DNA of 64,000 nt, from contig CASEMQ010000067.1 of NCBI GenBank assembly GCA_949289005.1, positions 128,365-192,364 on the forward strand. The letters are read 5' to 3'. A program made the translations under genes and the position numbers. The notes under the pieces are model-generated. The model did no database searches and was not told the DNA's origin. It worked only from the letters and a program-made list of their open reading frames with translations. The DNA comes from an uncultured Lentisphaeraceae bacterium (GTDB taxonomy: Bacteria > Verrucomicrobiota > Kiritimatiellia > RFP12 > DVOR01). Positions 1 to 64,000 of the stretch are shown one piece after another. Positions within the stretch are counted from its first letter, which is position 1. The number at the start of each line of letters is the position of its first letter.

Positions 1-302
1 TCGCGCGTCTGCGCCAGCGAATAATGCACCTCCTTGCCCTGACGCTCCGAGACGATCAACCCCGCGCGACGCAACACCTGCAAATGGTGCGACACCACCG
101 CCTTGCTCGCCCCCATCATCACACCCAGGTTCGTCACGCACTCCGTGCAATGGCATAGCACCCAGAAAATCCGCAACCGCGTCGGATCCCCCACCAACGC
201 GAAAAACCGCGCCACCTCCCCAAACCGTCCCACATCCGGCATCCGCGCCAACACCCGCTGAATGTCCTGCCCATGATGATGCGGCAAATCATAATGCGCC
301 AT
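1..302 (-). CDS. ArsR/SmtB-family metalloregulatory transcription factor. The start is at 302 and the 3' end runs off the window.
   Basis: Minus-strand translation from the ATG at 302 reads MAHYDLPHHHGQDIQRVLA...VGDPTRLRIFWVLCHCTECVTNLGVMMGASKAVVSHHLQVLRRAGLIVSERQGKEVHYSL. This contains a winged-helix HTH and a CxC metal-site motif typical of ArsR. It lies directly downstream of the PEP-CTERM gene on the same strand. Confidence 0.6.
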   Translation of the reverse strand, partial: MAHYDLPHHHGQDIQRVLARMPDVGRFGEVARFFALVGDPTRLRIFWVLCHCTECVTNLGVMMGASKAVVSHHLQVLRRAGLIVSERQGKEVHYSLAQTR

Positions 303-380
303 CGCCAATCCTCCTTCCCGACTCACGATACGAAAAGGGGAGCCAAAAGGCTCCCCTCACACACGCGCAAACGCCGCGCC

Positions 381-1019
381 TCAGCGAACCCGGCGACGCA
401 ACGCCGCCCCCGCCAAGCCCAACGCCAGCAACGCCAACGCCGTCGGCTCCGGCATCGGAGCGTGAAACGTACCCGCAATCCACGTCGGATCGATGAACTC
501 CGCTTTTATCGGTTTGCCATCGGGTGTCACGTAATCACTGCCAGCGACGTTGACGTAGCCATTGTCGCAAACGGTATTCCCAACGGTTCCCGCTTGGGCG
601 ACCGCATACTTGGTGGCATCGGCCACATTGCTATTGTTGAAGATGACCAAGTAATAATAACCTTCGTTGGTAACATTACCGAAACCCACGTGGTTGGTGT
701 ACCCTGTCGCCGGGTTTTTCTCCTTAGCCGGACCACGCACGTCTTGTCCGGAAATATCGCTGGCGGAGACGAACGTCGAGCCGGCGGTGTCACCTTCCGC
801 CCCGGACGCCGTTCCATAACCTTGCCCACCAATCTCGTTGTTCACGGCGGTCACCACCTGCGTGCCCGACGTAAGCTGTGTGGTCGAATAGACGAAATAA
901 ACGCTCGAATTGGATTCCCAAGTACCGGAAGCGTTGGAGTTCCACTGCCACGAAACCGTAACTGCCGACGCATAACCAACAATCATGGCACCGAAAGCGG
1001 CCAACAAACACTTTCTCAT
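381..1019 (-). CDS. Secreted PEP-CTERM-anchored protein of 212 aa
   Basis: N-terminal signal peptide MRKCLLAAFGAMIVGYASA. The C-terminus reads PEPTALALLALGLAGAALRRRVR, i.e. a PEP motif, a hydrophobic helix and an Arg-rich tail, which is the exosortase sorting signal. Confidence 0.75.
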   Translation of the reverse strand: MRKCLLAAFGAMIVGYASAVTVSWQWNSNASGTWESNSSVYFVYSTTQLTSGTQVVTAVNNEIGGQGYGTASGAEGDTAGSTFVSASDISGQDVRGPAKEKNPATGYTNHVGFGNVTNEGYYYLVIFNNSNVADATKYAVAQAGTVGNTVCDNGYVNVAGSDYVTPDGKPIKAEFIDPTWIAGTFHAPMPEPTALALLALGLAGAALRRRVR

Positions 1020-1057
1020 AGTCTCTCCCTTGCTGACAAAATCAACACTGAACAGTT

Positions 1058-1882
1058 TTATTGCGCAGAAGCCGCACGATAGTAGTAGAATGCCTCGCCA
1101 GGCGCAATGGTGCGCTCCTCGTCCGTGACCGCGGCGTCTGCCGCCGACTTGTCACGCGGAATGACCGCATGACCGTTTTCGCGGTAAACCTCCCAAGTGT
1201 CGATGCCTTGCCCATCGTTGTAGTAGATGTAGGTCAGGTAGGACGACGAACCGGCCTGGACGCGAAGCAACTGGTCACCATTCTGAAGATCCGCAATATC
1301 GTAGATGTCCACGGGTTCGGAGGTGTTGTTGCCAAACATCAACATCCCATTCATGTCGCCGGAATACGCGACAATCTTTTCGGTTTGAGTGTGCTGTTCC
1401 CCACAGAAGATGGTTTCGGCGGGACGTTCCGACGTTTCGGTCGCAACAGCAATCCCGGGGATGGTGAACGTAACGCCCTTGGCATTCAACCACAGATAGG
1501 CCTTGTTCTGGACCAAATCCTCGCCCGTGGAGTCACCGTCATTCGGCGTCCACGCCAACGCGCCATCCGAGCCTTTCTTCAATCTCCACGAGGTGTTGGC
1601 CGCATACCCCTCCTCCTCGGAATTGCCTTGGATCGTGAGCGTGGTGGACTCGGAGAAGCCCTCCGTGGTGGGCGGGAGCACGTCGTTGAGGGGCGCACCC
1701 TTGGTCTGACCTTGGCCGGTGATGTCGAAGCCGCGCACGGGGAGACAGAGGAATTGGTAGCCCGTGTCGCTCTCGACGGGCGCCTTGCGGATGACCACGG
1801 CCGTGTTGTTGCCCGGGACGCCGGCGGCGATTGCCGCGCCCGTAATCGCCACACAGGCGGAAAAGACGAACAGACTCTTCAT
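1058..1882 (-). CDS. Secreted hypothetical protein of 274 aa
   Basis: Signal peptide MKSLFVFSACVAITGAAIAAG. It overlaps the upstream gene's stop (1879..1882) and is co-directional with the PEP-CTERM gene. Confidence 0.5.
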   Translation of the reverse strand: MKSLFVFSACVAITGAAIAAGVPGNNTAVVIRKAPVESDTGYQFLCLPVRGFDITGQGQTKGAPLNDVLPPTTEGFSESTTLTIQGNSEEEGYAANTSWRLKKGSDGALAWTPNDGDSTGEDLVQNKAYLWLNAKGVTFTIPGIAVATETSERPAETIFCGEQHTQTEKIVAYSGDMNGMLMFGNNTSEPVDIYDIADLQNGDQLLRVQAGSSSYLTYIYYNDGQGIDTWEVYRENGHAVIPRDKSAADAAVTDEERTIAPGEAFYYYRAASAQ

Positions 1883-2970
1883 CGTGTTTCTCCTTGCAGG
1901 TTTTTATCGCCCTTCAGGCGGTAAAAACGCGTTGTATCATTGAAAACCGGAATCGAGACGACACCCTCTTCTCTGATACGCCACTTAGTATAGCGCATCG
2001 CGTCGGAATTCGCAAGTCCTTTTTCTTGGAGGAAGGTATCGAAGGGTACCCACGTGCCGTCGAGCGCGTCCGACGTCTCCAGCGTGTAGGTCGTGATGTC
2101 GGGCGCTTGGGCCGGGGAGAGGGTAAGCGACAGCGTGGGCGTCCCGCCCCCCTGCGCGAGCGACATCCCCGAGATGGCCGGCTTGAGCGCGGCCTCGATG
2201 GCCGTAGGGTCGGTCAGCGTCTCACCGGCAACCACAATCGATGAAAGGGGCGCGGTCTCCTGAATCGCGGCAATGGTCGTCGCACCGCTATACCCACCAA
2301 AAGTCATCCCTTCTGGAAGATTCATCGCAATATTCTTCACACCCATCGGGGTTGCCTCGAAACGATGGCAAAAAGAAGCACCGTAGGCGGCAAGCGGCGT
2401 GGGCGCCTTCCCGTCGGTCACGCGCGCGGCAACCGTCGTCTCCCCGGTTTGAGGGTCGACGACCCGCGTATCGAACACCACGCAATAGAGGTAGGCATAA
2501 CGCATAGGGCGCGTACCGGCAGAGTTCGGCCAATAAAACGACATCAGTCGATATTCCCCATTGCCGCCACTCAAGGGTTGCCACGTTCCTGCAGGAAGTC
2601 CATCTTCGCCAACGACTTGGGTTGTCTCGTCGGCGTTGGCGGTGGCGAGCGTGGCCCACGTGAGCACATCGAGGTTGTCTTCCTTGGCCTGCAACGTGCC
2701 ATCGGCGGCAATAGCGAAGGGAACCTCCTCACCTGTAGCGGTCGTCGATAGGACAATCCCACTCTTGGGCACGGCGAAGACAAACCCAAATTGTTCCCCC
2801 GGGAGCGCGACCGATCCATCGGCGTACGTGAGCGGCGCGGAACCAATGGTCTGCTCCCCGGAAGTCACGCCACGCACGAACATGATTTGCGCATATGTCG
2901 ACAAGCCAATTTGCGCCCGGGCGAGGGGCGCGAGAGCGAGCAACGCGAAGAGAAAACAACTGTTTTTCAT
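1879..2970 (-). CDS. Secreted hypothetical protein of about 363 aa. The true start is internal to the listed 464-aa ORF.
   Basis: The internal Met begins MKNSCFLFALLALAPLARAQ, a classic signal peptide. The 100 aa upstream in the ORF are Pro/Arg-rich and run into repeat copy A, so I start the gene at 2970. Confidence 0.5.
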   Translation of the reverse strand: MKNSCFLFALLALAPLARAQIGLSTYAQIMFVRGVTSGEQTIGSAPLTYADGSVALPGEQFGFVFAVPKSGIVLSTTATGEEVPFAIAADGTLQAKEDNLDVLTWATLATANADETTQVVGEDGLPAGTWQPLSGGNGEYRLMSFYWPNSAGTRPMRYAYLYCVVFDTRVVDPQTGETTVAARVTDGKAPTPLAAYGASFCHRFEATPMGVKNIAMNLPEGMTFGGYSGATTIAAIQETAPLSSIVVAGETLTDPTAIEAALKPAISGMSLAQGGGTPTLSLTLSPAQAPDITTYTLETSDALDGTWVPFDTFLQEKGLANSDAMRYTKWRIREEGVVSIPVFNDTTRFYRLKGDKNLQGETR

Positions 2971-3091
2971 GGGGATAAGTGTAGCAAAAATGCGGGGGTG
3001 TTGCCAAGAACGGGCAAGCGAAACGGTGAACGGCGGACCGGGAGCGGCGCGTTTTTTCCGGGCGTCGACGGGGCTTTGCGCGGGTGCGGGA

Positions 3092-3282
3092 AACGGCCGT
3101 TTCGGCCTTCGGTTTGGGGTTGTCGATAACTTTCGCGAATCTGTCGAAAACCTGTTGAAAGCGGGAGCGGCCGGGAGGGGGTCAAAAAGGGGGAATTCAA
3201 TCAGGGAGCGGGGTCGTTTTTCGGGATGCGCCGTACCTCGGGTTGAGACACGGCGCATCCCGGGGTGAGGCACGGCGCGATT
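3092..3282 (+). repeat. Copy A of a roughly 170-190-bp interspersed intergenic repeat. It has a conserved 5' block TGTCGATAACTTTCGCGAATCTGTCGAAAACCTGTTGAAA and palindromic arms.
   Basis: Nucleotide-level near-identity with copies at 15706..15897 (-), 38598..38770 (-) and 60612..60790 (+). An internal inverted repeat, gggatgcgccgt ... acggcgcatccc, spans 3223..3261. Confidence 0.75.
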
Positions 3283-3394
3283 CCGTCGACCGCAGTCCGT
3301 GCACGATTCGCCTGCACGGCGCCGCGTACCGCAGGACGCACCCGGGCGGGCGGGGATTGCGCGGCGGGGCGGGGTGCGTTAGGATAGAGACACT

Positions 3395-4633
3395 ATGAAT
3401 CGCAGAAACTTTCTTTCCATGTTGGGGGTCACGGGCGCGGGGGTCGCGCTGGGACCCGGAGTCGTGACCGCCGCCGAGGTCAAGCAGCCTGCCGCCGAAA
3501 CCAGGCAACCCGCGACCGAGGGTTTTGCCGTGGCGCCCTATGCGCAGCTGACGGCGCCGGGCGTCGTCGAGATTCGCTGGCGCACGCGCATGCCCGCGAC
3601 CGCCACCGTTTTCTGGACACAGGAGCCCGCGCGGCCGCGCGAGGGCTGGGCGCGCGCCGTCCGCACGGAGGATGGGATGATCGCGGCCAACGAGGTGGCG
3701 CACCGCATCGTGCTGGAGGGGTTGGACCCGGCCAAGCCGCTTGCCTTCGAGGCCGTCTCCGAGCCCATCACGAGTTTCGGCGCCTACAGCATCCGGCGGG
3801 GCGCGGCCTTTGCGTCGGGCGTGCGGACGTTGCGGCCGACGCTCAACGCGGACGGCTCGCTCACCTTCGTGGTTTTCAACGACCTGCACGGGCAGGCGGC
3901 CAACCACCTGCCCCACTTCCTGGCGTTGCCGGAGGTGGCGGCGGCCAAGCCGGCCTTCGCGCTCTTCAATGGCGACTGCGCCGATGACTGCGGGTCGCAG
4001 GAGGGCGTCGAGAAACGCTTCCTCAACGCCTTGCCGCCCCTCACGGAGGCCGGGCTCCCGGCGCTTTACCTGCGCGGCAACCACGAGTATCGCGGGGCCA
4101 TGGCGCGGCGCATCCGCGCCAACCTCGCCCCGCTCGCCAACGGCAAGTTTTACGGCGCCTTCGACCTCGGCCCCGCGCGGTTCCTCATGCTGGACAGCGG
4201 CGAGGACAAACCCGACGACGCCAAGGTCTACGGCGGCCTGCTCGCCACCGACGCCTATTTGCGGGAGCAGGCCGACTGGCTCCGCCGCGAGGTAGCCTCG
4301 CCCGCCTGGAAGGCCGCCAAGCATCGCTTGGCCTTTTGGCACATCCCGCCGGTGAGCGACAATCCCGGCGAGGACAAGTGGTATGGCCCCACGCGGCTAC
4401 GCGAGCTCATCTCGCCCACGCTCAAGGACGCGGGGCTGGACGCCTTGGTCAGCGCCCACACCCACATGCACCGCTTGGTCAAGCCCACCGAGGCGCACCC
4501 CTATCCCATCCTGATCGGCGGCGGGCCAAACCCCAAGGGCGCCACCGTCATCCTCGCGCGCGTCTCCGCGCAGGGCGTCAGCCTCGTCGCCTACGGGCAC
4601 GACGGCAAGGCGCTCCACGAGGTCAAGGCCTAA
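3395..4633 (+). CDS. Tat-exported calcineurin-like metallophosphoesterase (purple-acid-phosphatase-like)
   Basis: MNRRNFLSMLGVTGAG is a twin-arginine signal. The motifs GDCADD and RGNHEY match a metallophosphatase active site. Confidence 0.75.
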   Translation: MNRRNFLSMLGVTGAGVALGPGVVTAAEVKQPAAETRQPATEGFAVAPYAQLTAPGVVEIRWRTRMPATATVFWTQEPARPREGWARAVRTEDGMIAANEVAHRIVLEGLDPAKPLAFEAVSEPITSFGAYSIRRGAAFASGVRTLRPTLNADGSLTFVVFNDLHGQAANHLPHFLALPEVAAAKPAFALFNGDCADDCGSQEGVEKRFLNALPPLTEAGLPALYLRGNHEYRGAMARRIRANLAPLANGKFYGAFDLGPARFLMLDSGEDKPDDAKVYGGLLATDAYLREQADWLRREVASPAWKAAKHRLAFWHIPPVSDNPGEDKWYGPTRLRELISPTLKDAGLDALVSAHTHMHRLVKPTEAHPYPILIGGGPNPKGATVILARVSAQGVSLVAYGHDGKALHEVKA

Positions 4634-4636
4634 GCC

Positions 4637-5854
4637 ATGAAGCGCCGCGCCTTCCTGGCCGCCCTTGGCGGCACCGTCGCCGCGCCCGCGCTCGTCGCCG
4701 CGCCCGCCCCCAAGGACGGGGCGCGGGGCAAGGGGACGGGCGCGGACTTCCTCCAGCCGCCCACCGCGCAACTCGTCGGCCCCGACGCGCTGGCCATCTG
4801 CTGGCGCACCGCGGGGGCCTCCGCCGGGAGCGTCCGCTGGACGCAGGACCCCGACCTGCCCGAAGAAAAGTGGGCCACCGCGCGGCGCGTCGTGGACGGG
4901 CTTGTCGCCTCCAACCGCCCCGACCACCTTGTCACCCTGCGCGGCGTGGACTTCACGAAGCCGATCCGCTTCCGCGTCGAGTCCGTCGCGACGACGATGG
5001 ATCCGTGGTGGACGCGCTTCGGCGAGACGACCCGTGGCGAGACCGTCGCCATCCCGCCGCTTGTCCGCGCGGGCGACGCGCTCACCTTCGCGGTGCTCAA
5101 CGACCTGCACGCCAACACCGCGCTCATCCCCGACCTGCTTGGGCTGGCGCCCATCGCCGAGGCCAACCCGGCCTTCGTGGCGCTCAACGGCGATTGCGCC
5201 GGCAACGTCAGCGGCCCCGAGCAGTTGCGCAAGGCGTTGCTCGGGCCGATGGCCGACCTCACCGCCCGCGGCGTGCCCATGCTCTTTCTGCGCGGCAACC
5301 ACGAGTATCGCGGCGTGATGGCGCGCCGCCTGCGCGAGGCCTTCGCCACCTTCACGCCCACCGACGCCTATTACGCCGACTTCGCCCTCGGCCCGTTGCG
5401 CCTGCTCCTGCTCGATGGCGGCGAGGACAAGGTCGACACCCACCGCGAATACTGCGGGCTCCTGGCGTGCGAGGATTACCTGGCGCAAGAGGGGCGTTGG
5501 CTCCGGGGCGCCGTGGCCACGCCGGAATGGAAGGCCGCCAAGCGCCGCCTCGCGCTCTGCCACATCCCGCCCGAATGCGGCAATGCGGACGAGGACGCCA
5601 AGCATGGCCCCGCGCGTCTGCGCCGTTTCCTCTCGCCGAGCCTCCGCGAGGCCGGGCTGGCCGCCCTGCTCTGCGCGCACACCCACCGCGAGGGTTTCCT
5701 CCCCGCCACGGAGGCGCGCCCCTACCCCATCCTCATCGGCGGCGGCCCCAAGGCCAAAAACGCCACCGTCACGCTCGTGCGGGCCACCCCCGAGCGCCTC
5801 GACATCACCGCCTACGCCCACGACGGCACGCGCCTGCACGCCATCAACACCTAA
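4637..5854 (+). CDS. Tat-exported metallophosphoesterase, a tandem paralog of the preceding gene
   Basis: MKRRAFLAALGG is a Tat signal. The same motifs appear (NGDCAGN, RGNHEYRG) and the two proteins align along their whole length. It starts 3 nt after the upstream stop. Confidence 0.75.
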   Translation: MKRRAFLAALGGTVAAPALVAAPAPKDGARGKGTGADFLQPPTAQLVGPDALAICWRTAGASAGSVRWTQDPDLPEEKWATARRVVDGLVASNRPDHLVTLRGVDFTKPIRFRVESVATTMDPWWTRFGETTRGETVAIPPLVRAGDALTFAVLNDLHANTALIPDLLGLAPIAEANPAFVALNGDCAGNVSGPEQLRKALLGPMADLTARGVPMLFLRGNHEYRGVMARRLREAFATFTPTDAYYADFALGPLRLLLLDGGEDKVDTHREYCGLLACEDYLAQEGRWLRGAVATPEWKAAKRRLALCHIPPECGNADEDAKHGPARLRRFLSPSLREAGLAALLCAHTHREGFLPATEARPYPILIGGGPKAKNATVTLVRATPERLDITAYAHDGTRLHAINT

Positions 5855-5896
5855 AAAGTGCTTGCTTTTTAACGCGATATTTGATATACTGCACGT

Positions 5897-7132
5897 ATGA
5901 AAGTCATTCATACGGCAGATTGGCATTTGGGCGCGAGGCTCCATGACCAGGAACGCGCGGACGAGCACCGGGCGTTCCTGGCTTTTTTGTTGGGGTTGAT
6001 CGAGACGGAACGGCCGGACGCGTTGTTGGTGTCGGGGGACATCTTCGACATGCGCCAGCCGGGCCTTTCGGCGCAACGGCAGTATTACGCGTTTCTGGCG
6101 GATCTGGCGGCGTTGCCCTACCGCCCGATGTGCGTCATCACGGCGGGCAACCACGACTCGGCCTACTTCCTGGCCTCGGCCAAGGAGGTGCTGCGCTTCC
6201 TGAACGTGCGGGTGGTCGCCAAGGCGGGGGAGGATGTGGCGGACGAGGTGGTGACGTTGCCCCGCGCGGACGGTTCGCCGGGACTGGCGATCGCGGCGAT
6301 CCCCTTCCTAAGCGAGGGCGAGCTGAACAACATCGCCCGCGCGGCCGGCGTGACGGAGGACGTGCCCGGCGGCCCCCGCCGCGCCGAGGTGGGCTGGCGG
6401 CGCCACGTGCGGGCCGTCATCGCGGCCGCGCGGGCCGCCGCGCCGGGCGTGCCCGTGGTGGCGATGGCGCATGGCACGCTGACGGGCGCGACGGTGAGCG
6501 ACGACCGTTCGGAGCGCGGGCGGCGCATCGGCGGCGTGGAGGCGTTGCCGGCGGATGCCTTCGCGGGGGCCGACTATGTGGCGTTGGGGCACCTGCACCT
6601 GCCGCAGGCCGTCGGCGCGGCGCACAACATCCGCTACGCGGGCGCGCCGCTGGCGATGAGTTTCGACGAGGCGGCGCGCGCCAAGTCCGTGACGGTGGTG
6701 GAGCCGGGCGAACGCGCGGGCGACCCGATCGCGGTGCGCGAGGTGCCGACGCCGTGCCCCGTGGCGTTGCGGCGCTTCACGGGCACGGCCGAGGACGTCC
6801 GCCGCGACCTCGCGGCCTTCGCGGCCACGGATGCGCCGGCCTATGTGGCGGCGCGCGTGACGGAGGGGGAGGGCGACCTGACGGCGCTCTGGCCGGCGCT
6901 GCAGGCGCTTTTCCCGCCGGAGAAGGCGGCGCGCCTCCTGCTGATGGAGGATGCCCGGGCGGCGGTCGCGCCGGGCACAGGGCTGGCCGCCGTGGCGGAG
7001 GGACAGCCGCTCGATGCGCTCGAGCCGCTGGAGGTGGCGCGTCTGCGCCTGGATGAGCTGCCCAACCTCTCGGACGAGGAGCGCGCGGCGTATCTGGATC
7101 TGGTGAAAGAGGCGATGGGGGACCTGGCATGA
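5897..7132 (+). CDS. sbcD: Exonuclease SbcCD subunit D, an Mre11-like nuclease
   Basis: MKVIHTADWHLG...GDIFD...AGNHD are phosphoesterase motifs I-III of Mre11/SbcD. Its stop overlaps the sbcC start in an ATGA junction. Confidence 0.85.
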   Translation: MKVIHTADWHLGARLHDQERADEHRAFLAFLLGLIETERPDALLVSGDIFDMRQPGLSAQRQYYAFLADLAALPYRPMCVITAGNHDSAYFLASAKEVLRFLNVRVVAKAGEDVADEVVTLPRADGSPGLAIAAIPFLSEGELNNIARAAGVTEDVPGGPRRAEVGWRRHVRAVIAAARAAAPGVPVVAMAHGTLTGATVSDDRSERGRRIGGVEALPADAFAGADYVALGHLHLPQAVGAAHNIRYAGAPLAMSFDEAARAKSVTVVEPGERAGDPIAVREVPTPCPVALRRFTGTAEDVRRDLAAFAATDAPAYVAARVTEGEGDLTALWPALQALFPPEKAARLLLMEDARAAVAPGTGLAAVAEGQPLDALEPLEVARLRLDELPNLSDEERAAYLDLVKEAMGDLA

Positions 7133-9855
7133 GGCTGTGCAACGTGGCTTTCGCGAACCTCAATTCCTTGGCCGGCGCCTGGCGGATCGACTTCGAGGCG
7201 CCGGCGTTCACCGACGGGCTCTTCCTTATCGGCGGCGAGACGGGCGCGGGCAAGACGACCATCCTGGACGCCGTGTCGCTGGCGCTCTATGGGCGCACGG
7301 CACGCCAAGGCACCGTCACGAAGTCCGGCAACGCGATTCTCTCCCGCGGGCATGGCTATGCCTGGGCCGAGGCGGAGTTCGAGACCGCCGAGGGACGTTT
7401 CCGTGCGCGTTGGGAACAGCACCGTGCGCGCAACAAACCGCAGGGCGAGCTGCAAAACGTCGTCGTCTCCCTCTTCGATTGCCGCGCGAACCGCGAACTC
7501 AGCGACCATCGCCGCAAGGATACGCGCCGCCTCATCGAGGCCAAGGTGGGGCTTTCGTTCGACCAGTTCCAGCGCACGATGATGCTCGCGCAGGGGCAAT
7601 TCGACCGCTTCCTCGCGGCCAACGATGCCGATCGCGCCGACATCCTCCGGCAGACCACCGGCACGGAGCGCTTCGCGCAGGTGGGCGAGGCCATCCACCA
7701 ACGCTACACCAACGCGCGAAACGAGGTGGAGCGTCTGAAAACCGAACTGGGGACGCTCACGGCGCTCACCCCGGAAGCGCGCCAAACCATCGCGGACGAA
7801 CTGGACGCCTATCGGGCGCAGGCCAACGCGGCGCGCGCGGCGTCTGAGACGCTGCAGGCGCGTTTGAAGACCTTTGACGAGGCCGCCAAGGCCGACTCCG
7901 ACGCCCAAGCCGACGTGACCCGGCGCGAGGCCGAGGCCAAGACCGCCGAGGCCGCACGCGAAAAGGCCGAAGCCAGACTGAAGGAAAAGGTGACCGGCCG
8001 GAAGGCCATCGCCAAGGTCGCGAAAGAAGCCGAGCCGAAAATCCGCGTGGCCCTGGACTTGGAAGGGCGGCTCTCGCAGGCGAAAACCAAGTGCGAGGCG
8101 CTCGCGAAACATCACGCGGCCACCGTGAAGACCCTCGCCGCCACCCGAACCGCCCTGACGCGGCGCACGCGGGAGATGGAGGAGGCCGAGGCCCTGGCCA
8201 ACGCGCTCCACGCCATGCTGGAAGGGCGCGAGGCGGCTTTCCCGGCATCCGCCGCGGACCTGCGCCGGGAGGCGGCGCGTTTGCGCGACTTGCGCACGGC
8301 GCTTGCCCGCGAGGCGGACACCCTGGGCACGCTCGGCGAACAGGCCACGCAGGCACGCGCGGAGGCGGAGGCGGCCGAAGCGTCCTTCGAGGCGCGGGAG
8401 CCAGACTTGCGCGCGGCCTTGGCGAACGCGGGGTTGGCAGTGGATCTGGCGGTGCGCGTGGCGAGCCTGGAGGAGCACCGCAAGGCGTTGGAGGCCGGCA
8501 AGCCGTGCCCGCTCTGCGGCGCGTTGGAGCACCCCTACGCCATGGGCTCGCATCCGGAAAAGTCGCAGGCCGAACAAGCGCGCGACGCCGCCAAGGAGGC
8601 GCTGGAACGCGCACAGGCCGCGCGCGACAAGGCCGATGCCGCCGCCCGGAAGGCCGAGAAGGCCCTGCGCGACGCGGAGGCCAAGGGGAAACGCCAACGC
8701 GAGGAATGTGCCGCGCTGGAGAAGGGATTCGGCGAGCAAGCCGCCGCCGCGAAGGCCAAAGCCAAGACCAACCGCGAGACGATTGCGGAGACGCGCCAAA
8801 CGCTGGACGAACAGGAAGCGCAGGCAACCGCGGAGGCGGGGTCGCTCGCGCAGGCCGAGGAAACGTGCGAGCGTTTGACGGCGGAACTGAAGGCGATCGG
8901 GCTGCCCATGCCGCCCGAAGCGCTCCGCGATGACCTGCGGCAACGTTGCGACGATGCAGCCAAGGATGTCGCCGCCGCGGAGACGACGTTGGCGGCCGCG
9001 CGGGCGAAGACGGACACGGCGCGGCAGGAGTTCGAGGCGGCCAAGGCGTTTGCCGAGACGGCCCGGGAGAGGCACGAAGCCGCGCGGGAAGCGCTCGGGG
9101 AGCCGCCCGAAACGTTGCGGGGGCGCGAGGCGGAACAGGCGCAAGCGATCCGCGACCTCGACCAGGAGATTGGCCAGCGGCTGGAGAAGTTGACGCGGGA
9201 CGACCAAGACCGCGACCGGCACGCACGGAAGCAAAAGGAACTCGACCGCGCGCGGGCGCTTTGCGACCGTTGGAAGAAACTCAACGACTGGCTCGGCGGC
9301 ATGGACGGCGACAAGTTCAACCGCTACGCGCAGGGCATCACCCTGCGGCAGTTGCTCCGCCATGCCAACCCGCACCTGCTCGCAATGTCGCAGGGGCGTT
9401 ACGCGATGGTGTGGTTGCCCGCCATCAACGCGGACAAAGAGACCACGGAAAAGGACGACGCCAAGGAGTCGCCCCCGCCGCCCTTGGTGCCCACGATCGT
9501 GGACAACGACCAGGCGCGGGCGCTCCGCCCGGTGAGCAATCTCTCGGGCGGCGAACGCTTCCAAGTCTCCTTGGCGCTGGCGTTGGGGCTCTCGGAGATG
9601 TCCGGCGCGAAGGTGCGGGTCGACACACTCTTCCTGGACGAAGGGTTTGGCACGCTCGACAGCAAGACGTTGGAGGCGGCCCTCGACACCTTGACGCGGA
9701 TTCAGCGCGACGGCAAACTCATCGGCATCATCTCGCACGTGGCGGCCTTGGGCGATCGTATCCGCGCGAAAATCCATGTGACCAAGCGCGGCGGCGGCCG
9801 CTCCATGATCGAAGGCCCCGGCGTGACGGCATTGGGGGACAGCGCCAAGACCTGA
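7129..9855 (+). CDS. sbcC: Exonuclease SbcCD subunit C, an SMC/Rad50-like ATPase
   Basis: Walker A GETGAGKTT, a long Ala/Glu/Arg-rich coiled coil, a CPLCG zinc hook, the ABC signature LSGGERFQVSLALALG, and Walker B LFLDEGFGTLD. Confidence 0.85.
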   Translation: MRLCNVAFANLNSLAGAWRIDFEAPAFTDGLFLIGGETGAGKTTILDAVSLALYGRTARQGTVTKSGNAILSRGHGYAWAEAEFETAEGRFRARWEQHRARNKPQGELQNVVVSLFDCRANRELSDHRRKDTRRLIEAKVGLSFDQFQRTMMLAQGQFDRFLAANDADRADILRQTTGTERFAQVGEAIHQRYTNARNEVERLKTELGTLTALTPEARQTIADELDAYRAQANAARAASETLQARLKTFDEAAKADSDAQADVTRREAEAKTAEAAREKAEARLKEKVTGRKAIAKVAKEAEPKIRVALDLEGRLSQAKTKCEALAKHHAATVKTLAATRTALTRRTREMEEAEALANALHAMLEGREAAFPASAADLRREAARLRDLRTALAREADTLGTLGEQATQARAEAEAAEASFEAREPDLRAALANAGLAVDLAVRVASLEEHRKALEAGKPCPLCGALEHPYAMGSHPEKSQAEQARDAAKEALERAQAARDKADAAARKAEKALRDAEAKGKRQREECAALEKGFGEQAAAAKAKAKTNRETIAETRQTLDEQEAQATAEAGSLAQAEETCERLTAELKAIGLPMPPEALRDDLRQRCDDAAKDVAAAETTLAAARAKTDTARQEFEAAKAFAETARERHEAAREALGEPPETLRGREAEQAQAIRDLDQEIGQRLEKLTRDDQDRDRHARKQKELDRARALCDRWKKLNDWLGGMDGDKFNRYAQGITLRQLLRHANPHLLAMSQGRYAMVWLPAINADKETTEKDDAKESPPPPLVPTIVDNDQARALRPVSNLSGGERFQVSLALALGLSEMSGAKVRVDTLFLDEGFGTLDSKTLEAALDTLTRIQRDGKLIGIISHVAALGDRIRAKIHVTKRGGGRSMIEGPGVTALGDSAKT

Positions 9856-9861
9856 CCGAAC

Positions 9862-9910
9862 GCAAAAAGGCGCGGGGCGCCCCCGGAAGGAGGCGCCCCG
9901 CGCCTTTTTC
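9862..9910. terminator. Bidirectional rho-independent terminator between the convergent sbcC and transporter genes
   Basis: aaaaaggcgcggggcgcc / ggcgccccgcgccttttt is a GC-rich stem flanked by A-runs and T-runs. Confidence 0.5.
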
Positions 9911-9937
9911 ATGCCCGCGGCGGAAGGACGCCCGCGC

Positions 9938-11305
9938 TCAGGCAAAGAACTTGACGACAATGCCGGCGATGAAGACGAAGAGGAGGATGGCGGGCAGGAT
10001 ATAAGCCATGTAGAGGCGGAGCGCGTTGGAGAAGCGCAGCCCGCGGCCGGCGTTGGCCTCTTTCAGGAAGTTGTCCCACCCCCAGTAACGGCGGCTGACG
10101 CAGAAGACGAGGATAGCGAGCGAACCGAGCGGAAGGGCGATGTTGGAAACCAGGAAATCCTCCAAGTCCATGATGGAGGTCCCCTCGCCCAAGGGCGTGA
10201 TGCCGGCGAGCAGGTTGAAGCCGAGCGCACAGGGGACGGAGAGCAGGAAGAGGAGCGGCGCGTTGCGCTTGATGGCGCGATGGCGCGTGCACTGCCGGGC
10301 CTCCATCGTCATGGCGATGATGTTCTCGAAGACGGCGATGACGGTGGTGAGCGCCGCCAGCGCCAAGAGCACGAAGAAGGCCGCGCCGATCCACGTGCCG
10401 GCGGGCATCTGCTGGAAGACCTTGGGCAGGGTCATGAAGATGAGCGAGGGGCCTTGGCCGGGGGTGACGCCATAGGCAAAGCACGCCGGGAAGATAATCA
10501 GGCCCGAGAGCAGGGCCACCGTGGTGTCGATGCCGATGATTTTGGCCGACTCGCCGGGCAGCGTATAGCGGCGCGAGGTGTATGAGCCGAAGATGGCCAT
10601 CGAGCCGATGCCCAACGAAAGCGTGAAGAAACTCTGGCCGAGCGCGTCGAAGACGATGTCAAAGAGCGGGCGTTCCTTCAGCGGTTCCAGCGACGGCATA
10701 AGGTAAAAGCGCAACCCGCTTTCCGCGCCCGGGAGCGTCAGCGCATAGACCGCCAAGCCGATCAAAAGCACGAAGAGCGCGGCCATCATCTTCTTGGTGA
10801 TGTCCTCCACGCCCTTCTCCAGCCCCAACGCGCACACGCCAAAGCCGATCAGGCAGACCACCGCCATCCAAAAGAGTTGCGCCGAGGGGTTCCCCACGAA
10901 GGCATCGAAGAAGGCCTTCGGCTCGGAAAAGTCGAACCACCCGCACAGGATGGCCACGGGATAGGCCAGCATCCAGCCCGCCACCGTGGTGTAATACATC
11001 ATCAACAACCAGTTGCCCGCGACCTGCACCCGCGAGATTGCCCGATAGGGCCCCGGCCGCGGCGTGAGCAACGGATAGGCCGTGGCCAGCGACCGCTGCG
11101 CCGCCCGCCCCACCGCAAACTCCGCCACCATCATCGGCAACCCGAACATCAGCAGAAAGACGATGTACATCAGCACGAAGAGCGCACCGCCGCCCTCGCC
11201 GACGATATAGGGGAAACGCCAGACGTTGCCCAGCCCCACGGCGCACCCCGCCGAAACCAAGAGAAATCCCAGGCTCGTCGCCAACGACTCACGCTTCTCG
11301 CTCAT
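9938..11305 (-). CDS. Sodium-dependent transporter of the SNF / neurotransmitter:sodium symporter family. The true start is internal at 11305.
   Basis: MSEKRESLATSLGFLLVSAGCAVGLGNVWRFPY is the hallmark NSS N-terminus, and the protein is predicted polytopic. The upstream 123 codons of the listed ORF are Gly/Arg-rich and overlap sixA. Confidence 0.75.
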   Translation of the reverse strand: MSEKRESLATSLGFLLVSAGCAVGLGNVWRFPYIVGEGGGALFVLMYIVFLLMFGLPMMVAEFAVGRAAQRSLATAYPLLTPRPGPYRAISRVQVAGNWLLMMYYTTVAGWMLAYPVAILCGWFDFSEPKAFFDAFVGNPSAQLFWMAVVCLIGFGVCALGLEKGVEDITKKMMAALFVLLIGLAVYALTLPGAESGLRFYLMPSLEPLKERPLFDIVFDALGQSFFTLSLGIGSMAIFGSYTSRRYTLPGESAKIIGIDTTVALLSGLIIFPACFAYGVTPGQGPSLIFMTLPKVFQQMPAGTWIGAAFFVLLALAALTTVIAVFENIIAMTMEARQCTRHRAIKRNAPLLFLLSVPCALGFNLLAGITPLGEGTSIMDLEDFLVSNIALPLGSLAILVFCVSRRYWGWDNFLKEANAGRGLRFSNALRLYMAYILPAILLFVFIAGIVVKFFA

Positions 11306-11745
11306 GCCAACGTTCCCTTTCGGACCCAAAGCAATTCCCAATCCGCCCCCGCGCCCTCCAACGCCACCGCGTCGCAGGTGCCGAAAACGAGCGGCGCCGC
11401 CGGGCACAACGCCCGCGCCAGTTCGCCGATCGCGCACATATGCCCCACCGCCAAGACGCTCGCCGCGCCGAGCCCCTCCAAGGTTGCCGCCATCCCCGCC
11501 GGCTCGCCGGAGGGCACGAAGTCCCGCGAAACGACCCACTCCGGCGCGCCCGGCAACGCCTCGCAGACGGCGCGCGCCGTCTCCTCCGCCCGCCGATAGC
11601 CACTGGTCACCACCACCTGCGGGCACACCCCGCGCGCCGCCAGGAACGCCCCCAACGCCCGCGCCTGCGCCCACCCTTCCGCCGAGAGGCCCGGATCCGC
11701 CGAGCCGCCCGCGTAATTGCCATGCCGCGCCAAAATCACCTTCAT
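11302..11745 (-). CDS. sixA: Histidine-phosphatase-superfamily protein, SixA-like phosphohistidine phosphatase (about 148 aa)
   Basis: MKVILARHG carries the RHG catalytic motif, followed by SAEGWAQARALGAFLAARG and VVTSGYRRAEETA. Its stop overlaps the transporter start by 4 nt. Confidence 0.6.
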   Translation of the reverse strand: MKVILARHGNYAGGSADPGLSAEGWAQARALGAFLAARGVCPQVVVTSGYRRAEETARAVCEALPGAPEWVVSRDFVPSGEPAGMAATLEGLGAASVLAVGHMCAIGELARALCPAAPLVFGTCDAVALEGAGADWELLWVRKGTLA

Positions 11746-11842
11746 GGCACGCATAATACCATATTCACCCCCTTTCTGCCCCTGCCCAAAGGCCACGGGA
11801 TGTGTTAAACTACGCGCAAACCCACCGAAAGGAACACGTATC

Positions 11843-13306
11843 ATGGGCAAACTGTCATTCGCTTTCGTTTTGGCCTCGTCGCTGACCGCGGCGGCGCAGG
11901 CGGCCATTTCCGGCATCAAGGTGACGCCGACGGGCGTGCCGGCCTTCAAAGGGCGCAAGGACGTGCCCATCGCGCAAGTCACCTTCACCGCCTCGCAGGC
12001 CGCCCAGGCCGAGAAGGTACGCCTGGACATCCGCGGCACCAACCCCTCCGACGTGCTCTGCCTGAGCCTGGGGCAATCGGAGTGCGCGCGCGTGGCCAAC
12101 GACGCGGCAACCTTCACGGTGCCGGTGAAGGCTGGCGAGAACACCTTCCCGCTCTTCGCGCAACTCTCCGACGAGGCCACCGTCAGCGGCTCGCTCTGCA
12201 TCGCGGGCGAACGCATCCGCATCGGCAGCGTGGTGACGCGCCCCGCGCAGGAAATCTCCGACCGCCGCCTGCCCGACGGCCGCCTGCGCGCCTCCAAGAA
12301 CTTCCGCATCCCCGGCATCGTCAAGACCCCGAAGGGCAACCTCGTGGCCGTCTTCGACATCCGCTACAAGCACGCGGGCGACCTCCCGGCCGACATCACG
12401 GTGGGCGCCTCCACCTCCGCCGACGGCGGCAACACCTGGAGCCCCATCGTCACCGCGATGGATTACGCCGGCACCCCCGGCACCAAGCAAGGCATCGGCG
12501 ACCCGGCCATCCTCGTGGACCCCTCCAACAACCGCCTTTGGATCATGGCCATGCGCACGCCCGACTCCGGCCACCCTATCTGGAGTTCCTCCGCCGGCAC
12601 CACCGGCCACGAAACCTGCGCCCAGCTCTACGTCGCCTACTCCGACGACGAGGGCAAGACTTGGTCGAAACCGCGCAACATCACCGCCGAACTCAAGAAC
12701 CCCGGCCACCCCGAGGCCGCCAAATGGGGCATCCTCTTCGACGGGCCCGGCGCCGGCATCGTGCTGAAAAACGGCACACTCGTCTTCCCCGGCCAAGCCT
12801 GGGGCGACAAGGGCAAAGCCCCCCGCCACGGCACGCTCATCTACTCCAAGGACCACGGCAAAACCTGGCAAGTCTCCAACGGCATGCCCTTCGGCGGCTC
12901 CGAGTCCACCGTCGTCCAATTGGCCGATGGCTCCATCCTCCTGAACACCCGCGAGGGCACCCCCGGCCGGCGCACCACCGCCCGCACCACCGACTTGGGC
13001 CAAACCTGGCAAAAGCTCGAGACCTCTCCCTTGATCCAGCCCGGCACCTGCCAGGCCGCGATGGTGCGCGTGGGCAACACCCTCGTCTTCTCCAACCCCA
13101 ACTCCGCCAAAGGCCGCAACACCATGTCGCTCCGCGTCTCGAAAGACAACGGCAAGACTTGGTCCAAGGGGCTCGTCTACGACCCGCGCAACTGCGCGGG
13201 CTACTCCTCGCTCTGCGACTTGGGCGACGGCGCCGTGGGCGTGCTCTACGAAGGCAACTCCGATTATCTCTACTTCCTGCGCGTCCCCGTCAAGGACATC
13301 CCTTGA
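11843..13306 (+). CDS. Exo-alpha-sialidase (GH33) with a signal peptide
   Basis: Signal peptide MGKLSFAFVLASSLTAAAQA. The FRIP motif appears as FRIPGIVKT. There are five Asp-box/BNR repeats: SADGGNTWS, SDDEGKTWS, SKDHGKTWQ, TTDLGQTWQ and SKDNGKTWS. A ribosome-binding site AAAGGAAC lies upstream. Confidence 0.85.
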   Translation: MGKLSFAFVLASSLTAAAQAAISGIKVTPTGVPAFKGRKDVPIAQVTFTASQAAQAEKVRLDIRGTNPSDVLCLSLGQSECARVANDAATFTVPVKAGENTFPLFAQLSDEATVSGSLCIAGERIRIGSVVTRPAQEISDRRLPDGRLRASKNFRIPGIVKTPKGNLVAVFDIRYKHAGDLPADITVGASTSADGGNTWSPIVTAMDYAGTPGTKQGIGDPAILVDPSNNRLWIMAMRTPDSGHPIWSSSAGTTGHETCAQLYVAYSDDEGKTWSKPRNITAELKNPGHPEAAKWGILFDGPGAGIVLKNGTLVFPGQAWGDKGKAPRHGTLIYSKDHGKTWQVSNGMPFGGSESTVVQLADGSILLNTREGTPGRRTTARTTDLGQTWQKLETSPLIQPGTCQAAMVRVGNTLVFSNPNSAKGRNTMSLRVSKDNGKTWSKGLVYDPRNCAGYSSLCDLGDGAVGVLYEGNSDYLYFLRVPVKDIP

Positions 13307-13902
13307 ACCCCGAGACCCCCGCGCGCGACTGCCCCTTCACCGCCCTGGACTTTGAGACGACCGGGGTGGTGCGGGGCTATCGAAGCCTCCCCTGGCAGGT
13401 CGGCGCCATCAGCCTGCGCGGCGGGAAGGTCGCGCCGGACGCCCCGCGCGTGGACACGCTCCTGCGCGTGCCGGCGGGGCACCCTTTCTCGCGCCACGCG
13501 CCGGGCGACCACCGCGCACGGCGCGATGCCATCGCGGCCGCGCCCGAGGCGTTGACCGTCTGGGCCGGGACGCTCCACCCCCTGCTCGCCGCCACCGTCC
13601 CCGTGGCGCACAATATCGCCGCCGAACGCACCACCCTCGCCCGTTTGGCGCCCATGACCGAGTATCCCTTCTGGGTGGACACCCTGCGCCTGGCGCGCCA
13701 GGCCTGGCCCGGGTTGCCCAGCCACGCGCTCGAGGATCTCGCCCCCGCGCTCGGCCTGGGGCCGCGCCTGCGCGCCCTCGCCCCCGGCCGCGCCCCGCAC
13801 GATGCCTTCTACGACGCGGTGGCCTGCGCGCTCCTGCTGGAATATCTCCTTGCGCTCCCGGGGTGGGACGCCCTCACCCTCGCCGACCTCGCCACGCCAT
13901 GA
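13303..13902 (+). CDS. DEDDh 3'-5' exonuclease (DnaQ / Pol III epsilon-like) with a probable TTG start
   Basis: Exo motifs LDFETTG, AHNIAAERTTL and HDAFYDAVA. There is no ATG or GTG upstream of the Exo I motif. A TTG at 13303 is preceded by AAGGA and overlaps the sialidase stop. Confidence 0.55.
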   Translation: MNPETPARDCPFTALDFETTGVVRGYRSLPWQVGAISLRGGKVAPDAPRVDTLLRVPAGHPFSRHAPGDHRARRDAIAAAPEALTVWAGTLHPLLAATVPVAHNIAAERTTLARLAPMTEYPFWVDTLRLARQAWPGLPSHALEDLAPALGLGPRLRALAPGRAPHDAFYDAVACALLLEYLLALPGWDALTLADLATP

Positions 13903-14549
13903 ACGTCCCCGCCCGCCCATTCCTCCGCATAATCGCCGCGACGATCGGCGTCGCCGTCGCCCTCGTTTTTTGCGCCGCCAACACCGCGCCGGCGACGGGC
14001 GCCGTGCCGCCGCCGAACGCCCTGCTTCGCCAGTTGCTCGTGGGGCAGGCCCTCTCCGCGGCGCTCTTTGCGCCGCCCGTGGCGTTCTGGTGCCTCGCCG
14101 AGGGGTGGACGCGCCTGCGCGAACGGTGGTTCGCCTGGCCCAAGGGTTGGGGCGCGCGCCGCGTTTTGGGGCTCTTCGCGCTCGCGTTGGCGGGAAGTTA
14201 CGCCCTGGCCGAGGGAGTCACCGTCGGCGACGAACAGGAGGCGGTCGGGTTGCTGGCCACCCTTCGCCCCGGGCAACTCCTCCTCTTCGCGCCCTTCCTC
14301 TGCGTGCTCACGCCGCTGGCGGAGGAATGTCTCTTTCGCGGGGTGCTGCAAAGCGCCGCCCGCCCCGCGTGGGCGTTGCCGATTTCGGCGATTTGCTTCG
14401 GTCTCGCCCATGGGGCCAACGCCTTCGCCCTGCCGCTGACGTTGCTGGGCTGGGTGCTCGGATGGGTCACGCAAGCCTCGCGCTCCCTGCTCCCGGCCAT
14501 CGTCATCCACGGCCTTTTCAATCTCCTCACCCTGCTCGCGCTCTTCTGA
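13899..14549 (+). CDS. CPBP-family (CAAX / Abi-type) intramembrane metalloprotease
   Basis: Polytopic, with EECLFRG and FGLAHG motifs (the EExxxR and HxxxH sites). Its ATG overlaps the upstream stop in an ATGA junction. Confidence 0.7.
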   Translation: MNVPARPFLRIIAATIGVAVALVFCAANTAPATGAVPPPNALLRQLLVGQALSAALFAPPVAFWCLAEGWTRLRERWFAWPKGWGARRVLGLFALALAGSYALAEGVTVGDEQEAVGLLATLRPGQLLLFAPFLCVLTPLAEECLFRGVLQSAARPAWALPISAICFGLAHGANAFALPLTLLGWVLGWVTQASRSLLPAIVIHGLFNLLTLLALF

Positions 14550-14562
14550 AAGGAACCCGGCC

Positions 14563-15603
14563 ATGACGCACAAACGGCCGTTTGGCCTCACCCGCCCACG
14601 GCGCCTCGCCGCCGCCCTGCTCCTCTGCGCGTTGCCCCTGGCGCTCGGGTGCGCCGCGCGCGCCCTGCCCTTCTCCGAGGAATCCGCCGCTCTCGTCGCC
14701 TACTACGAGCCCCGCCGCGCCGCCGACCAAGCGCACGTGGACGCGCTCGCCGCCGCCCGGGCGGGCGATTTGGCCGCCGTCGAAAGATGGCGCGCGGGCA
14801 TTGCCGAGGCTGCCCCCGCCGTCGAGGATTTCAACGCCGCGCACGCCGGCAAGGTCACCTTGCGCGTCCGGGGTCCCTGGGCCGTCTACGCCCCCGCCGA
14901 AGGTGAGCCGCGCGCCTCCTTCCTCTACCTGCACGGCGGCGGATGGGTCGTCGGCTCCGCGCGCATGAACGAGCCCTTCCTCGCCGCCCTCGCCGAGCGC
15001 GCGCAAATCGCCGTCTGGTCGCTCGATTATCCCCTCGCGCCCGAGTGCCCCTTCCCTGCCGCCCCCGATGCCTGCGTCCAAGCCGTGAAGGAGCTGCGCC
15101 GCCGCTTCCCCGACCGTCCCCTCTTTGTCGGCGGCGATTCCGCGGGCGGCACGTTGGCCCTCGTGGCGGGGCTGGCCGCGCCCAAATCCGTCGATGGCCT
15201 GGTGCTCTACTATCCCGCCCTTGGCCCCGGCGCCGAGCAAACCCCCGAATGGGCCGCCTACCGCGACGTCATCCTCCTCACCGACAACCTCATGAACGCC
15301 TTCACGGCCACCTACGTGGACGACGTCACCTTCCGCACCAACCCGCAGGCATCGCCCAACCTTGCCGACGACGCCTCCCTGCGCGCCCTCCCGCCCATCC
15401 TCACCGTGGCCGCCGACTGCGACCTCTTGGCCGGTCTCTCGCGCCGCTTCCACGCCCGCCTCCAAAAACTCGGCCGCGGTCAGGACGAACGTATCGTCGT
15501 CCCCGGTTCCCTCCACGGCTTTCTCTCCTTCCCCACCCTGCCCCAATCGCAACGGCAGGCGCTCGACCTCACCCTCCGCTGGCTCGATGCCCGCCTCAAG
15601 TGA
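14563..15603 (+). CDS. Alpha/beta-hydrolase esterase/lipase (HSL/Aes-like) lipoprotein
   Basis: Lipobox LALGC, an HGGG oxyanion motif (FLYLHGGGW), and the nucleophile elbow GDSAGG. Confidence 0.75.
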   Translation: MTHKRPFGLTRPRRLAAALLLCALPLALGCAARALPFSEESAALVAYYEPRRAADQAHVDALAAARAGDLAAVERWRAGIAEAAPAVEDFNAAHAGKVTLRVRGPWAVYAPAEGEPRASFLYLHGGGWVVGSARMNEPFLAALAERAQIAVWSLDYPLAPECPFPAAPDACVQAVKELRRRFPDRPLFVGGDSAGGTLALVAGLAAPKSVDGLVLYYPALGPGAEQTPEWAAYRDVILLTDNLMNAFTATYVDDVTFRTNPQASPNLADDASLRALPPILTVAADCDLLAGLSRRFHARLQKLGRGQDERIVVPGSLHGFLSFPTLPQSQRQALDLTLRWLDARLK

Positions 15604-15705
15604 AGACGGCGGCTTCCCTTCGGCCGGTCGCCGTGCCTTGCCGAGACATCGCCTGCCTTGTTGAAAAGTCGCACGGGATTGCCGATGACTTCCCGCCGGC
15701 CCCGT

Positions 15706-15897
15706 TTTGGGTTGCGGCGCGCCTCGGGACGCGAGACGGCGTGTCTCAACCCGAGGTACGGCGCATCCCGAAAAATGACCCCGCTCCCTGATTGAAAAAG
15801 CGGATTTGCACCTCCTCCGCCCCGCTCGCCTTCAACAGGTTTTCAACAGATTTGCAAAAGTTATCGACAGGCGTCTTCCCGGCCGGGAAGGCGCCCG
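15706..15897 (-). repeat. Copy B of the interspersed repeat in reverse orientation. It sits between the convergent esterase and hisA ends.
   Basis: ttcaacaggttttcaacagatttgcaaaagttatcgacagg is the reverse complement of the copy A block. An imperfect palindrome cgcctcgggacgcgagacggcgtgtctcaacccgaggtacggcg is present. Confidence 0.7.
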
Positions 15898-15938
15898 GAA
15901 ATGTCCGCTTGAAGGCGCGGGGACGCGACCGGGCAACG

Positions 15939-16676
15939 TCAGCGGGAGTTGCCCGATGCGGCCGCAAGCATTTCCCGGAGGGTGACGGCGCCGTCGTAGA
16001 GAGCCTTGCCGACGATGGCGCCCCAGAGGTTGGGGCGGCCAAGGGCGCGAAGGGCGGCAACGTGCGCGGGGGCGGAGACGCCGCCGCTGGCGGTGACGCG
16101 GACGCCGGGGACGGCATCGGCCAATTCGGCAAGGGCGTCAAGGTTGGGGCCGCCGAGCATGCCGTCGGTGGCGGTGTCGGTGTAGATGATGGCGCGGACG
16201 CCAAGGTCGGCCACGCGTTTGGCGAGGTCGGTGGCGCGGACGGTGGAGGTCTCGACCCAGCCCTTGGTCTGGACGAAGCCGCCGCGCGCGTCGATGCCCA
16301 CGGCGATGTGTTCGCCCCAGCGTTTGACCCAGCGGGCGAGCGTCGCGGTGTCTTCCAGCGCTCGGGTGCCGATGATGGCGCGGGCGACGCCGGCGGCGAG
16401 GAGCGCCTCGATGGCCGCGTCGTCGCGGAGGCCGCCGCCCACCTCCACGGTCAGGCCGCTCCCGGCGGCGATTTGGGCGATGAGGGCGGCGTGCTTGGGC
16501 GCGCCGGCGAAGGCGCCGTCAAGATCCACCACGTGCAACTGGGTGGCGCCGGCCGCGCGGAAGGCCTTGGCTTGGGCGACGGGGTCGGCGTTGTAGACGG
16601 TGCACTGGTCGGCGCGGCCTTGGCGCAGGCGCACGCAACGGCCGCCCATCAAGTCGATCGCGGGGAGAATTTCCAT
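15939..16676 (-). CDS. hisA: ProFAR isomerase HisA
   Basis: MEILPAIDLMGGRCVRL...VVDLDGA...GGGLR is a HisA (beta/alpha)8 signature. Its start overlaps the hisB stop by 1 nt. Confidence 0.85.
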   Translation of the reverse strand: MEILPAIDLMGGRCVRLRQGRADQCTVYNADPVAQAKAFRAAGATQLHVVDLDGAFAGAPKHAALIAQIAAGSGLTVEVGGGLRDDAAIEALLAAGVARAIIGTRALEDTATLARWVKRWGEHIAVGIDARGGFVQTKGWVETSTVRATDLAKRVADLGVRAIIYTDTATDGMLGGPNLDALAELADAVPGVRVTASGGVSAPAHVAALRALGRPNLWGAIVGKALYDGAVTLREMLAAASGNSR

Positions 16677-17284
16677 CAGAGCACCCCTTTGCTGGAGGGG
16701 ATCCCGTGATCGCGCGGGTCTGGCTCGACGGCCATGCGCATGGCGCGGGCGAGCCCCTTGAAGACGGCCTCGTAGGCGTGGTGGACCTCCGCGCCGTAGG
16801 GCTGGACGACGTGAAGGTTCATGCGAGCGTTCACGCAGAGCGCGCGCATGAACTCCTCAAGCAACTGCACGTTGAAGTCGCGAATGAGGCGCTCGGGGTG
16901 CGCGATTTTCCAGACGAGGAAGGGGCGGCCGCCCAAATCGACGGCGACGTCGGCGCGCGCGTCGTCCATCGGCAGCATGAAAAAGCCGTAACGGCGGATG
17001 CCGCGGCGGTCGCCAAGCGCTTGGTCGAGCGCCGTGCCGAGCGCGAGGCCGACGTCTTCCACGGTGTGGTGGTAATCCACGCGCAGATCGCCCACGCAGC
17101 GGAGATCCAGGTCGATGAGGGCGTGGCGCGAGAAGAGTTCGAGCATGTGGTCGAAGAAACCGATGCCGGTGTCGATGGAATAGGCGCCGGTACCGTCGAG
17201 GTTGAGGCGCAGGGCGATATCGGTCTCGCGGGTCTTGCGGTTGAGGGTGGCAATGCGCATGGCGTTCCTTTGCGGGGAGGACAA
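16676..17284 (-). CDS. hisB: Imidazoleglycerol-phosphate dehydratase HisB. An alternative start at 17260 (MRIATLNRKTRETDI) is possible.
   Basis: TRETDIALRLNLDG...FDHMLELFSRH...HHTVEDVGLALG are IGPD signature motifs. Confidence 0.85.
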   Translation of the reverse strand: MSSPQRNAMRIATLNRKTRETDIALRLNLDGTGAYSIDTGIGFFDHMLELFSRHALIDLDLRCVGDLRVDYHHTVEDVGLALGTALDQALGDRRGIRRYGFFMLPMDDARADVAVDLGGRPFLVWKIAHPERLIRDFNVQLLEEFMRALCVNARMNLHVVQPYGAEVHHAYEAVFKGLARAMRMAVEPDPRDHGIPSSKGVL

Positions 17285-18334
17285 TCAAGGGATGAGGGCG
17301 TCGAGCGTGGCAAGCAGGCGATCGGCCTCGGGGTCGGAGCCCACGGTGATGCGCAACCACTCGGCCGTGACGGGCGCGGGGAAGTAGCGGACGTAGACGT
17401 GGCGGTCGCGCAAGGCCGCGAAAAGGTCGGCGGCGCGCGTGGGCGCCGGCGGCTTGGCGAAGAGGAAGTTGCTGGCCGAGGGCAACACGTGCCACCCGCG
17501 GCGTTCAAGCGCGGCGGTGAGGCGCGCGCGCGTGGCCTGGATTTTGGCGACGTTGGCGCGCATATACGGCAAATCGGAGAGGGCTGCCGCGCCGATAAGC
17601 TGGGCCAAGGCATCCATGTTGTAGGAATCCTTGATCTTGTAGAGGGCGGCAATGAGCGGCTCGGGGCCCACGCAGTAACCAAAACGCAGGCCGGCGAGCG
17701 AGAAACTCTTGGAGAGCGTGCGCATGACCAAGAGATTGTCGTTGCCCGGCGCGGAGGCCAGGGCCATGCAGTCGGCGGGCGCAAAGTCGGCGTACGCCTC
17801 GTCCACCAACAAAATGCCGGCGTAGGTCTTGGCAAAGGCGGCGATTTGCCCGGGCTCGGCCAGAAGGGAGGTCGGGGCGTTCGGGTTTGTCCAGACGAAG
17901 ACGTCCGAGAAGTCCGCCGGCGGCGTCGGGCAGGTGAAGTCCGCGTTCAGCGGCAGGGGCTTGCCCCGCGCGTCACGGATGGCCGCCAACACCGAGTAGA
18001 GCGAATAGGTCGGGTCAAAATAGCCGATGGTGCCGCCGACCTCCACGAAGGCGCGCGTGAAGAGCGCCAAAATCTCGTCCGAACCGTTCCCGACGAAGAT
18101 TTGACCCTCGCGGCACCCCACGTTCGCCGCGATGACTTTGCGCACTTGCGTGAAGACCGGGTCCGGGTAAAGGCGCAGCATGCGCCAATCGAAACGCGCC
18201 AACGCCTCGCCCACCTTCGGCGAAGGCGGATAAGGATTTTCGTTCGTGTTCAGCTTCACCATCCCCGGAAAGTGCGGTTGCTCCCCGGGCACGTAGCCCT
18301 CCAGGGCCTCGACATGCTTGCAAATCCTGCTCAT
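17285..18334 (-). CDS. hisC: Histidinol-phosphate aminotransferase HisC. The true start is internal at 18334.
   Basis: MSRICKHVEALEGYVPGE...KLNTNENPYPPSP matches class-II aminotransferase HisC. The 33 codons upstream in the ORF look like non-coding extension. Confidence 0.8.
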   Translation of the reverse strand: MSRICKHVEALEGYVPGEQPHFPGMVKLNTNENPYPPSPKVGEALARFDWRMLRLYPDPVFTQVRKVIAANVGCREGQIFVGNGSDEILALFTRAFVEVGGTIGYFDPTYSLYSVLAAIRDARGKPLPLNADFTCPTPPADFSDVFVWTNPNAPTSLLAEPGQIAAFAKTYAGILLVDEAYADFAPADCMALASAPGNDNLLVMRTLSKSFSLAGLRFGYCVGPEPLIAALYKIKDSYNMDALAQLIGAAALSDLPYMRANVAKIQATRARLTAALERRGWHVLPSASNFLFAKPPAPTRAADLFAALRDRHVYVRYFPAPVTAEWLRITVGSDPEADRLLATLDALIP

Positions 18335-18527
18335 GGCGCAAAAGTATACCACAGCCACGCACCCCGCGCAGAAACCGCCAAGCCCGCCCGCCAATGTCTG
18401 GGGGAAATGTGGGCCAACCGGAAGCGCGGGCAAGGGACACCACGGTCCCCAAATCCGCGGCGAGACGGGCGGGGCGGGTTTTTGCTATTGTATGGGGCAC
18501 GTTGTCCGTTGAACCGAGAGGAAATCG

Positions 18528-20033
18528 ATGCCACCCAGGAAGCGCCGCACCATCCAAGAGAGCTTGCCTTTGGCCGACATGGCCGGGGAGGCGCCGTTGC
18601 GCCGCGAGTTGCCGCAGGATCTCGAGGCGGAGCGTGGGCTGTTGGGAGCGTTGCTGCTGGACCCGGAGCGCGTGCTGGATTTGTGCACGGAGAAGGGCGT
18701 GGTGGCGGAGGCGTTCGTGGAGCCCGGGCATCGCGCGCTGTACGCGGCGATCGCGCGCCTGGCCGCGAAAGGGCAGCCGGTGGACGGAATCACGGTGGCG
18801 AATTACCTGCAAGGCGTGGGGGAATTGGAGACGGTGGGCGGGATGCGGGCGTTGACGGCGCTGATGGAGCGGACGCCGACGAGCGCGCACGCGGGGTACT
18901 ACGCGACGTTGGTGATGGAGCAGTTTCTGCGGCGGTGCATTCTGGGGGCGGTGCGCGAGGTGGAAGAGAATGTGTACGATGCCTCGCAATCGGCCGATTA
19001 TGTGCTGGGCATCGCGGAGCAGACGATTTTGGGCATCGGGGAAGGGCGCGCGAAAGCGGGCTCGGCTGTGGACTGGAAGACGTCGGTGGGGGAGACGCTG
19101 TCGATGCTGACGCGGCAACTGGAGCACCCGGGGGAACTCTCGGGGATACCGACGGGCTTCAAGGCGTTGGACGCGCAGTTGCGCGGGTTGCACCGGGGGG
19201 AGATGATCGTGTTGGCGGCGCGCCCCTCGATGGGCAAGACATCGCTGGCGATGAACATCGCCGAGTGCGTGGCGCGCGGGCGCGACATCATGGGCATCCC
19301 GTTCAAGACGCCGGATGGGCAGGTGCGGAAGCGGACGGTGCTGGTCTTTTCGCTGGAAATGCCGCAGATGCAGCTGACCACGCGTATGCTGTGCGGCATC
19401 GCGGGGGTGTCGGCGCGCGAGGTGGAGTGCGGGCAGTTCATCAAGAAGGACGTGGTGTTGCCCCTGTTGCGATCGGCCGCCAAGGAGTTGGCGGAGACGC
19501 CGATTCTGTGCGACGACCAGGGCGGGCTGGACGTGATGGAGCTGCGGGCGCGGGCGCGCCACACGCACAAGCGCAACCCTGTGGATTTGATCGTGATCGA
19601 CTACTTGCAGTTGCTCTCGTACCGCGAGTTCGCCCAGCAGGGCCAGCAGGTGATGGTGGCAAAGATTTCCGGCGAGATCAAAGCGATGGCCAAAGAACTG
19701 AACGTGCCGGTGATCGTGCTTTCGCAACTCTCGCGCAACCCGGAGCAACGCGGCGGCGACGAGAAGCCCAAGAACTCCGATTTGCGCGACTCGGGCGCCA
19801 TCGAGCAGGACGCGGACGTGATTTTGCTGTTGCGCCGGCCGAGTTTCATGGGGAGCAAGGTGCCGGAGCACGACGACCGGTTGCTGGCCATCGTGGACGT
19901 CTCGAAAAACCGCAACGGCGCCACGGGCGAGGTGCGGCTGAACTTCGACGGCGCCACCACGCGTTTCAAGGACCGCGTGGAGACGAACCCGGATCAGATG
20001 GGCGGCGACATGGAGCCGGTGGACGCGCCGTGA
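18528..20033 (+). CDS. dnaB: Replicative DNA helicase DnaB. An alternative start at 18576 is possible.
   Basis: The N-terminal domain reads LPQDLEAERGLLGALLLDPE. Walker A ARPSMGKTSLAMNIAE and a C-terminal RecA-like domain (SRNPEQRGGDEKP...LRDSGAIEQDAD) follow. Confidence 0.85.
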   Translation: MPPRKRRTIQESLPLADMAGEAPLRRELPQDLEAERGLLGALLLDPERVLDLCTEKGVVAEAFVEPGHRALYAAIARLAAKGQPVDGITVANYLQGVGELETVGGMRALTALMERTPTSAHAGYYATLVMEQFLRRCILGAVREVEENVYDASQSADYVLGIAEQTILGIGEGRAKAGSAVDWKTSVGETLSMLTRQLEHPGELSGIPTGFKALDAQLRGLHRGEMIVLAARPSMGKTSLAMNIAECVARGRDIMGIPFKTPDGQVRKRTVLVFSLEMPQMQLTTRMLCGIAGVSAREVECGQFIKKDVVLPLLRSAAKELAETPILCDDQGGLDVMELRARARHTHKRNPVDLIVIDYLQLLSYREFAQQGQQVMVAKISGEIKAMAKELNVPVIVLSQLSRNPEQRGGDEKPKNSDLRDSGAIEQDADVILLLRRPSFMGSKVPEHDDRLLAIVDVSKNRNGATGEVRLNFDGATTRFKDRVETNPDQMGGDMEPVDAP

Positions 20034-20061
20034 CCGCTTTTCAGGGAATGGGAGTAAATCA

Positions 20062-22437
20062 ATGAACGTGAAGAGCCTGACCTTGCCCTTGCTCCTGCTG
20101 GTGCTGGGGATTGCCACGCCCGCCGCGGCCGCGACGGTGACGGTGAGCGACGTGCGCGTGCGCGCGGACGACACCTTCGGGGTCGACCCCACCGAGGCCG
20201 TGCTGGCGATGTGCTCCGTGACCAAGGGCATGACCGCCGAGCAGGCCACCGTGCAGGAGACCATCAGCGCGGACGTGAAGGCGCTGCTGGCCACGCCCTT
20301 TTACTCGCGAGTCGATGCCGCGATCGGCCAGGACGAGCAGGGAAACTGGGTGGTGATTTACACCGTCAGCCGCCGCCCGCAACTCGCCGCCGCCCCCGCC
20401 TTCGCGGGCCTGGAGGGAACCATCCGCGAAAGCAAGGCCGAGGACGCCGTGAAGCTGACCGCGAACGCGCGCGTGGACGACGCGATCGCCGCCGCGGCCG
20501 CCGGGCGTCTGCGCCAGGCGCTCGAGGATTATGGCTATGTGGACGCCACGGTGGGCTACGAGATCCGCCACGCCGACGAGCCCGGCTACGCTTACCTCAC
20601 CTTCCTGATCGAGGGCGGCGAGCGCCGCAAGATCCGCGATTACAACTTCGAGGGCAACACAGCCTTCGACCACGACACCCTGGCCGAGACCTTCGGCTGG
20701 CGCCCCATCTGGAACCCTATCAGCTGGTTCACCGATTTCCCCACCAGCGACGCGAAACTGGACGACGCCCGCGCCGCCGTGAACAACCTCTACGTCGAGG
20801 CCGGCTATCTGGATGCCGAGGTGGCCACCCCCGTGCTCACCCAAATCGAGGGCAAGGCCAAGGGGCGTTGCGACGCGCTCTTCCGCATCACCGAAGGCCC
20901 GCGCTACACCGTCGGCACCATCACCGTGGAAGGCGCGAAGGTCTACCCGAAAGCCGCGTTGGAGGCCGCCGCCCGCGAGGCGCTCGCCCGGGCAAAGGAT
21001 GGCGCCTTCGCCACGCAGGCCACGCTCGACGCCATCCGGGACGCCGTGGAGGAATACTACGGTTCGCGCGGCTATGTGGACACCGTGGCCCACGCCGAGG
21101 CACGCCCGCGCGACGACGCGCCGGTCATCGACCTGACCTACCATCTCACGGAAGGCGAGCAGGTACGTGTCCGCGACATCCTGATCCGCGGCAATGCCAT
21201 CACGCAAGACAAGGTCATCCGCCGCGAGCTGGCCATTCAGCCCGGCGAGTTCTACGACAGCCGCTGGGTCAAGCGCTCCGAGGCGCGCGTCCGCAACCTC
21301 AACTACTTCCAAGAGGAGAGCGGCGTCACCTCCTACACCGTCAAGACCCCCAACGCCGGCGAGCGCGACCTGGTCTTCGAGGTGCGCGAGCGCGAGACGG
21401 GCGAATACGGCTTCGGTCTGGGCGTGAGCACCATCGACAGCATCTTCGTCTACGCCAAGGCCACCCAGAGCAACTTCGACATCCTCGGCTGGGGCAAAGG
21501 CTTCCGTGGCGCCGGCCAACGCGCCTCCGCCGAGGCGGAGATCGGCGGCCGCCGGCAAACCGTCTTGTTGAGCTGGACGCAACCGTGGCTCTTCGACATG
21601 CCCGTGGCCCTCACGATTGACGCCTACCGCCGGATGCGCTGGCGCGACAACTACGACGAGATCCGCACGGGCGCGGCCTTCACCCTGGCCTGGAAGCCCG
21701 CACCCATCGCCACCCCCTTCGGCGAACTGCAACTCGACCGCATTGGCCTGCGCTACACCCTCGAGCACGTGACTTACGACGACGAGGACGAGGGCGTGTG
21801 GTATCGCGCCGACGGCGCGCCCTTCCGCTTCACCGACCAAGAGGAAGGCATCAACAGCAAGCTGCGCTTCTTCTGGCAGGAGGATCACCGCGACCGCCCG
21901 CTCTTCCCCACCCGCGGTTGGAGCAGCCAAGTCTACGCCGAGGTCGGCCTCTTCGGCGAGGCCAAGGACTACGGACTCGGCTTCTCCTTCAACAAGTACA
22001 CGAACCCTTGGCTCGACCACATCCTCTCCGCCCGCCTGCGCTTCGACACCATCGAGGCCTACAGCGGCGACGTGCCGATGTTCGACCGCTTCTTCATCGG
22101 CGGCGGCCGCACCGTCCGCGGCTTCGAGTTCCGCGATGGCGGCCCCAAGGCCTGGAACGGCGGCGGCCACGTGGCCGTCGGCGGGCAGACGCTCTGGTGC
22201 GCCACGGTGGAATACGCCATCCCGTTGGTCGAGACCATCCACTTCGCCGTCTTCTCCGACATCGGCGCCGTGGGCGAGGACTTCTTCGACCTGGGCAGCG
22301 ATTTGCTGTGGTCGGCCGGTTTCGGCCTGCGCCTGAACCTGCCCAAGTTCCCCATCCGCCTCGACGTCGCCTTCCCCATCACCAACGACGACAACACCGA
22401 GGAAGAAACCTTCACCTTCTGGATTGGTATCGATTGA
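20062..22437 (+). CDS. bamA: Outer-membrane protein assembly factor BamA (Omp85)
   Basis: Signal peptide MNVKSLTLPLLLLVLGIATPAAAA. It has POTRA-like repeats and a C-terminal beta-barrel (RGFEFRDGGP...VAFPITNDD). It is followed by skp. Confidence 0.8.
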   Translation: MNVKSLTLPLLLLVLGIATPAAAATVTVSDVRVRADDTFGVDPTEAVLAMCSVTKGMTAEQATVQETISADVKALLATPFYSRVDAAIGQDEQGNWVVIYTVSRRPQLAAAPAFAGLEGTIRESKAEDAVKLTANARVDDAIAAAAAGRLRQALEDYGYVDATVGYEIRHADEPGYAYLTFLIEGGERRKIRDYNFEGNTAFDHDTLAETFGWRPIWNPISWFTDFPTSDAKLDDARAAVNNLYVEAGYLDAEVATPVLTQIEGKAKGRCDALFRITEGPRYTVGTITVEGAKVYPKAALEAAAREALARAKDGAFATQATLDAIRDAVEEYYGSRGYVDTVAHAEARPRDDAPVIDLTYHLTEGEQVRVRDILIRGNAITQDKVIRRELAIQPGEFYDSRWVKRSEARVRNLNYFQEESGVTSYTVKTPNAGERDLVFEVRERETGEYGFGLGVSTIDSIFVYAKATQSNFDILGWGKGFRGAGQRASAEAEIGGRRQTVLLSWTQPWLFDMPVALTIDAYRRMRWRDNYDEIRTGAAFTLAWKPAPIATPFGELQLDRIGLRYTLEHVTYDDEDEGVWYRADGAPFRFTDQEEGINSKLRFFWQEDHRDRPLFPTRGWSSQVYAEVGLFGEAKDYGLGFSFNKYTNPWLDHILSARLRFDTIEAYSGDVPMFDRFFIGGGRTVRGFEFRDGGPKAWNGGGHVAVGGQTLWCATVEYAIPLVETIHFAVFSDIGAVGEDFFDLGSDLLWSAGFGLRLNLPKFPIRLDVAFPITNDDNTEEETFTFWIGID

Positions 22438-22450
22438 CGAAAGGACCCCC

Positions 22451-23059
22451 ATGAAACGCCTCCCCCTCGCCCTCCTGAGCCTCCTCCCCACCCTCGCCCT
22501 GGCACACACCGTCGCCGTGGTGGACATGGAAGCAGCACTGGCCAACCACCCCAACACCCCCAACGACCGCAAAACGCTGGAAACAACCCTCGCCGACTAC
22601 ACCAAGGAACGCGACACTCTCCGCGCCGACCTCGAACGCCGCATGGCCGACCTCGAAAAGCAACGCGCCGAGGCCCAAAACCCCATGCTTGCCCCCGCCA
22701 AGGCCGAGGAACTCCGCAAAACCCTCGAAGGCCGCCTTCGCGAACTCCAGGAGGCCGGCCGCCGCGCCGAGGCCCAGATGGCCCAACGCTCGCAGACCCT
22801 CTCGGAAATGGAGCGCAGCTTCATCAACCGCACCTCCAAGGAAATCGAGACCCACATCGCCGCCTACGCCAAGGAAAAGGCCATCGACGTGGTTCTCTAC
22901 AAGAACGCCACCCCCTACGTGAAGCCAGACCTCGACATCACCGACGCCATCATTACGCGTTGCGGCGGCACCCCGCCCGCGAAAGACGCCGCCAAGGACG
23001 GCGAAACCCTCGCCCCGCCCGCCAAGCCCAACTTCTCCCTCGCCCCCACCGCCAAATAA
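22451..23059 (+). CDS. skp: Periplasmic chaperone Skp/OmpH
   Basis: Signal peptide MKRLPLALLSLLPTLALA, then a coiled-coil Lys/Glu/Arg-rich body typical of OmpH. It sits immediately after bamA, the canonical bamA-skp arrangement. Confidence 0.65.
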   Translation: MKRLPLALLSLLPTLALAHTVAVVDMEAALANHPNTPNDRKTLETTLADYTKERDTLRADLERRMADLEKQRAEAQNPMLAPAKAEELRKTLEGRLRELQEAGRRAEAQMAQRSQTLSEMERSFINRTSKEIETHIAAYAKEKAIDVVLYKNATPYVKPDLDITDAIITRCGGTPPAKDAAKDGETLAPPAKPNFSLAPTAK

Positions 23060-23068
23060 GGAGCGCCA

Positions 23069-23497
23069 ATGAGCCACGAACTCGAAGAGGGTCTCTCCCT
23101 CAACCTCGACTTCTCCAAAATCGCCAAAGTCGCCGCCAACATCCACGAGGACAAGGACAACGTCATCCCCGTGGCCGTCCAGGACATCGACACCAAAGAG
23201 GTCATCCTCATCGCCTACACCAACCGCCAGGCCATGGAACTGACCTTCAAGACCCGCACGCTCACCCTCTGGTCCACCTCCCGCAACGTCCTCTGGGAAA
23301 AAGGCAAGACCTCCGGGGAATCCTTCGAGGTGCTCGAGGCACGCGTCAATTGCGAGCAGAACTCCCTCGTCTACTTCGTTCGCCCCCGCCGCGGCGCCAT
23401 CTGCCACACCAAAAACAAGGCCGGCCAACCGCGCAACTGCTACTACCGCGCCATCAACCTGGACGATGGCGTCACCCTCACCAACCTCGATCCGTGA
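23069..23497 (+). CDS. hisI: Phosphoribosyl-AMP cyclohydrolase HisI (monofunctional)
   Basis: LDFSK...IPVAVQD...NCEQNSLVYFV...CHTKN are PRA-CH motifs, including the Cys metal ligands. Confidence 0.8.
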   Translation: MSHELEEGLSLNLDFSKIAKVAANIHEDKDNVIPVAVQDIDTKEVILIAYTNRQAMELTFKTRTLTLWSTSRNVLWEKGKTSGESFEVLEARVNCEQNSLVYFVRPRRGAICHTKNKAGQPRNCYYRAINLDDGVTLTNLDP

Positions 23498-23529
23498 GCG
23501 CGACCGGGAAGCGTGCCGGGCAGGTCGCG

Positions 23530-25344
23530 ATGCCCACCGCGTCCGTTCGCCTGAACACCGGGGACTGGGCCCCCGCGCGCCGTCTCCTCGGCGCCGAGGG
23601 GCTCGCCGTCATCCTCCCCTGCCACAACCTCGCCGCGACCGTCGAGGCCAACCTCGCGCGCGTGGCCGATCTCCTGCACGCACACGGCCTCCCCTTCCAG
23701 CTCATCCCCGTGGACGATGGCAGCGACGACGGCACGGCCGAGGCCATCCGCCGCGCCGCCGCCCGCCACCCCGATCTCATCCACCCCGCCTTCCTCCCCA
23801 CCAACCAGGGCAAGGGCGCCGCGCTCCTCGCCGGACTCCCCCACGTGACGTGCGGCTGGGTGTTGCTTCTGGACGGCGACCTTGACCTCGACCCCTCCGC
23901 CCTCCCCGCCTTCTGCGATGTCGCCGAGGCCACGCATGCGGACGCCATCCTGGGGAACAAGCGCCACCCCGCCTCGCAAGTGCGCTATCCCCTGCGCCGC
24001 CGTCTCTTCTCCGCCCTTTACCACGCCCTCTGCCACGCACTGCTTCGCCTAAGCGTTTCCGACACGCAGAGCGGCATGAAACTCATCCGCGCCCAAGCCC
24101 TCCGCTACGCCGCCGACCGCCTCCTCGTCAAACGGTTTGCCTTCGACCTCGAGCTCCTCGCCGTCATCCAAGGCGGCGGCTTCACCCTCGCCGAGGCACC
24201 CGTGCGCGTGGACTTTGGCCTCCGCTGGGGCTGCCTCTCGCCGGGCACGCTCTGGCGCACGCTGGTCGACACCCTGGCCATCGTCTACCGCGCCCGCGCC
24301 CTGCACTACTACGCCGGCCTCACCCCCCTGCCCCCCGCGCCCGACCCCGCGCACGGCCCGCGCTTCTCCGTCATCGTCGCCTGCCCCGGCGACAGCGTCG
24401 TCCTCCGCCGCCTCATCGCCGCCCTCGACGCGCAGACCTACCGCAACTTCGAGGTCCTCTTCCTCCCCGACCGCCTCCTCGTCCGCCCCGAGGTCCGCTT
24501 CCGCTTCCGCATCCTCGCCACCGGCGGCGTCCGACCCGCCCGCAAACGCAACCAAGGCGCGCTCGTGGCCGATGGCGACATCCTCGCCTTCATCGACGAC
24601 GATGCCTACCCGCGCCCGGACTGGCTCGCCAACGCCGCCGCGCGCTTCGCCGCCGACCCCGCCATCGACGCCCTCGGCGGCCCCGGCCTCACCCCGCCCG
24701 AAGACCCGCCCGCCGCCCAACTCTCCGGCGCCATCCTCGCCTCCCCCCTCGTCTCCGGCAACTTCCGCCACCGCTACTTCATCCAAGGCGCCCTCCGCCG
24801 CGTCGAGGACTTCCCCAGTTGCAACCTCTTCGTCCGCAAGGCCGCCTTCGATGCCATCCGCGGCTTCCGCGAAGACTTCTGGCCCGGCGAGGACACCCTC
24901 CTCTGCGCCGACCTCCAGCTCGCCGGCCGCACCCTGTGGTACGACCCCCGCGTCGTCGTCTACCACCACCGCCGCCCCGTCTTCGGCCCCCACCTCCGCC
25001 AAATCGGCCGCTATGCCCTCCACCGCGGCTACTTCGCCCGCCGCGTTGGCCTCAACTCCCGCCGTCTCTCCTACCTCCTCCCCACGCTCTTCCTCCTCGG
25101 CCTCCTCCTCGGCGCCCCGCTCGCCTGCCTCTCCCCTTGGCTCGCCGTCCCCTACCTCGCCATCGTCTCGCTCTACCTCCTCGTCACCCTCGGCGACGCC
25201 CTCCTCGAAGCCCCCACACCGCGCCAAATGCCCGCCTACTGGGCCGGCGTCATCCTCACGCACCTCTGGTACGGCGCACGTTTCCTTCATGGTCTCCTCG
25301 CCGCCAAAATGCCCAACAAAGTCCTCCCCTTCGACCACCGCTGA
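23530..25344 (+). CDS. Membrane glycosyltransferase with two tandem GT2 (family 2) domains
   Basis: Two GT-A modules are visible. The first reads ILPCHNLAATV...VDDGSDDGT...LLDGD. The second reads FSVIVACPGD...FIDDDAYPRPDWL...GEDTLL. The C-terminus is hydrophobic. Confidence 0.7.
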   Translation: MPTASVRLNTGDWAPARRLLGAEGLAVILPCHNLAATVEANLARVADLLHAHGLPFQLIPVDDGSDDGTAEAIRRAAARHPDLIHPAFLPTNQGKGAALLAGLPHVTCGWVLLLDGDLDLDPSALPAFCDVAEATHADAILGNKRHPASQVRYPLRRRLFSALYHALCHALLRLSVSDTQSGMKLIRAQALRYAADRLLVKRFAFDLELLAVIQGGGFTLAEAPVRVDFGLRWGCLSPGTLWRTLVDTLAIVYRARALHYYAGLTPLPPAPDPAHGPRFSVIVACPGDSVVLRRLIAALDAQTYRNFEVLFLPDRLLVRPEVRFRFRILATGGVRPARKRNQGALVADGDILAFIDDDAYPRPDWLANAAARFAADPAIDALGGPGLTPPEDPPAAQLSGAILASPLVSGNFRHRYFIQGALRRVEDFPSCNLFVRKAAFDAIRGFREDFWPGEDTLLCADLQLAGRTLWYDPRVVVYHHRRPVFGPHLRQIGRYALHRGYFARRVGLNSRRLSYLLPTLFLLGLLLGAPLACLSPWLAVPYLAIVSLYLLVTLGDALLEAPTPRQMPAYWAGVILTHLWYGARFLHGLLAAKMPNKVLPFDHR

Positions 25345-25401
25345 CCCTCCCCGCACCGTCGCCACCGGCCGACGGCAAACCCAGAATAAAGGAACCCTGC
25401 C

Positions 25402-27375
25402 ATGTCCAAACGTCTCCCGCTCCTGCTCTTGGCCTGCGCACTCTTCGCCGGCACACTCGCCGCGCGTGAAACCATCCCCCTGAACGATGGCTGGCGTTTC
25501 CGCTACGGCTGGAACTTCGCGGGCCCCAAATGGACGCCCGTCACCCTCCCCCACACCTGGAACACGGCCGATGCCGAGGGCGACCACCCCTACACGCGCA
25601 CGCTCGGCATCTACAAACTCAGCCTCAAAACCCGCCCCGAGTGGAAAGGCAAACGCGTCTTCCTCCGCTTCAAGGGCGCCGCCACCGTCGCCGACGTCAT
25701 GTTCAACAACGTCTGGCTCGGCCAGCATCGCGGCGGCTACACCGCCTTCTGCCACGAGCTCACCCCCCACCTGCCCCCTGCCGGCAAGAGCGCCGAGCTC
25801 CGCGTCCGCGTCTCCAATGCCGAAACCTCCGACGTCCTCCCCCTCGCGGGCGACTTCAACATCTTCGGCGGCCTCTACCGTGGCGTCGAGCTCATCGTCA
25901 CCGACCCGGTCTGCGTCAGCCCGCTCGATCACGGCTCCTCCGGCATCCGCATCCGCCAAGAGGCCCTTTCCGATACCGAGGCACGCCTCGCCGTCACCGT
26001 TGCCCTCGCCAACCCCACCGGCCAGCCCCAGACCGTCACCCTCGACGTCGCCGGCAAAACCTTCTCCGCCGCCGGCGTCGACTGCGTCACCATCCCCGTC
26101 ACAATCGCCAAACCCCGCCGTTGGGACGGCGTCGCCGACCCCTTCCTCTACACCCTTACCGCCAAAGTCGGCGATGATGCCGTCACCCAGTCCTTCGGCG
26201 TGCGCGACATCCGCTTCGACCCCGGCAAGGGCTTCTTCCTCAACGGCCGCCACCTGCCCCTCCGCGGCGTCTGCCGCCACCAGGAATGGGAGGGCAAACT
26301 CGCCGCCCTCGCCCCCGAAGACCATCTCCGCGACGTCGAAATCATGCGCGACATGGGCGCCAACGCCGTCCGCCTCGCCCACTATCCCCAAGCCGAGGAA
26401 ATCTACGATGCCTGCGACCGCGCCGGCCTCGTCGTCTGGGCCGAAATCCCCTTCGTCGGCCCCGGCGGCTACGACGACGAAGGGTACGTCCCCTCCGATC
26501 GCCTCCACGAGAACGCCCGCCAACAGCTCATCGAGATGATCCGCCAGCACGGCAACCACCCCTCCATCGTCACCTGGGGCCTCTTCAACGAGCTCCGCAT
26601 GGCTCCCAACCCCGTCCCCTTCCTCAAAACGCTCAACGCCCTCGCCAAACAGGAAGACCCCACCCGCCCCACCGCCGCCGCCTCGAACCTCGGCAACGAC
26701 GCCCCCCTCACCTTCGTCACCGACCTCATCGCCTGGAACCGCTACGACGGCTGGTACGGCGGAATGCCCAAGAACCTCGGCGCCTTCCTCGACGCCACCC
26801 ACAAAAAACATCCCAAACTCTGCATCGCCATCAGCGAATACGGCGCCGGCGCCTCCGCAAAACACCACGAGGAACCCATCCGCAAGCCCAACGCCGGCGG
26901 TATGTTCCACCCCGAAGCCTGGCAGACCGAATACCACATCCTCAACTGGGCCGAGCTCTCCAAGCGCCCCTACGTCTGGGGCTCCTTCATCTGGAACCTT
27001 TTCGACTTCGCCGCCAGCCACCGCACCGAGGGCGACCGTCACGGCATCAACGACAAAGGCCTCGTCACCCACGACCGCCAAACCTTCAAGGACGCCTACT
27101 TCTTCTACAAGGCCAACTGGCGCGACGACACCCCCGTCCTCCACCTTTGCGAAAAGCGCTTCACCCAACGCAAGGCCGACAAAATCTTCGTCCGCGCCTT
27201 CTCCAACGTCGGCCCCGCCGAACTCCTCGTCAACGGGAAATCTTGCGGCACCGCCACCCCCGACGCCCGCCGCGTCCTCACCTGGAAAGACATCCCCCTC
27301 GCTCCCGGCGACAACCAAATCCTCCTCCGCACCCCCGACGGCAAAACCACCGACTCCTGCCTCTGGCGCCGCTGA
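25402..27375 (+). CDS. Glycoside hydrolase family 2 (beta-galactosidase/beta-mannosidase-like) with a signal peptide
   Basis: Signal peptide MSKRLPLLLLACALFAGTLAA. The sugar-binding start is LNDGWRF. The catalytic region reads NHPSIVTWGLFNE and the nucleophile region reads ISEYGAGA. Confidence 0.8.
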   Translation: MSKRLPLLLLACALFAGTLAARETIPLNDGWRFRYGWNFAGPKWTPVTLPHTWNTADAEGDHPYTRTLGIYKLSLKTRPEWKGKRVFLRFKGAATVADVMFNNVWLGQHRGGYTAFCHELTPHLPPAGKSAELRVRVSNAETSDVLPLAGDFNIFGGLYRGVELIVTDPVCVSPLDHGSSGIRIRQEALSDTEARLAVTVALANPTGQPQTVTLDVAGKTFSAAGVDCVTIPVTIAKPRRWDGVADPFLYTLTAKVGDDAVTQSFGVRDIRFDPGKGFFLNGRHLPLRGVCRHQEWEGKLAALAPEDHLRDVEIMRDMGANAVRLAHYPQAEEIYDACDRAGLVVWAEIPFVGPGGYDDEGYVPSDRLHENARQQLIEMIRQHGNHPSIVTWGLFNELRMAPNPVPFLKTLNALAKQEDPTRPTAAASNLGNDAPLTFVTDLIAWNRYDGWYGGMPKNLGAFLDATHKKHPKLCIAISEYGAGASAKHHEEPIRKPNAGGMFHPEAWQTEYHILNWAELSKRPYVWGSFIWNLFDFAASHRTEGDRHGINDKGLVTHDRQTFKDAYFFYKANWRDDTPVLHLCEKRFTQRKADKIFVRAFSNVGPAELLVNGKSCGTATPDARRVLTWKDIPLAPGDNQILLRTPDGKTTDSCLWRR

Positions 27376-27509
27376 CCGCACCCGCCCACCCTCTTCCCGG
27401 CCATTGGGACTGTGCGCGCCGAGGCGTTTCTCAGGACGCATCGCGCCGTGGCCTTTGTCGCTTTCGTGATTTCCACTTTTGGTATACTGTGCCACATGAA
27501 GGAGTTTGC

Positions 27510-28673
27510 ATGACGAAGAAGACGTGGTTGGCCGGGTGCCTGGTTGCGGCGCTTGTGGCGGCATTTGCGGCGGGGTGTGCGCCGGAAACGCCTGAGCGTG
27601 TTTCCGCGCAGGCGGAGGATGCGTACGCGGCGGGCGATTACGCGAAGGCCATCACCGCCTACGAGCGACTGCTGGCAATGCATGGCGAGGATGCCACGAT
27701 TTACGCGAATCTGGCCTTGGCGGCCCTGGGCGCACAAGACACTGCCTATGCCAAGCGCGCGGCCGAGAAGGCTCTGGCGTTGCAGAACACGGGGCCACAG
27801 GCGGAAACGGCACGTGAGTTGCTGGGAATGGTGGCCGAGGCGGCGAACGACAAGGCCGAGGCAGCGAAGATTTTCCGCGGGCTGACCGATGCCGGAAATC
27901 CGGAGGTGCGGACGCGCGCGCGTTCGCGTCTGGCGCGGCTTTACGCCGAGCAGGGGCGCGTGGATGGCGCGTTGGCGTTGTTGCTGGCGGCGGCCAACGA
28001 GGCACCGACGGACGCGCCCACGCTTTACAACCTGGGCGCGCTGTGCGTACGCGAGCCGTTGCGCCTGCGTCAAGCGGCGCTGGATTATTTTCGCCAGGCA
28101 GAGCGGCTGTTGCCGCAACATGCACGCGAGCGCAAAAAGGCGAGGGATTGGGTGACGCGGCTGGAGGCCAACCTGGCGCGGTTGCGGCAGTTGCCGCCGA
28201 ACGCGGGCGACGCGAAGACATGCGCGGAGCAACTCCGCCTCGCCGATGAGGCGACGGCGAAAAAGCGGTGGCGCAGCGCCGAGACCGCCGCACGCAAGGC
28301 CGCCGAGGCGGATCCATCGAGTTTCGAGGCGGCGTTGGCGTGGGGGCGCGCCGGCGCACGGAACGGCCACCGGGACATCGCGCTCCGGGCCTACGACGCG
28401 GCGCTGGCGCTGCGGCCAGCCTCCGCTGAGGCGCGTGCCGAGGCCGCGCAGTTGGCCTACGACGCCAAGCGCTACGCGGACGCGGCGAACTATCTGCGGC
28501 CGTTGCTGGTCGCCCAACCGCGCAATCGTTTCATCGCGGATCTGATGATGCGGATTTTGACCGCGCAGCGGAAGTTGCCCGACGCGCGGGTCTGGGGGGA
28601 GTTTTATCTGGCGTTGGACGCATCCGCCCCGGACTCCTATCGCAAGTGGGTGCAGAGCCTGCCGAGGGAGTGA
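27510..28673 (+). CDS. TPR-repeat lipoprotein
   Basis: MTKKTWLAGCLVAALVAAFAAGC is a lipobox, followed by repeated TPR-like AxxYxxAG helices. An AAGGAG ribosome-binding site and a tatact -10-like hexamer lie upstream. Confidence 0.65.
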   Translation: MTKKTWLAGCLVAALVAAFAAGCAPETPERVSAQAEDAYAAGDYAKAITAYERLLAMHGEDATIYANLALAALGAQDTAYAKRAAEKALALQNTGPQAETARELLGMVAEAANDKAEAAKIFRGLTDAGNPEVRTRARSRLARLYAEQGRVDGALALLLAAANEAPTDAPTLYNLGALCVREPLRLRQAALDYFRQAERLLPQHARERKKARDWVTRLEANLARLRQLPPNAGDAKTCAEQLRLADEATAKKRWRSAETAARKAAEADPSSFEAALAWGRAGARNGHRDIALRAYDAALALRPASAEARAEAAQLAYDAKRYADAANYLRPLLVAQPRNRFIADLMMRILTAQRKLPDARVWGEFYLALDASAPDSYRKWVQSLPRE

Positions 28674-28675
28674 GC

Positions 28676-29863
28676 ATGATTGGGATTTCCAAACTGTACA
28701 TGGGGCAGGCCGAGGCCTCCGACCCATTGCGTTACGGACGTTTGAGCGAGAGACTTCCGAGCCATCTCTTGCAGTTCTCCAAGGACAAGAAGCCGATCGT
28801 GGTCTGGAACATCACCCAGCGGTGCAACCTGCGGTGCAAGCATTGCTACGCCGCCGGCACGCCTGACGTCTCGCGCGAACTGACGACGGCGGAGTGCAAG
28901 CGTGCCATCGACGGTTTCGCGGCGTTCGGGTGCCCCGTGGTGCTCTTTTCGGGCGGGGAGCCTTTCGTGCGCCCGGATTTGCTGGAGTTGGCCGCCTATG
29001 CCCGCGAAAAGGGGCGGCGCGTGGTCTTCTCCACCAACGGCACACTCATCACGCCGGACATCGCGGCGCAGATCAAAGCCATCGGCGCCAGTTATGTGGG
29101 GATCAGCATTGACGGCGTGCGCGAGACGCACGATGCCTTTCGCGGCGTGGCGGGGGCGTACGATCGGTCGCTCGCGGCCATCCGCGCGTGTCGCGAGGCC
29201 GGCGTGAAAGTGGGGCTGCGCGTCACGCTCACGCACGCGAACGTGCGCGAGATCCCCGCCATCTTCCGGCTGATGCGCGAGGAGCATATCCCGCGCATCT
29301 GTCTCTACCATCTTGTCTACGCCGGGCGTGGGGCAAATCTGCGGGCGGACGATTTGACGCACGCGGAGACGCGCGCGGCGGTGGACGCCATCATCGACGA
29401 GACGCGTGCGGCCTTTGAGGCCGGCCATCCGCTGGAGGTGCTGACGGTGGACAACCACGCGGACGCGCCGTATCTGTGGTTGCGGATGTGCCGCGAGAAA
29501 AGCCCGCGCGCGGACGACGTGCTCCGCCTGCTCCGTATGAACGGCGGCAACTCCAGCGGCAACGGCCTTTCGTGCGTATCGTGGGACGGCACGGTCTATC
29601 CCGACCAATTCTGGCGCGACAAGCCGCTCGGGAACGTCCGCGAACAGCCCTTCGGCGCGATTTGGGGAAACCCGCCCGCTGGGTCGCTCTTGGCGCGGCT
29701 GCGCGAGAAGCCGCTGCACGTCACGGGGCGGTGCAGGCGGTGCCGCTTCCTGTCACTGTGCGGGGGGAACTTCCGCGCGCGCGGCGAGGCCGCCACGGGA
29801 GACGTCTGGGGGGAAGACCCGGCGTGTTATCTGACGGACGAGGAAATCGCGGGCACGTTGTAA
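28676..29863 (+). CDS. Radical SAM / SPASM-domain enzyme of the AhbD/NirJ-like family
   Basis: The CNLRCKHCY CxxxCxxC cluster follows IVVWNITQR. A C-terminal Cys-rich SPASM-like region reads GRCRRCRFLSLCGG...DPACY. Confidence 0.7.
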   Translation: MIGISKLYMGQAEASDPLRYGRLSERLPSHLLQFSKDKKPIVVWNITQRCNLRCKHCYAAGTPDVSRELTTAECKRAIDGFAAFGCPVVLFSGGEPFVRPDLLELAAYAREKGRRVVFSTNGTLITPDIAAQIKAIGASYVGISIDGVRETHDAFRGVAGAYDRSLAAIRACREAGVKVGLRVTLTHANVREIPAIFRLMREEHIPRICLYHLVYAGRGANLRADDLTHAETRAAVDAIIDETRAAFEAGHPLEVLTVDNHADAPYLWLRMCREKSPRADDVLRLLRMNGGNSSGNGLSCVSWDGTVYPDQFWRDKPLGNVREQPFGAIWGNPPAGSLLARLREKPLHVTGRCRRCRFLSLCGGNFRARGEAATGDVWGEDPACYLTDEEIAGTL

Positions 29864-29870
29864 GGGCGCC

Positions 29871-30374
29871 ATGGATACGATGAGCGTGGCCATCGGTGGG
29901 TTTGTGTTGCTCTTTGTCCTGCGGGGGGCATGGCATGGGCTTTCGGGCGAGCTGGCGCCGTTGGCGGGGTTGGTGGCGTGCGGGGGCGTGCTGTGGTTTG
30001 GCTACGCGCCGCTGCACGCGATGGTCGCGCGGCTGGCGGTGGAGCCGGGGGCGGCGGTTTTCTATTCGGCGTTGGGGATTGTCGTGATCGGGTGCGTGGC
30101 CTTTCTGCTTGTGGCCAAGTTGCTCAAGGGTGTGGTGCGGCTCATCTTGCCGCAACCCTTCGATGGCGTGTTGGGCGCGGCCATCGGCGCGGCCAAAGCC
30201 ATCCTGATCGTGAGCGTGGCCGCGGGCGTGGCGACGGTGACGCGCGAGCGCATGACCGGGTTGTTGGACGCCACGGAACGCAACCCCGTGGCCGCGGCTG
30301 CCGGCCGTTTCTGGGCGGAGCGGCTCACCGCCGCCGGCATCCCGAAGCCGGAGGAGGCCCATGCGGGGGATTGA
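29871..30374 (+). CDS. CvpA-family membrane protein
   Basis: A small polytopic protein starting MDTMSVAIGGFVLLFVLRGAWHG, matching the CvpA/colicin V production family N-terminus. Confidence 0.6.
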   Translation: MDTMSVAIGGFVLLFVLRGAWHGLSGELAPLAGLVACGGVLWFGYAPLHAMVARLAVEPGAAVFYSALGIVVIGCVAFLLVAKLLKGVVRLILPQPFDGVLGAAIGAAKAILIVSVAAGVATVTRERMTGLLDATERNPVAAAAGRFWAERLTAAGIPKPEEAHAGD

Positions 30375-32496
30375 CGCCAACGCCTTGGCGGAAATTAAGG
30401 CGCGCATCGACCTGGCCGACCTCATCGATGCCTATGGCATCGACCTGCGGCGTTCGGGGAACAACGCGAAGGCCTGTTGTCCCTTCCACCAAGAGAAGAC
30501 ACCCTCCTTCACCGTCAATTCCGAGAAGGGGTTCTACAAGTGTTTCGGGTGCGGCGAAAGCGGCGATGCCATCACCTTCGTGCAAAAAATGGAGGGGTGT
30601 ACCTTTCTGGAGGCCGTCCGCAAACTCGCCGCGCAGGCCGGGGTGAAGCTGGAGGAAGGCTACGACCCGCAGGCCGCCCTCCGCGCGCGACTCTACCAAA
30701 TCAACCAAGAGCTTGCCGCGTTCTATCGCCGCTGCCTCCTGCAAATCGCCGAGGCGGAGGAGGCGCGGGAATACCTGCGTTCGCGCGACCTGTGGGGCGA
30801 GGCGGTGGAACGCTTCGGCATCGGCTACGCGCCCGCCGTCCGCGGGGCGCTACTCGAGTGGGCCAAGCGCCACGGCTTCGCGCCGGAAGAGTTGGCCGCC
30901 GCCGGCGCATTGGCGCCCCCGCGCCGCCCGGGGGATGGTTTCTACGATCGTTTCCACGGGCGAATCACCTTCCCCGTCTGCGACCCGCAGGGGCGCGTCA
31001 TCGCCTTTTCCTGCCGGCTGTTGCGCAAATCCGAGCGCACGGGGAAATATGTCAATAGCCCCGAGACCGAGATTTTCAAGAAGGCCACCACGCTCTATGC
31101 CTACCATCTGGCGCGGCCCAACATCGCCAAGGCCACCCCGCGCCGCGCCATCGTCTGCGAGGGGCAAATCGACGTGATCCGGTGCCATCTCTGCGGGTTC
31201 CCGACGGCCGTGGCCTCGCAGGGCACCGCCTTCACCGCCGACCATGTGGCGCTCTTGCGTCGGTGCGCCGACGCCGCGGATCTGGTTTTCGACGGCGACA
31301 AGGCCGGCGTCAAGGCGGCGCTCCGCACCATGGGGCTCTTCCTGGCGGCCGGGATTCCCGTGCGCATCGTCTCCCTTCCCGAGGGCGAGGATCCCGATTC
31401 GCTCCTGCGCGGGCAAGGCGCCGAGGCATTCCGCGAATGTCTGGATGCCGCGGAGGATCCCGCGCCCTATCTGGTCCGCCGCCTGCGCGAGCAAGAGTCC
31501 GCCCCCGACGCGATGGATGCCACCATGCGCATCGCCAAGGCCGCCGTGGCCACGGTGATCGACTGCCCCGAGCCCGTCCTCACCGCGCGCTTCCTGCAAG
31601 ATGCCGCCGCCGCGCTTCACCTGCCCGTCGAGACACTCACGGATGACCTGACGACGCTTCGCTCGGATGCCGCCGAGGCGGAGCGTCGCCGCGCCGAGTT
31701 CCGCGCCCGCCAAGAGGAATCCGCCCGCCCCGCGCGCGAACCCGCGCCCGCCGCCGAACCGTCCGCGCCCATCGAGGCCGACTGGGAGGACGAGCCCGAG
31801 GCAACCGCGTTCGACTATCCCGAAGACTTCGCCGAGCCCCCGGCCGCGCCGCCGCTGAGCGCATTGGAGGCCTCGCAAAACCTCGCCGGCGCGCTCTGCG
31901 AGCTCCTGGCGCACCATTTCCACGAGTCTGAGATCATGGCGTGCCTCATCCGCCACCTACCGCCGGCCTTCGTGCACAATCCCTACGCCTCCAAACTTTA
32001 CGATTTGTCCATCGCCGCCTCGCTCGCCCAAGCCCCCACCCTGACGCCTCCCGACGACGACCCGCCCTTCCGCGCCTATCTGGCAACGCTCTTCGCCGAG
32101 CCCGACCGCTTGGCCGCCGGCGGCGAGGACGTCACGCCCCTCACCTACGCCCACGACCTTGTCCGGGCCTACTGGGTGCGCGAGTACGAGCGCCGCACGC
32201 GATTGCTCGACCCCGACTCCATCGAGGCCTTCACGCTCACCCAATCGCGCAAGCGCCTGCAATCCCTGCCATGGGAGGCCGCCGCGCCCTTCATGGACGC
32301 CCTCAACCCCAACCTCGCCGCGCCGCCACGCCCCGCCCCCGACACGCCCAAGGCGCAGGCCGGGCCAGATTTTCCGGAACCGGACACGCCGCCGCCCGAG
32401 GGCACGCCGCCGCCCGAGGAGGCACAGCTGCCCATCCCTCCGCCCGAGCCGACCTGGGAACCCGACGACGCAGGAGACTTCTATGACACCCTCTGA
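30361..32496 (+). CDS. dnaG: DNA primase DnaG with a long low-complexity Pro/Glu/Ala-rich C-terminal tail
   Basis: CHC2 zinc finger CCPFHQEKTPSFTVNSEKGFYKCFGCG. TOPRIM region VCEGQIDVIRC...VFDGDKAG. Confidence 0.85.
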   Translation: MRGIDANALAEIKARIDLADLIDAYGIDLRRSGNNAKACCPFHQEKTPSFTVNSEKGFYKCFGCGESGDAITFVQKMEGCTFLEAVRKLAAQAGVKLEEGYDPQAALRARLYQINQELAAFYRRCLLQIAEAEEAREYLRSRDLWGEAVERFGIGYAPAVRGALLEWAKRHGFAPEELAAAGALAPPRRPGDGFYDRFHGRITFPVCDPQGRVIAFSCRLLRKSERTGKYVNSPETEIFKKATTLYAYHLARPNIAKATPRRAIVCEGQIDVIRCHLCGFPTAVASQGTAFTADHVALLRRCADAADLVFDGDKAGVKAALRTMGLFLAAGIPVRIVSLPEGEDPDSLLRGQGAEAFRECLDAAEDPAPYLVRRLREQESAPDAMDATMRIAKAAVATVIDCPEPVLTARFLQDAAAALHLPVETLTDDLTTLRSDAAEAERRRAEFRARQEESARPAREPAPAAEPSAPIEADWEDEPEATAFDYPEDFAEPPAAPPLSALEASQNLAGALCELLAHHFHESEIMACLIRHLPPAFVHNPYASKLYDLSIAASLAQAPTLTPPDDDPPFRAYLATLFAEPDRLAAGGEDVTPLTYAHDLVRAYWVREYERRTRLLDPDSIEAFTLTQSRKRLQSLPWEAAAPFMDALNPNLAAPPRPAPDTPKAQAGPDFPEPDTPPPEGTPPPEEAQLPIPPPEPTWEPDDAGDFYDTL

Positions 32497-33628
32497 CCCC
32501 GCCCCCGGCTTGGCCGCACTCGAGGCTTGGGGGCTGGCCCGCTGCCCACTGCGCGACCTGCGCCGCCTCGAGCCCGCCGTCGCCCGCCTTTCCGCCGCCT
32601 TCACCGATACGCGCCCCGAGGCCTTCGCCGCCTATCTGGACGACCCGGACAGCCTCACCGCCTACGCGCTCGCCTTCGCGCCGCAGACGTATGCCCGCGT
32701 CCAAGCCGCGCTTGCGGGCATCCTCGCACGGCTCCCGCCCTTTCCGGGGCGCCCGCTCCGTGTGCTCGACCTGGGCTGCGGGCTGGGTTCCGCCGCGCTC
32801 GCCGTGCGCGACCGGTTCCCGGACGCCGAAATCCACGGGATTGACTGGTCGCCCGCCGCGCTCCAAGCCTTCCACGAACTCTTGCCTGGGGCGATTGCCC
32901 GGCGCGCGGACTTCCGCGAAGTCGCGCCCGATGGCCCGTTCGACGTCATCCTCGCCTCCTTCGCCTTCAACGAGGCATTCCCCGACCCCGCCGCCGCGCG
33001 CGCCGCCATCCGCCGCTGGGTCGCCGCGCTCGCGCCGGACGCGCCATCGTTCCTGCTTCTGCTTGAGCCGGCCGACCGCGCGACCGTCCCGCGCCTCCAT
33101 GCGCTCCGTCGCGAATTGGCCGATTTGCCGCTCTATGCGCCCTGTCCGCACGCCGGTCCCTGCCCCCTGTTCCCGGCGCGTGACGGCGTCTGCCACGATG
33201 TCCGCCGCTTCCGGCCCGGCCGCCCGCTGACGTTGCTCTGCCGCCGCCTGCGCCGTACCGTCAGCGACGTGAAGTATGCACTCCTGGCCTTCGGTCACCC
33301 CGGCGGGCCGCAGGCGGACGGCTTTGGCGAGCCGGGCTTCTTGCGAATGGTCGGCCCGATGGACAAGGCCAAGGGCGTGCTCACCTGCCGCGTCTGCATG
33401 GGCGATGGCGCGCTCCGCCGCCTGGAACTCCCGGCCGCCGCGCTCCCCACCCCACGCCGCCACGCCCTGCTCGACCGCCAACGCGGCGATTGCGCCTGGG
33501 TCGAGGGCTCCGCAGACCGTTGCCGCGTCATCGCCAATGGCGCCGTCCAACGCGCGGCCGACCTCCGTTTCACCGACGAGCCCCCGCCGCCGCTCGACGA
33601 TCTCGACGGCTTCTCCTTCTCCGTCTGA
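32483..33628 (+). CDS. Class I SAM-dependent methyltransferase, Rsm22-like (ribosomal small-subunit methyltransferase family), with a C-terminal Cys cluster
   Basis: VLDLGCGLG is the SAM-binding motif I. The C-terminus reads CPHAGPCPL...CHDVRRF. It overlaps the dnaG 3' end by 14 nt. Confidence 0.5.
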   Translation: MTPSDPAPGLAALEAWGLARCPLRDLRRLEPAVARLSAAFTDTRPEAFAAYLDDPDSLTAYALAFAPQTYARVQAALAGILARLPPFPGRPLRVLDLGCGLGSAALAVRDRFPDAEIHGIDWSPAALQAFHELLPGAIARRADFREVAPDGPFDVILASFAFNEAFPDPAAARAAIRRWVAALAPDAPSFLLLLEPADRATVPRLHALRRELADLPLYAPCPHAGPCPLFPARDGVCHDVRRFRPGRPLTLLCRRLRRTVSDVKYALLAFGHPGGPQADGFGEPGFLRMVGPMDKAKGVLTCRVCMGDGALRRLELPAAALPTPRRHALLDRQRGDCAWVEGSADRCRVIANGAVQRAADLRFTDEPPPPLDDLDGFSFSV

Positions 33629-33755
33629 GGCGTTCCACACGCTCGCCGCCACCCGCGTACAACCGCACGCAGGGCAAGGTCTGCGCGTTTTTTTGCCCTT
33701 GCCGCGCCGCCAATTGTGTAAAGTGGGGACGACAACTGGCATAAGGAATAGCCTG

Positions 33756-35564
33756 ATGAAGACGAAACGAGACCTTTTCATGCACGGGTGGCGCGCGGCG
33801 CTTTGCCTTGCCGCGGCGCTGCTTGTCTGCCACGCCCGCGCGGCAGGGGACGACCTGCGTGCGCTGTTGGACTTGGGGCGCCCGGAGTTGCGACCCGTGG
33901 CGGAGGCGTTGGAAAGGGACGACGCCGCGGCCGCGGAGACCGCGTTGTTGGCGCATTGGCGCGCGCGGGCGGATGCCAAGGCCGCGTGGGAGAAGGCAAA
34001 AAAGCGCAAGCCCTCGGACTTCGACCGGAAGGTGGCCGACGAGGCGCTGGGGCACAGGTTCTTCTCCCATGCGGGCTACCAACCCTCGCTCTTCTACGGC
34101 AAAGACATCGACTGGGCCTACTGGCCCATCAAGGCGAACGAACTGCGTTTCCAGCTCCATCGCCACAAGTGGTTCCTGCCGCTCCTGCGAATGTATGCGC
34201 ACACGGGCGATGCCAAATATTACCGCGCGTGGCGCGAGCAGTGGACGGACTGGGACAAGAAGAACCCCTTCCCCGCGCGCACGGAGACCGACCGCGAGAA
34301 CATCCGCTTCGCGTGGCGCGCGCTGGAAATCAGCGACCGTCTGAATGGGCTGCCGAGCCAATTGGCCTTGGCGGTGCACGCGCCCGATTTCACGGCGGAC
34401 GACCTCGTGTGGTTCCTGCGACAAATCCGGCGGCATGGCGACCTGGTCTGGGAACGCCGTGCGGAGCGCGGCAATCACCTTCTCTTCGAGATGACGCGCC
34501 TGCTCACGGCGGCCGAGCGATGCCCCGAGCTCAAAGCCGCCGCCACCTGGCGCGCCAACGCCATCCGTACCCTCAAGGAAGAGCTCGCCAAGCAGGTCTA
34601 TCCCGACGGCGTGCAGTACGAACTCGACCTAGGCTACCACATCAGCGCGATGAACCTCTTCCGCTCGGCGATGGATTTGGCGCCCGAGGCCTTCACGCCG
34701 GCCGACCGCGACAAGGTGGGCGCGATGGCGGCCTTCGCCGCTGACCTCTTCTTCCCCGATGGCAATCACCCCTTCTTCTCGGACACGCACGACCTGAGCG
34801 GCCGCCGGCGCACGCTCCGCGAGGCCGCCAAAGCCTTCCCCAAGGCCTTCGACCGCCCCGGGTTCGTCTCGCGCGCCTATCCGCACGGCGGCTTCTACGT
34901 CCTGCGCGAAGGTCCCCCCGAGACCGGCTCGATGACCGTGCTCAAGGCCGGCCCCGCGGCCTTCTGGCACAACCAGCCCGACAACGGCACCTTCTCCTAC
35001 TGGCACGCCAGGCGCGACTTCTTCCCCGACTCCGGCTCCTACGTCTATGGCGGCGCGGACACCAAAGCCGCGCGCAACGCCTTCCGCGCCACCAAGGCTC
35101 ACTCCACCCTGACGCTGGACGACAAGAACAATTCCCCCGGCTCCAAATGCGTAGCCTGGCAGGCGACCGACCGCGCCACCACGGTCACGGTCGAGACGCC
35201 CGCCTACCCCGGGCTCACCCACCGCCGCACGCTCACGCTCGCCAAGGGCGGCACGCTCACGATCGAGGACACCGCCGAGGGCAACGCCACCGGCACCCTC
35301 GCCATCCGCTTCTGCCTGCCGCCCGGCGCCAACCCCGAGCGCCTCCCCGACGGTTCCTGGCGCACGCGCTTCGCCGACGGCAACGACATCCGCCTCGACT
35401 TCGCCGATGCCGCCGACTGGAAGGCTGAAATCGAGAAAGGCTGGCATTCGCGCCTCCACAACAAAAAGGAGCCGCGCCCCATCCTCAAACTCTCCCGCGC
35501 CAAGGACTCCGCCAAGTCCATCCACCTAACCACCACCGTCACCCCCCTCAAGGACGACAAGTAA
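33756..35564 (+). CDS. Heparinase II/III-family polysaccharide lyase with a signal peptide
   Basis: Signal peptide MKTKRDLFMHGWRAALCLAAALLVCHARA. It has an alginate-lyase-like (alpha/alpha)6 N-domain (WRALEISDR, HNQPDNGTFSYW) and a heparinase II/III C-domain. Confidence 0.65.
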   Translation: MKTKRDLFMHGWRAALCLAAALLVCHARAAGDDLRALLDLGRPELRPVAEALERDDAAAAETALLAHWRARADAKAAWEKAKKRKPSDFDRKVADEALGHRFFSHAGYQPSLFYGKDIDWAYWPIKANELRFQLHRHKWFLPLLRMYAHTGDAKYYRAWREQWTDWDKKNPFPARTETDRENIRFAWRALEISDRLNGLPSQLALAVHAPDFTADDLVWFLRQIRRHGDLVWERRAERGNHLLFEMTRLLTAAERCPELKAAATWRANAIRTLKEELAKQVYPDGVQYELDLGYHISAMNLFRSAMDLAPEAFTPADRDKVGAMAAFAADLFFPDGNHPFFSDTHDLSGRRRTLREAAKAFPKAFDRPGFVSRAYPHGGFYVLREGPPETGSMTVLKAGPAAFWHNQPDNGTFSYWHARRDFFPDSGSYVYGGADTKAARNAFRATKAHSTLTLDDKNNSPGSKCVAWQATDRATTVTVETPAYPGLTHRRTLTLAKGGTLTIEDTAEGNATGTLAIRFCLPPGANPERLPDGSWRTRFADGNDIRLDFADAADWKAEIEKGWHSRLHNKKEPRPILKLSRAKDSAKSIHLTTTVTPLKDDK

Positions 35565-35822
35565 GCGGGTCGACAAAAACAGAAAGCGCTCACCGCCCCT
35601 GTGCGGCCACCGCTTCCACTCCCGACCCATCAAAAACTCTAAAGAGCCCAAAGTAGGGGCAATGGCTCCCCTATCGCATACCCGATATAAATCCCTGATT
35701 GGCGCGCGTGGGTTCGTAGTGTCGCGCCATAATGTTCGGGAAGGGTTGCCTATGGCAACTCAGATTTCTCGGCTTGTTGCAGATTTGAGGCGCGCCACCG
35801 CACGCAGGACTGCCGAGGCAAA

Positions 35823-38372
35823 TCACGCGGTGAGGGGATTGACGTTCTCGGGCGGGCGCTTGGAGGGCTTGACAGCCTCGGTGCGGACGACCTTGCCATC
35901 CTTGATGAGCGTGCGCCATTTGAGGTGGATGGAAGAGGTGCCGATGCGCAGCTCGAAGGGTTCGTCGGGGAGCACCCATGACTGATCCTCAAGGACAATC
36001 TTGAGGTGGTCGAGCGGCACATCGAGCGCGACGGTCTTGGTCTCGCCGGGCTTCAGGTGGACACGCTTGAAGCCGCGCAACATCTGGTCGAACCAATAGA
36101 TGGGCGTCTTGGTGTAGGAGACGTAGAGCTGCACCACCTCGTCGCCGGCGACCTTGCCGGTGTTGGTGACGGGGATGTGGACGCGCCAACCGGCGGGCAC
36201 GGGCGCGGGGTCGCGGAAGCACAGGCGATCCCACAACGTCGCCTCGCCGGGCGCGGTAAGGGGCTCGATTGTGGGCTTGCCGATGGCAAAGGTGGTGTAG
36301 GAAAGCCCAAAACCGAAGGGCCAAAGCGCGCCGGCGTTGTAGGAGCCGTTCTTGAGTTCGGGCTCGTAGTTGGACTTCGGCTTCGCAGGGAAGTTGAAGG
36401 GGATCTGCCCAGCGGATTTAAGCCAAGTGCCGTTGGTCTTGCCACCGGGATTGTAGCGCCCCAGGAGCGCCTCGGCCACGGCCGTGCCGCCGTGGCCGCA
36501 AAGCAACCCGCAGGAAAGAATGGCCGGGGTGTTGCGGGCCGCCCAGTTGATGCTCGGCGGGCGGCCATGCATCAGCACGAGCACGGTGGGCGTGCCGGTG
36601 GCCTGGACGGCCTCGAGCAGTTCCTCTTGCCGGCCGGGGAGGTTGAGGCTCGTGCGCGTGTGGCTCTCGCCGGAAGTGCGGCCATTGTCGCCCAACACCA
36701 CAATCGCGACGTCGGCGGACTTGGCAAGGGCGACGGCCTTGGCCTGCTCGTCGCGCTCTTTCTTGGTGATGGGCACGGGCACCAACTCGCTGTCAGGCCA
36801 GCCGGGATTGACGTGGTCGCATCCCTTGGCGTAGACGACCTCCGCGCCCGTCCCGGCGAGCGCCCGCTCAAGCCCCTTGCGCACCGTGACAAAGTCGTAG
36901 TCCGTGGGCCCGTAACGGTCGGGCCGGTAACACCCGGTGTCGGCGTTGGGGCCGATGACGGCGACGCGCTTGAGCTTTTTCGCGTCGAGCGGCAGGAGGT
37001 CGCCCTCGTTCTTGAGGAGCACGAGCGCCTCGCGGGCGACCTGCAACGCCACACGCGCGGCCTCCTCCGTGCCGACAAGCGCGTTGGCGGATTTGGGGTC
37101 GGCCACGTAGGGCCGGTCAAACATGCCGCGCATAAACTTCACGCGCAGCACGTCGCGCACCATCGCGTCCACATCCTCCGGCGCCAGCGAGCCATCGTCC
37201 AGCGAGGCATTGATGGCGCGCGCCACGGCATCGGGCGGGGAGAAGGTCGTCCAGACGTTGAGCCCGGCCTTGATGCGCAGATTGTGCGCCTCTTTCTGGT
37301 CGACGGCCATGCGGTGCAACGTGGCGAGCCGCTCGACCGCGTGACTGTCGGAGACGACATAGCCCTCAAAGCCAAGCTCGCCGCGCAAGCGCTCCTTGAG
37401 CAAATGCGCGCTCGCGGCCACCGGCATGCCATTGACATCGTTGTAGGCGCACATCACGCCGAGCGGATGCGCCTCGGTGAAGACTCGCCGGAAGGGATAG
37501 AAATGAATCGCCTCGAAGGTCTGCGCCGTGATGTGCGGATCCGTCCGCGAATCATAGCCGCGCGCACCCTTGTTCTCGCCGTAGCCCACGTAATGTTTGG
37601 GGCTGGAGATGGCACCACCTTCTTGAATGCCCAGGCACAACGCCTTGCCGATCTCGGCCACCAGGAACGGATCCTCGGCGATGGTCCCCTCCCAACGACC
37701 CCAACGTTGGTCACGCGCCACGTCCAAAATCGGCGCATAGACATTCGTGTAGCCCACCGCCCGCGCCTCACGCCCCGTGACGCGCCCCATCTCGCGGATC
37801 AGCTCCGGGTTCCACGTCATCCCCTGCGAATGGGGCATGGGGAAAGAGGTGCCGTGCCGCAACGACGCGCCGTTGATCCCTTCGTTCGTGAAGTCCACGG
37901 GAATGCCCAGCCGCGTCTGCTCGATGAAAAACCGCTGCGTGTTGTTCACGTAATGCGCGTTCCGCTCGGGCGTGTCGCTCACCTCCCTGTCGCCGCGGTG
38001 GCGCCACCCCGCGCCCTGCTCGTCGATGTTCGCCACGCCATCCTTCCACACGCGCTTGCTCTTCCACGCCTCCGTGGGATACTTGTCCTTCAACACCGCG
38101 CGGTAACCATAGAGCGTGCAGAGCTGCATCACCTTCTCGGCCTGGGTCATCCGCCCCAGCAAATCTTCCACCCGCGCTTCCACCCCCGCCGAAGGATCCT
38201 CGTAGACATCCATCTCCCCGTTCTTGTTCAGGTCGATCCAGCCCTCATGGTAAATCCCCGGCATCGCCTCAAACGGATAAGGATAGGGATTGCCCTTCAA
38301 CGCCGTGTCGGCTCCCGCGGCCAAAACCACGGAACCCAACAAGCCCGACAACAGAACCAATTCAGTCTTCAT
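35823..38372 (-). CDS. bglX: GH3 beta-glucosidase (BglX-like) with a C-terminal extension and a signal peptide. The true start is internal at 38372.
   Basis: Signal peptide MKTELVLLSGLLGSVVLAAGA. GH3 motifs KHYVGYG and GFEGYVVSDS, the latter carrying the catalytic Asp. Confidence 0.85.
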   Translation of the reverse strand: MKTELVLLSGLLGSVVLAAGADTALKGNPYPYPFEAMPGIYHEGWIDLNKNGEMDVYEDPSAGVEARVEDLLGRMTQAEKVMQLCTLYGYRAVLKDKYPTEAWKSKRVWKDGVANIDEQGAGWRHRGDREVSDTPERNAHYVNNTQRFFIEQTRLGIPVDFTNEGINGASLRHGTSFPMPHSQGMTWNPELIREMGRVTGREARAVGYTNVYAPILDVARDQRWGRWEGTIAEDPFLVAEIGKALCLGIQEGGAISSPKHYVGYGENKGARGYDSRTDPHITAQTFEAIHFYPFRRVFTEAHPLGVMCAYNDVNGMPVAASAHLLKERLRGELGFEGYVVSDSHAVERLATLHRMAVDQKEAHNLRIKAGLNVWTTFSPPDAVARAINASLDDGSLAPEDVDAMVRDVLRVKFMRGMFDRPYVADPKSANALVGTEEAARVALQVAREALVLLKNEGDLLPLDAKKLKRVAVIGPNADTGCYRPDRYGPTDYDFVTVRKGLERALAGTGAEVVYAKGCDHVNPGWPDSELVPVPITKKERDEQAKAVALAKSADVAIVVLGDNGRTSGESHTRTSLNLPGRQEELLEAVQATGTPTVLVLMHGRPPSINWAARNTPAILSCGLLCGHGGTAVAEALLGRYNPGGKTNGTWLKSAGQIPFNFPAKPKSNYEPELKNGSYNAGALWPFGFGLSYTTFAIGKPTIEPLTAPGEATLWDRLCFRDPAPVPAGWRVHIPVTNTGKVAGDEVVQLYVSYTKTPIYWFDQMLRGFKRVHLKPGETKTVALDVPLDHLKIVLEDQSWVLPDEPFELRIGTSSIHLKWRTLIKDGKVVRTEAVKPSKRPPENVNPLTA

Positions 38373-38597
38373 GCTCCAATCATACACCATTCCTCCGCCC
38401 CCCGCCACACAAATCCCTTCCCCCACCCGTCCCTGCGTCCCCCGCAACGCACCCGGGAGAGGCGGTCATCCTTCACCGCCATTCGCACCGATGACACCTC
38501 CGGCGCCCGGGAAAACGGAGACGAATCCGGGTTTTTGCGAAGTTCGCGGCGCAACGGCTCCGTGAAACGTTCCGCACCCTTTAGGTTGGGATGTCTC

Positions 38598-38770
38598 CGG
38601 TCGGCGAAGATGCGGCGTACCTCGGGGTGAGAGACGGCGTGTCTCACCCCGAGGTACGCCGCATCCCGGAAAACGACCCCGCTCCCTGATTGAAAGGGCG
38701 GTTCTGAGGCTCCTCCGGCCTCACCCGCCTTCAACAGGTTTTCAACAGATTTTGCAAAGTTATCGACAGG
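38598..38770 (-). repeat. Copy C of the interspersed repeat in reverse orientation. It contains a perfect 24-bp-stem palindrome at 38609..38665.
   Basis: gatgcggcgtacctcggggtgaga [gacggcgtg] tctcaccccgaggtacgccgcatc. The conserved block ttcaacaggttttcaacagattttgcaaagttatcgacagg is at 38730..38770. Confidence 0.8.
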
Positions 38771-38904
38771 GATGACGAACGGTTCCAGTGGTATGCCGGG
38801 AACGGTGGGACGACGGGCACGTGAAGGGCCCCGGCGGACGCGGCGGAAAGGCATAACCCAACAAGAAAATGACACTGCGCCTCCTGTGACTCTTGGGCGA
38901 AGCC

Positions 38905-38941
38905 CCAAAAAAAGGCACGGCTGCCGCCGTGCCTTTTTCGG
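38905..38941. terminator. Rho-independent terminator downstream of hup on the minus strand
   Basis: aaaaaaaggcacggctgccgccgtgcctttttcg is a GC stem with a T-run on the coding strand of hup. Confidence 0.5.
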
Positions 38942-38956
38942 GTTGCCGTGTGGGGC

Positions 38957-39286
38957 TTAGCCAATCACCTTGTCTTTGATAATCTTGGAGACGGAGAACT
39001 TGATGGTCTCCTTGGCGGGGTATTCGATCTTCTCGGTGGGCTTGCGTGGGTTGACGCCGATGCGCGCGGCGCGCTGGGTGACGGTGAACTTGCCGATGCC
39101 GGGAAGGGCGAAGACCTTGTTCTTCTTGACCTGGGCGGCAATGAGATCGATGAGGGCATCGTAGACTTGGCCGACGGCGGCTTTGGTGCTGCCGGTGGCC
39201 TCGGCGAGGGCCTCGCGGATCTCGTCCTTGGTCAAAGGTTTGGGGGTGGTTTTGGCGGGGGCCTTGGTGGCTTTCTTGGTGGGCAT
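38957..39286 (-). CDS. hup: HU/IHF-family nucleoid protein with an N-terminal Lys/Ala/Pro-rich tail
   Basis: GFGKF-type motif ALPGIGKFTVTQRAARIGVNPRKPTEKIEYPAKETIKFSVSKIIKD. It is preceded by an unusually AT-rich region. Confidence 0.85.
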   Translation of the reverse strand: MPTKKATKAPAKTTPKPLTKDEIREALAEATGSTKAAVGQVYDALIDLIAAQVKKNKVFALPGIGKFTVTQRAARIGVNPRKPTEKIEYPAKETIKFSVSKIIKDKVIG

Positions 39287-39464
39287 GGTTCGTGACTCCT
39301 TGGGTTGTCTGTTCGTGCGGGAAATCCCGCAACCGTTTTGATGGTCTTATTATGGTGTATCTGTTCGGGAATTGCAAGTATTTTCCTTGTGTGAAGCGTG
39401 TTTTCGTGATTTTTTGGAGATTTGACGGTGCGGTTCGCTTTGCCGGAAACAATCCAAACCTTCC

Positions 39465-40580
39465 TTACAGGGTGTGGAGCGTGTAGGCTTGGGTGCCAAG
39501 GCCGAGTTTCTCGGCGTGCTCCAGGCAGGAGCGCCAGTCCGTGGTGGGGGAGACGGTGCCAAAGTGGTCGACATGGCGCGCGGTGGCTTTGCCGAGGATG
39601 GAGTTGGCGATGGGGCTCTGCCTGTTCACGGCGTCGGCGCAGGCGCGGTCGATGGCCACCGGGTCGAAGGAGGCGAACATGCCGATGTCCGGCACAATCG
39701 GCACATCGTTCTCCGCATGGCAATCGCAGAAGGGAGAGATGTCAATGGCCAGGCTGACGTGGAAGTGAGGGCGGTCGTGGAGGACGGCCACGGCGTATTC
39801 CGACATCTTGCGGTTGAGGACATCGTTGGCCGCGTCGAAGTCGGGGGTAATCGCATCCTTGGGGCAAACGCCAATGCAACGGCCGCACCCCACGCATTTG
39901 GCATGGTCGATTGTGGCCTTGCGGTCGACGATGCGAGGAGCGTCGTGCGCGCAGATTTTGGCGCAGCGGCCACAACCAATGCAAAGCGCCTGGTTGACGG
40001 TGGGCTTGCCGGCGGCATGCATTTCCATCTTGCCCGCGCGGCTACCGCAGCCCATGCCGATATTCTTGATGGCGCCGCCAAAGCCCGTGCACTCATGCCC
40101 CTTGAAGTGGTTGAGGGAGATGACGATGTCGGCATCCATCACCGCGCGCCCAATCTTCGCGACCTTGACATATTCCCCGCCCGGGACGGGCACTTCGACA
40201 TCGTCCGTGCCCTTCAGGCCATCGGCGATGAGGGTATGGACGCCCGTGGCAAAGGGGTTGTAGCCGTTCTGGTAAGCTGTCTCCAGATGATTCAGCGCGT
40301 TTTTGCGGCCGCCCACGTAGAGCGTGTTGCAATCGGTGACGAAAGGCTTGCCGCCCAGCTCCTTCACCAGGTCGCAAACCGTCCGCGCATAGTTCGCCCG
40401 CAGGAAGGCTAGATTGCCTGGCTCCCCGAAGTGCAGTTTCACCGCGACAAACTTGTCCTTGAAGTCGATTGTCCCAATGCCGGCCTTCAACATCAGTTTG
40501 CGCAGTTTTGTCTGCAGGCTATCACCCATTGGCACGGTGTGCATATCCGTGAAATAAACATCGGCAGGCCGTTTGTCCAT
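39465..40580 (-). CDS. DUF362-domain protein with two 4Fe-4S ferredoxin-type clusters
   Basis: CIGCGRCAKIC and CVGCGRCIGVCP are two CxxCxxCxxxC(P) motifs, embedded in a DUF362-like fold (FVAVKLHFGEPGN...TDCNTLY). Confidence 0.65.
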   Translation of the reverse strand: MDKRPADVYFTDMHTVPMGDSLQTKLRKLMLKAGIGTIDFKDKFVAVKLHFGEPGNLAFLRANYARTVCDLVKELGGKPFVTDCNTLYVGGRKNALNHLETAYQNGYNPFATGVHTLIADGLKGTDDVEVPVPGGEYVKVAKIGRAVMDADIVISLNHFKGHECTGFGGAIKNIGMGCGSRAGKMEMHAAGKPTVNQALCIGCGRCAKICAHDAPRIVDRKATIDHAKCVGCGRCIGVCPKDAITPDFDAANDVLNRKMSEYAVAVLHDRPHFHVSLAIDISPFCDCHAENDVPIVPDIGMFASFDPVAIDRACADAVNRQSPIANSILGKATARHVDHFGTVSPTTDWRSCLEHAEKLGLGTQAYTLHTL

Positions 40581-40671
40581 GGTTCTCTCCTTGTTCAGTG
40601 CCGACTAGTTTAGCAAAAACGCGCGTCCCGGGAGGCGGGGCGCGCGTCGCATACGGACCAAGCAATCATGC

Positions 40672-42555
40672 TTACTTGGTCTCGGGCTTGGCGAGCGTGA
40701 AGAACTTGCAGGTCTTCGCATAGTGCTCGCGAACGGGATTGCCCTCAATCTTCTTGCCGTCCACGACCACCCACGTCTTGTACTTCTCGGAGTGGAAGGT
40801 GACCTTGGTGGGCTTGCCCTCGGGCAACTTGACGTCGAAGGTGTATTGCGCGCCCTCGCGGCGGAAACCGACGTTGCCATTGACGGGGCTGACGGCATAG
40901 AGGTCAGTCTCCTCGCTGGAGGCCAGCAGGATGGGCTTGCCGTTCCCCTCTGGGACGGTCACGTCGAAGGAGAGCTCCCACGGCTGGGGTTCCTCGGCGT
41001 CAAGCGCCTTGGCCTGTGACTGGACTTGGGCAAGGAAGTCCTTATAGGGGCGGCCGTTGGCCTTGACCCACGTCTTCTGCGCCACGGTGGCGCAGTTCTT
41101 TTGGATGCGCGGCATCAAGTCCTCGGCGCAAAGGCCGGGGTCGGTGAGGAAGGCGTTGTCGTTCCACATGGCCCACGACCCGCCCAACACCTTGGCGCGA
41201 TCCAAGTCCTCCACCTTGGTCTTGGGGAAGGTGACGGGATTCCAGTTGTTGTAGACCCACTGGGTGTTAAGGTCGTCGCCGTAGCCGCCGACGGAACCGT
41301 TGCCGCTGGGCACGATGTACATCCACACGTCGAGGGTGTTCATGATTTCGTAGCCGGCCTTGGTGGCCTCGACAGGGTTCTGCCAGCCCATGCTCCAAAT
41401 GTTCATCTGCACGCCGGTGGATTCCACGGGCGTCTTGCCGCGCTTGTGGCTGAAGGAGCCCCACAGGCGCGGGGTCTTGCCCTTGGCGCGGATATGCTTG
41501 CAGAAGGCATCGACGAACTTGCGATAGCTCTCGTTGTCGCCGTAGTATTCATCCGTGCCGGTGTGGACGACTTGGCCGGGGAAGACGCCCTCGTCGATGT
41601 ACTCATCAAAGATGGAAGCCACGAAGGGGAGTGTCTCCGGATTGGAGAGATCCAACATCGCGGCGCGCTCCATGTCATGCTTACCGCCGACGGACCCCTT
41701 GTACATCAAGTCAGGACGCACGCGCACCATCTGGAGGGCATGGCCGGGCACGTCCAGCTCGGGGACGATGGTCACGCCCTGCGCGGCGGCCTCGGCCACG
41801 AGCGCCTTGAACTGCGCCTTGGTGTAGAAGATGTCCTTGGAGGTAAGCTCGGGATACTTGCTGTTCTCCAGGCGGAAGCCGCCGGCGGAGGGCTCGACCT
41901 TGAGAATGTCGGCCGCGGTCTTCACCTGCTGCGGGAACCACTCGCCGTAACGGTGCAGCCAAATGTAATTGTCCGACAGGTGCAGGTGGAGCTCGTTCAT
42001 CTTGTAGTAGGCGCAAATCTTGGCCAACTGCCGGAGCGTGGAGAGCGCGAAGGGCTTGCGACCGCAATCGAACATGAAGCCGCGGTGCGAAAACTCCGGC
42101 CAATCGTTGGCCACGCCGCCGGGGAAGGTGTTGCCCTGCGCCTGGAAGACCTGCAACAGCGTGCGCGTGCCCCAGAAGGCGCCAAGCGGCGTGGGCGCAG
42201 CCACGCGGACTCCCGCGGTGCCCGCAGTCAACCGATAACTCTCCTGATTGGCGCCCGCATCCGGCACCACCATGAGCACAATGTCCCCCGGCTTGGCCTC
42301 CTTGCCCAGGAACCAAAGCCAGCTCGACGCCTCGCGCACGAGCGGGCGGTCGATTTCCTCCGCGAAAGTCTTGGCATAACGCTCAAGATCCGCGCAGGCA
42401 TCCTCGGGGATCACCACGCGGGCATCCTCGTCAAGCGTGTAGGAACCCGCCTCGGGCAGGTCAATCCATTGCTGGATTTCCGGAATGACGGCAGGCTTGG
42501 CGCACCAAGCGACCGCCGCAGAGAGTGTCAATGTGGCAAGCAGTAACGTTTTCAT
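40672..42555 (-). CDS. GH20 beta-N-acetylhexosaminidase with a signal peptide. The true start is internal at 42555.
   Basis: Signal peptide MKTLLLATLTLSAAVAWC. HRGFMFDCGRKPF and NELHLHLSDN are GH20 catalytic-domain hallmarks, followed by DVPGHA. Confidence 0.8.
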   Translation of the reverse strand: MKTLLLATLTLSAAVAWCAKPAVIPEIQQWIDLPEAGSYTLDEDARVVIPEDACADLERYAKTFAEEIDRPLVREASSWLWFLGKEAKPGDIVLMVVPDAGANQESYRLTAGTAGVRVAAPTPLGAFWGTRTLLQVFQAQGNTFPGGVANDWPEFSHRGFMFDCGRKPFALSTLRQLAKICAYYKMNELHLHLSDNYIWLHRYGEWFPQQVKTAADILKVEPSAGGFRLENSKYPELTSKDIFYTKAQFKALVAEAAAQGVTIVPELDVPGHALQMVRVRPDLMYKGSVGGKHDMERAAMLDLSNPETLPFVASIFDEYIDEGVFPGQVVHTGTDEYYGDNESYRKFVDAFCKHIRAKGKTPRLWGSFSHKRGKTPVESTGVQMNIWSMGWQNPVEATKAGYEIMNTLDVWMYIVPSGNGSVGGYGDDLNTQWVYNNWNPVTFPKTKVEDLDRAKVLGGSWAMWNDNAFLTDPGLCAEDLMPRIQKNCATVAQKTWVKANGRPYKDFLAQVQSQAKALDAEEPQPWELSFDVTVPEGNGKPILLASSEETDLYAVSPVNGNVGFRREGAQYTFDVKLPEGKPTKVTFHSEKYKTWVVVDGKKIEGNPVREHYAKTCKFFTLAKPETK

Positions 42556-42688
42556 GCCGCCATGATAGCACATTCCGTCGCCCCCCGCGCAAGCAAAAAT
42601 CGCAAAACATTGCTTGGCCGGAAAAAGTCGCACCCAAGAAAGCGCGTTTCCCCTCGCGTCGCGCGAACCAAGCCTCCACACTTACGAC

Positions 42689-42730
42689 AAAAAAAGCCCC
42701 CGGCCTTGGGAAAGGTCGGGGGCTTTTTTG
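42689..42730. terminator. Bidirectional rho-independent terminator downstream of the PFOR gene
   Basis: aaaaaagcccccggccttgggaaaggtcgggggcttttttg. Confidence 0.5.
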
Positions 42731-42749
42731 TTGGCTGTCGCCAGGCGTC

Positions 42750-45700
42750 TTAGTAGACGTTGAGGGCGGCGAGCGCCTGGAGGTACTCGTACTTGCGGGA
42801 GTAGAACGCATCGGCTTCCGCGAAGAGCTTCTTGGCCTCCTCGGGGTCCATCTTGGCGAGCTGCTTGAAGCGGTTCTCGGTGGGGGCCTGAGCCTCGGAG
42901 AACTTCTTCGTGGGCGCCTTGGAGTCGAGGGTGAGCGGGTTCTTGCCCTGGGCGGCGAGCTCGGGGTTGTAGCGGAACAGCGGGAAATGGCCGGTCTCGA
43001 CGGCCATCTTCTGGTGCTCCAGGCCCGTGGCGAGGTTGATGCCGTGCGCGATGCAGTGGGCGTACGCGATGATGAGGGCGGGGCCATCGTACTCCTCGGC
43101 CTCCTTGAACGCCTTGACGGCGGCCTCGGGGTTCATGCCCATCGAGATCTGCGCGACGTAGATGTTCTTGTAGGTCATGGAGATGGCGGCGAGGTCCTTC
43201 TTCATCTGCGGCTTGCCGGCGGCGGCGAACTTGGCCACGGCGCCGATGGGCGTGGACTTGGAAGCCTGCCCGCCGGTGTTGGAGTACACCTCGGTGTCAA
43301 GCACGAGGATCTTGACGTTGCGGCCGGTGGCGAGGACATGGTCGAGGCCGCCGTAGCCGATGTCGTAGGCCCAGCCGTCGCCGCCGAGGATCCAGACGGA
43401 GCGGCGCACCAGGAAGTCCGCCACGGTGGCAAGCTTCTTGCAGGTGGGGCAGTCGCAATTCGCGGCAACTTCTTTGATCTTGGCGACGCGGGCGCGCTGC
43501 GCCTTGATGTCCTCGTCGGTCTTCTGGTTGTCCGCGGCGTCGGAGGCATCCTGGAGGAGGGCCTTGAAGTCGGCGGGTGCCTCGGGGGCATCGACGATCT
43601 TCTTGATGAGCTCCTTGGCGAAGCCTTTCTGCTTGTCGCGGGAGATGGCCATGCCGAGACCGAACTCGGCGTTGTCCTCGAAGAGGGAGTTGGACCACGC
43701 GGGGCCCTTGCCCTCGGCCGTCTGGCAGTACGGCGTGGTGGGGAGGTTGCCGCCGTAGATCGAAGAGCAGCCCGTGGCATTGGCGATGCAGAGGTGGTCG
43801 CCGCAGATCTGGGTGAGCATCTTGATGTACGGGGTCTCGCCGCAACCGGCGCAGGCGCCGGAGAACTCGAAGAGCGGGCGCTTGAGCTGCGAGGTCTTCG
43901 CGTTGAGCGGCACGCCGGTGAGGTCGGTCTCGGGGAGGTCGAGGAAGAACTTCCAGTTGGCCTCGCCGGGCTTGCGCAGGGTGTCCTGGTCGTAGTGGAC
44001 CATGTTGAGGGACTTGCCGGTCTTGGGCAGTTCGGGGCAGATCTTGGTGCAGAGGCCGCAGCCGGTGCAGTCCTCGACGGAGATCTGGAGGGTGAACTTC
44101 TTGCCCTTGAAGGGCGGCTTGGCGTCGGCGCTCAGGAAGCCTTCGGGGGCGCCGGCCAGCGCGGGCTCGTCGACGACCTTGGCGCGGAGGGCCGCGTGCG
44201 GGCAGACGGTGGAGCACTTGAGGCACTGGATGCAGGTGGCGCTGTTCCACACGGGCACGTTGACGGCGATGTTGCGCTTCTCGTACTGCGTGGTGGCGGT
44301 GGGCCAGGTGCCGTCGTCGGGGATGGCGGAGACGGGGAGCGTGTCGCCCTCCTGGCGCATCATCACGGCGGTGACGTCCTTGATGAACTGCGGCGCGCTC
44401 GCGGCCACGGTGGCGGGCTTGCGCAGCTTGCCGGAGGGGGCGGCGGGGACGGCCACTTCCTCGATGGCAGCCTGAGCGGCGTCGATGGCGTCCCAGTTCA
44501 GCTTGACCACGTCGTCGCCCTTCTTGGCATAGGCCTTCTGAGCGTACTTCTTGAGCAACTCGATAGCCTTGTCCACGGGCTTGATGATACCGGAGATGCA
44601 GAAGAAGGCCGTCTGCATGATGGTGTTGGTGCGGCCACCGAGACCGAGGCGCTGGGCGACGGCGACGGCGTTCACGACGTAGAACTTCAGCTTCTTGTCG
44701 ATGATGACCTGGGCGACCTCGTCGGGGATGTGGTCCCAGACGGTCTTGGCGTCATACTCGGACTGGAGCAGGAAGGTGGCCCCAACCTTGGCCGCGGAGA
44801 GCATGTCATACTTCTCGAGGAAGGAGAAGTTGTGGCACGCCACGAAATCGGCCTTGGTGCAGAGGTAGGGGCTGTGGATCGGGTTGGGGCCGAAACGCAG
44901 GTGGGAGACCGTGAGGCCGCCGGCCTTCTTGGAGTCGTAGACGAAGTAACCCTGGGCGTAGTTGTCGGTAGCGTTGCCGATCAGTTTGATGCTGTTCTTG
45001 TTCGCGCCGACGGTACCGTCGGAGCCGAGCCCGTAGAACATGCACTCGGTGCAGCCGGAGTCCTTGAGCAGGAAGGCGGGGACGTCGATGGAGGCGCCGG
45101 TCACGTCGTCCACGATGCCCACGGCGAAGTGGTTCTTGGGCTCGGCGGCCTTCATGTTGTCGAAGACGCCCTTGACCATGGCGGGGGTGAACTCCTTGGA
45201 GCCCAAACCGTAGCGGCCGCCGTAAGTCTTGGGATAGCGGATGTCGAGCCAGCCGTTCTGCATGGCATCGCCGATGGCGGTGCGCACATCGGTATAGAGC
45301 GGCTCTCCGACGGAGCCGGGCTCCTTCGAGCGGTCGAGCACCGTGATCTTCTGCACGGTCTTGGGCAGGGCGGCGGCGAAAGCCTTCACGTCGAAGGGAC
45401 GATAGAGGTGCACCTTGACGACGCCGGTCTTCTCGCCCTCGGCGTTGAGCTCCTCGACCACTTCCTGGACGGTCTCGGCGCCGGAGCCCATGATGACGAC
45501 CACGTTCTCGGCATCGGGGGCGCCGACGTAGTCAAAGAGATGATACTGGCGCCCCGTCAGCTTGGCCAGCTTGTCCATGTTCTTCTGGACAATGGCGGGG
45601 ACGGCCTCGTAATACTTGTTGACGGTCTCGCGGCCCTGGAAGTAGACGTCGGGGTTCTGGGCCGTGCCGCGCATGGTGGGCGCCTCGGGGTTGAGGCCGC

Positions 45701-46313
45701 GGGCGCGGAAGGCATTGACGGCATCCTCGTCAATCATCTCGCGGATGACTTCCTGCGGGATTTCCTCGATTTTCTGGACTTCGTGGGAGGTGCGGAAGCC
45801 ATCGAAGAAGTGGACGAAGGGCACCTTGGCCTCGAGCGTGGAGGCGTGGGCGACGAGGGCCATGTCGGAGCACTCCTGGACGCTATCGGCGCCGAGGAAG
45901 GCGAAGCCCGTCTGGCGGCAGGCCATAATGTCGCCGTGGTCGCCAAAAATCGAGAGTCCCTGCATGGCGAGGGCGCGGGCGGACACGTGGAAGACGGTCG
46001 GCGTGAGCTCGCCGGCAATCTTGTACATGTTCGGAATCATCAGCAACAGGCCCTGGGAGGCCGTGAAGGTGGTGGTCAGCGAGCCGGTGGTCAGCGAGCC
46101 GTGCACGGCGCCGGCGGCGCCGCCTTCGGACTGGAGCTCGACAATCTGCGGGATGGTGCCCCAGATGTTGGTCTGCTTGCGGGCGGCCCACTCATCCGCG
46201 AACTCGGCCATCGGCGAAGAGGGGGTGATGGGGTAGATGGCGGCGACTTCGGAGCACGCGAACGCGACACGCGCAGTGGCCTCGTTGCCGTCACACATGA
46301 TGTACTTGGGCAT
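42750..46313 (-). CDS. nifJ: Pyruvate:ferredoxin (flavodoxin) oxidoreductase, single-chain PFOR/NifJ
   Basis: The 1187-aa protein starts MPKYIMCDGNEATARVAFA. It has two ferredoxin CxxCxxCxxxCP motifs (CIQCLKCSTVCP, CTGCGLCTKICP) and a TPP domain GGDGWAYDIGYGGLDH. Confidence 0.9.
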   Translation of the reverse strand: MPKYIMCDGNEATARVAFACSEVAAIYPITPSSPMAEFADEWAARKQTNIWGTIPQIVELQSEGGAAGAVHGSLTTGSLTTTFTASQGLLLMIPNMYKIAGELTPTVFHVSARALAMQGLSIFGDHGDIMACRQTGFAFLGADSVQECSDMALVAHASTLEAKVPFVHFFDGFRTSHEVQKIEEIPQEVIREMIDEDAVNAFRARGLNPEAPTMRGTAQNPDVYFQGRETVNKYYEAVPAIVQKNMDKLAKLTGRQYHLFDYVGAPDAENVVVIMGSGAETVQEVVEELNAEGEKTGVVKVHLYRPFDVKAFAAALPKTVQKITVLDRSKEPGSVGEPLYTDVRTAIGDAMQNGWLDIRYPKTYGGRYGLGSKEFTPAMVKGVFDNMKAAEPKNHFAVGIVDDVTGASIDVPAFLLKDSGCTECMFYGLGSDGTVGANKNSIKLIGNATDNYAQGYFVYDSKKAGGLTVSHLRFGPNPIHSPYLCTKADFVACHNFSFLEKYDMLSAAKVGATFLLQSEYDAKTVWDHIPDEVAQVIIDKKLKFYVVNAVAVAQRLGLGGRTNTIMQTAFFCISGIIKPVDKAIELLKKYAQKAYAKKGDDVVKLNWDAIDAAQAAIEEVAVPAAPSGKLRKPATVAASAPQFIKDVTAVMMRQEGDTLPVSAIPDDGTWPTATTQYEKRNIAVNVPVWNSATCIQCLKCSTVCPHAALRAKVVDEPALAGAPEGFLSADAKPPFKGKKFTLQISVEDCTGCGLCTKICPELPKTGKSLNMVHYDQDTLRKPGEANWKFFLDLPETDLTGVPLNAKTSQLKRPLFEFSGACAGCGETPYIKMLTQICGDHLCIANATGCSSIYGGNLPTTPYCQTAEGKGPAWSNSLFEDNAEFGLGMAISRDKQKGFAKELIKKIVDAPEAPADFKALLQDASDAADNQKTDEDIKAQRARVAKIKEVAANCDCPTCKKLATVADFLVRRSVWILGGDGWAYDIGYGGLDHVLATGRNVKILVLDTEVYSNTGGQASKSTPIGAVAKFAAAGKPQMKKDLAAISMTYKNIYVAQISMGMNPEAAVKAFKEAEEYDGPALIIAYAHCIAHGINLATGLEHQKMAVETGHFPLFRYNPELAAQGKNPLTLDSKAPTKKFSEAQAPTENRFKQLAKMDPEEAKKLFAEADAFYSRKYEYLQALAALNVY

Positions 46314-46376
46314 ATTTCTCTCCTTTGGAAAAATGGTTCGGGGGCGTCCGCTTGCCGCTGGGCGCCCCCGTCGGGG

Positions 46377-47333
46377 TTAGGCATTGGCCTGGCAGAACGC
46401 ACGCACATCGTCAAGCTGGCCGGCGGAGCCGAGCTTCACGTTCTTGGCGGCGATGAACTTGGCGTACTCCTCCATAAAAATCTTGCCGATGGGGCGGAGG
46501 TCGAAGTTCTCGGGGTGGTCACGGAAGTACTCGCGGTGGACGCGGCACCACACCAAGCGACCGTCGGTGTCGATGTTGATCTTGGTGACGCCCAGCTCGG
46601 CGGCGCGGCGGAACTGATTGTCGTCCACGCCCTTGGCGCCATCCAACTTACCGCCTGCGGCGTTGATGCGCGCGACCTCGTCCTGCGGCACGGAGGAAGA
46701 CCCGTGCATGACCAGCGGGAAGCCGGGGACTTTCTTCTGGATCTCGGCGAGCACGTCAAAGCGGAGGCCCTGGGTGCCGGTGAACTTGAAGGCGCCGTGC
46801 GAGGTGCCGATGGCGCAGGCGAGCGAGTCGCAACCGGTGGCCTCGACGAAGCGCTTGACGTCCTCGGGGTTGGTCAGGCAGGCATCCTTCTCGTCGACGG
46901 CCACATGCTCCTCAACGCCACCCAACTTGCCGAGCTCGGCCTCAACGACCAAGCCCTTGGCATGCGCCATATCCACGATCTTCTTGGTGATGGCCACGTT
47001 CTCGTCAAAGGGCTTCGACGAGGCATCAATCATCACGGAGCTATAGAAACCGGAGTTGATGCAATCGATGCAGGAGGCTTCGTCGCCGTGATCCAGGTGC
47101 ACCGCGAAGACGGCTTCCGGGAAAACCTTGTCGGCCGCGCGGATGACGTATTCCAACATCAGCTTATCGGTGTACGCGCGGGCGCCCTTCGAAATCTGGA
47201 TGATGAACGGGGCCTTGCTTTCGATGCACCCACGGAACAGGCCCATGCACTGCTCCATGTTGTTGATGTTGTAAGCACCCACGGCATACTTGCCGTACGC
47301 GTGCTTGAAGAGTTCCTTCGTCGTAACGATCAT
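46377..47333 (-). CDS. fba: Class II fructose-bisphosphate aldolase
   Basis: AVGAYNINNMEQ...HLDHG...GTSHGAFKF...HGSSSVP are class II FBA motifs. Confidence 0.9.
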   Translation of the reverse strand: MIVTTKELFKHAYGKYAVGAYNINNMEQCMGLFRGCIESKAPFIIQISKGARAYTDKLMLEYVIRAADKVFPEAVFAVHLDHGDEASCIDCINSGFYSSVMIDASSKPFDENVAITKKIVDMAHAKGLVVEAELGKLGGVEEHVAVDEKDACLTNPEDVKRFVEATGCDSLACAIGTSHGAFKFTGTQGLRFDVLAEIQKKVPGFPLVMHGSSSVPQDEVARINAAGGKLDGAKGVDDNQFRRAAELGVTKINIDTDGRLVWCRVHREYFRDHPENFDLRPIGKIFMEEYAKFIAAKNVKLGSAGQLDDVRAFCQANA

Positions 47334-47457
47334 CGTTGAGACTCCTGGTTCGGGTTAAAGAGACGGTGGAAGTATAGCACTTGCCTCAAAATTGGGCAAG
47401 GTTGGCACGCACAAATCACGCAACGGACAGCGTGCCCGGCGTTTGGGAGAGGCGCAC

Positions 47458-48066
47458 TCACAGTTTTTGCGCGGGGATGCCGAAGACGGTGGCGGAGGCA
47501 TGGAGGTTGTTGAGCAGGACGGCGCCTGCGCCGATTGTACAACCATCGCCCACGTGTTTGCCAGGCATGATTTGCGCACCGGTATGAAGGGTCACGTGAT
47601 GGCCCAGGGTGGCGTAGCCGCCGACGAAGGCCGTGGTGTCCAGGCGCAGGAAATCTCCTGCTCGCACGTCGTGCCCCAGCACCGCACCTGTCTGCATAAA
47701 GAGAAAAGCCCCCACGTGCGCGTCCGCGCCGACGTAGGCGAAGGGTGCGAGGATGGAGCCGTGGCCGATTTCGGAATGGAGCACTTTGGCCTGCGGGTGG
47801 ATAAGCGAGGCAAAGTGTGCGCCGCGGGCACGCAGACGCTCCACGCAGACGCGGCGCACGGTGTTCTGGCCGATGGCGCAAAGGACGGGACAATCGAGCG
47901 GGGCGGTCTCGACACCGCCAAGGATGGGGGCATAGCCGGTGCGGGAGCCAAGTGCGCCGGGGTTGTCGTCGATGAAGCCGAGGGGCTCCATGCCGGCCTC
48001 CTTGGCCCACCAAAAGACTTCGCGCCCCAGGCCACCGGCACCGAGGATAAGGACGTGACGCGTCAT
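47458..48066 (-). CDS. NeuD/PglD-family sugar O-acyltransferase (hexapeptide-repeat left-handed beta-helix)
   Basis: A Rossmann-like N-terminus HVLILGAGGLGREV is followed by hexapeptide repeats (IGHGSIL, VGADAHVGAF, IGAGAVL). Confidence 0.7.
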   Translation of the reverse strand: MTRHVLILGAGGLGREVFWWAKEAGMEPLGFIDDNPGALGSRTGYAPILGGVETAPLDCPVLCAIGQNTVRRVCVERLRARGAHFASLIHPQAKVLHSEIGHGSILAPFAYVGADAHVGAFLFMQTGAVLGHDVRAGDFLRLDTTAFVGGYATLGHHVTLHTGAQIMPGKHVGDGCTIGAGAVLLNNLHASATVFGIPAQKL

Positions 48067-50255
48067 GGTTTAGCCTCCTGTTTGGGGGATTGCGTGGGTG
48101 ACTGCGCGGGGAGCAGTTCGTGATAGGCTTGATAGTGGCGCTTGACTGCGACACCTTGGACGGCGCGGCCGCTCTCGATAAGCAGGTCGGCGTAAGCAGG
48201 AATGAAGACATCCTTTTCGGCTTGGGTCTTGGCCTGCGCGGCGACCTGGCGGGCAATGGCGAGCCCTTCGTCCACGCGCCCCTCTTGTCGGGCGATGGCG
48301 GTGGCCAGCACCAAGCGGATGCGCGGGATGGCGTCGGGCCACGCATCGGCCTTGGCGGCCTCGCGAAGGGCGCGCATGGCGCAGGCTTCGGCCGTCTTGG
48401 GGTCTTTCTCGGCGAGGTGGAAGTCGGCCAACACGAAGAGGACGTTCGGATCCTCGGGTGCGAGGCTCTCGGCGAGGCGGAGGAAGGGCGCGGCGCGACC
48501 TGGCTTGCCGGTGGCGCGGGCAATCTCGGCGGCCTTGAAGACCGTACCGACGGCTGGCTTGGCGAGGGCGAAGGCCGAGGCGTAGGCGCGAAGGGCGTTT
48601 TCGTGGTCGGCGAGTTTTTCGAAGGCATCCGCGGAGGCGATTTCGCGGTCAGAAAGGCCTCGCAGGACGGGATCGTTGGGATTGATCTTGGAAGCCTCGA
48701 TGTATTTGCCTTGAAGGATGAGGCGGCGCGCTTGGCGAAGGGTGGCAATGACATCTTGGAAGGCAGCCTCGGTCTCCTTGGGAAGCGCGACCCAGTCCAT
48801 CTTGGGGTCGTAGAGCGGGGCGAATTGGGCGACGAGGCGCTGTGCACCCTGGCCATCGAAGAGAAGGCGGCGGGCGGTGGTGGCGGAGCGCAGGGGGATG
48901 CGGGGCGCGATTGGCTCGGCGAGCGCAGATTCGAGGGTCTTGGCATCGGCGACCATACAACAGGGCAACAACGTGATGGGTGCGTCGATCATGGCGCGGA
49001 TAAGGACAGGCGCGACGTTGGCGCGATCCAACAGGGCGGTCATTTCGGCGAGATTGCCGGCGATTGGCTTGCGGGAGGCGACGACTTGCCAACGGTTGAG
49101 GCCGGTCATCCAAAGCTGCACATGCGGAAAATGCTTGAGAAGGATGCCGATGCGTGCCATCAACATGCGGGCATCGAGCGCCCGTGCGTCGAGGTCATAG
49201 ACCAAGACACCGCCCTCGTTGAGGTTTTCCAGCGCGGCGCTCAGGGCCGCCGAACCGAAGTAATCGCGCTCCCGGCCCACCCAGGCGGGGGGCAACTCCA
49301 CCCAGAGCGCATCGTAGAGCCCCTTGAGCTGACCGGCCTCGTAAGCGGGGAAAAGCGGCTTGCCAACGACAGGGCGCGCGGCGATACGCGCGTTGGGCGC
49401 GGGCTTGAGCAGCATGGGGATGAACTGCGAGGCGGCGAGCGCGGCCTCGTCAATGCCCGCGGCGCGCACGAGTCGCCCATCCAACAGGGTGACGCCCTCG
49501 GTGCCCTGGCCGGTGTAAATGCTGTCGCGCGCGGCGATGGGCGCGAAGGGATTGACGTCCTCGAGGGCAATCTCCAGTTTCTCGGTGGGCAGGTGGTTGG
49601 CGTAGGCGAAGACCGCGGCGGTGGCGACAAGCAGGAGCGCGGGGAGCGCGAGCGCGAGGCGCGACCACAGACGCGAAAAGGCGGCAAACACACCCAGCAC
49701 GGCGGTGACGAGCGCAACCAACGCGGCGCACTGCATCAGCGTGCCGATGGGCAACGCGCCCACGAAGATCCGCGCCATTATCATCCCCACGCACACGCCG
49801 ACGAAGACGGTGAGCCTTCCGCGCGGGGCGATGGCGTTGCCGCGCACCCAGAGCAGGGGGAAGAGAAAGGCGAGCGGCGCGAACCAGAGCGCGGCCTGCC
49901 CCCAGACGAAGGCGCGCCACGCCTCGTAGGTCAGGCCGATGCGCAGGGAGAGGAAGGTCCAGTCGTGCGCCATCCCGGCGAGGTTGCCTAGCGTGAAAGC
50001 ACCGATCGCGGCGGCAAGCGTCGCGAGAAGGGCCAAGACGCGCGGCCCCACAAAGCGTTCCCCCCAGCGGCGCGCGGCCCACCCGGCCGCACCGCCGAGC
50101 GCAAGCGCGGGCAAGACAATCGGCCACAGCGCAAACCCGCCCGACCACAGGGCATAGACGTGGTTGGCGGCAAAGAGCAGGAAGGCCCCGGCAAGGGCGT
50201 AGACGAAGAGCATGGAGAGCAGGAACTTGGAACGCATGGAATGGGGCTCCTTCAA
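48063..50255 (-). CDS. Large polytopic membrane protein with a C-terminal TPR-like helical-repeat domain; function unknown
   Basis: There are about 7 hydrophobic helices in the first ~230 aa. The C-terminal half is a soluble Ala-rich repeat region. Its start overlaps the dnaE stop and its stop overlaps the neuD-like start, each by 4 nt. Confidence 0.45.
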   Translation of the reverse strand: MKEPHSMRSKFLLSMLFVYALAGAFLLFAANHVYALWSGGFALWPIVLPALALGGAAGWAARRWGERFVGPRVLALLATLAAAIGAFTLGNLAGMAHDWTFLSLRIGLTYEAWRAFVWGQAALWFAPLAFLFPLLWVRGNAIAPRGRLTVFVGVCVGMIMARIFVGALPIGTLMQCAALVALVTAVLGVFAAFSRLWSRLALALPALLLVATAAVFAYANHLPTEKLEIALEDVNPFAPIAARDSIYTGQGTEGVTLLDGRLVRAAGIDEAALAASQFIPMLLKPAPNARIAARPVVGKPLFPAYEAGQLKGLYDALWVELPPAWVGRERDYFGSAALSAALENLNEGGVLVYDLDARALDARMLMARIGILLKHFPHVQLWMTGLNRWQVVASRKPIAGNLAEMTALLDRANVAPVLIRAMIDAPITLLPCCMVADAKTLESALAEPIAPRIPLRSATTARRLLFDGQGAQRLVAQFAPLYDPKMDWVALPKETEAAFQDVIATLRQARRLILQGKYIEASKINPNDPVLRGLSDREIASADAFEKLADHENALRAYASAFALAKPAVGTVFKAAEIARATGKPGRAAPFLRLAESLAPEDPNVLFVLADFHLAEKDPKTAEACAMRALREAAKADAWPDAIPRIRLVLATAIARQEGRVDEGLAIARQVAAQAKTQAEKDVFIPAYADLLIESGRAVQGVAVKRHYQAYHELLPAQSPTQSPKQEAKP

Positions 50256-53200
50256 TCAAAATGGCGCCGGCGATTGCGCTTGGGGTCTGAGTAGATGTCA
50301 TCGCCGCGCAAATCGTAATTCACCGCGTTGCGACCCCAGAGCGTCTCAATAGCCGCGAGGCAATCGGGCGTTGGGTCGATGGCCCAGGTGGCGTCGGGCG
50401 AGAGAAGCGCCCGTCGGCCGCCGGGCAAATCGAGCATGAGGGTGACGGGATAGCCGCCCGGATGCGCTGCGAAGAGGTCACGCAAGCGCCCCAGTTTCTC
50501 CGCGGAAGGCTTGTCGTTGTCCACGCGGCAGAGGATACGCAGGCCCTTGGCGAAAAGCGCGGGAGCCTCGGCGAGGGGATGGATCTCGGCGGCAAAGATG
50601 ACAGGGTCGCGGCCTTCCTCAAACTTGGCCTCGCCGCAGATGAGCACAGGCGCGTCCTGCACGAGCGCCTCTTTGTTGCGTTCGTAGGTGTCATTGAAGG
50701 CCAACACCTTGACCGAGCCCGTGCCGTCCTCCACCGTCAGATCCGCCCAAGGGCGCTTCGTGGTTTTGGAGAGTGCCACGCGCACGTTCGAAAGCAACCC
50801 CGCCACGCGCACGGCATCGCGATTGTGCTTGACGCGCGGGAAGGCCTCGGCCGAGACGGTGCGGAAGGAGCGCACGAGCGTGCGATAGCGGTCGACGGGG
50901 TGCCCGGTGAGGTAGACGCCCAGCAGGTCGCGCTCGTCCTGGAGGCGCTCCTTCTCGGGACGATCGGGCGCATCGGGCAGATCCTCGCCGAGACCGCCAC
51001 CGGCGTCCTCGCCGCCCATCAGGTCGAAGAGCGAGCCCTGGCCGGAGGCTCCGTCGCGGTCGGCCTCGGCCACGCGCGAGAAGGCGAAGTCGATGCCCGC
51101 CAGGAGCCGCCCCTGCGTCATACCCTCGAAGCACGCCATCGCGCCGCTGCGGATGAGCGCTTCGACGGCGCGCTTGGTGACCAGGAGTTTGCCATCGTTC
51201 GCGGCCTTGGCCTCGGCGCCGCACAACCGCTTGCAGAAGTCCACCAACCCCTTGTAAGGGCCGTTCTTCTCGCGCTCGGCCACGATCTGGTCGCCCGCGG
51301 CCTCGCCGACGTTGCGGATGGCGCCGAGGCCGAATCGCACGGCGTCCTTGCCGGCGGGCGCGAAGTGGCACCGCGAGGCATTGACGTCCGGCGGCAACAC
51401 GCGCAACCCCATGTCCGCCGCCGCGGCGACGAGCGCCGGCATCTTGTCGAAGTTGCCGATTTCCGAGGAAATCTGCGCGCACATGAAGTCCGCTGGATAG
51501 TGTGCCTTGAGGTAGCCCGTCTGGTAGGCGATGTAGGCGTAGCAGACAGAGTGGGACTTGTTGAAAGCATAGGAGGCGAAGGCCGTCCAGTCGCCCCAGA
51601 TTTTCTCGGCGCGTTTGCGGGCGTCTTCCTCGCCTTGGCAGGCCTCCATGTAGGCGGGATTTTTGAGACAGCCATCGAGGAATTTGACGCGGAGTTTCTC
51701 CATCGTCTCCAGCTGCTTTTTGCCCATGGCCTTGCGGAGCGTGTCGGATTCGCCGCGCGTGAAGCCAGCCAGAAGGCGCGAGAGCAACATCACTTGCTCC
51801 TGGTAGACCGTCACGCCGTAGGTATCCTTGAGATACTGCTCCATGAGCGGATGGTCGTAGGCGACCTTTTCCTCGCCGTGTTTGCGGCGGATAAAGGAGG
51901 GGATGTAATCCATCGGGCCCGGGCGATAGAGGGCGTTCATGGCCACAAGATCCTCGAAGCGGTTGGGGCGCAGGGAACGCAGGTGCGCCTTCATGCCATC
52001 GGATTCAAACTGGAAGAGTCCGTCCGTCTCGCCGCGGGAAAAGAGCGCGAAGGTTTCCTTGTCATCGATGGGGATGGCGTCCATGTCCACGTCGAGCCCA
52101 TGCGACTCCTTGATGGATTCCAGGCAGGCCTTGAGCACCGAGAGCGTCTTCAGTCCCAGGAAGTCCATCTTGAGCAGGCCGATCGGTTCCACGAAGTGCC
52201 CGTCGTACTGCGTGGTCATCAGGCTTTCGCCCGCCGTGGGCATGATGGGGATGGTCTCCATCAAGGGGTCGCGGCTGATGATGATGCCGCAAGCGTGCAC
52301 GCCGATGTTGCGTGTGGTGCCCTCCAGACGGATGGCCAGCTCCAGGATGCGCCGTTGCATCGGGTCGTCGCCGTCGAGCACCTCCGCCAGTTTGGGATTG
52401 CCCTTGAGCGCCTTGGCGAAGGTGATTTTCGGTGCGTCCGGCACCAACGCCGCCAACGCGTTTGCGTCCGCGAGCGGATAGTCCAACACGCGGCAAACGT
52501 CCTTGATCGCGCTCTTGGGCGCCATGATGCCAAACGTGGCAATGTGCCCCACGTGGTCGGCGCCATACTTCTGCGTCACCCACTCCAGCACGCGCCCACG
52601 CCCCAGATCGTCGAAGTCCACGTCGATATCCGGCATGGAAATGCGATCCGGGTTCAGGAAACGCTCGAACAGCAGATCGTAGCGGATGGGGTCGATGTCC
52701 GTGATCTTCAGGCAATAGGCCACCGCGCTGCCCGCCGCGCTGCCACGCCCAGGCCCCACGAGCACGCCCATCCCGCGCGCGGCCGCGATGTAATCCTGCA
52801 CAATCAGAAAGTACCCCGGGAAACCCATCTGCTTGATGGTGTTCAGCTCAAAGGCGATGCGCTCCTTGATTTCCGGCGTCAGCGTCTCCCCCGGCCAACG
52901 CTTTGCCGCGCCCTCCCATGTCAAGTGCGCCAGATAGTCGCTCTCCAACTTGATGCGCAACACCTTGTCGTAACCATCGAACTTGTCGTAGCGCTCGAAC
53001 TCCTCGCGCAACGCCGCCTCCGGGAAACACGCCGCGTAATCCGCCTCCGTGCCGAAGGCCTCCGGAATCGGGAACTTCGGCATGATCGGGTCGGAGTTCA
53101 GCCCATATTCCTCCACCTTGTCGGCCACGGCCACGGTATTGTGAATGGCCTCGCGGCAACTCTCCGGCAATGCCGCGCACATTTCCTCATAGCTCTTCAG

Positions 53201-53995
53201 CCACTCCTGCTGCGTGTAGCGCAGCCGCTTCTCGTCCGTCAGCTTCTTCCCTGTGCTCACGCAGAGCAACACATCGTGCGCCTCGCCATCCTCCCTGTTC
53301 AGGAAGTGGACGTCGTTCGTGGCGATGACCGGAATGCCCAGGCGCTTCCCCAACTCCAATGTCCCGCGGATTACCGCCATTTGCCGATCGTACAGCTCCT
53401 TGCGCTCCTCCTCGCCGAAACCCCGCACTTCCGACTTGTGCAGCATCACCTCCAGATAGTAATCTTCGCCAAAGAGCGCCCGATACCACTGCGCCTCCGC
53501 CGCGGCCTCCTCCATTCGCCCTTCCGCCAACAACTGCGGCACAATCCCCGCCACGCACGCCGACGAGCAAATCAACCCCTCGTGATACCGCTCCAGCAAC
53601 TCCCGGTCGATCCTCGGCCGCCCGTAAAACCCCTCGATGTGCGCCAACGAGATCAGCCGCAACAGATTGTGATACCCCGTCAGATTCTTCGCCAGCAAAA
53701 TCAAATGGTTGCCGCTGCGCTCCGTGCGGTCATGCCGCCCCAAACGCGCCACATACGCCTCGCACCCCAAAATCGGCTTGATCCCCTCCTTGCGGCACGC
53801 ATCGTAAAACGCCTTCAACCCATACAGACACCCATGGTCCGTGATCGCGCACGCCCCCATCCCCAGCGCCTTCGCACGCTTCACCAATGCCGGCACCTGA
53901 CACGCACCATCCAACAACGAATAGCTCGTGTGAACATGCAAATGCACAAAAGGCGACTTCCCCGCCTCGGCACCCTCTTCCTTCGTCTCGCTCAT
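50252..53995 (-). CDS. dnaE: DNA polymerase III alpha subunit DnaE. The true start is internal at 53995; the 194 codons upstream in the ORF are Gly/Arg-rich junk.
   Basis: PHP domain FVHLHVHTSYSLLDGA, polymerase core and OB-fold. The protein is about 1248 aa. Confidence 0.9.
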   Translation of the reverse strand: MSETKEEGAEAGKSPFVHLHVHTSYSLLDGACQVPALVKRAKALGMGACAITDHGCLYGLKAFYDACRKEGIKPILGCEAYVARLGRHDRTERSGNHLILLAKNLTGYHNLLRLISLAHIEGFYGRPRIDRELLERYHEGLICSSACVAGIVPQLLAEGRMEEAAAEAQWYRALFGEDYYLEVMLHKSEVRGFGEEERKELYDRQMAVIRGTLELGKRLGIPVIATNDVHFLNREDGEAHDVLLCVSTGKKLTDEKRLRYTQQEWLKSYEEMCAALPESCREAIHNTVAVADKVEEYGLNSDPIMPKFPIPEAFGTEADYAACFPEAALREEFERYDKFDGYDKVLRIKLESDYLAHLTWEGAAKRWPGETLTPEIKERIAFELNTIKQMGFPGYFLIVQDYIAAARGMGVLVGPGRGSAAGSAVAYCLKITDIDPIRYDLLFERFLNPDRISMPDIDVDFDDLGRGRVLEWVTQKYGADHVGHIATFGIMAPKSAIKDVCRVLDYPLADANALAALVPDAPKITFAKALKGNPKLAEVLDGDDPMQRRILELAIRLEGTTRNIGVHACGIIISRDPLMETIPIMPTAGESLMTTQYDGHFVEPIGLLKMDFLGLKTLSVLKACLESIKESHGLDVDMDAIPIDDKETFALFSRGETDGLFQFESDGMKAHLRSLRPNRFEDLVAMNALYRPGPMDYIPSFIRRKHGEEKVAYDHPLMEQYLKDTYGVTVYQEQVMLLSRLLAGFTRGESDTLRKAMGKKQLETMEKLRVKFLDGCLKNPAYMEACQGEEDARKRAEKIWGDWTAFASYAFNKSHSVCYAYIAYQTGYLKAHYPADFMCAQISSEIGNFDKMPALVAAAADMGLRVLPPDVNASRCHFAPAGKDAVRFGLGAIRNVGEAAGDQIVAEREKNGPYKGLVDFCKRLCGAEAKAANDGKLLVTKRAVEALIRSGAMACFEGMTQGRLLAGIDFAFSRVAEADRDGASGQGSLFDLMGGEDAGGGLGEDLPDAPDRPEKERLQDERDLLGVYLTGHPVDRYRTLVRSFRTVSAEAFPRVKHNRDAVRVAGLLSNVRVALSKTTKRPWADLTVEDGTGSVKVLAFNDTYERNKEALVQDAPVLICGEAKFEEGRDPVIFAAEIHPLAEAPALFAKGLRILCRVDNDKPSAEKLGRLRDLFAAHPGGYPVTLMLDLPGGRRALLSPDATWAIDPTPDCLAAIETLWGRNAVNYDLRGDDIYSDPKRNRRRHFD

Positions 53996-54057
53996 GCCCC
54001 GCATTATAACAAATGTGCTCCGGCACGGCGCCCGCCGCGATCGGCAACCCCTCGCGG

Positions 54058-54792
54058 TCACCAAGCGCGACGAACGGAACGAAAGGTACGCCCCAGCACC
54101 TCCAATGCGTCGGCGCGAAGCGCCTGGTTGGGCAGGCGGAGCGCGCGTCGGTCGGCCTCGGTGAGCGCGTCTTCGCGAAAACGCAGGAAGATTTCCGGGT
54201 CTGGGCCGTAGACCTTGTCGCCCACCACGGGAAAGCCAAGCGAATGGAGGCTGGCGCGGATTTGATGCGTGCGCCCGGTCACCAACTCGGCTTGCAGCAG
54301 CGAGGTGCCCGCCCACGGCCCCTCGCCCAAGCGCTCGAACCATGTCGCCGCGCCCCGATCCGGCGCGAGCGGCGGCAAGTCGGGCGTGAGCGCGGCCTCC
54401 TCCAGGCGGCGCATGGAATAGACCGGCGGCGCGTTGACCCGGCAGACCCGCCCCGACGCGCAAAGCCGTCCCTCCGGGAACCGCCCCTCCACCACCACCA
54501 GATAACGCTTGCGTTTGGGTGCCTTGGCCAAACGCGCCGCCATCCGCGGATCCTTCGCCACCAACACCACCCCGCACGTCTCCCGATCCAGTCGCGAAAT
54601 CAGATGGATCGTGTTCCCCGGGCGATAGAGGCGGAGCAAGCGATCGAGCGTATGCAGGCGATAACTCCCGCTGGCGTGGACCGGCAAATCGGCCGGCTTG
54701 TCCACCACCAACATCCGCGCATCCTCGTAAAGCCAGCGGATGTCCGTATTGACGGGCGGGTCAAGGCGCACGCAACGCCTCGCTTGGGTCAA
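54058..54792 (-). CDS. RluA-family pseudouridine synthase
   Basis: Catalytic motif HLISRLDRETCGVVLVAK and LVTGRTHQIRASL. Confidence 0.8.
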   Translation of the reverse strand: MTQARRCVRLDPPVNTDIRWLYEDARMLVVDKPADLPVHASGSYRLHTLDRLLRLYRPGNTIHLISRLDRETCGVVLVAKDPRMAARLAKAPKRKRYLVVVEGRFPEGRLCASGRVCRVNAPPVYSMRRLEEAALTPDLPPLAPDRGAATWFERLGEGPWAGTSLLQAELVTGRTHQIRASLHSLGFPVVGDKVYGPDPEIFLRFREDALTEADRRALRLPNQALRADALEVLGRTFRSVRRAW

Positions 54793-56092
54793 TCGCCCCC
54801 AACCCCTCGCGCAATGCCAGCACCTCGCCGACCAAGAAGAGCGAACCGCAAATCAGCACCGTGCCCTGATTGTCCTCCGCCCAAGCCGTCGCCGCCTCCA
54901 CCCCCTCCTCCACCGAAGGCATCGCGATGGCCGCCGCGATGCCCGCCGCGGCCAATTCCGCCGCCAACGCCTCCGGCGCCAGACCACGCGGGTTGGTCAA
55001 CGGCACCGCCCACGCCGCCGAGACCAAAGGCGCGATTTCGCGCAGCGCCTCCCCCACCGCCTTGTCCGCGCAAAACCCACACACCAGCGCCACCCGGCGG
55101 CGAATGTGCATCGACTTCAACGCCTCGCGGAGCGCCCGCAACGCGTCCGGGTTGTGCCCACCATCCAGGAAGGTCGGCGGCGACTCCGAAATCAGCTGGC
55201 ACCGCCCCGGCCACGACACCGTGCGCAACGCCTCCGCGAACGCCTTCGGCGGCACCGGCAGCCCCTGCTCCCCCAGCCGCTCCAACGCGCACAGCGCCGT
55301 CGCCGCGTTCTCCACCTGATACGTCCCCGCCAGCCGCGTCAGCGCCGCCGGGTAAGCCCCCAACGGACTCTCGCACCGCAGCGTCTGCCCATGGATTGTC
55401 CGCCGGCTCACCGCCACGCGGATCTCCTCCGCCGCGTCATGGAACGGCGCCCCCAGCTCCGCCGCCCGCGCCGCGATTGTCGCCCGCGCCCGTGCGTCCA
55501 TCGCCCCCACCACCACCGGCCGCCCCGCCTTCACGATGCCCGCCTTCTCCCCCGCGATTGCCTCCAACGTCTCCCCCAAAACCGCGCAATGATCCAGCGC
55601 CACATGCGTGATTACCGAGGCCAACGGCGCCTCGATCACGTTCGTTGCGTCCCAACGCCCCCCCATCCCCACCTCCAGTACCGCCAGGCGCACCCCCGCC
55701 CGGCGGAACAACACAAACGCGCACGCCGTCAACGCCTCGAAAAAGGTCGGCTCCAGCCCCTCCCGCGCGCACGCCGCCTCCACCTCGTCCAACGCCCCCG
55801 CCAGCTCCGTGTCCGTCGCCTCCCGCCCATCCAACACAAATCGCTCGTTCACCCGCACCAAATGCGGCGACGTGTACCGCCCCACGCGCAACCCCATCGT
55901 CCGCAACGCCGCCTCGCAAATCGCCGTCACGCTCCCCTTGCCGTTCGTTCCCGCCACATGGATTGCCGCCAGCTCACGCTCCGGGTTCCCCAACGCCGCG
56001 CACAACGCGCGCATCGTCCCCAACCCCGGCCGTACCCCAAAACGCCGCCGCGCCGCCAAACGCCCCAGAAAATCCCGCATCGCGCCCTCCAT
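54761..56092 (-). CDS. folC: Bifunctional folylpolyglutamate synthase / dihydrofolate synthase FolC
   Basis: P-loop HVAGTNGKGSV in a Mur-ligase fold. It overlaps rluA by 32 nt. Confidence 0.85.
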   Translation of the reverse strand: MEGAMRDFLGRLAARRRFGVRPGLGTMRALCAALGNPERELAAIHVAGTNGKGSVTAICEAALRTMGLRVGRYTSPHLVRVNERFVLDGREATDTELAGALDEVEAACAREGLEPTFFEALTACAFVLFRRAGVRLAVLEVGMGGRWDATNVIEAPLASVITHVALDHCAVLGETLEAIAGEKAGIVKAGRPVVVGAMDARARATIAARAAELGAPFHDAAEEIRVAVSRRTIHGQTLRCESPLGAYPAALTRLAGTYQVENAATALCALERLGEQGLPVPPKAFAEALRTVSWPGRCQLISESPPTFLDGGHNPDALRALREALKSMHIRRRVALVCGFCADKAVGEALREIAPLVSAAWAVPLTNPRGLAPEALAAELAAAGIAAAIAMPSVEEGVEAATAWAEDNQGTVLICGSLFLVGEVLALREGLGAIDPSEALRAP

Positions 56093-56169
56093 TTTCCATC
56101 AAACGACAAAGGCACACCCGCCGCGCGGATGTGCCCCCGTCTGTCCGCACGCCAAAACGGCGCACAAAC

Positions 56170-56373
56170 TCACTTCGCGAACGTCGCGCGGGTCTTCTCA
56201 GGCGTGCGCAGATAATCGCGCACCTGGACCGCGTTCAGCTTCGAAACCACCGCGGGCTCCATGCCCAACGCCACCAAGCGCTTACGCTGAACCATGTCGC
56301 GACGGCGACGCTCGCCCGCCGCCTTCACCGGCCGGGTCGCGGGCTTCTTATTGAGGGTACGACCTGTTCCCAT
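56170..56373 (-). CDS. Small basic hypothetical protein of 67 aa
   Basis: A strong GGAGG ribosome-binding site lies 8 nt upstream of the ATG at 56373. The protein MGTGRTLNKKPATRPVKAAGERRRRDMVQRKRLVALGMEPAVVSKLNAVQVRDYL may carry a Rho-N/HeH-like helix pair; this is a weak call. Confidence 0.35.
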   Translation of the reverse strand: MGTGRTLNKKPATRPVKAAGERRRRDMVQRKRLVALGMEPAVVSKLNAVQVRDYLRTPEKTRATFAK

Positions 56374-56767
56374 TGCAAACCTCCGAAACGCTTTGTTCAA
56401 GGAATACGAAATGCCCATTACCATACCACACCCGCCCCTGCCCTGTCAATACTGCCCGGGGCCCTTGGCGTGCTTTGGAGCGTGTCCTTAAAAGAAAACC
56501 TAAGGCGGGGAGGACGTGGCCTGGCCGGTTGTGCGCCCGGCCGCCTGCGCATCGTCGGTGTCTTTGTGGCCCGAAGCATGTGCCATTTCCGCGGACGCTG
56601 TTGGACGCCATTGGGCTTTCCGTTCTCTGTCCGCGTGTTTGCCGTACAGGGCGAACCGAACGCACATAGCCCCTCCGCCGCCCCGCAGGGGCGCCCTGTT
56701 CACTGTCCTCTGCTCACTCATTTGCTATAATGCGCCCCGTCCGACACCCAAAACCGAAGGAGAAACC

Positions 56768-58285
56768 ATGGGACTTCACGATGCGCTGCTCGACGCCTGG
56801 GCCGACTTCAATGCCAACAAAATCACGCCGCTCCAGCTCAAGTCCGTCTCCTCCGGCTTCGGCATCTACCAGCAGAAGGACAATGCGGTGATGATGCGCA
56901 TCCGCCGTACCGGCGGCATCGTCGCGCTCGACGACTTGGAGACCATCGCCGGACTCCTTGCCAAGTATGCCATCCCTTACGCCCACATCACCACCCGCCA
57001 AGCCATCCAGCTCCACGGCGTGCGCCCCGACCAAGTGTCCGCCTGCCTGGCCGACTGCGAGGCCGCCGGCCTACACTTCCGCGGCGGCGGCGGCAACACC
57101 TTCCGCAACGTCCTCGTCAATGCCAACAGCGGCCTTCACCTCGACACCGTCTTCGACGTCTTCCCCTACGCCCGCGCCCTTGCCGACGCCTTCTATTCCT
57201 TCGACGCCGCCTACGCCCTTCCCCGCAAAATCAAGATCGCCTTCGCCGACAGACCGGCCGACCGCCTTCTCTGCGCCATCCAGGATCTCGGCTTCGTTGC
57301 CGTGCGCAAGGAAGGCCGCCCCTGCTTCGAAGTCTGGCTCGGCGGCGGAATCGGCAACAAGCCCCGCGTCGGCTTTCGCCTCTACGACGCCCTCCCGGCC
57401 GAGGAATGCATCCGCCTGGCCATGGCCGTGACCGACCTCTTCAACGAGCATGGCGACCGTGCCCACCGCGCCACCGCACGCCTCCGCTTCCTCCGCGACA
57501 CCCTCGGCGACGACGGCCTCGCCAATCTCGCCCGCGACTACTATGCGCGCCCCGTCACCCAAACCCGCCCCCGCTGCCCCGAAAGCGCCCTCGCGCCCGA
57601 GCGCTACCCCCTCACCGCCCTCCCCGACAATGTTTCCCCCCGCCCCGGCTTCGACGACTGGCAGGCCGTCGCCACCGAACCTCTTGCCGACGGCACCCAC
57701 GCCGTCCGCCTCTTTGTCCCCTTCGGCAACCTCCCCCACCCCATCCTCGTCCGCCTCAACGCGCTCCTCCGCCGCTTCGGCCTCACCCGCCTCCAGCTCC
57801 ACCAGGCCCAAGACCTCCTCATCCCCCGCATCCACACCGCCTGCCTCCCGGCCCTCCACGCCGCCATCGAGGAGACCTTCCCGGACTTCGACCTCACCCT
57901 CCGCTCCTACGTCGGCCACATCCCCACCTGCATCGGCAACACCGTCTGCAAAATCGGCGCCGCAGACTCCCCCCGCATCGGCGAACGCCTCGCCCACGCC
58001 CTTGACGCCTACCTCCCCGCCAACACCCCCCAACGCCAAGCCCTCGCCCGCCTCCTCACCACCGAGGTCCGCATCAGCGGCTGTCCCAACAGCTGCACCG
58101 CCCACCCCGCCGCCAAGTTCGGCTTCCAATGCCGCAAACTCGGCGGCCAAGACGTCCTCGTCCCCTTCTCCCCCGCCACCGCCGAGCCCCCCACCCTCGG
58201 GCAACCCCAGGCCACCCCCATCACCATCGCCGAGCTCCCCCTTTACCTCCTCGCCAACCTCGGCCTCACGCCAAGCGGGCGCTAA
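56768..58285 (+). CDS. NirA/Sir-like siroheme-[4Fe-4S] ferredoxin-dependent nitrite/sulfite reductase
   Basis: Two-half architecture. The C-terminal half carries CIGNTVC (C-x5-C) and CPNSCTAH (C-x3-C), the siroheme/cluster ligands. An extended -10 element TGCTATAAT lies upstream. Confidence 0.65.
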   Translation: MGLHDALLDAWADFNANKITPLQLKSVSSGFGIYQQKDNAVMMRIRRTGGIVALDDLETIAGLLAKYAIPYAHITTRQAIQLHGVRPDQVSACLADCEAAGLHFRGGGGNTFRNVLVNANSGLHLDTVFDVFPYARALADAFYSFDAAYALPRKIKIAFADRPADRLLCAIQDLGFVAVRKEGRPCFEVWLGGGIGNKPRVGFRLYDALPAEECIRLAMAVTDLFNEHGDRAHRATARLRFLRDTLGDDGLANLARDYYARPVTQTRPRCPESALAPERYPLTALPDNVSPRPGFDDWQAVATEPLADGTHAVRLFVPFGNLPHPILVRLNALLRRFGLTRLQLHQAQDLLIPRIHTACLPALHAAIEETFPDFDLTLRSYVGHIPTCIGNTVCKIGAADSPRIGERLAHALDAYLPANTPQRQALARLLTTEVRISGCPNSCTAHPAAKFGFQCRKLGGQDVLVPFSPATAEPPTLGQPQATPITIAELPLYLLANLGLTPSGR

Positions 58286-58331
58286 GCCCCCACCCGGGCG
58301 ACCGTGCACCCGCCCGGCACACGTTCACCCC

Positions 58332-58360
58332 GGCGCGCCACCCGGCGCGCTTTTTTGTTT
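58332..58360. terminator. Intrinsic terminator after the nirA-like gene
   Basis: gcgcgcc-accc-ggcgcgc followed by TTTTTTGTTTTT. Confidence 0.45.
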
Positions 58361-58530
58361 TTCCGCATAAGATATCGCCCTCCGCCTGCCAATATTAAAC
58401 AAAAACACGTCCCGCCGCGGGGCGTGCCATTCTTCTCACCTCATCCCAAACAAGATATAACCACGCCCCTCCCCGGGGCGTTTTTTTTTGCCGATCGCAT
58501 CATTCCTCTCCCTTGAATGGGGCGGCGGGG

Positions 58531-58570
58531 ACGAAAAAGCCCCGGGCGGAAGTGCCCGGGGCTTTTTCGT
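58531..58570. terminator. Bidirectional terminator downstream of ilvC
   Basis: aaaaagccccgggc ggaagt gcccggggcttttt. Confidence 0.45.
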
Positions 58571-58589
58571 GGGGTTGGGTGCGATGCGT

Positions 58590-59696
58590 TTAGTTCGCGC
58601 CACGCCCGCCGACGCCGGCCGCGGTGGCGGCGTTGGCCTTGGCGGCCTCGTGGGGGCGGAGGGAGCGGACGGCCTGGCCGGCGCGCCACATCTCGCTCTC
58701 GCGGATCTTGGCGAGTTTGGCCTCGAGGCGCTCCTTGTAGTCCTTGCGGCCGCAATCGCGGACGACGGCCTTGGCCTCGGTCATGTCGGCGACGGACTTG
58801 TAGAGTTTCTCGAAGACGGGCTTGGTGGCCTTCTCGAACTCGGGAGCCCACTTGAGGGCGCCGTGCTGGGCGGTGGCCGAGCAATTGGAGTACATCCAAT
58901 CCATACCCTTCTCGTCAACGAGGCGGATGAGGGACTGGGTGAGTTCCTCGACGGTCTCGTTGAATGCCTCGGAGGGGCTGTGGCCATGCTTGCGGAGAAC
59001 GGTGTACTGCGCGTTGAGGATGCCCTGGAGGCACCCCATCAGCGTACCACGCTCGCCGACGAGGTCGGAAGTGACCTCGCGCTGGAAGGTGGTGGGGAAA
59101 AGATAGCCGGAGCCAACGGCGATGCCGAGGGCGAGGGTGCGGTCGAGCGCACGGCCGGTGGCGTCCACGGCCACGGCGTAGGAGCTGTTGATGCCCACGC
59201 CTTCGAGGAAGTTGCGGCGGACGCTCGTGCCCGAGCCCTTGGGGGCGACCATAATCACGTCCACGCCCTCGGGCGCCTCGACGCCGGTGAGGTCGCGATA
59301 CTGCCAGCCGAAACCGTGCGAGAAGTAGAGCGCCTTGCCGGGGGTGAGATGCTTTTTGATTTGCTTGAAGACGGGCTTGATGGAGGCGTCGGAGGTGAGC
59401 ATCATGACGATGGTGCCCTTCTCGGCGGCTTCCTCAATCTCGAAGAGGGTCTTGCCCGGCACCCAGCCATCCTTGATGGCGCGTTGCCAAGAGGAATTGG
59501 GCTTGTCGCTCTTGCGTTGGCCGACAATGACGTTGATGCCGTTGTCGCGCATGTTGAGCGACTGCGCGGGGCCTTGCACGCCGTAGCCCAGCACGGCCAC
59601 CACTTCGTCCTTTAGCACCTTCTGAGCCTTGCTCAGTGGGAACTCTTTGCGCGTGGTGATGTTCTCGATCTCATCGGCGAATTTGATCTTTGCCAT
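58590..59696 (-). CDS. ilvC: Ketol-acid reductoisomerase
   Basis: LGYGVQGPAQSLNMRDNG is a NADPH-binding motif, and the C-terminal knotted domain is present. Confidence 0.9.
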   Translation of the reverse strand: MAKIKFADEIENITTRKEFPLSKAQKVLKDEVVAVLGYGVQGPAQSLNMRDNGINVIVGQRKSDKPNSSWQRAIKDGWVPGKTLFEIEEAAEKGTIVMMLTSDASIKPVFKQIKKHLTPGKALYFSHGFGWQYRDLTGVEAPEGVDVIMVAPKGSGTSVRRNFLEGVGINSSYAVAVDATGRALDRTLALGIAVGSGYLFPTTFQREVTSDLVGERGTLMGCLQGILNAQYTVLRKHGHSPSEAFNETVEELTQSLIRLVDEKGMDWMYSNCSATAQHGALKWAPEFEKATKPVFEKLYKSVADMTEAKAVVRDCGRKDYKERLEAKLAKIRESEMWRAGQAVRSLRPHEAAKANAATAAGVGGRGAN

Positions 59697-59812
59697 AGGT
59701 CTTCCGTTCCTTTGCGCCCGGCCCGAGGATGGGATGGGCTTGAATGGTTGAATAGTATAGGGCGTTGCGGTGCGCAGGTCAAGACCGGAAATCGCAAAAA
59801 CGCACCCAATCG

Positions 59813-59860
59813 CACAAAAAAGGCGGGGCGCCCGGCTCGGGCGCCCCGCCTTTTTTGTGC
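59813..59860. terminator. Bidirectional terminator downstream of the PEP-CTERM gene
   Basis: aaaaaaggcggggcgcc cggctc gggcgccccgccttttttg is a 12-bp stem. Confidence 0.45.
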
Positions 59861-59861
59861 C

Positions 59862-60515
59862 TCAATGGCGCCGCCGGCGCAACGCCAGCCCCGCCGCGCC
59901 AAGCGCCAAGAGCGCGAGGGCTGTGGGCTCGGGGATGGAATAGGCCTTCAGCTCGTCGGCCGTCAACGCGCCGATGTAGGTATCGAAGTCCGTCACGCTC
60001 CCCTCCAGCAACGTCAAATCCGTCATGTCGCCCGCCCAGTTGAACCCTCCGGTCGCGCTGATGGTATGGGTCGCAGGCGACTTGCCGTCCACGTAGAAAT
60101 CCACGCCAAAGCCCGATTGCCCCGTTTTGGAGACGGCGACGGTATGCGTGCCGGCGGTGACGTCCTCAACCAAAATGCTGTTGTTGGGGCTCCCATTGTC
60201 CTGGCCGTTCTGCCCCGTAACCTTGATTTTCAGGTCGCCACCCTCGATGAAGATGCGCACACGCTGGGTGGCGTCGCCGGTGCCCGCGCCCGTCATTTCC
60301 ATCAGCGTGCCACCGTTGGCAATGGTCTCCGCCGAGAGCGACACCTCCAGCACAAAGGAATAGGCTCTCGCCGAGCCCGAAAGCACGTTGCTTTCGTCCC
60401 CGCGCGTCCCGGAGAACGAATAGCCCTGCTCCGGCGCCCATTCCCAGCTCAACGAAACGGCTTGGGCGAGCCCAAAGAAACCCAAAGCGGCGACCGCCGC
60501 GGCAAACACTTTCAT
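59862..60515 (-). CDS. Secreted PEP-CTERM-anchored protein with a lectin-like beta-sandwich
   Basis: Signal peptide MKVFAAAVAALGFFGLAQA. The C-terminus IPEPTALALLALGAAGLALRRRRH is a PEP-CTERM signal. Confidence 0.75.
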   Translation of the reverse strand: MKVFAAAVAALGFFGLAQAVSLSWEWAPEQGYSFSGTRGDESNVLSGSARAYSFVLEVSLSAETIANGGTLMEMTGAGTGDATQRVRIFIEGGDLKIKVTGQNGQDNGSPNNSILVEDVTAGTHTVAVSKTGQSGFGVDFYVDGKSPATHTISATGGFNWAGDMTDLTLLEGSVTDFDTYIGALTADELKAYSIPEPTALALLALGAAGLALRRRRH

Positions 60516-60611
60516 GCGAACCTCCAATCGGTTGTGAACCATACGAATGACAATAGGCTAACATATCACCCCCCCCCGTCAAGCACTTATTCGCAGACGC
60601 CCAGCCTGGCG

Positions 60612-60790
60612 GCGGCAAAAACGATGCCAGCCTTGCCGCGACTGTCGATAACTTTGCGAAATCTGTTGAAAACCTGTTGAATCCGGGCGGAGCCCGGGAT
60701 GCCTCAGACCCCGCCTTTCAATCTATACGCGAGGTCATTCTCCGAGACACGGCGCATCCCGGGTTGAGACACGCCGCATCCCACCCCGGG
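60612..60790 (+). repeat. Copy D of the interspersed repeat in forward orientation. It lies in a divergent region between the PEP-CTERM gene and the parE-like gene.
   Basis: Conserved block gtcgataactttgcgaaatctgttgaaaacctgttgaa. The tandem direct repeat gagacacggcgcatccc / gagacacgccgcatccc is present. Confidence 0.7.
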
Positions 60791-60903
60791 CCACGCGCGG
60801 GCCCGATGGCCCCACCGCCCGCGCTTTCGGCAGGTGGGCGCGGCATGCCCATGTCACATCCGCACGACTTTGGTAAACTGTGCGGCAATTTTGAGGAGAT
60901 TTT

Positions 60904-62727
60904 ATGGCAGACAAACCCGCAGCGTACACCGCCGACAGCATCAAGACGTTGGATCCTTTGGAGCACATTCGCCTGAGGACGGGGATGTACATCGGGCGGC
61001 GCGGGGATGGCACGCAGTATGACGACGGCATCTACATCCTGCTCAAGGAGGTGCTGGACAACGCGGTGGACGAATTCATCATGGGCTACGGCAAGCGCAT
61101 CGCGGTGCGGCTGGATTACGCGACGGGCGAGGTGGCCGTGCGCGACTATGGCCGCGGCATCCCGCTTGAGAAGGTGGTCGACTGCGTGAGCAAGATGAAC
61201 ACGGGCGGCAAATACAGCGACGACGTCTTCCAATTCTCCGTGGGCATGAACGGCGTGGGCACCAAGGCGGTGAACGCCCTCTCCGAGCGCTTCACCGTGC
61301 GCGCCACGCGCGAGGGGCGCTTCGTGGAGGCGACCTTTGTGCGTGGCAAGCTGCAGGCGCGGCGCGAGGGCGAGACCAAGGAGCGCAACGGCACCTTCAT
61401 GGCCTTTTTGCCAGACGCCCAGATTTTCCCGAAGTTCGCCTTCCGCGAAGAGCACGTCTTGCGGCGCATGCGGATGTATGCCTACCTGAACGCGGGGCTG
61501 GCCATCGAGCTGAACGGCGAACGTATCCAATCCGAGAACGGCCTGCTCGACCTAATCAACGCCGAGGCCGGCGAAGAGCAGCTCTACGGCCCCTTCCACT
61601 TCCGCTCGAAGATGCTCGAGGTGGCCTTCACCCACTCCAACCACATGGGCGAGGACTACTACAGCTTCGTGAACGGCCAATACACCAACGAGGGCGGCAC
61701 CCACCTCACCGCCTTCAAGGAGGGCTTCCTGCGCGGCGTCCAAGAGTTCTCCAAGAAGCGCTACGAGGGCGATGTCGCGCGCGACGGCATCATCGCCGCC
61801 ATCGCCATCCGCCTCAAGGATCCCGCCTTCGAGGGGCAGACCAAGAACAAACTCGGCAACCCCGAGGTTCGCGCCGCCCTCGTCGGCGAGGTCAAGAAAA
61901 TCGTCGAGGACGAACTCCACCGCCACCCCGAGGACGCCCAGCGCCTCCTCAACAAAATCGACGAGACCGCGAAAATCCGCGCCGCCAGCAAGGACCTCCA
62001 GAAGACCGTCCGCGAGCGCGCCAAGCAAAGCGCCGTCCGCGTCGAGGAGCTTATCGACTGCAAGCGCCACCTCGACAAGGCCAAGGGCAAGGGCGAGGAC
62101 ACCATGATCTTTCTTGTCGAGGGCAAGTCCGCCGGCGGCACCGTCGGCACCGCCCGCGACACTCAGACCCAGGCCGTCTTCAAACTCCGCGGCAAGCCCC
62201 TCAACGTCTGCGACCTCAAGCGCGACGCCATCTACAAGAACAAGGAGTTCTACGACCTCGTCAAGTCCCTGGGCATCGAGCAATCGCCCGACACCCTCCG
62301 CTACGGCAAGGTCATCCTCGCCACCGATGCCGACGTCGACGGCCTGCACATCCGCAACCTCCTCATCACCTTCTTCCTCCGCTTCTTCGACCACATCATC
62401 AAGGACGGCCGCCTCTTCATCCTCGAGACGCCCCTCTTCCGCGTCCGCAACGCCAAGCAATCCTTCTATTGCTACGACGACGCCGAGCGCGAGGCCGCCA
62501 TCAATGCCTGCGGCCCCAAGGCCGAGATTACCCGCTTCAAGGGCCTCGGCGAAATCAACGCCAAGGAATTCAAGGACTTCATCGGCGAGGGCATCCGCCT
62601 CACCCCCGTCAACGTCCACAACGACACCCGCGTCTGGGACACCGTCCGCTTCCTCATGGGCGCCAACACCCCCGAGCGCCGCCGCTACATCTTCCGCAAC
62701 CTCTTCGTCGACAACACCGACTTCTGA
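60904..62727 (+). CDS. parE: Type IIA topoisomerase ATPase subunit B (ParE/GyrB family, short 607-aa form)
   Basis: GHKL ATPase motifs LEHIRLRTGMYIG, EVLDNAVDE and GLHHLV-type. TOPRIM region EGKSAGG and DADVDGLHI. Confidence 0.8.
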   Translation: MADKPAAYTADSIKTLDPLEHIRLRTGMYIGRRGDGTQYDDGIYILLKEVLDNAVDEFIMGYGKRIAVRLDYATGEVAVRDYGRGIPLEKVVDCVSKMNTGGKYSDDVFQFSVGMNGVGTKAVNALSERFTVRATREGRFVEATFVRGKLQARREGETKERNGTFMAFLPDAQIFPKFAFREEHVLRRMRMYAYLNAGLAIELNGERIQSENGLLDLINAEAGEEQLYGPFHFRSKMLEVAFTHSNHMGEDYYSFVNGQYTNEGGTHLTAFKEGFLRGVQEFSKKRYEGDVARDGIIAAIAIRLKDPAFEGQTKNKLGNPEVRAALVGEVKKIVEDELHRHPEDAQRLLNKIDETAKIRAASKDLQKTVRERAKQSAVRVEELIDCKRHLDKAKGKGEDTMIFLVEGKSAGGTVGTARDTQTQAVFKLRGKPLNVCDLKRDAIYKNKEFYDLVKSLGIEQSPDTLRYGKVILATDADVDGLHIRNLLITFFLRFFDHIIKDGRLFILETPLFRVRNAKQSFYCYDDAEREAAINACGPKAEITRFKGLGEINAKEFKDFIGEGIRLTPVNVHNDTRVWDTVRFLMGANTPERRRYIFRNLFVDNTDF

Positions 62728-62784
62728 CGAACTGTGCTATAATGCACCCACAACTTTCACCCCAACAACAGGGAAGGACATCAC

Positions 62785-64000
62785 ATGGACAAAATGACAT
62801 TGCGTGACGTGGACCTCGCCGGCAAGCGCGTGGTCATGCGCGTGGACTTCAATGTGCCGATGAAAGACGGCGTCATCAAAGACGACACCCGCATCCAGGG
62901 CGCCCTCGGCTCCATCAAGTACGTGCTCGACAACGGCGGCTCCCTCGTCCTCATGAGCCACCTCGGCCGCCCCAAAGGCAAAGGCTACGAACCCGAGTTC
63001 TCCCTCAAGCCCGTCGCCGAATACCTCGCCAAGTGCCTCGGCAAGCCCGTCGCCTTCGCGCCCGACTGCCTCAAGGCCGCCGACCAGGCCGCCGCCCTCA
63101 AGCCCGGCGAGGTCCTCATGCTCGAGAACACCCGCTTCTACAAAGAGGAGACCGCCAAGGTCAAAAAGACCGACGACATGACCGACGAGCAGGTCAAGGC
63201 CGCCAAGGCCGAGCTCAAGGCCAAATGCGAGGAGATGGCCAAGGTTCTCGCCTCCTACGGCGACATCTACTGCAACGACGCCTTCGGCGCCGCCCACCGC
63301 GCCCACGCCTCCACCGCCGTCATCGCCAAGTACGCCCCCGTCGCCGTCTCCGGCTTCCTGCTGGAAAAGGAAATCCAATACCTCGGCTCCGCCGTCGAAA
63401 ACCCCGTCCGCCCCTTCGTCGCCATCCTCGGCGGCGCCAAGGTCTCCGACAAACTCGCCGTGGTGAAGAACCTCCTCACCAAGGTCGACACCCTCATCAT
63501 CGGCGGCGGCATGGCCTATACCTTCCTCAAGGCCCAGGGCAAGCAGATCGGCAACTCCCTCTGCGAGGATGACCAGCTCGGCTACGCCAACGACATGCTC
63601 GCCCTCGCCAAGGAGCGCGGCGTGAAGTTCCTGCTCCCCGTGGACAGCATCGCCGCCGACAAGTTCGCCCCCGATGCCAACACCCAGGTCGTCACCGAGA
63701 TCCCCGATGGCTGGATGGGCCTGGACATCGGCCCCGAGTCCGTCAAGCGCTTCGCCGAGGCCCTCCAAGGCGCCAAGACCGTCGTCTGGAACGGCCCGAT
63801 GGGCTGCTTCGAGATGCCCGCCTTCGCCAAAGGCACCTTCGGCGTCTGCGAGGCCGTCGCCCAGGTCAAGGCCAACGGCGGCATCTCCATCATCGGCGGC
63901 GGCGATTCCGTCAGCGCCGTCAAGAAATCCGGCCTCGCCGACAAGATGAGCCACATCTCCACCGGCGGCGGCGCCTCCCTCGAATACCTCGAAGGCAAGG
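62785..64000 (+). CDS. pgk: Phosphoglycerate kinase. The 3' end runs off the window.
   Basis: [10 protein letters not shown]...SHLGRPKG...[13 protein letters not shown] are PGK signatures. Confidence 0.85.

Follow-up and report, generated by a model that had tools for sequence, protein, structure and literature searches.

Four copies of an intergenic repeat

A short intergenic sequence near the start of this DNA, which belongs to a metagenome-assembled genome of Kiritimatiellia, comes back at three further places and on both strands. What kind of element is it? The initial annotation had listed four copies and offered either a REP/MITE-like mobile repeat or a multi-copy structured small RNA. 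Analysis of the whole 64-kb stretch (the window) suggests to us, with a probability of about one half, an interspersed DNA repeat of ~175 nt that is modular, non-coding and restricted to one species, and whose conserved module probably binds DnaA. The four homologous copies (n=4) have a length of ~175 nt, are spaced 12-22 kb apart and follow the orientations + - - + within 58 kb:

3121..3295, + strand: copy A, whole element (pattern match, pairwise blastn limits, sequence read-back)
15696..15874, - strand: copy B, whole element (pattern match, pairwise blastn limits, read-back)
38594..38768, - strand: copy C, whole element (pattern match, pairwise blastn limits, read-back)
60641..60818, + strand: copy D, whole element (pattern match, pairwise blastn limits, module alignment)

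The corrected core pattern, TGTCGATAACTTTNNNNAATCTGTYGAAAACCTGTTGAA, has four exact matches in the window, at 3121-3159 (+), 15831-15869 (-), 38730-38768 (-) and 60643-60681 (+), and none is expected by chance (100 shuffles), so that the claim of four copies in both orientations stands. The almost invariant block of ~40 nt is likewise real, with a mean identity of 0.91 between paralogs, but the consensus first written for it was one base short between TTT and AA and for that reason gave 0 matches even with 3 mismatches allowed. In pairwise blastn, homology runs for 155-175 nt and begins sharply at (C)TGTCGA. Because of this edge, the starts first given for copies A, B and D are too far upstream and take in ~29 nt of non-homologous DNA, although the ends were roughly right. 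Every copy has the same order of modules. An AT-rich block of 39 nt comes first, then a GC-rich hairpin of poor conservation and a linker of 33 nt, and last the REP-like palindromes, which are made of GAGACACGGCGCATCCC units. Mean paralog identity is 0.91 for the block, which we call the box array below, 0.58 for the spacer, 0.81 for the linker and 0.68 for the palindromes; a variable, GC-rich spacer after the block had already been noted.

The genes around the copies, drawn from those with Pfam support, have little in common. Copy A occupies a divergent intergenic region between a 363-aa gene (start 2970, -) and a gene for a TAT-signal metallophosphoesterase (start 3395), and copy D another, with the gene for a PEP-CTERM protein on one side and, on the other, that for a ParE/GyrB-like B-subunit of a type IIA topoisomerase (607 aa). 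Copy C lies between two same-strand genes, 3' of the intrinsic terminator of an HU gene and ~220 nt upstream of the start codon of a GH3 glycosidase. Copy B sits between the converging ends of hisA (stop 15939) and an Abhydrolase_3 (alpha/beta-hydrolase) gene (stop 15603). Gene callers placed no open reading frame over the copies in ~25 assemblies. The element is non-coding and not a promoter-only motif, both as first proposed: A and D are divergent, C is upstream of GH3, B is between converging gene ends, and a promoter-like site is found in none of the copies.

DnaA-box-like sites in the conserved block

The conserved block contains three 9-mers on one strand, TGTCGATAA, TGTTGAAAA and TGTTGAAGG, at offsets 0, +21 and +32. 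Their positions, and that of one further box, are:

3121..3161, + strand: copy A box array, with TGTCGATAA at 3121-3129, TGTCGAAAA at 3142-3150 and TGTTGAAAG at 3153-3161
15829..15869, - strand: copy B box array, with TGTCGATAA at 15869-15861, TGTTGAAAA at 15848-15840 and TGTTGAAGG at 15837-15829
38728..38768, - strand: copy C box array, with TGTCGATAA at 38768-38760, TGTTGAAAA at 38747-38739 and TGTTGAAGG at 38736-38728
60643..60683, + strand: copy D box array, with TGTCGATAA at 60643-60651, TGTTGAAAA at 60664-60672 and TGTTGAATC at 60675-60683
15659..15667, - strand: lone extra box TTTTCAACA, in the orientation opposite to the array, 29 nt past the 3' end of copy B

Across the 27 box positions of the four copies there is only 1 change, and the differences within the block are concentrated in the 4-5 nt that separate the boxes, a pattern expected of protein-binding sites. 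Between strains, the middle box of copy C reads TGTTGAAAG in three and the array of copy D is unchanged across 10. The degenerate 9-mer TTWTCRACA occurs 9 times in 64 kb, where base composition gives an estimated ~0.3 by chance; eight of the nine are inside the four elements, and the lone box near copy B is the sole one outside them.

Compared with TTATnCACA (or TTWTNCACA), a consensus that may not be the host's (PMC5742627), TTATCGACA and TTTTCAACA agree at 8/9 positions each and CCTTCAACA at 6/9. All three 9-mers of the array deviate at position 6, with G or A for C, and the third has no 5' TT. Position 6 falls within TnCACA, the part of the box that the DnaA recognition helix reads in E. 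coli (PMC5742627). Head-to-tail oligomers call for same-orientation boxes ~2 bp apart (11-bp phasing), and the offsets on one strand agree with this; the opposed boxes I and II required of DARS (PMC6868365) are not found in the array. The 11-nt unit CTGTYGAWAAC is also similar to an OmpR/PhoB-type direct repeat, which, like the deviations from the consensus, counts against DnaA binding. Judged by sequence, the conserved 5' module probably binds the replication initiator DnaA. It is a head-to-tail array of three DnaA-box-like 9-mers, two helical turns and then one apart. The statement that no known family is recognisable thus still applies to the family as a whole but fails for its most conserved module, since that block consists of three phased DnaA-box-type 9-mers.

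A 19-mer core of the array, CTGTYGAAAACCTGTTGAA, is found next to replication genes elsewhere. In a scan of a genome collection, at least 21 public genomes, from Ruminococcus, Vampirovibrio, Bdellovibrionales, WOR-3, Uhrbacteria, Spirochaetales and Bipolaricaulota, have it directly upstream of dnaN, recF or both. One Nitrospirae MAG has it 74 bp upstream of dnaA, and in a further genome it precedes dnaB by 75 bp. Such arrays often contain canonical TGTGGAAAA or TGTGGATAA boxes as well. That the same 19-mer is tied to the upstream regions of dnaN, dnaA, dnaB and recF across phyla points to DnaA. The full block is at no locus among the genome-collection matches listed for CTGTYGAAAACCTGTTGAA, and in IMG/VR a relaxed three-box pattern matched only arrays of CTGTGGAAAAC or CTGTTGAAAAC.

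Linker and palindromes

The 3' half of the element consists of the linker and of palindromes that vary from copy to copy:

3198..3230, + strand: conserved 33-nt linker CAATCAGGGAGCGGGGTCGTTTTTCGGGATGCG of copy A, from module alignment (copy B ~15794-15762, -; copy C ~38692-38660, -)
3223..3283, + strand: REP-like units of copy A, the first inverted (3223-3239), the second direct (3245-3261), the third degenerate
38609..38665, - strand: near-perfect palindrome of copy C (REP-like module), 28-nt arms, 96% complementary, 1 nt between the arms
60744..60782, + strand: two direct REP-like units of copy D, at 60744-60760 and 60766-60782

The linkers of A, B and C have an identity of 0.94-0.97 to one another, whereas that of D has diverged (0.64-0.67 against the other three). 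The same holds for the internal motif TTTCAATC...GGGAGCGGGGTC(G/A)TTTT(T/C)CGGGATGCG, which had been called conserved throughout: it is so in A, B and C (94-97%) but not in D. There are six GAGACACGGCGCATCCC-type units in the window (with up to 3 mismatches), all within the four copies and all intergenic, in direct and inverted orientation, forming long hairpins. Together with the copy C palindrome, whose copy folds at -92 kcal/mol (z = -7.4), they substantiate the long palindromes that had been noted. In copy D the linker and the first palindrome arm are diverged or inverted, and relative to the arm at that position in A, B and C its first unit is reverse-complemented. The 3' modules are REP-like, GC-rich palindromes, which rearrange through local inversion and as units are gained or lost.

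The element as DNA or RNA

Long stable hairpins raise the possibility that the copies encode small RNAs of one family or some other structured RNA. The AT-rich block would then be an upstream activating sequence or a regulated promoter, and the hairpins would form the RNA body with its terminator. There are multi-copy small RNA families, such as Qrr and RsmX/Y/Z, whose upstream regulator sites are conserved. Stability is in keeping with this (z = -7.4 in copy C, -2.4 in copy B), as are a stem, CCUGUUGAA/UUCAAUCAGG, around the variable hairpin in A, B and C, and a hairpin with a T-run that scores as terminator-like in copy B, the sole copy with such a site. We nevertheless consider an RNA quite improbable. 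Rfam gave 0 matches at the gathering threshold, and 0/13 of those at E<=10 overlapped a copy. No sigma-70-type promoter was seen in any of the four copies; such promoters are recognisable at the neighbouring HU, GH3, parE and phosphoesterase genes, and the downstream genes have theirs in the stretch from the element to the start codon. By eye, neither a sigma-54, nor a Bacteroidetes-type, nor a reverse-strand promoter reading of the block suits all four copies. On the aligned copies, the RNAalifold covariation term is positive (+1.92) and lends covariation no support; double changes occur in 4/46 pairs and follow the paralog groups. The P2 hairpin is missing in copy A and the 3' half of P1 is disrupted in copy D. 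G-U and A-C mismatches both occur in the stems, and their counts give no strand bias, and the palindromes are symmetric, as expected of repeats at the level of DNA. The Rfam and covariation checks that the initial annotation had suggested thus give nothing in favour of an RNA. Of its two interpretations the structured small RNA finds no support in the Rfam, promoter, covariation and strand-bias results. The REP/MITE-like repeat is upheld by an element that is non-coding and modular, breaks assemblies, is confined to one lineage and is flanked by direct repeats at 3/4 copies. Its appearance is that of a new DNA repeat of REP/MITE type, restricted to one species, and not that of a small RNA.

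Distribution and insertion marks

Copies B, C and D recur in assemblies of other strains. Copy B is at the same site in 2 further strains (L094, L095), and copies C and D are each in 10 further strain assemblies. Short-read contigs terminate inside the element (at copy B, Logan contigs L096-L098; also L129), and the palindrome of copy C is garbled in two assemblies (L140, L142). The density, 4 copies per 84 kb of this genome, and these assembly breaks suggest a copy number far above that of a few control loci. Sister species (HisA 87-88%, ParE 86-91% identical) have no copy and no box in ~65 kb, and no copy is present around parE in relatives at 81-84% identity. An nhmmer profile of the four copies found no diverged copy in ~190 kb of relatives' DNA. 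JGI metagenomes gave 0 matches to the box-array pattern and 0 to the linker pattern, and IMG/VR gave 0 to the linker motif. By these searches the element is restricted to one species-level lineage.

Three of the copies are flanked by short direct repeats:

15689..15695, - strand: direct repeat CGGGAAG flanking copy B, partner at 15875-15881, candidate target-site duplication
38588..38593, - strand: direct repeat CATCCC flanking copy C, partner at 38769-38774, candidate target-site duplication
60819..60823, + strand: direct repeat CCGCG flanking copy D, partner at 60636-60640, candidate target-site duplication

The repeats measure 7 nt at copy B, 6 nt at C and 5 nt at D, and they enclose a constant span of 175-179 nt. 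A random-window control gives p = 0.0014, or ~0.02 after a post-hoc correction of ~12-fold. No such repeat flanks copy A. Terminal inverted repeats are not significant: local alignment of the reverse complement of the 5' 16 nt with the 3' region gave p = 0.51, 0.012, 0.92 and 0.47 (A-D), and an ungapped search gave no match either. Neither a transposase nor a RAYT gene is present among the 39 window proteins (Pfam) or the called genes of the flanking ~20 kb, and the palindromic units have no GTAG. Copies B, C and D are fixed, with no empty site in any strain seen; in sister species, synteny and intergenic sequence have diverged, which precludes an empty-site comparison. We infer that the element may be mobile. 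It would have spread into the intergenic DNA of one Kiritimatiellia lineage and would act, if at all, as DNA and not as RNA.

Alternative explanations

Might the similarity be artefactual, or come from the trivial duplication of a promoter region that has no identity as an element? The garbled copy C palindrome does show that the region is difficult to assemble. But the copies occupy four unrelated contexts on both strands, have sharp homology edges, turn up again in >10 assemblies made independently from different samples and contain a promoter-like site in 0/4 cases, so this explanation is effectively refuted. A replication fork-trap (Ter-like) is rejected on the orientations + - - + within 58 kb, and oriC on the 12-22 kb between copies, the lack of an adjoining extended AT-rich unwinding element and a GC skew that tracks gene strand only. 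A more serious alternative, which we still hold to be unlikely, is that the block is the site of a transcription factor other than DnaA, such as an OmpR/PhoB-family response regulator or, as in IHF-binding BIMEs, IHF, and that the repeat brings this regulatory site to positions upstream of genes. In a Pho box, at least two 7-nt direct repeats like CTGTCAT, with A/T spacers of 4 nt (CTGTCAT-N4) and thus in 11-bp phasing, replace the -35 element and lie ~10 bp upstream of the -10. The array could be read in such terms, as 11-nt units CTGTCGATAAC, CTGTTGAAAAC and CTGTTGAAgg at 21- and 11-nt spacing. Three copies are 60-220 nt upstream of promoters, and copy A is upstream of two TAT-signal metallophosphoesterase genes, plausible phosphate-scavenging enzymes. 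The other neighbours, a ParE-like topoisomerase, a GH3 glycosidase and the 3' end of hisA, are unlike a phosphate regulon, however, and copy B has no downstream gene to regulate. Moreover, in every copy the 30 nt past the last repeat are GC-rich and hold no -10-like hexamer, unlike a Pho box. As for IHF, AAnCTGTTGAA is loosely like the reverse of its consensus, (A/T)ATCAAnnnnTT(A/G) (PMC5742627), but the core ATCAA is unmatched. The position of the 19-mer upstream of dnaN, dnaA, dnaB and recF across phyla also speaks against another factor.

If the block does bind DnaA, the copies could instead be chromosomal control sites selected by the host and not a selfish or mobile element, analogous to datA and DARS1/2 of E. 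coli or the DnaA-box clusters (DBCs) of B. subtilis. Those are likewise non-coding clusters of at least three DnaA-type 9-mers away from oriC, and six such clusters outside oriC restrain initiation in B. subtilis (PMC3245932). Each copy here has three phased DnaA-box-like sites, replication genes are plentiful in the window (dnaB, dnaG, dnaE, parE-like, HU and sbcCD), and copies B, C and D are fixed throughout the strains, their boxes almost invariant. Yet the homology extends over 155-175 nt and includes the palindromes, so the copies come from duplication of the whole element and not from convergence on boxes. The known control sites are unique loci, not members of a repeat family, and the predicted boxes here, unlike theirs, deviate from TTATnCACA at position 6. 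datA requires an IHF site, and the DARS core requires boxes I and II to be opposed where all three boxes here are co-oriented (PMC6868365). The same-orientation 11-bp phasing is instead the arrangement that supports head-to-tail DnaA oligomers in oriC (PMC6868365). The element is also missing from sister species, three copies have flanking direct repeats, and 4 copies per 84 kb with assembly breaks suggest many more. Host-selected control sites therefore seem to us a doubtful explanation.

Comparison with known repeats

A modular DNA repeat of this kind has partial counterparts in several families. Like the REP/BIME sequences of Proteobacteria, it is extragenic, and its GC-rich units of ~17 nt are imperfect palindromes that stand in both orientations with short spacers between them, in a mosaic that varies from copy to copy; its sequence is specific to its lineage. 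REP/BIME units measure ~20-40 nt, often alternate in orientation and typically number >100 per genome. Some BIMEs have a site for a host protein, IHF, between REPs; the host-protein module here is DnaA-box-like and not like an IHF site. Unlike REP/BIME, the element is in each copy a fixed composite of ~175 nt that includes a conserved linker and, at the 5' end, a unique AT-rich module, and its palindromic units are never alone in the window. The GTAG-type 5' tetranucleotide is absent, and no gene for a RAYT (REP-associated tyrosine transposase) is seen in the window and flanking ~20 kb. The BOX elements of S. pneumoniae (boxA-boxB(n)-boxC) are also modular and intergenic, with a conserved 5' module, a variable middle and varying 3' units, no coding capacity and high predicted secondary structure, and a mobilising enzyme is known for neither. 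There is no sequence similarity to BOX, though, and host phylum and GC content differ. Phased DnaA-box-like sites are not known from BOX elements.

MITEs resemble the element in size (100-200 nt), intergenic position, multiple copies and candidate target-site duplications, here at 3/4 copies. MITE-type elements can also carry sites for host factors, as Correia elements do for IHF. Unlike MITEs, it has no significant terminal inverted repeats, and its flanking repeats are of unequal length and missing at copy A. The outside and mosaic ends of Tn5 each contain a DnaA site, and DnaA is a host factor of that transposon (PMC3347997). Like the ends of Tn5/IS50, the element begins with CTGTC. Each Tn5 end has a single box, set within an inverted repeat of 19 bp, and the duplications made are 9 bp long; in the element, three boxes stand at one end only, there is no matching inverted end and, unlike in Tn5, no transposase gene is in view.

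DnaA might thus serve as a host factor in the copying of the element; alternatively, the array could be a dispersed site that binds, and so titrates, DnaA. We infer that an effect on replication or on neighbouring genes is possible. More ambitiously, a repeat family that scatters head-to-tail DnaA-box arrays over a chromosome might constitute a distributed DnaA reservoir or titration system, an analogue of datA or the B. subtilis clusters built by amplifying an element, or copying of the element might depend on DnaA and the replication machinery; we regard so far-reaching a role as improbable.

Interspersed intergenic repeats are common, and few have a recognisable host-protein module. We found no report in the literature of one built around phased DnaA-type boxes. 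Tandem TGTTGAAAA boxes in 11-bp phasing recur upstream of dnaN, dnaA and dnaB across many phyla and may aid origin prediction. The element breaks metagenome assemblies of its host lineage, and even if DnaA does not bind, it is a clean species-specific marker that can be used for strain typing. If DnaA does bind, tens to hundreds of three-box arrays would alter the amount of free initiator in the cell, and the family would be a naturally occurring example of repeats coupled to the control of replication, from a phylum (Kiritimatiellota) that has been little studied.

Results

The repeat family in the window is real and undescribed. The initial annotation had reported four intergenic copies in both orientations, and this holds: the core pattern, once corrected, has exactly four matches, two on each strand, and none in 100 shuffles, and the same loci are the longest inverted and direct pairs in a repeat search of the window. 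The consensus as first written was short by one base and matches nothing there. Limits of homology were taken from pairwise blastn of the copies with 200-nt flanks. Homology starts no more than 2 nt from (C)TGTCGA in all pairs and ends 155-158 nt past the start (175 nt for the A-C pair). Whole-element coordinates were confirmed by sequence read-back.

Copies of the repeat
3121-3295, + strand, copy A (core pattern match 3121-3159)
15874-15696, - strand, copy B (core pattern match 15831-15869)
38768-38594, - strand, copy C (core pattern match 38730-38768)
60641-60818, + strand, copy D (core pattern match 60643-60681)

Each copy contains four modules: a 39-nt block, which ranks with the most AT-rich 40-mers in a window of 61-71% GC; a GC-rich spacer of ~38 nt, with a mean paralog identity of only 0.58; a 33-nt linker, CAATCAGGGAGCGGGGTC(G/A)TTTT(T/C)CGGGATGCG, which is 94-97% identical when A, B, and C are compared and has diverged in copy D; and REP-like palindromes built of GAGACACGGCGCATCCC-type units, which occur nowhere else in the window. 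The spacers of B and C hold a hairpin enclosed by the stem CCTGTTGAA/TTCAATCAGG; copy A lacks this hairpin, and in D the stem is broken in its 3' half. The palindrome of B and C has one inverted and one direct unit either side of a small central hairpin, the arms in C being 28 nt long and 96% complementary. Copy A has one inverted and two direct units, and the first palindrome arm of D reads exactly as the corresponding arm of the other copies does in reverse complement. Two strain versions of copy C (L140:3600-3700 and L142:3600-3720) carry many scattered substitutions and insertions of 45 and 25 nt. These coincide exactly with the long palindrome, have clean flanks, and probably reflect faulty assembly or consensus calling at the hairpin, not true variation.

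The block carries three DnaA-box-like 9-mers on one strand.

Box-like 9-mers of the block
Offset 0, box 1, TGTCGATAA (reverse complement TTATCGACA)
Offset +21, box 2, TGT(T/C)GAAAA (reverse complement TTTTCRACA)
Offset +32, box 3, TGTTGAA(GG/AG/TC) (reverse complement nnTTCAACA)

Across the four copies the 27 box positions show one substitution, and differences within the block are confined to the 4-5 nt separating the boxes. Of nine TTWTCRACA sites in the window, eight are element boxes and the last is 29 nt away from copy B; the window has no site with the strict consensus TTWTNCACA. Same-orientation boxes with 11-bp phasing support head-to-tail DnaA oligomers (PMC6868365). We infer that the block binds DnaA and go no further, because all three boxes deviate at position 6 from TTATnCACA, a consensus that may not be the host's; that position is within the part read by the E. 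coli DnaA recognition helix (PMC5742627). Copy B is closely followed on its 3' side, in the - strand reading, by two more box-like sequences: a lone inverted box, TTTTCAACA, at 15659-15667, and AAGTCATCGGCAA at 15679-15691, 10 of whose 13 positions agree with the first 13 nt of the element in reverse complement. A simple inverted copy of the block would have them in a different order, and they could be the remnant of a second element or boxes already there.

The same boxes recur in other genomes. A relaxed three-box pattern retrieved 10 IMG/VR contigs (L109-L118), all with arrays of CTGTGGAAAAC, the canonical TTTTCCACA box, or of CTGTTGAAAAC. These viral contigs are low-GC; their dense arrays (~10 boxes in 150 nt in L112) resemble origins of phages or phage-plasmids, either DnaA-dependent or of the iteron type. 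A genome collection was also scanned with a 19-mer of the block, CTGTYGAAAACCTGTTGAA, consisting of two TGTTGAAAA boxes 11 bp apart; among the matches listed, most loci are clusters mixing TGTTGAAAA with TGTGGAAAA or TGTGGATAA. In a tblastn search with DnaN and RecF of one such locus, at least 21 loci from at least 7 phyla have the 19-mer no more than a few hundred bases upstream of dnaN and/or recF. Pfam scans place it 74 bp upstream of dnaA in one locus and 75 bp upstream of dnaB in one. Public genomes with the 19-mer just upstream of dnaN, recF, dnaA, or dnaB come from Ruminococcus, Vampirovibrio, Bdellovibrionales, WOR-3, Uhrbacteria, Spirochaetales, Bipolaricaulota, and Nitrospirae (examples of 19-mer positions are L061:7863, L007:906, L053:6150, and L085:3395). 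Since dnaN would fall in an 8-kb window by chance in ~0.3% of cases, the link to upstream regions of replication genes is strong. Canonical TGTGGAAAA boxes often accompany the 19-mer. Given this recurrence, TTTTCAACA seems to be a variant box in wide use at origins.

Direct repeats flank copies B (CGGGAAG), C (CATCCC), and D (CCGCG), with a constant span of 175-179 nt between them; they are unequal in length, and copy A has none. In 20,000 random windows given the same test, 7.2% had a repeat of at least 5 nt, so the chance of at least three of four copies being flanked is 0.0014, or ~0.02 after correction for post-hoc choice of the 3' position. Terminal inverted repeats are unsupported in the four copies, only copy B reaching p = 0.012. 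An empty site was not recovered because the intergenic DNA of the sister species has diverged from the window's. Taken together, the sequence suggests a mobile element. At 3095-3107 (A), 15870-15896 (B, a 13-bp stem directly abutting the element), and 60612-60637 (D), a short GC-rich hairpin precedes the 5' edge of the copy by 0-13 nt; these hairpins may be coincidental in intergenic DNA so rich in GC, or insertion may favour sites beside hairpins or terminators.

The closest named relatives of the ParE/GyrB-like protein adjoining the repeat are Kiritimatiellia. Replication genes are abundant in the window (dnaB, dnaG, dnaE, parE-like, HU, sbcCD), and Pfam scans of its proteins found no dnaA, dnaN, transposase, or RAYT gene. 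Exact-protein look-ups showed that many ENA and Logan assemblies, all from one study series, share the locus, with B, C, and D at identical sites in all of them, ~98% identity, and near-invariant boxes. Three Logan contigs end inside copy B and one inside copy A, which is how a multi-copy repeat behaves in short-read assembly. No extra copy lies in the 10 kb past either window end, giving a density of 4 copies per ~84 kb. Sister species (HisA 87-88%, ParE 86-91% identity) have no copy, box, or REP unit in ~65 kb, an outcome with a probability of ~0.05 at the window's density. The element is also missing from the examined DNA of relatives with 81-84% ParE identity, and neither of two pattern scans of JGI metagenomes gave a match; the family thus looks restricted to a single species-level lineage.

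The window also contains an operon-like run at 3395-9855 (+).

Genes of the run
3395-4633, + strand, TAT-signal calcineurin-like phosphoesterase gene 1
4637-5854, + strand, TAT-signal calcineurin-like phosphoesterase gene 2
5897-7132, + strand, SbcD-like gene
7129-9855, + strand, SbcC-like gene

The two phosphoesterase genes are paralogous, with 73-86% identical stretches ~1220 nt apart. Weak 354-nt periodic direct repeats at 23747-24483 (+; a 29-nt seed three times, 76-83% identical) suggest an internal duplication in the family-2 glycosyltransferase gene 22960-25344. Read from the first start codon, the dnaE ORF encodes 1441 aa, against 1247 aa as called in public assemblies. Long shadow ORFs, typical of high-GC DNA, overlap repeat copies at 36006-38630 (+), 1879-3273 (-), and 50252-54577 (-); they lie opposite or upstream of real genes and include an 874-aa ORF antisense to the GH3 gene, with no Pfam match.

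Discussion

We give a probability of about 0.5 to the repeat being, as one statement, a species-restricted interspersed DNA repeat with a selected module that would bind DnaA. Tn5 is a precedent for a mobile-element terminus with a DnaA site (PMC3347997). The initial annotation offered a REP/MITE-like mobile repeat or a structured small RNA. The former stands in its multi-copy contig breaks, lineage restriction, and flanking repeats at three of four copies, and falls short in having no RAYT gene in the window and no significant terminal inverted repeats. The sequence favours a DNA repeat rather than RNA, and a small RNA family is improbable. Rfam gives no match over the copies at the gathering threshold or at E≤10, and none of the four has a sigma-70-like promoter; one of that type is present at the HU gene (TTGCAA-N17-CATAAT). 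The start codons of the GH3, parE-like, and phosphoesterase genes are directly preceded by hexamers resembling -10 elements, and these promoters sit between element and gene, so the copies are outside those 5' UTRs. The RNAalifold covariation term is positive (+1.92, six sequences) and so lends no support to covariation, and stem mismatches include both G-U and A-C without strand bias; only the context of copy C (1/4) is informative on orientation relative to transcription.

The copies might instead be a host-selected set of DnaA-control sites, which we consider unlikely; the box orientation does not fit the DARS model. We give equally little weight to the block being recognized by a different regulator, for example IHF or a response regulator of the PhoB type: promoter geometry does not fit a Pho box, and copy B contradicts one. 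That the copies are an artefact is very improbable. Readings as oriC or a fork trap are rejected on spacing, composition, and orientation.

The element is close in kind to REP/BIME, BOX, and MITE families but stands outside them because their defining features are missing: no RAYT gene accompanies it in the window, its units lack GTAG, it does not resemble BOX in sequence, and it has no significant terminal inverted repeats. Full-text literature searches found no report of a dispersed repeat built around DnaA boxes. Our functional claims, drawn from four paralogs and sequence inference, are accordingly provisional; the DnaA-box-like module is unusual for such a repeat family.

Follow-up and report, generated by a model that had tools for sequence, protein, structure and literature searches.

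Why should the gene of an exported sialidase overlap that of a cytoplasmic DnaQ-like exonuclease, and what keeps them together with the genes of a membrane protease and an esterase? The question is raised by four genes located on the same strand at positions 11843–15603 of the window, the 64,000-nucleotide stretch of DNA analysed here, which comes from a gut bacterium with high GC content in the PVC group, of the Kiritimatiellae / Candidatus Spyradenecus lineage. The genes encode, in this order, a GH33 sialidase, a DnaQ-like DEDDh exonuclease, a CPBP membrane protease, and a family-IV esterase, and they are connected by a TTGA overlap, an ATGA overlap, and a 13-nt gap (Table 1). The order, coordinates, and junctions given in the original prediction match the sequence exactly. 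Stop-start overlaps of four nucleotides are widespread in bacterial genomes and by themselves not improbable. The GC3 of all four chosen frames is 0.87–0.92, which indicates that they are native coding genes. The unit is bounded upstream by a divergent gene and downstream by convergent his genes. The intergenic region in front of it separates the sialidase gene from a sixA-like phosphatase gene on the minus strand; a sigma-70 consensus scan for a promoter found none, and the putative operon promoter is therefore assigned from position only. The four genes are presumably co-transcribed as one polycistronic operon.

Table 1. Features of the sialidase-exonuclease-CPBP-esterase unit, in window positions.
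Feature	Positions	Strand	Evidence
Divergent intergenic region, presumed operon promoter	11758..11842	+	Gene orientation; promoter inferred from position only
GH33 exo-alpha-sialidase, 487 aa	11843..13306	+	BNR_2 4e-30, BNR_3 4e-28, 4bbw 6e-70, 4fj6 1e-68
Coupling junction: AAGGA, 6-nt spacer, TTG overlapping sialidase TGA	13292..13306	+	Sequence; NTGA overlap in relatives
Stand-alone DnaQ-like DEDDh 3'-5' exonuclease, 199 aa, TTG start	13303..13902	+	Profile, alignment, AlphaFold2, Foldseek
ATGA stop-start overlap, exonuclease/CPBP	13899..13902	+	Sequence; junctions in relatives
CPBP (Rce1-like) glutamic intramembrane protease, 216 aa	13899..14549	+	PF02517 3e-20; motifs; hydropathy
Family-IV (hormone-sensitive-lipase type) alpha/beta-hydrolase esterase, 346 aa	14563..15603	+	Abhydrolase_3 8e-43; motifs

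Judged by comparison with orthologues, the TTG at 13303–13305 is the true start of the exonuclease gene. It shares TG with the sialidase stop codon TGA (13304–13306) and is preceded by AAGGA at 13292–13296. Between this TTG and the Exo I aspartate (13348), the frame has no ATG or GTG. The upstream in-frame candidates, which are a TTG at −63 codons, an ATG at −208, and a GTG at −422, are all deep within the sialidase gene, and the first downstream in-frame GTGs, codons 22–23, are past Exo I. An NTGA overlap connects the two genes in 12 of the 26 genomes of the clade described below: GTGA in eight, TTGA in three (L001 and L002 among them), and ATGA in one, L003, whose ATG occupies the same codon as the TTG of the window. 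Apart from the single ATG, TTG is the rarest of these three interchangeable starts. The wobble position of the last sialidase codon supplies the first base of the start codon, and a one-base change is therefore sufficient to swap TTG, GTG, and ATG. Junctions with a spacer occur in eleven genomes, ten of which use ATG. In an alignment, 25 homologues start 8–17 residues ahead of DFETTG, and the segment that immediately follows the exonuclease start, xPETPAR, is conserved among the nearest relatives. The predicted TTG start is thus corroborated by orthologues that begin at the same position, and the check for a conventional start elsewhere in them also came out in favour of TTG. The orthologous starts at this position, which overlap the sialidase TGA, also support the proposed translational coupling of the exonuclease to the sialidase. 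The TTGA and ATGA overlaps, the Shine-Dalgarno-like AAGGA located 6 nt before the TTG, and the lack of a separate Shine-Dalgarno sequence for the CPBP gene all resemble known NTGA termination-reinitiation coupling, from which the junctions do not differ in kind.

The exonuclease frame, which ends at TGA 13900–13902, contains the motifs Exo I (D16/E18), Exo II (H103-N104-x3-E108), and Exo III (H166/D171). Classification by HMMs, suggested in the original prediction, succeeded at the family level, with a match to RNase_T of 27 bits; however, the protein scored under the cut-off of every NCBIfam equivalog. Its best solved relatives in a profile search are ExoX (7e-11), the PolC exonuclease (8e-10), and the DinG exonuclease, and the top Foldseek matches are the exonuclease domains of PolC and DinG and Pol III epsilon. 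The protein has the same fold and order of motifs as E. coli exonuclease X, Pol III epsilon (DnaQ), and the DEDDh domains of PolC and DinG, with which it shares the Exo I DxE and Exo III Hx4D. By contrast, the acidic residue of Exo II is glutamate (HNxxxE) in 81 of 81 members of the family, whereas aspartate is usual in known DEDDh domains. The 199-residue exonuclease also differs from them in that it stands alone and, as inspected by eye, has no obvious clamp- or polymerase-binding tail. Since TTG is its only start and the Pfam score is weak, the frame could be regarded as a decaying fragment without a proper start, expressed, if at all, by an accident of coupling. This reading, which the original prediction had considered, can be practically dismissed: the exonuclease family occurs clade-wide, the protein is as long as its homologues (at least 120 among the matches listed), all 81 sequences compared retain its five catalytic residues (D16, E18, E108, H166, and D171), the AlphaFold2 model has a mean pLDDT of 95.7, the GC3 of 0.915 fits a native coding gene, and the orthologues share the start position. 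Comparison with relatives had already refuted a decaying fragment.

The sialidase gene begins with ATG 11843, which is located 8 nt behind the Shine-Dalgarno sequence GAAAGGAA (11827–11834). The protein has an N-terminal signal peptide (predicted cleavage AQA|A), an accessory domain of about 125 residues, and a beta-propeller with a FRIP motif and four Asp-boxes. The signal peptide, which is retained in orthologues, is the single hydrophobic segment of the protein, and the hydropathy profile gave no C-terminal sorting signal of the type cleaved by CPBP/Mrt proteases. The catalytic propeller is similar (6e-70 to 4e-66) to those of Bacteroides thetaiotaomicron BTSA (4bbw), Parabacteroides 4fj6, and the BNR/Asp-box protein 7qy9, and the FRIP motif, Asp-boxes, N-terminal accessory domain, and signal peptide are common to all of them. 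The GH33 sialidases of Bacteroidota are located in glycan-utilisation loci together with esterases, hexosaminidases, and transporters. By contrast, the conserved partners of the window sialidase are the exonuclease and the CPBP protease.

The CPBP protease has four or more hydrophobic segments, and its EECLFR, FGLAH, and HGLFN motifs are intact. In its three catalytic motifs and multi-pass topology it is like other CPBP/Rce1-like proteases, including those of Mrt sorting and Abi-type bacteriocin immunity; however, it is under the cut-off of the MrtJ, MrtS, myxosortase, and Rv0804-type models, and its subfamily matches, to MrtJ and ABC-permease-CPBP, are sub-threshold only. Neither a cognate substrate with a C-terminal sorting signal nor a bacteriocin gene was found near the CPBP gene. 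No purine-rich Shine-Dalgarno sequence was found upstream of its start (ATG 13899–13901), and its translation is therefore probably dependent on reinitiation. The junction with the exonuclease is ATGA in 12 loci. Most others have 1 nt between the two genes, an overlap of 1–8 nt, or a gap that reaches at most about 30 nt; in L007 and L013 no canonical start lies close to the junction.

The sialidase-exonuclease-CPBP trio is present, where the contig allows, in 26 of 26 species-level genomes of one gut clade, which are filed as Kiritimatiellae or Candidatus Spyradenecus. All 276 pairs of loci have the trio in common, whereas a homologue is shared in the upstream flank of eight pairs and in the downstream flank of 12, and the five annotated contexts are all different. 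Almost all members have the three genes tightly joined at both junctions. In the exonuclease tree the clade is monophyletic, with identities down to 52%, and its GC contents range from 45% to 73%. The GC content of the trio follows that of its flanks (r = 0.96), which points to vertical descent, and at the level of gene tree and composition the vertical inheritance of the trio is demonstrated. The sister loci L039 and L046 have the exonuclease-CPBP pair without the sialidase. In distant relatives the exonuclease gene adjoins rpsD, E2 acyltransferase, Ham1, aminotransferase, and other genes. The linkage to rpsD in other lineages extends over exonuclease identities of at least 73%, whereas that of the trio reaches down to 52%.

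The explanation that we favour, and consider probable, is that the unit is an ordinary, vertically inherited, translationally coupled operon of mixed function. The sialidase would be translated from its strong Shine-Dalgarno sequence and exported. Ribosomes that terminate at the sialidase TGA would reinitiate on the overlapping TTG and yield a smaller amount of the cytoplasmic exonuclease, and those that terminate at the exonuclease TGA would reinitiate on the overlapping ATG to produce the CPBP protease; we infer both the reinitiation and the relative levels of expression. The esterase gene, 13 nt beyond the CPBP gene, would rely on a Shine-Dalgarno sequence of its own. What the three core genes have in common is most likely expression and not a pathway, and they appear to serve no common function. 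The exonuclease and CPBP genes have no promoter and, in many lineages, no ribosome-binding site of their own. Therefore, a break in the order would silence both, which may be what has kept the trio together. The exonuclease is probably a housekeeping gene across Kiritimatiellia that was first paired with a CPBP gene; in the ancestor of one gut clade, the pair would then have come behind a gene for a sialidase, and the esterase would have joined in the window's species only. The macromolecular-synthesis operon rpsU-dnaG-rpoD is a conserved operon of mixed function. Like it, the unit holds biochemically unrelated genes together over long evolution, with downstream genes relying on upstream signals. 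Unlike it, the unit joins a nuclease and a membrane protease to an exported glycoside hydrolase, occurs in one gut clade only, and is presumed to be co-transcribed. The trio would thus be a mildly curious conserved linkage rather than a new kind of system.

A less probable reading, which nevertheless carries some weight, is that the trio is a true functional module, in which a process linked to sialoglycan foraging would involve the CPBP protease, the exonuclease, or both; for example, the membrane protease could process or anchor the exported sialidase, or nuclease activity could be needed during the harvest of host glycans. Selection on the shared function would then hold the trio together. 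The trio is invariant amid scrambled flanks, and its linkage is deeper than in the other contexts of the exonuclease, as would be expected if the operon were under selection for its function; the view that the genes have no common function may therefore be wrong. The tightness of both junctions and the different signal-peptide protein ahead of the exonuclease-CPBP pair in L046 also agree with a module. However, in sister and distant lineages the exonuclease and the pair are found without any sialidase, a C-terminal sorting signal is missing from the sialidase of the window, the CPBP protease is under the cut-off for every Mrt subfamily, no genes of sialic-acid uptake or catabolism travel with the trio in the five annotated contexts, and in the papers searched CPBP and DnaQ are nowhere mentioned together.

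It is improbable that all four genes together are a unit for sialoglycan processing, with the esterase de-O-acetylating sialic acid before the sialidase acts. Sialate O-acetylesterases accompany sialidases in Bacteroidota, acetyl-esterase families are among the matches of the esterase, and its gene (ATG 14563) follows on the same strand with its own AAGGA (14550–14554), 8 nt upstream, and an export signal. The protein has HGGG and GDSAG motifs and a signal peptide with a lipobox-like LALGC, seen by eye, which is the one feature that makes it a candidate lipoprotein; its match to LipP1 (2e-41) is under the family cut-off. Nevertheless, it belongs to hormone-sensitive-lipase family IV and has no match to SASA/SGNH, the families of known sialate O-acetylesterases. 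A homologue within 6 kb of the exonuclease, or near the sialidase, is present in none of 80 species-representative loci, and the only other four-gene copy is in L081, a metagenome contig of the same species with 95% identity. The orthologues of the esterase (53–69% identity) have as neighbours either MerR and DUF1846 genes or metalloenzyme and DsbD genes. Hence the proposed sialate O-acetylesterase function is not supported, and, of the expected conservation of four genes together, that of the trio holds while that of the esterase fails. From its neighbourhoods in these loci, the esterase is an addition to the operon in the window's species only. It is more improbable still that the trio is a mobile or defence island, in which the DEDDh nuclease would pair with an Abi/CPBP protein against phages and the flanks, different in every lineage, would be due to horizontal transfer. 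Abi annotations exist for some members of the CPBP family, and PADLOC matched the exonuclease to a Cas-associated DEDDh domain (1.4e-17); however, this match is at the generic domain level only, and the CPBP protease and sialidase have none. The correlation of trio GC with host GC over 45–73%, the monophyly of the clade, the lack of adjacent integrase, transposase, or cas genes in the five annotated contexts, and the location of the exonuclease family beside rpsD and other core genes in other lineages also argue against such an island.

The protein upstream of the exonuclease in L046 is not homologous to the sialidase, and its gene has the same GTGA overlap. This layout hints that an exported protein followed by the exonuclease-CPBP pair could be more than an accident.

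The unit consists of four plus-strand genes of the window, arranged head to tail, which encode a sialidase, an exonuclease, a CPBP protease, and an esterase. Genes for a sixA-like phosphatase and a sodium symporter, both in the opposite orientation, lie 5' of the unit, and hisA, hisB, and hisC on its 3' side are convergent on it. Because the flanking genes point the other way, orientation alone delimits the four genes as a block. The three junctions of the original prediction are all found in the window: the TGA of the sialidase gene has two bases in common with the TTG of the exonuclease gene, the TGA of the exonuclease gene overlaps the ATG of the CPBP gene, and a gap of 13 nt containing AAGGA precedes the ATG of the esterase gene. 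Another AAGGA, which ends 6 nt 5' of the exonuclease TTG, is consistent with GAAAGGA, the usual ribosome-binding sequence of the genome, which precedes the sialidase gene, the esterase gene, and most of the sialidase orthologs. The GC3 of the four frames is 0.87–0.92 in a window with a GC content of 66%, which is the look of native coding genes in this window. The location on one strand, the stop-start overlaps or minimal gap, and the absence of an internal terminator constitute the layout of a coupled operon, and the NTGA junctions are the same as those of textbook translational coupling. A terminator scan of the plus strand gave matches only within coding sequence, at the frequency of shuffled sequence; a scan for sigma-70-type promoters found none, and an Rfam scan of the entire window returned zero RNA families. 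Inspection by eye of the 30 nt preceding the start codons revealed only the Shine-Dalgarno sequence, and no conserved non-coding element was seen there 5' of the sialidase gene.

Positions of genes and sequence features in the window and in related loci
Feature	Sequence	Position	Strand
SbcD-like (Metallophos) gene, first	window	3395-4633	
SbcD-like (Metallophos) gene, second	window	4637-5854	
SbcD-like (Metallophos) gene, third	window	5897-7132	
sbcC-like gene	window	7129-9855	
Four-gene unit	window	11843-15603	+
GH33 sialidase gene	window	11843-13306	+
Open frame in the exonuclease phase	window	12082-13902	+
Exonuclease gene, from TTG	window	13303-13902	+
Sialidase TGA	window	13304-13306	+
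Exo II Glu, codon 108 of the exonuclease gene	window	about 13624-13626	+
CPBP gene, from ATG	window	13899-14549	+
Exonuclease TGA	window	13900-13902	+
Esterase gene, from ATG	window	14563-15603	+
Tandem GH33 gene, first	L015	2849-4297	
Tandem GH33 gene, second	L015	4553-5950	
CPBP start region	L007	about 6586-6640	
CPBP start region	L013	about 6586-6600	
Region of sister locus with exonuclease-CPBP and no sialidase	L039	734-1207	
Region of sister locus with exonuclease-CPBP and no sialidase	L046	4586-5995	

The TTG is assigned with high confidence as the true start of the exonuclease gene, in agreement with the original prediction; the assignment is borne out by the in-frame candidates and by the start positions of the orthologs. 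Over the 62 codons that precede the Exo I aspartate, it is the sole in-frame ATG, GTG, or TTG codon, and starts further downstream, such as an internal GTG at codons 22–23, are ruled out because Exo I would be removed. With a CTG or TTG further upstream as the start, the protein would gain unconserved residues from the alternative frame of the sialidase gene, and stop codons occupy this region in relatives with a spacer between the two genes. The homologs of the exonuclease are 187–207 residues long and begin 8–17 residues ahead of DFETTG, the Exo I stretch, and xPETPAR forms the conserved first residues among the closest relatives. Upstream of the Exo I aspartate, the exonuclease frame runs without a stop for 514 codons and spans the whole sialidase gene, and the list of open reading frames includes one of 606 residues with a GTG start in this frame. 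A frameshift fusion of the sialidase and exonuclease, raised by this open frame, was rejected because the frame closes 10–60 codons upstream in most relatives. The 606-codon frame is an artefact of high GC content and might mislead gene callers, and the start of the exonuclease should be annotated at the TTG.

For the comparison, 80 species-representative loci that carry an exonuclease homolog were retrieved, and the junction was surveyed in the 26 genomes with a sialidase gene upstream, this window included. A four-base NTGA overlap is present in 12 of them, as TTGA in this window, L001, and L002, as ATGA at the identical codon in L003, and as GTGA in eight others. Three genomes have an 11-base overlap with an ATG start, and the remaining 11 have a spacer, with ATG as the start codon in 10 of these. 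The wobble position of the last sense codon of the sialidase gene (CCT, GAA, CAG, CCG, and others) supplies the first base of the exonuclease start codon; therefore, ATG, GTG, and TTG are interchangeable by single-base changes. Drift of the start of a coupled gene among the three codons is cleanly exemplified in nature by this junction.

The exonuclease is predicted from its sequence and structure model to be a DnaQ-type DEDDh nuclease that stands alone. When solved structures were searched with a profile, E. coli exonuclease X came first (7e-11), followed by the exonuclease domains of PolC and DinG, and then by Pol III epsilon. The AlphaFold2 model of the exonuclease, with a mean pLDDT of 95.7, has the RNase H-like fold of DnaQ-type nucleases; its top Foldseek matches are the exonuclease domain of PolC, that of DinG, and epsilon, with a probability of 1.00. 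The DxE of Exo I (D16 and E18 in DFETTG) and the Hx4D of Exo III, which defines the "h" subtype (H166 and D171), are invariant in all 81 sequences compared. The active-site residue of Exo II, in the motif HNxxxE108, aligns with an aspartate of exonuclease X and is glutamate in 81 of the 81 sequences, so that the acidic character is kept and the canonical aspartate is absent. The family would thus form a "DEEDh" branch of DnaQ-like nucleases, with glutamate in place of the usual Exo II aspartate, and this active-site variant appears to be undescribed. The invariant glutamate marks a separate, uncharacterised branch of DEDDh nucleases that merits one enzymological study. Neither oligoribonuclease nor RNase T, two of the classes initially envisaged for the protein, is among its sequence matches, and oligoribonuclease structures rank 17th or lower in the Foldseek search and fit the model less well than DNA-exonuclease domains; exonuclease X, PolC, and DinG are nearer. 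The third class, Pol III epsilon, is still among the fold matches; however, its score against the NCBIfam epsilon equivalog models is 24 bits (cut-off 373), and the protein ends directly after the nuclease domain, without the C-terminal segment of DnaQ proper that binds polymerase alpha and the clamp. The option that the gene is a pseudogenised, decaying fragment is refuted by its full length, the confident model, the invariant active-site residues, and the hundreds of family members across Kiritimatiellia.

The first gene of the unit is predicted to encode a genuine GH33 sialidase. The protein matches the BNR_2 and BNR_3 domains in a Pfam-level search, and its catalytic domain matches the sialidase of Bacteroides thetaiotaomicron (4bbw) at 6e-70, with similar values for the Parabacteroides protein 4fj6 and the BNR/Asp-box protein 7qy9. 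The FRIP motif, which carries the first arginine of the GH33 arginine triad, is present and aligned with that of 4bbw, and four strict Asp-boxes (SxDxGxTW), the repeats typical of a six-bladed beta-propeller, are located at residues 192, 267, 335, and 433. The motifs FDIRY, SES/TEA, NTR/NMR, GRN, and GYS, which would hold the catalytic aspartate, the Glu/Tyr nucleophile pair, and the other two arginines, show identity or conservative substitution when aligned with 4bbw. The protein has an N-terminal signal peptide that is also kept among the orthologs; signal peptides, the lipobox, and the catalytic residues of the sialidase were read by eye. The nearest solved relatives of the sialidase are from Bacteroides and Parabacteroides and include related BNR/Asp-box enzymes of gut or oral origin (6e-70 to 4e-66), and the alignment with 7qy9 extends across part of the N-terminal domain. 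It is possible that this sialidase gene has been exchanged between phyla in the gut. Locus L015 has two tandem GH33 genes 5' of the exonuclease gene; in the product of the one closer to that gene, a lipoprotein-type signal (…FTGC) replaces the usual AQA|A signal.

The product of the third gene is predicted to be a CPBP or Rce1-like glutamic intramembrane protease. It contains the motifs EECLFR, FGLAH, and HGLFN, corresponding to EExxxR, FxxxH, and HxxxN/D, as well as at least four hydrophobic segments, and scores 72.6 bits against PF02517 (cut-off 22.4). It is below the cut-off in every named subfamily, including the Mrt-type sorting proteases, with 39 bits for MrtJ, 25 for MrtS, and 20 for myxosortase against cut-offs of 75, 130, and 100, respectively; the C-terminal hydrophobic segment of a sorting signal was found in neither the sialidase nor the esterase. 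The usual ribosome-binding sequence is absent before the CPBP gene, and reinitiation at ATGA is the simplest explanation for its translation. Its junction with the exonuclease gene has the form ATGA in 12 loci, and most other loci have a junction almost as tight. In L007 and L013, the CPBP gene lacks an ATG, GTG, or TTG around the stop of the exonuclease gene; CTG codons immediately past the TAA are the only in-frame candidates close by, and the nearest ATG is 176 nt upstream, within the exonuclease gene. These genes could be initiated at CTG by coupling, or the loci could contain an assembly error.

The fourth product is predicted to be an alpha/beta hydrolase esterase of family IV (hormone-sensitive-lipase type), with an HGGG oxyanion motif, a GDSAG nucleophile elbow, and an export signal. 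It matches PF07859 (Abhydrolase_3) at 147 bits and does not reach the cut-off of any NCBIfam equivalog. The idea that it is a sialate O-acetylesterase finds no support, as a Pfam search gave no match to a SASA (PF03629) or SGNH domain and its orthologs are not linked to sialidases: those in relatives, at 53–69% identity, lie beside MerR and DUF1846 genes or beside metalloenzyme and DsbD genes.

Conservation of the unit holds for the sialidase, exonuclease, and CPBP genes, which occur together in all 26 genomes of the gut clade filed as Kiritimatiellae or Candidatus Spyradenecus where the contig reaches far enough, but not for the esterase, none of the 80 loci having an esterase homolog less than 6 kb away from the exonuclease gene. 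Outside the window, the four genes in this order and with these flanks recur only in one contig of the same species, which is 95% identical. Among 276 locus pairs, the trio is common to all 276, and any homolog in the flanking 4 kb is shared by only 8 pairs upstream and 12 downstream; the five annotated contexts of the trio are all unlike one another. The clade is monophyletic in a neighbor-joining tree of the exonuclease, with exonuclease identities down to 52% and GC contents of 45%–73%. The GC content of the trio follows that of its flanks (r = 0.96) and the five annotated contexts contain no mobility genes; therefore, the trio is vertically inherited and is not a mobile cassette. A defence system was also rejected, PADLOC returning only a generic Cas-associated DEDDh domain match. 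The relatives compared are all metagenome-assembled genomes, some of them mislabelled. Loci L006, L061, and L075 carry a Kiritimatiellae-type exonuclease and are deposited as Agathobacter rectalis, Akkermansia muciniphila, and Akkermansia sp., respectively, and NCBI places Candidatus Spyradenecus under Lentisphaerota; these names and this placement probably reflect errors of binning or labelling.

L039 and L046, the two loci on the branches adjacent to the clade, have the exonuclease and CPBP genes with overlapping junctions and no sialidase, between universal-stress-protein (Usp) and SWIM/SNF2 helicase genes. In L046, a gene for an unrelated 469-residue signal-peptide protein with only a weak DUF4350 match is inserted 5' of the exonuclease gene, with a GTGA overlap. 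A search of distant lineages with a purpose-built profile for a hidden CPBP gene beside the exonuclease recovered only L039 and L046. In distant Kiritimatiellales, the exonuclease gene follows rpsD or a 2-oxoacid dehydrogenase E2 gene, and aminotransferase, Ham1, and other housekeeping genes come after it. Because the sister loci have no sialidase and the distant ones lie beside housekeeping genes, the unit would have been assembled from a housekeeping exonuclease that was joined by CPBP, with the pair then captured behind the sialidase in the gut clade and the esterase added in this species.

As judged from the sequence, the four genes would be transcribed together and translated at graded levels. 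The sialidase would be produced in large amounts from a strong ribosome-binding site, the exonuclease in smaller amounts via reinitiation at a weak start codon, CPBP via reinitiation at ATGA, and the esterase from its own ribosome-binding site. The long-lived linkage is accounted for most simply by the dependence of the downstream genes on the sialidase gene: separation from it would silence the exonuclease and CPBP genes, because they lack their own promoter and, in many cases, their own ribosome-binding site. Mixed-function operons are known, the classic case being rpsU-dnaG-rpoD, and the unit is of the same sort. A true functional module, to which the deep conservation of the trio against fully scrambled flanks and the arrangement in L046 point, is unlikely. 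It is distinctly improbable that the trio is an unrecognised module of gut Kiritimatiellae in which CPBP and the "DEEDh" nuclease are needed for production, maturation, or regulation of the sialidase or for a response to host sialoglycans, with the older exonuclease-CPBP pair being a two-gene system of its own that is attachable to different exported proteins, as in L046. The unit is best filed as a lineage-specific, conserved, mixed-function operon.

The family of each protein and coupling at such junctions are already known; the conserved association of sialidase, exonuclease, and CPBP appears to be undescribed, and a literature search on Kiritimatiellae sialidases, CPBP with DnaQ, and Spyradenecus found nothing on this operon among the papers covered. 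An operon of a secreted mucin-type sialidase, a DnaQ-like nuclease, and CPBP across a whole uncultured gut clade provides a concrete, testable hypothesis, the practical payoff of which will be modest if no functional link can be demonstrated. Elsewhere in the window, three tandem SbcD-like genes are followed by an sbcC-like gene, the start of which overlaps the end of the preceding gene by four bases; the triplication of SbcD in this region (3395-9855) is unusual.

Follow-up and report, generated by a model that had tools for sequence, protein, structure and literature searches.

The repeat and its neighbourhood

The window analysed here is a 64-kb stretch (64,000 nucleotides) of an uncultured Kiritimatiellia chromosome. 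It contains four copies, A to D, of a non-coding repeat of 161-163 nt, lying in both orientations. Each copy is built in the same order: a 61-nt palindromic module, a conserved 30-nt block (block II), a variable GC-rich block of 34-36 nt (block III), and an A+T-rich block of 39 nt (block IV). The features are listed below in window coordinates, with the basis of each in brackets.

3121-3283, minus strand: copy A; units 3223-3283, block II 3196-3225, block III 3160-3195, block IV 3121-3159 (alignment, unit table, folds)
15709-15869, plus strand: copy B; units 15709-15769, block II 15767-15796, block III 15797-15830, block IV 15831-15869 (alignment, unit table)
38607-38768, plus strand: copy C, the hairpin-bearing copy (alignment, unit table, folds)
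38607-38667, plus strand: palindromic module of copy C; unit centres 38615, 38637 and 38659 (unit table; pattern matches at 38607, 38629 and 38651)
38609-38665, no strand assigned: perfect hairpin of copy C; 24-bp arms 38609-38632 and 38642-38665, 9-nt loop (direct reading, repeat search, folds)
38665-38694, plus strand: block II of copy C, 30 nt, CCCGGAAAACGACCCCGCTCCCTGATTGAA, overlapping the final 3 nt of unit 3 (alignment)
38695-38729, plus strand: block III of copy C, GC-rich and variable (alignment, strain comparison)
38730-38768, plus strand: block IV of copy C, A+T-rich, with four head-to-tail DnaA-box-like 9-mers (alignment)
60643-60804, minus strand: copy D; units 60744-60804, block II 60717-60746, block III 60682-60716, block IV 60643-60681 (alignment, unit table, folds)

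Both ends of the repeat are sharp in the four-copy alignment, the left at the first unit and the right after ...GTTATCGACA. The left edge of copy D is also marked from outside: in a sister species whose ParE is 94% identical, homology upstream of parE ends exactly there. Alignment of the four copies and reading of their flanks revealed no terminal inverted repeats, target-site duplication or conserved flanking nucleotides. The stem that block III forms in B, C and D differs from copy to copy; in A the block is C-rich and has no stem.

The genes next to the copies are unrelated housekeeping genes. Copies A and D lie between divergent genes, copy B between convergent genes, and copy C between tandem genes, oriented opposite to both. 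Promoter-like motifs of the neighbours (sigma-70-like and extended -10-like) sit between the element and the start codons, and terminator-like hairpins sit between the gene ends and the element. Judged by these motifs, the copies appear to occupy non-transcribed spacers outside the inferred transcription units. Replication genes are abundant in the window (dnaB, dnaG, dnaE, parE, HU and sbcCD). No transposase, RAYT or recombinase was found by a Pfam scan of ~28 putative window genes or among the called genes of the ~17 kb of flanking sequence. For ~10 further window genes the domains come only from precomputed calls on strain contigs; these calls, and those for the flanking loci, include no Y1_Tnp or other transposase domain.

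Three phased quasi-palindromes and a perfect hairpin

The palindromic module is 61 nt long in all four copies and consists of three 17-nt quasi-palindromes with centres exactly 22 nt apart. Each unit is a pair of inverted half-sites around a central C or G. Every half-site in the four copies fits GRGRYRCG, and the ...CG-S-CG... cores recur at 22-nt intervals throughout. The 5-nt linkers between the units read ACCCC or AACCC, or their complement. Unit orientation alternates in A, B and C, not in D, and in B and C the outer units are mirror images, which creates a palindrome of 57-61 nt.

The hairpin of copy C follows from this arrangement. Its spacers are GGGGT and ACCCC, and units 1 and 3 mirror each other so that the entire module is palindromic; hence the perfect hairpin. 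The arms, GATGCGGCGTACCTCGGGGTGAGA (38609-38632) and TCTCACCCCGAGGTACGCCGCATC (38642-38665), pair over 24 bp without a mismatch around the loop gacggcgtg, and an inverted-repeat search lengthens them to 28 nt each (38609-38636 and 38638-38665) at 96% complementarity. Folded as DNA, the hairpin reaches -36.3 kcal/mol versus -14.1 +/- 2.1 for 200 shuffles (z = -10.6), none of which is as stable; folded as RNA, it reaches -58.9 kcal/mol (z = -9.8). The sequence-only reading had described a flawless 57-nt hairpin with a 24-bp stem that is not a simple terminator, and the letters and folds bear it out on both counts. An intrinsic terminator is a GC-rich stem-loop followed by a T-tract; this hairpin has no T-tract on either side, being followed 3' by CCGGAAAAC on one strand and TTCGCC on the other, and a terminator scan of 38300-39000 returned no T-tract or terminator-like site.

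Alignment and folding of the other copies confirmed that they carry rearranged versions of the same arms. In copy A a hairpin forms from units 2 and 3, with a perfect stem of 12 bp, or 18 bp counting G.T pairs (DNA fold z = -3.9). Copy B has the same long palindrome as C, with mismatches (z = -3.5). In copy D units 2 and 3 are direct repeats and there is essentially no DNA hairpin (z = -2.0). A cruciform recognition site, one of the roles proposed for the hairpin, cannot therefore be the shared feature of the family, because copy D keeps the 61-nt, 22-nt-phased geometry without it. The hairpin is not the conserved feature; what is conserved is the 22-nt phasing, block II and the terminal array of four 9-mers.

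Variation among strains

Ten other strains of the species were compared, and eight of them carry a hairpin identical to that of copy C. Two strain assemblies, L113 and L115, are garbled precisely at the hairpin, so the region is error-prone in sequencing, and short-read contigs break repeatedly inside the element. One could cite these garbled assemblies in favour of an artefact of assembly, or of an inverted duplication that arose locally by chance. That reading is scarcely credible, being refuted by independent assemblies: the same perfect hairpin stands in the window and in eight of them, no shuffled sequence folds as stably, and the arms are made of units also found in the three other copies. 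The copy C hairpin is a product of the arrangement of repeated units, neither a chance event nor an isolated structure.

Several differences between strains are clustered rather than scattered point changes. The left arm of copy B differs by four clustered transitions, and the version in L094 equals the copy C arm over 18 nt, thus matching that arm and not its own partner. The central stem of copy C carries four substitutions relative to other strains, and with two of them a new 6-bp helix becomes complete; in this stem, strains also differ by a double change from A-U to G-C. A strain variant of copy A has a 5-nt spacer flipped from AACCC to GGGGT. These changes uphold the proposal that the arms evolve by local non-point processes such as slippage or conversion. 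The isolated stem polymorphisms, five out of five, are compatible with G.U wobble pairing, on the forward strand only.

Among the blocks, polymorphism is highest in III, where 4 of 35 sites vary in C and 6 of 35 in D (11-17%). Blocks II and IV are nearly invariant among strains (0 of 27 sites in block II of copy C). Conserved ends and a variable middle are the pattern that cis-acting sites would show. Only copies B, C and D could be compared with other strains, and all strain contigs that run intact across one of these sites have the copy there; they show no insertion polymorphism that would demonstrate mobility.

A DnaA-box-like array at the other end

In copy C, block IV reads cCTTCAACA gg TTTTCAACA ga TTTTGCAAA g TTATCGACA, with spacers of 1-2 nt and a sharp end after ...ACA. 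Across the copies 35 of the 39 positions are invariant. The motif TTWTCVACA occurs nine times in the window versus 0.9 expected, eight of them inside the elements. The best box, TTATCGACA, matches TTATCCACA at 8 of 9 positions, a consensus that may not be the preference of the host phylum, and TTTTCAACA is a 7/9 variant of the DnaA consensus. Both break the consensus at position 6, which is normally conserved; the strongest box has G there. The canonical TTATCCACA box occurs nowhere in the window.

A scan of genome contigs with a block IV 19-mer returned at least 93 loci from many phyla, mostly DnaA-box clusters or coding sequence, and the element itself is at none of them. At five of the loci tested, all in other phyla (L036, L065, L068, L076 and L086), the exact 19-mer is part of a DnaA-box cluster next to dnaA and/or dnaN, and in the planctomycete contig L041 it adjoins canonical TATCCACA boxes. 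The tandem of TTTTCAACA likewise accompanies dnaA and/or dnaN in other phyla. A literature search for the box sequences retrieved only primer lists. The low-affinity DnaA sites of E. coli oriC are said, in work by Rozgaja et al. of 2011, to be head-to-tail 9-mers with 1-2-nt spacers. The idea that the hairpin serves a replication or partition protein gains some plausibility from this DnaA-box-like array at the opposite end of the repeat. Chromosomal parS, a 16-bp palindrome near TGTTTCACGTGAAACA, has no match in the window at up to three mismatches. Pho-box, IHF, dif, attC, CIRCE, Ter and oriT-nic sites gave poor matches by eye.

Distribution

The visible sequence of this genome amounts to ~81 kb and holds the four copies; walking outward with flanking proteins found no further copy in the ~17 kb beyond the window. 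Some 100 kb of sequence from relatives with 81-86% ParE identity lacks the element, as do three closer loci. Homologues of ParE and GH3 gave access to the relatives, all of which show broken synteny; no empty insertion site was seen, and the only boundary confirmed was the left one of copy D. Two scans of JGI metagenomes gave no match to the element and one chance coding match (L128), two scans of viral contigs gave none, and with plasmids (PLSDB) and phages the sole matches were chance ones within coding sequence. A protein query made by joining the six-frame translations of the element, meant to catch any spurious ORFs called over other copies, scored nothing. In the searches made, the repeat is restricted to one lineage. 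As a composite intergenic repeat it had not been described before, and its host phylum, Kiritimatiellota, is poorly studied.

Interpretation

The explanation that we favour, at somewhat better than even chances, is that a lineage-specific non-coding mosaic repeat of ~162 nt, of the REP/BIME or non-autonomous-element kind, has a 5' module of which the hairpin is only one form, that proteins bind its phased units and that the hairpin is a by-product. The anatomy, phasing, distribution and strain-level changes are observed; the binding proteins, past mobility and template switching are inferred. Each unit is nearly its own reverse complement, so units and 5-nt spacers can be flipped or overwritten in place with the length kept. 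This is probably the work of template switching within a strand at quasi-palindromes, and of gene conversion from one copy to another. Copy C would then represent the case in which units 1 and 3 have come to mirror each other exactly, yielding the perfect 57-nt palindrome, and copy D the case in which units became direct repeats. The 22-bp spacing corresponds to two helical turns, as might suit a dimeric protein on phased palindromes, and the terminal array would probably be bound by DnaA or a similar factor. The repeat probably functions by protein binding at the DNA level: the element may work now, or may have spread in the past, in the form of duplex or single-stranded DNA with proteins attached to it, and the hairpin or cruciform would not be the selected feature.

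Part of this explanation is shared with a less probable one, which we put at about one chance in five in weight, namely that the elements are not selfish and serve the host as protein-binding modules. Four DnaA-box-like sites with three phased palindromic operators could then titrate or regulate DnaA, as datA, DARS and the Bacillus DnaA-box clusters do, or have an architectural or centromere-like role. The near invariance of block IV across copies and strains argues for such a role, as do the strictly kept 22-bp phasing of the palindromes, the head-to-tail arrangement reported for oriC, the identical 19-mer at the five dnaA and/or dnaN loci and in L041, the apparently non-transcribed spacers, and a window rich in replication genes. 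Against it stand the lack of any canonical box or parS in the window, the G at position 6 of the strongest box, and the fact that close relatives lack the element even in front of their orthologous parE, which is unexpected for an essential regulatory site. A more novel reading, somewhat less probable again, makes the 162-nt element a dispersed, self-contained "initiator-binding cassette", in which a nucleating DnaA box and three weaker head-to-tail sites would load a DnaA oligomer at one end, with three operators spaced by two turns for a second, dimeric protein at the other.

Two further readings are each improbable to about the same degree. In one, the element is a structured RNA on the forward strand, running from the hairpin module to the box array: a small RNA family, or a stability or processing element whose long stem is processed or protective. 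Read as forward-strand RNA, each of the four copies does form a helix of 18-28 bp, always in the corresponding position (z = -2.7 to -9.8), with the direct repeats of copy D pairing through seven G.U pairs while its reverse strand is unfolded (z = 0.0). The wobble-compatible polymorphisms and the A-U to G-C double change point the same way. Such forward-strand folding with G.U/G.T pairs may reflect a constraint on single strands or RNA, for which a model of duplex binding alone does not account. However, no Rfam family reaches its gathering score over the whole window; in a permissive scan the sole matches are generic miRNA-precursor models, scoring 22-26 bits where the thresholds are 53-91. 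Scans, and comparison with the motifs of the organism's genes, revealed no sigma-70-like promoter or terminator within any copy, and to judge from the flanking motifs the copies lie outside the inferred transcripts. For the 3' two-thirds (blocks II-IV) RNAalifold gives a negligible consensus of -4.2 kcal/mol, with a covariation term that lends no support to a shared structure. Moreover, copy A has no central stem, and orientation relative to the neighbouring genes is inconsistent. The processed RNA stem suggested from the sequence is an unlikely role: the one-strand folding with G.U pairs in all four copies speaks for it, the position outside the inferred transcription units against it.

The other reading takes the units as a genuine REP/REPIN family mobilised by a RAYT, a Y1 HUH transposase whose gene would lie elsewhere in the genome; copy C would be an inverted dimer like those of REPINs. 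REPs are short imperfect palindromes of 20-40 bp, often paired as inverted dimers that make a larger hairpin. BIMEs consist of regularly spaced, GC-rich palindromic units in alternating orientation with conserved linker motifs (PMC2817692), and the inverted dimers of REPINs form long hairpins (PMC3116915). The repeat shows this to a large degree, with its short GC-rich quasi-palindromes of 17 nt, the mirror-image outer units of B and C, exact 22-nt spacing, 5-nt linkers, and alternation in A, B and C, not in D. The wobble bias toward one strand fits as well. A direct pattern search also found that the unit has an 11-12-nt core, GGATGCGGCGT(G), in common with the REPs of E. coli K-12; this 12-nt match may be chance between GC-rich palindromes, and BLAST of the unit against E. 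coli genomes gave no reportable match. The two REP superfamilies are defined by an unpaired GTAG or CGTC tetranucleotide at the end of the palindrome (PMC3733652). None of the 12 units has such a tag, their flanks being ACCCC, AACCC, GGGGT or non-conserved sequence, and here the REP/RAYT suggestion of the sequence-only reading fails on the defining feature. The units, moreover, never occur alone and always stand in the 162-nt composite with two non-palindromic conserved blocks. A RAYT gene is typically flanked by REPs; a search for the RAYT or HUH gene that might act on the units found none in the scanned window genes or among the called genes of the ~17 kb of flanks. REPs usually number more than 100 copies per genome (PMC2817692); four copies of the repeat are seen in the ~81 kb visible here.

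Under the favoured explanation, the repeat shows how a "perfect hairpin" could arise from a phased quasi-palindrome array through template switching and gene conversion. There is also a practical side, since the element breaks short-read assemblies and G-rich sequencing errors there could pass for hypervariation. If the box array binds DnaA, or the palindromes a specific protein, interspersed repeats would be linked to replication control or chromosome organisation, and the element would help to show which DnaA boxes the PVC group uses. If the cassette were real and present many times over the chromosome, its copies would serve to titrate the replication initiator or to recycle it, or would mark domains related to replication, and this would be a repeat family carrying replication-control sites, which is not known to have been described for repeats of the REP/BIME type.

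Comparison with known systems

Some classes of element can be set aside on their ends. A MITE has terminal inverted repeats and a flanking target-site duplication; here the left end (GGGATGCGG...) and the right end (...GTTATCGACA) are unrelated, and the four copies share no flank duplication. An IS200/IS605-derived PATE has subterminal hairpins at both ends and inserts 3' of a fixed tetra- or pentanucleotide. The repeat does not correspond to this either, as the hairpin module is at one end only and the adjoining nucleotides differ in all four copies. A DnaA box is present in the outside end of Tn5/IS50, and multiple phased transposase sites are found in the ends of Tn7 and Mu. By analogy, the repeat may be likened to non-autonomous transposable elements of this kind: its ends are conserved and sharply bounded, its middle is variable, it lies in either orientation in intergenic DNA, a terminal ...ACA-3' falls inside a DnaA-box-like 9-mer, and phased sites lie near both ends. 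Unlike them, it has no inverted terminal repeats or target duplication, no cognate transposase that could be found, and no insertion polymorphism among the strains checked.

Block IV resembles datA and DARS1/2 of E. coli and the DnaA-box clusters of B. subtilis (PMC2533591) in its same-orientation DnaA-box-like 9-mers with ~2-bp spacers, its A+T-richness, its intergenic position and its few copies over tens of kb, but its boxes deviate from TTWTNCACA at position 6. The 22-bp-phased repeats beside DnaA-box-like 9-mers also recall iteron-type plasmid origins, which combine 22-bp iterons, a DnaA box and an A+T-rich tract, with a rep gene alongside and one functional locus. The units are, however, palindromic and not direct, there is no rep gene, and the four copies are chromosomal, among housekeeping genes. 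Four near-identical composite copies are unlike any described datA, DARS or origin.

The clustered complementary changes that perfect or invert a hairpin, as in the copy B arm, the copy C central stem and the copy A spacer, are like those at quasipalindrome template-switch hotspots (PMC7202029). Such hotspots represent a mutational process, not an element family, and would account for the origin of the perfect hairpin, not for the existence of the repeat.

As a class, the repeat most resembles the REP/BIME/REPIN sequences of Proteobacteria, to judge from its sequence organisation. Like these, it is extragenic and lineage-specific, with GC-rich imperfect palindromes that alternate in a mosaic with other conserved motifs, inverted dimers that form long hairpins, and the GGATGCGGCGT(G) core in common with E. 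coli REP; some BIMEs also carry a site for a host protein such as IHF. It differs in having no GTAG/CGTC tag and no RAYT gene seen in the visible sequence, in belonging to a host of the PVC phylum Kiritimatiellota, and in its rigid composition: the 17-nt units keep a 22-nt phase, are always three, and are always joined to the same ~100-nt non-palindromic part that ends in the DnaA-box-like array.

Structure of the copy C hairpin

Copy C carries its hairpin because a phased array of quasi-palindromes inside a mosaic repeat is there in its symmetric state. It was read from the sequence as follows:

38609-38665, copy C hairpin, arms GATGCGGCGTACCTCGGGGTGAGA / TCTCACCCCGAGGTACGCCGCATC, loop gacggcgtg

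The 24-nt arms are perfectly complementary, and in the repeat search of the window they lengthen to 28 nt each at 96% (inverted pair I21). Single-stranded DNA of the hairpin folds at -36.3 kcal/mol (z = -10.6) against -14.1 +/- 2.1 kcal/mol for 200 dinucleotide shuffles; RNA folds at -58.9 kcal/mol on the plus strand (z = -9.8) and -56.0 kcal/mol on the minus strand (z = -9.0). The perfect 24-bp stem described in the sequence-only reading is thus correct, with arms that can be read directly, and is well above chance. Its statement that this is not a simple terminator also holds: neither strand has a T-tract after the hairpin, and a search of 38300-39000 gave no terminator-like site.

Two strains (L113 and L115, both at 3331-3960) show dense substitutions at this locus, mainly towards G, and a ~25-45 nt duplication or insertion, the changes being confined precisely to the hairpin and its 5' side; the remaining eight strains are clean there. 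The pattern looks like an error of base-calling or assembly that the hairpin provoked rather than biological hypervariation.

Anatomy of the repeat

Repeat search, multiple alignment and an nhmmer profile across the window identified four copies and no fifth:

3121-3283, (-), copy A, 163 nt, between divergent genes for a TAT-signal metallophosphoesterase and a secreted protein of unknown family
15709-15869, (+), copy B, 161 nt, between convergent esterase and hisA genes
38607-38768, (+), copy C, 162 nt, between same-strand GH3 glycosidase and HU genes, opposite in orientation to both
60643-60804, (-), copy D, 162 nt, between divergent PEP-CTERM protein and parE genes

In common orientation each copy consists of a 61-nt palindromic module followed by three blocks:

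Block II, CCCGRAAAAYGACCCCGCTCCCTGATTGAA, diverged further in copy D
Block III, a variable GC-rich stretch of 34-36 nt
Block IV, TTCAACAGGTTTTCRACAGATTnnnnAAAGTTATCGACA, the same in all copies at 35 of 39 positions

The edges are sharp; alignment similarity begins with the first palindromic unit and ends, at the far side of the element, after ...ATCGACA.

When the four modules are aligned in register, anchored on the last unit, all contain three units with centres exactly 22 nt apart. A unit is laid out as 8 nt, a central C or G, and 8 nt, then a 5-nt spacer (ACCCC, AACCC or the complement GGGGT). The half-sites, read centre-wards (GGGATGCG, GAGACACG, GAGGTACG, GAGGCACG, GAGAGACG and alike), all match GRGRYRCG; therefore each unit is a degenerate 17-bp palindrome whose halves differ chiefly by transitions. 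In copy C, units 1 and 3 mirror each other about the centre of unit 2, making the whole module palindromic, and copy B has the same layout with mismatches. The hairpin of copy A forms from units 2 and 3 (12 perfect pairs, 18 counting G.T). In copy D these two units run as direct repeats, and its DNA fold does not stand out (z = -2.0 vs -10.6 in copy C), which weakens the proposal that the hairpin itself is a functional site. Variant palindromes are indeed present in A, B and D; what had been taken for rearrangements are all in-register forms of one fixed geometry. It is not the hairpin that is conserved but the module length of 61 nt and the phasing of the units.

Strain variation within the element

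The earlier suggestion that the arms evolve by processes other than point mutation is supported by the strain contigs, which belong to a single series of metagenome assemblies from ENA and Logan. Differences in the element are clustered and structure-related, not scattered: clustered transitions in copy B, completion of a helix in C and a change of spacer in A. The left arm of copy B differs by four transitions between the window (GCGGCGCGCCTCGGGACG) and strain contig L094 (GCGGCGTACCTCGGGGTG). That the L094 arm equals the copy C left arm over 18 nt and is not complementary to its own partner at the GGGGTG/CAACCC position points to conversion between copies. Block III of copy C is AGGGCGG...GGCCTCACCCGCC in the window, where every other strain has AAGGCGG...GGCCCCGCCTGCC; of the four substitutions, two turn GCCCCG to GCCTCA and complete a 6-bp helix with a pre-existing TGAGGC. 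Completing a helix by clustered changes is a signature of quasipalindrome template switching (PMC7202029), which this change appears to bear. In a variant of copy A (L133:1-40 vs window 3236-3250), at a contig end, the spacer between units 2 and 3 goes from AACCC to GGGGT and the neighbouring half-site from GAGGTACG to GAGATACG with otherwise unchanged flanks, apparently an in-place flip. Block III is the most polymorphic part among strains (4/35 sites in C, 6/35 in D), and blocks II and IV are nearly invariant (0/27 and 0-2/39 sites). Such homogenisation best explains the perfect hairpin in copy C, which would be its end-point.

Distribution

Two other strains have copy B, and copies C and D each occur in ten, with no presence/absence polymorphism of these three among the strains compared. 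The element was not found in relatives with 81-86% identical ParE (~100 kb total), in three closer loci, or in JGI metagenomes, viral contigs, plasmids and phages. The closest named relatives of the ParE-like protein (60904-62727) are in Kiritimatiellia MAGs. In a sister lineage with 94% identical ParE, homology upstream of parE runs to ...GGCCCGGGG, the exact left edge of copy D, and the sequence beyond is unrelated. Absence outside the species, together with this break, indicates a family that is probably young or lineage-restricted, as is usual for interspersed repeats. Five Logan short-read contigs terminate within the element (L096, L097 and L098 at their ends, L117 and L133 at their starts), each breaking off in either the palindromic module or block IV, and so de Bruijn assemblies of this species are interrupted by the repeat.

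Several other differences were seen at and beyond these loci. The unrelated sequence at the copy D position of the sister lineage (L130:120-200) includes TGTTGATAACTTTG, 13/14 identical to the reverse complement of the block IV end, and beside it a different hairpin/repeat, GGCGGCTGATC...GATCAGCCGCC, which has a third copy and is possibly a distinct repeat family. Compared with window 60515-60640, contigs L123 and L126 change completely ~45 nt past copy D block IV on the PEP-CTERM side, and L123 has a further patch of changed sequence on the parE side of copy D (60850-60900), before the gene; these are recombination breakpoints near the element. An extra AAA_14 / DUF4143 ATPase gene lies between a sulfite/nitrite reductase-like gene and ilvC in L118 (6153-7433, vs L119), a strain-specific insertion that the window's own lineage lacks.

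Gene context

The neighbours of the element are ordinary chromosomal genes. Upstream regions in this organism carry standard sigma-70-like or extended -10-like motifs, e.g., TTGCAA-17-CATAAT before HU and TGnTAnnnT before several other genes. Element-adjacent genes have a promoter-like motif between element and start codon, and terminator-like hairpins sit between gene ends and element. On that reading, of motifs and not of mapped promoters or terminators, the elements would occupy non-transcribed spacer DNA. Transposase, recombinase and Y1/HUH domains were absent from ~28 putative window genes scanned against Pfam, from precomputed domain calls on strain contigs covering ~10 more genes, and from the called genes of ~17 kb flanks.

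The sequence TTTTTGCTAnnnT recurs 20-45 nt before start codons (2978-2990, 18470-18485, 40600-40625; genes starting at 2970, 18528/18433 and 40580) and reads as a putative extended -10 element (TGnTAnnnT). In several genes, including GH3 and metallophosphoesterase, just 6-10 nt separate a -10-like hexamer from the ATG, which suggests that the leaders are very short. At 3395-5854 lie two neighbouring metallophosphoesterase paralogues, the first with a TAT signal, that share DNA-similar stretches 1218-1221 nt apart (D11-D13), indicating a tandem gene duplication. Three direct repeats with 354-nt spacing at 23747-24483 (D20), within a long ORF (22960-25344), suggest a product with tandem 118-residue repeats. 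The window is unusually dense in replication and repair genes, with parC just past its right edge, and its GC skew has no clear origin-like switch:

5897-9855, sbcD/sbcC
18528-20033, dnaB
30361-32496, dnaG
about 50462-54211, dnaE
60904-62727, parE
38957-39286, HU

Block IV and DnaA boxes

One possible reading of block IV is a head-to-tail series of four 9-mers with spacers of 2, 2 and 1 nt, (C)CTTCAACA gg TTTTCAACA ga TTTTGCAAA g TTATCGACA. The last agrees at 8/9 positions with the DnaA-box consensus TTATCCACA; the block IV boxes depart from it at position 6. TTWTCVACA occurs 9 times in the window (0.9 expected), 8 of them within the four elements. The sole outside box, TTTTCAACA on the minus strand, lies at 15659-15667, separated by ~45 nt from the left end of copy B. 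The window contains no canonical DnaA box and no parS site.

A scan of a genome collection found the 19-mer TTCAACAGGTTTTCRACAG at no fewer than 93 loci across many phyla, i.e., at least that number. About one quarter of the matches sit in dense clusters of DnaA-box-like 9-mers, five (L036, L065, L068, L076, L086) adjoin dnaA and/or dnaN, and one, in a planctomycete contig (L041), lies beside canonical TATCCACA boxes and an A+T-rich tract. From these settings, the tandem 9+2 arrangement of TTTTCAACA looks like one that serves in apparent replication origins elsewhere.

Possible roles

The element as a dispersed, putative DnaA-binding cassette is an improbable reading, and action as a structured RNA is more doubtful still. 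Forward-strand RNA forms a long helix at the same place in all four copies, yet copy A lacks the central stem, the RNAalifold consensus of blocks II-IV is negligible and no Rfam family matches. The direct repeats of copy D pair via seven G.U pairs while its reverse strand does not fold (z = 0.0), and each of the five scorable isolated stem polymorphisms permits wobble pairing on the forward but not the reverse strand (chance ~0.03 if strands are equally likely), which would speak for a constraint on a single strand or an RNA; against an RNA, the copies lie outside inferred transcription units and contain no promoter- or terminator-like sites except one weak match in B. A joint mechanism at the DNA level is somewhat favored, in which the phased palindromes and the terminal DnaA-box-like array would be protein-bound sites on an element that may have spread within this lineage, and template switching and gene conversion would generate and reshape its hairpins.

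Relation to known repeats

The 22-bp phasing beside DnaA-box-like sites in an A+T-rich patch is reminiscent of iteron origins and chromosomal DnaA-box clusters (PMC2533591). With four near-identical copies in the chromosome and no rep gene, the element does not fit a replication origin. It is not a MITE, having neither terminal inverted repeats nor target duplications, and it lacks the two-hairpin layout and fixed target nucleotides of an IS200/IS605-derived element. Conserved ends, a variable middle and a terminal ...ACA within a DnaA-box-like site may liken the element to transposon ends; the outside end of Tn5 recruits host DnaA.

REP/BIME and REPIN sequences are extragenic GC-rich imperfect palindromes with regular spacing and alternating orientation, joined to other motifs (PMC2817692, PMC3333891, PMC3116915). 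In E. coli K-12 the REPs have the core GGATGCGGCGT(G), and the element unit includes it too; these 11-12 nt are common to the unit at 60774-60785 and the Y-type REP (sites at 5665, 25791 and 39155 of NC_000913.3, L132), possibly by coincidence between GC-rich palindromes. The defining REP feature is an unpaired GTAG or CGTC tag (PMC3733652). The element is not assigned to REPs because its units lack the tag and are confined to the 162-nt composite, never alone, and no RAYT gene is visible among the scanned genes. The mosaic repeat is new and lineage-specific, and REP/BIME and REPIN are the closest known class to it.
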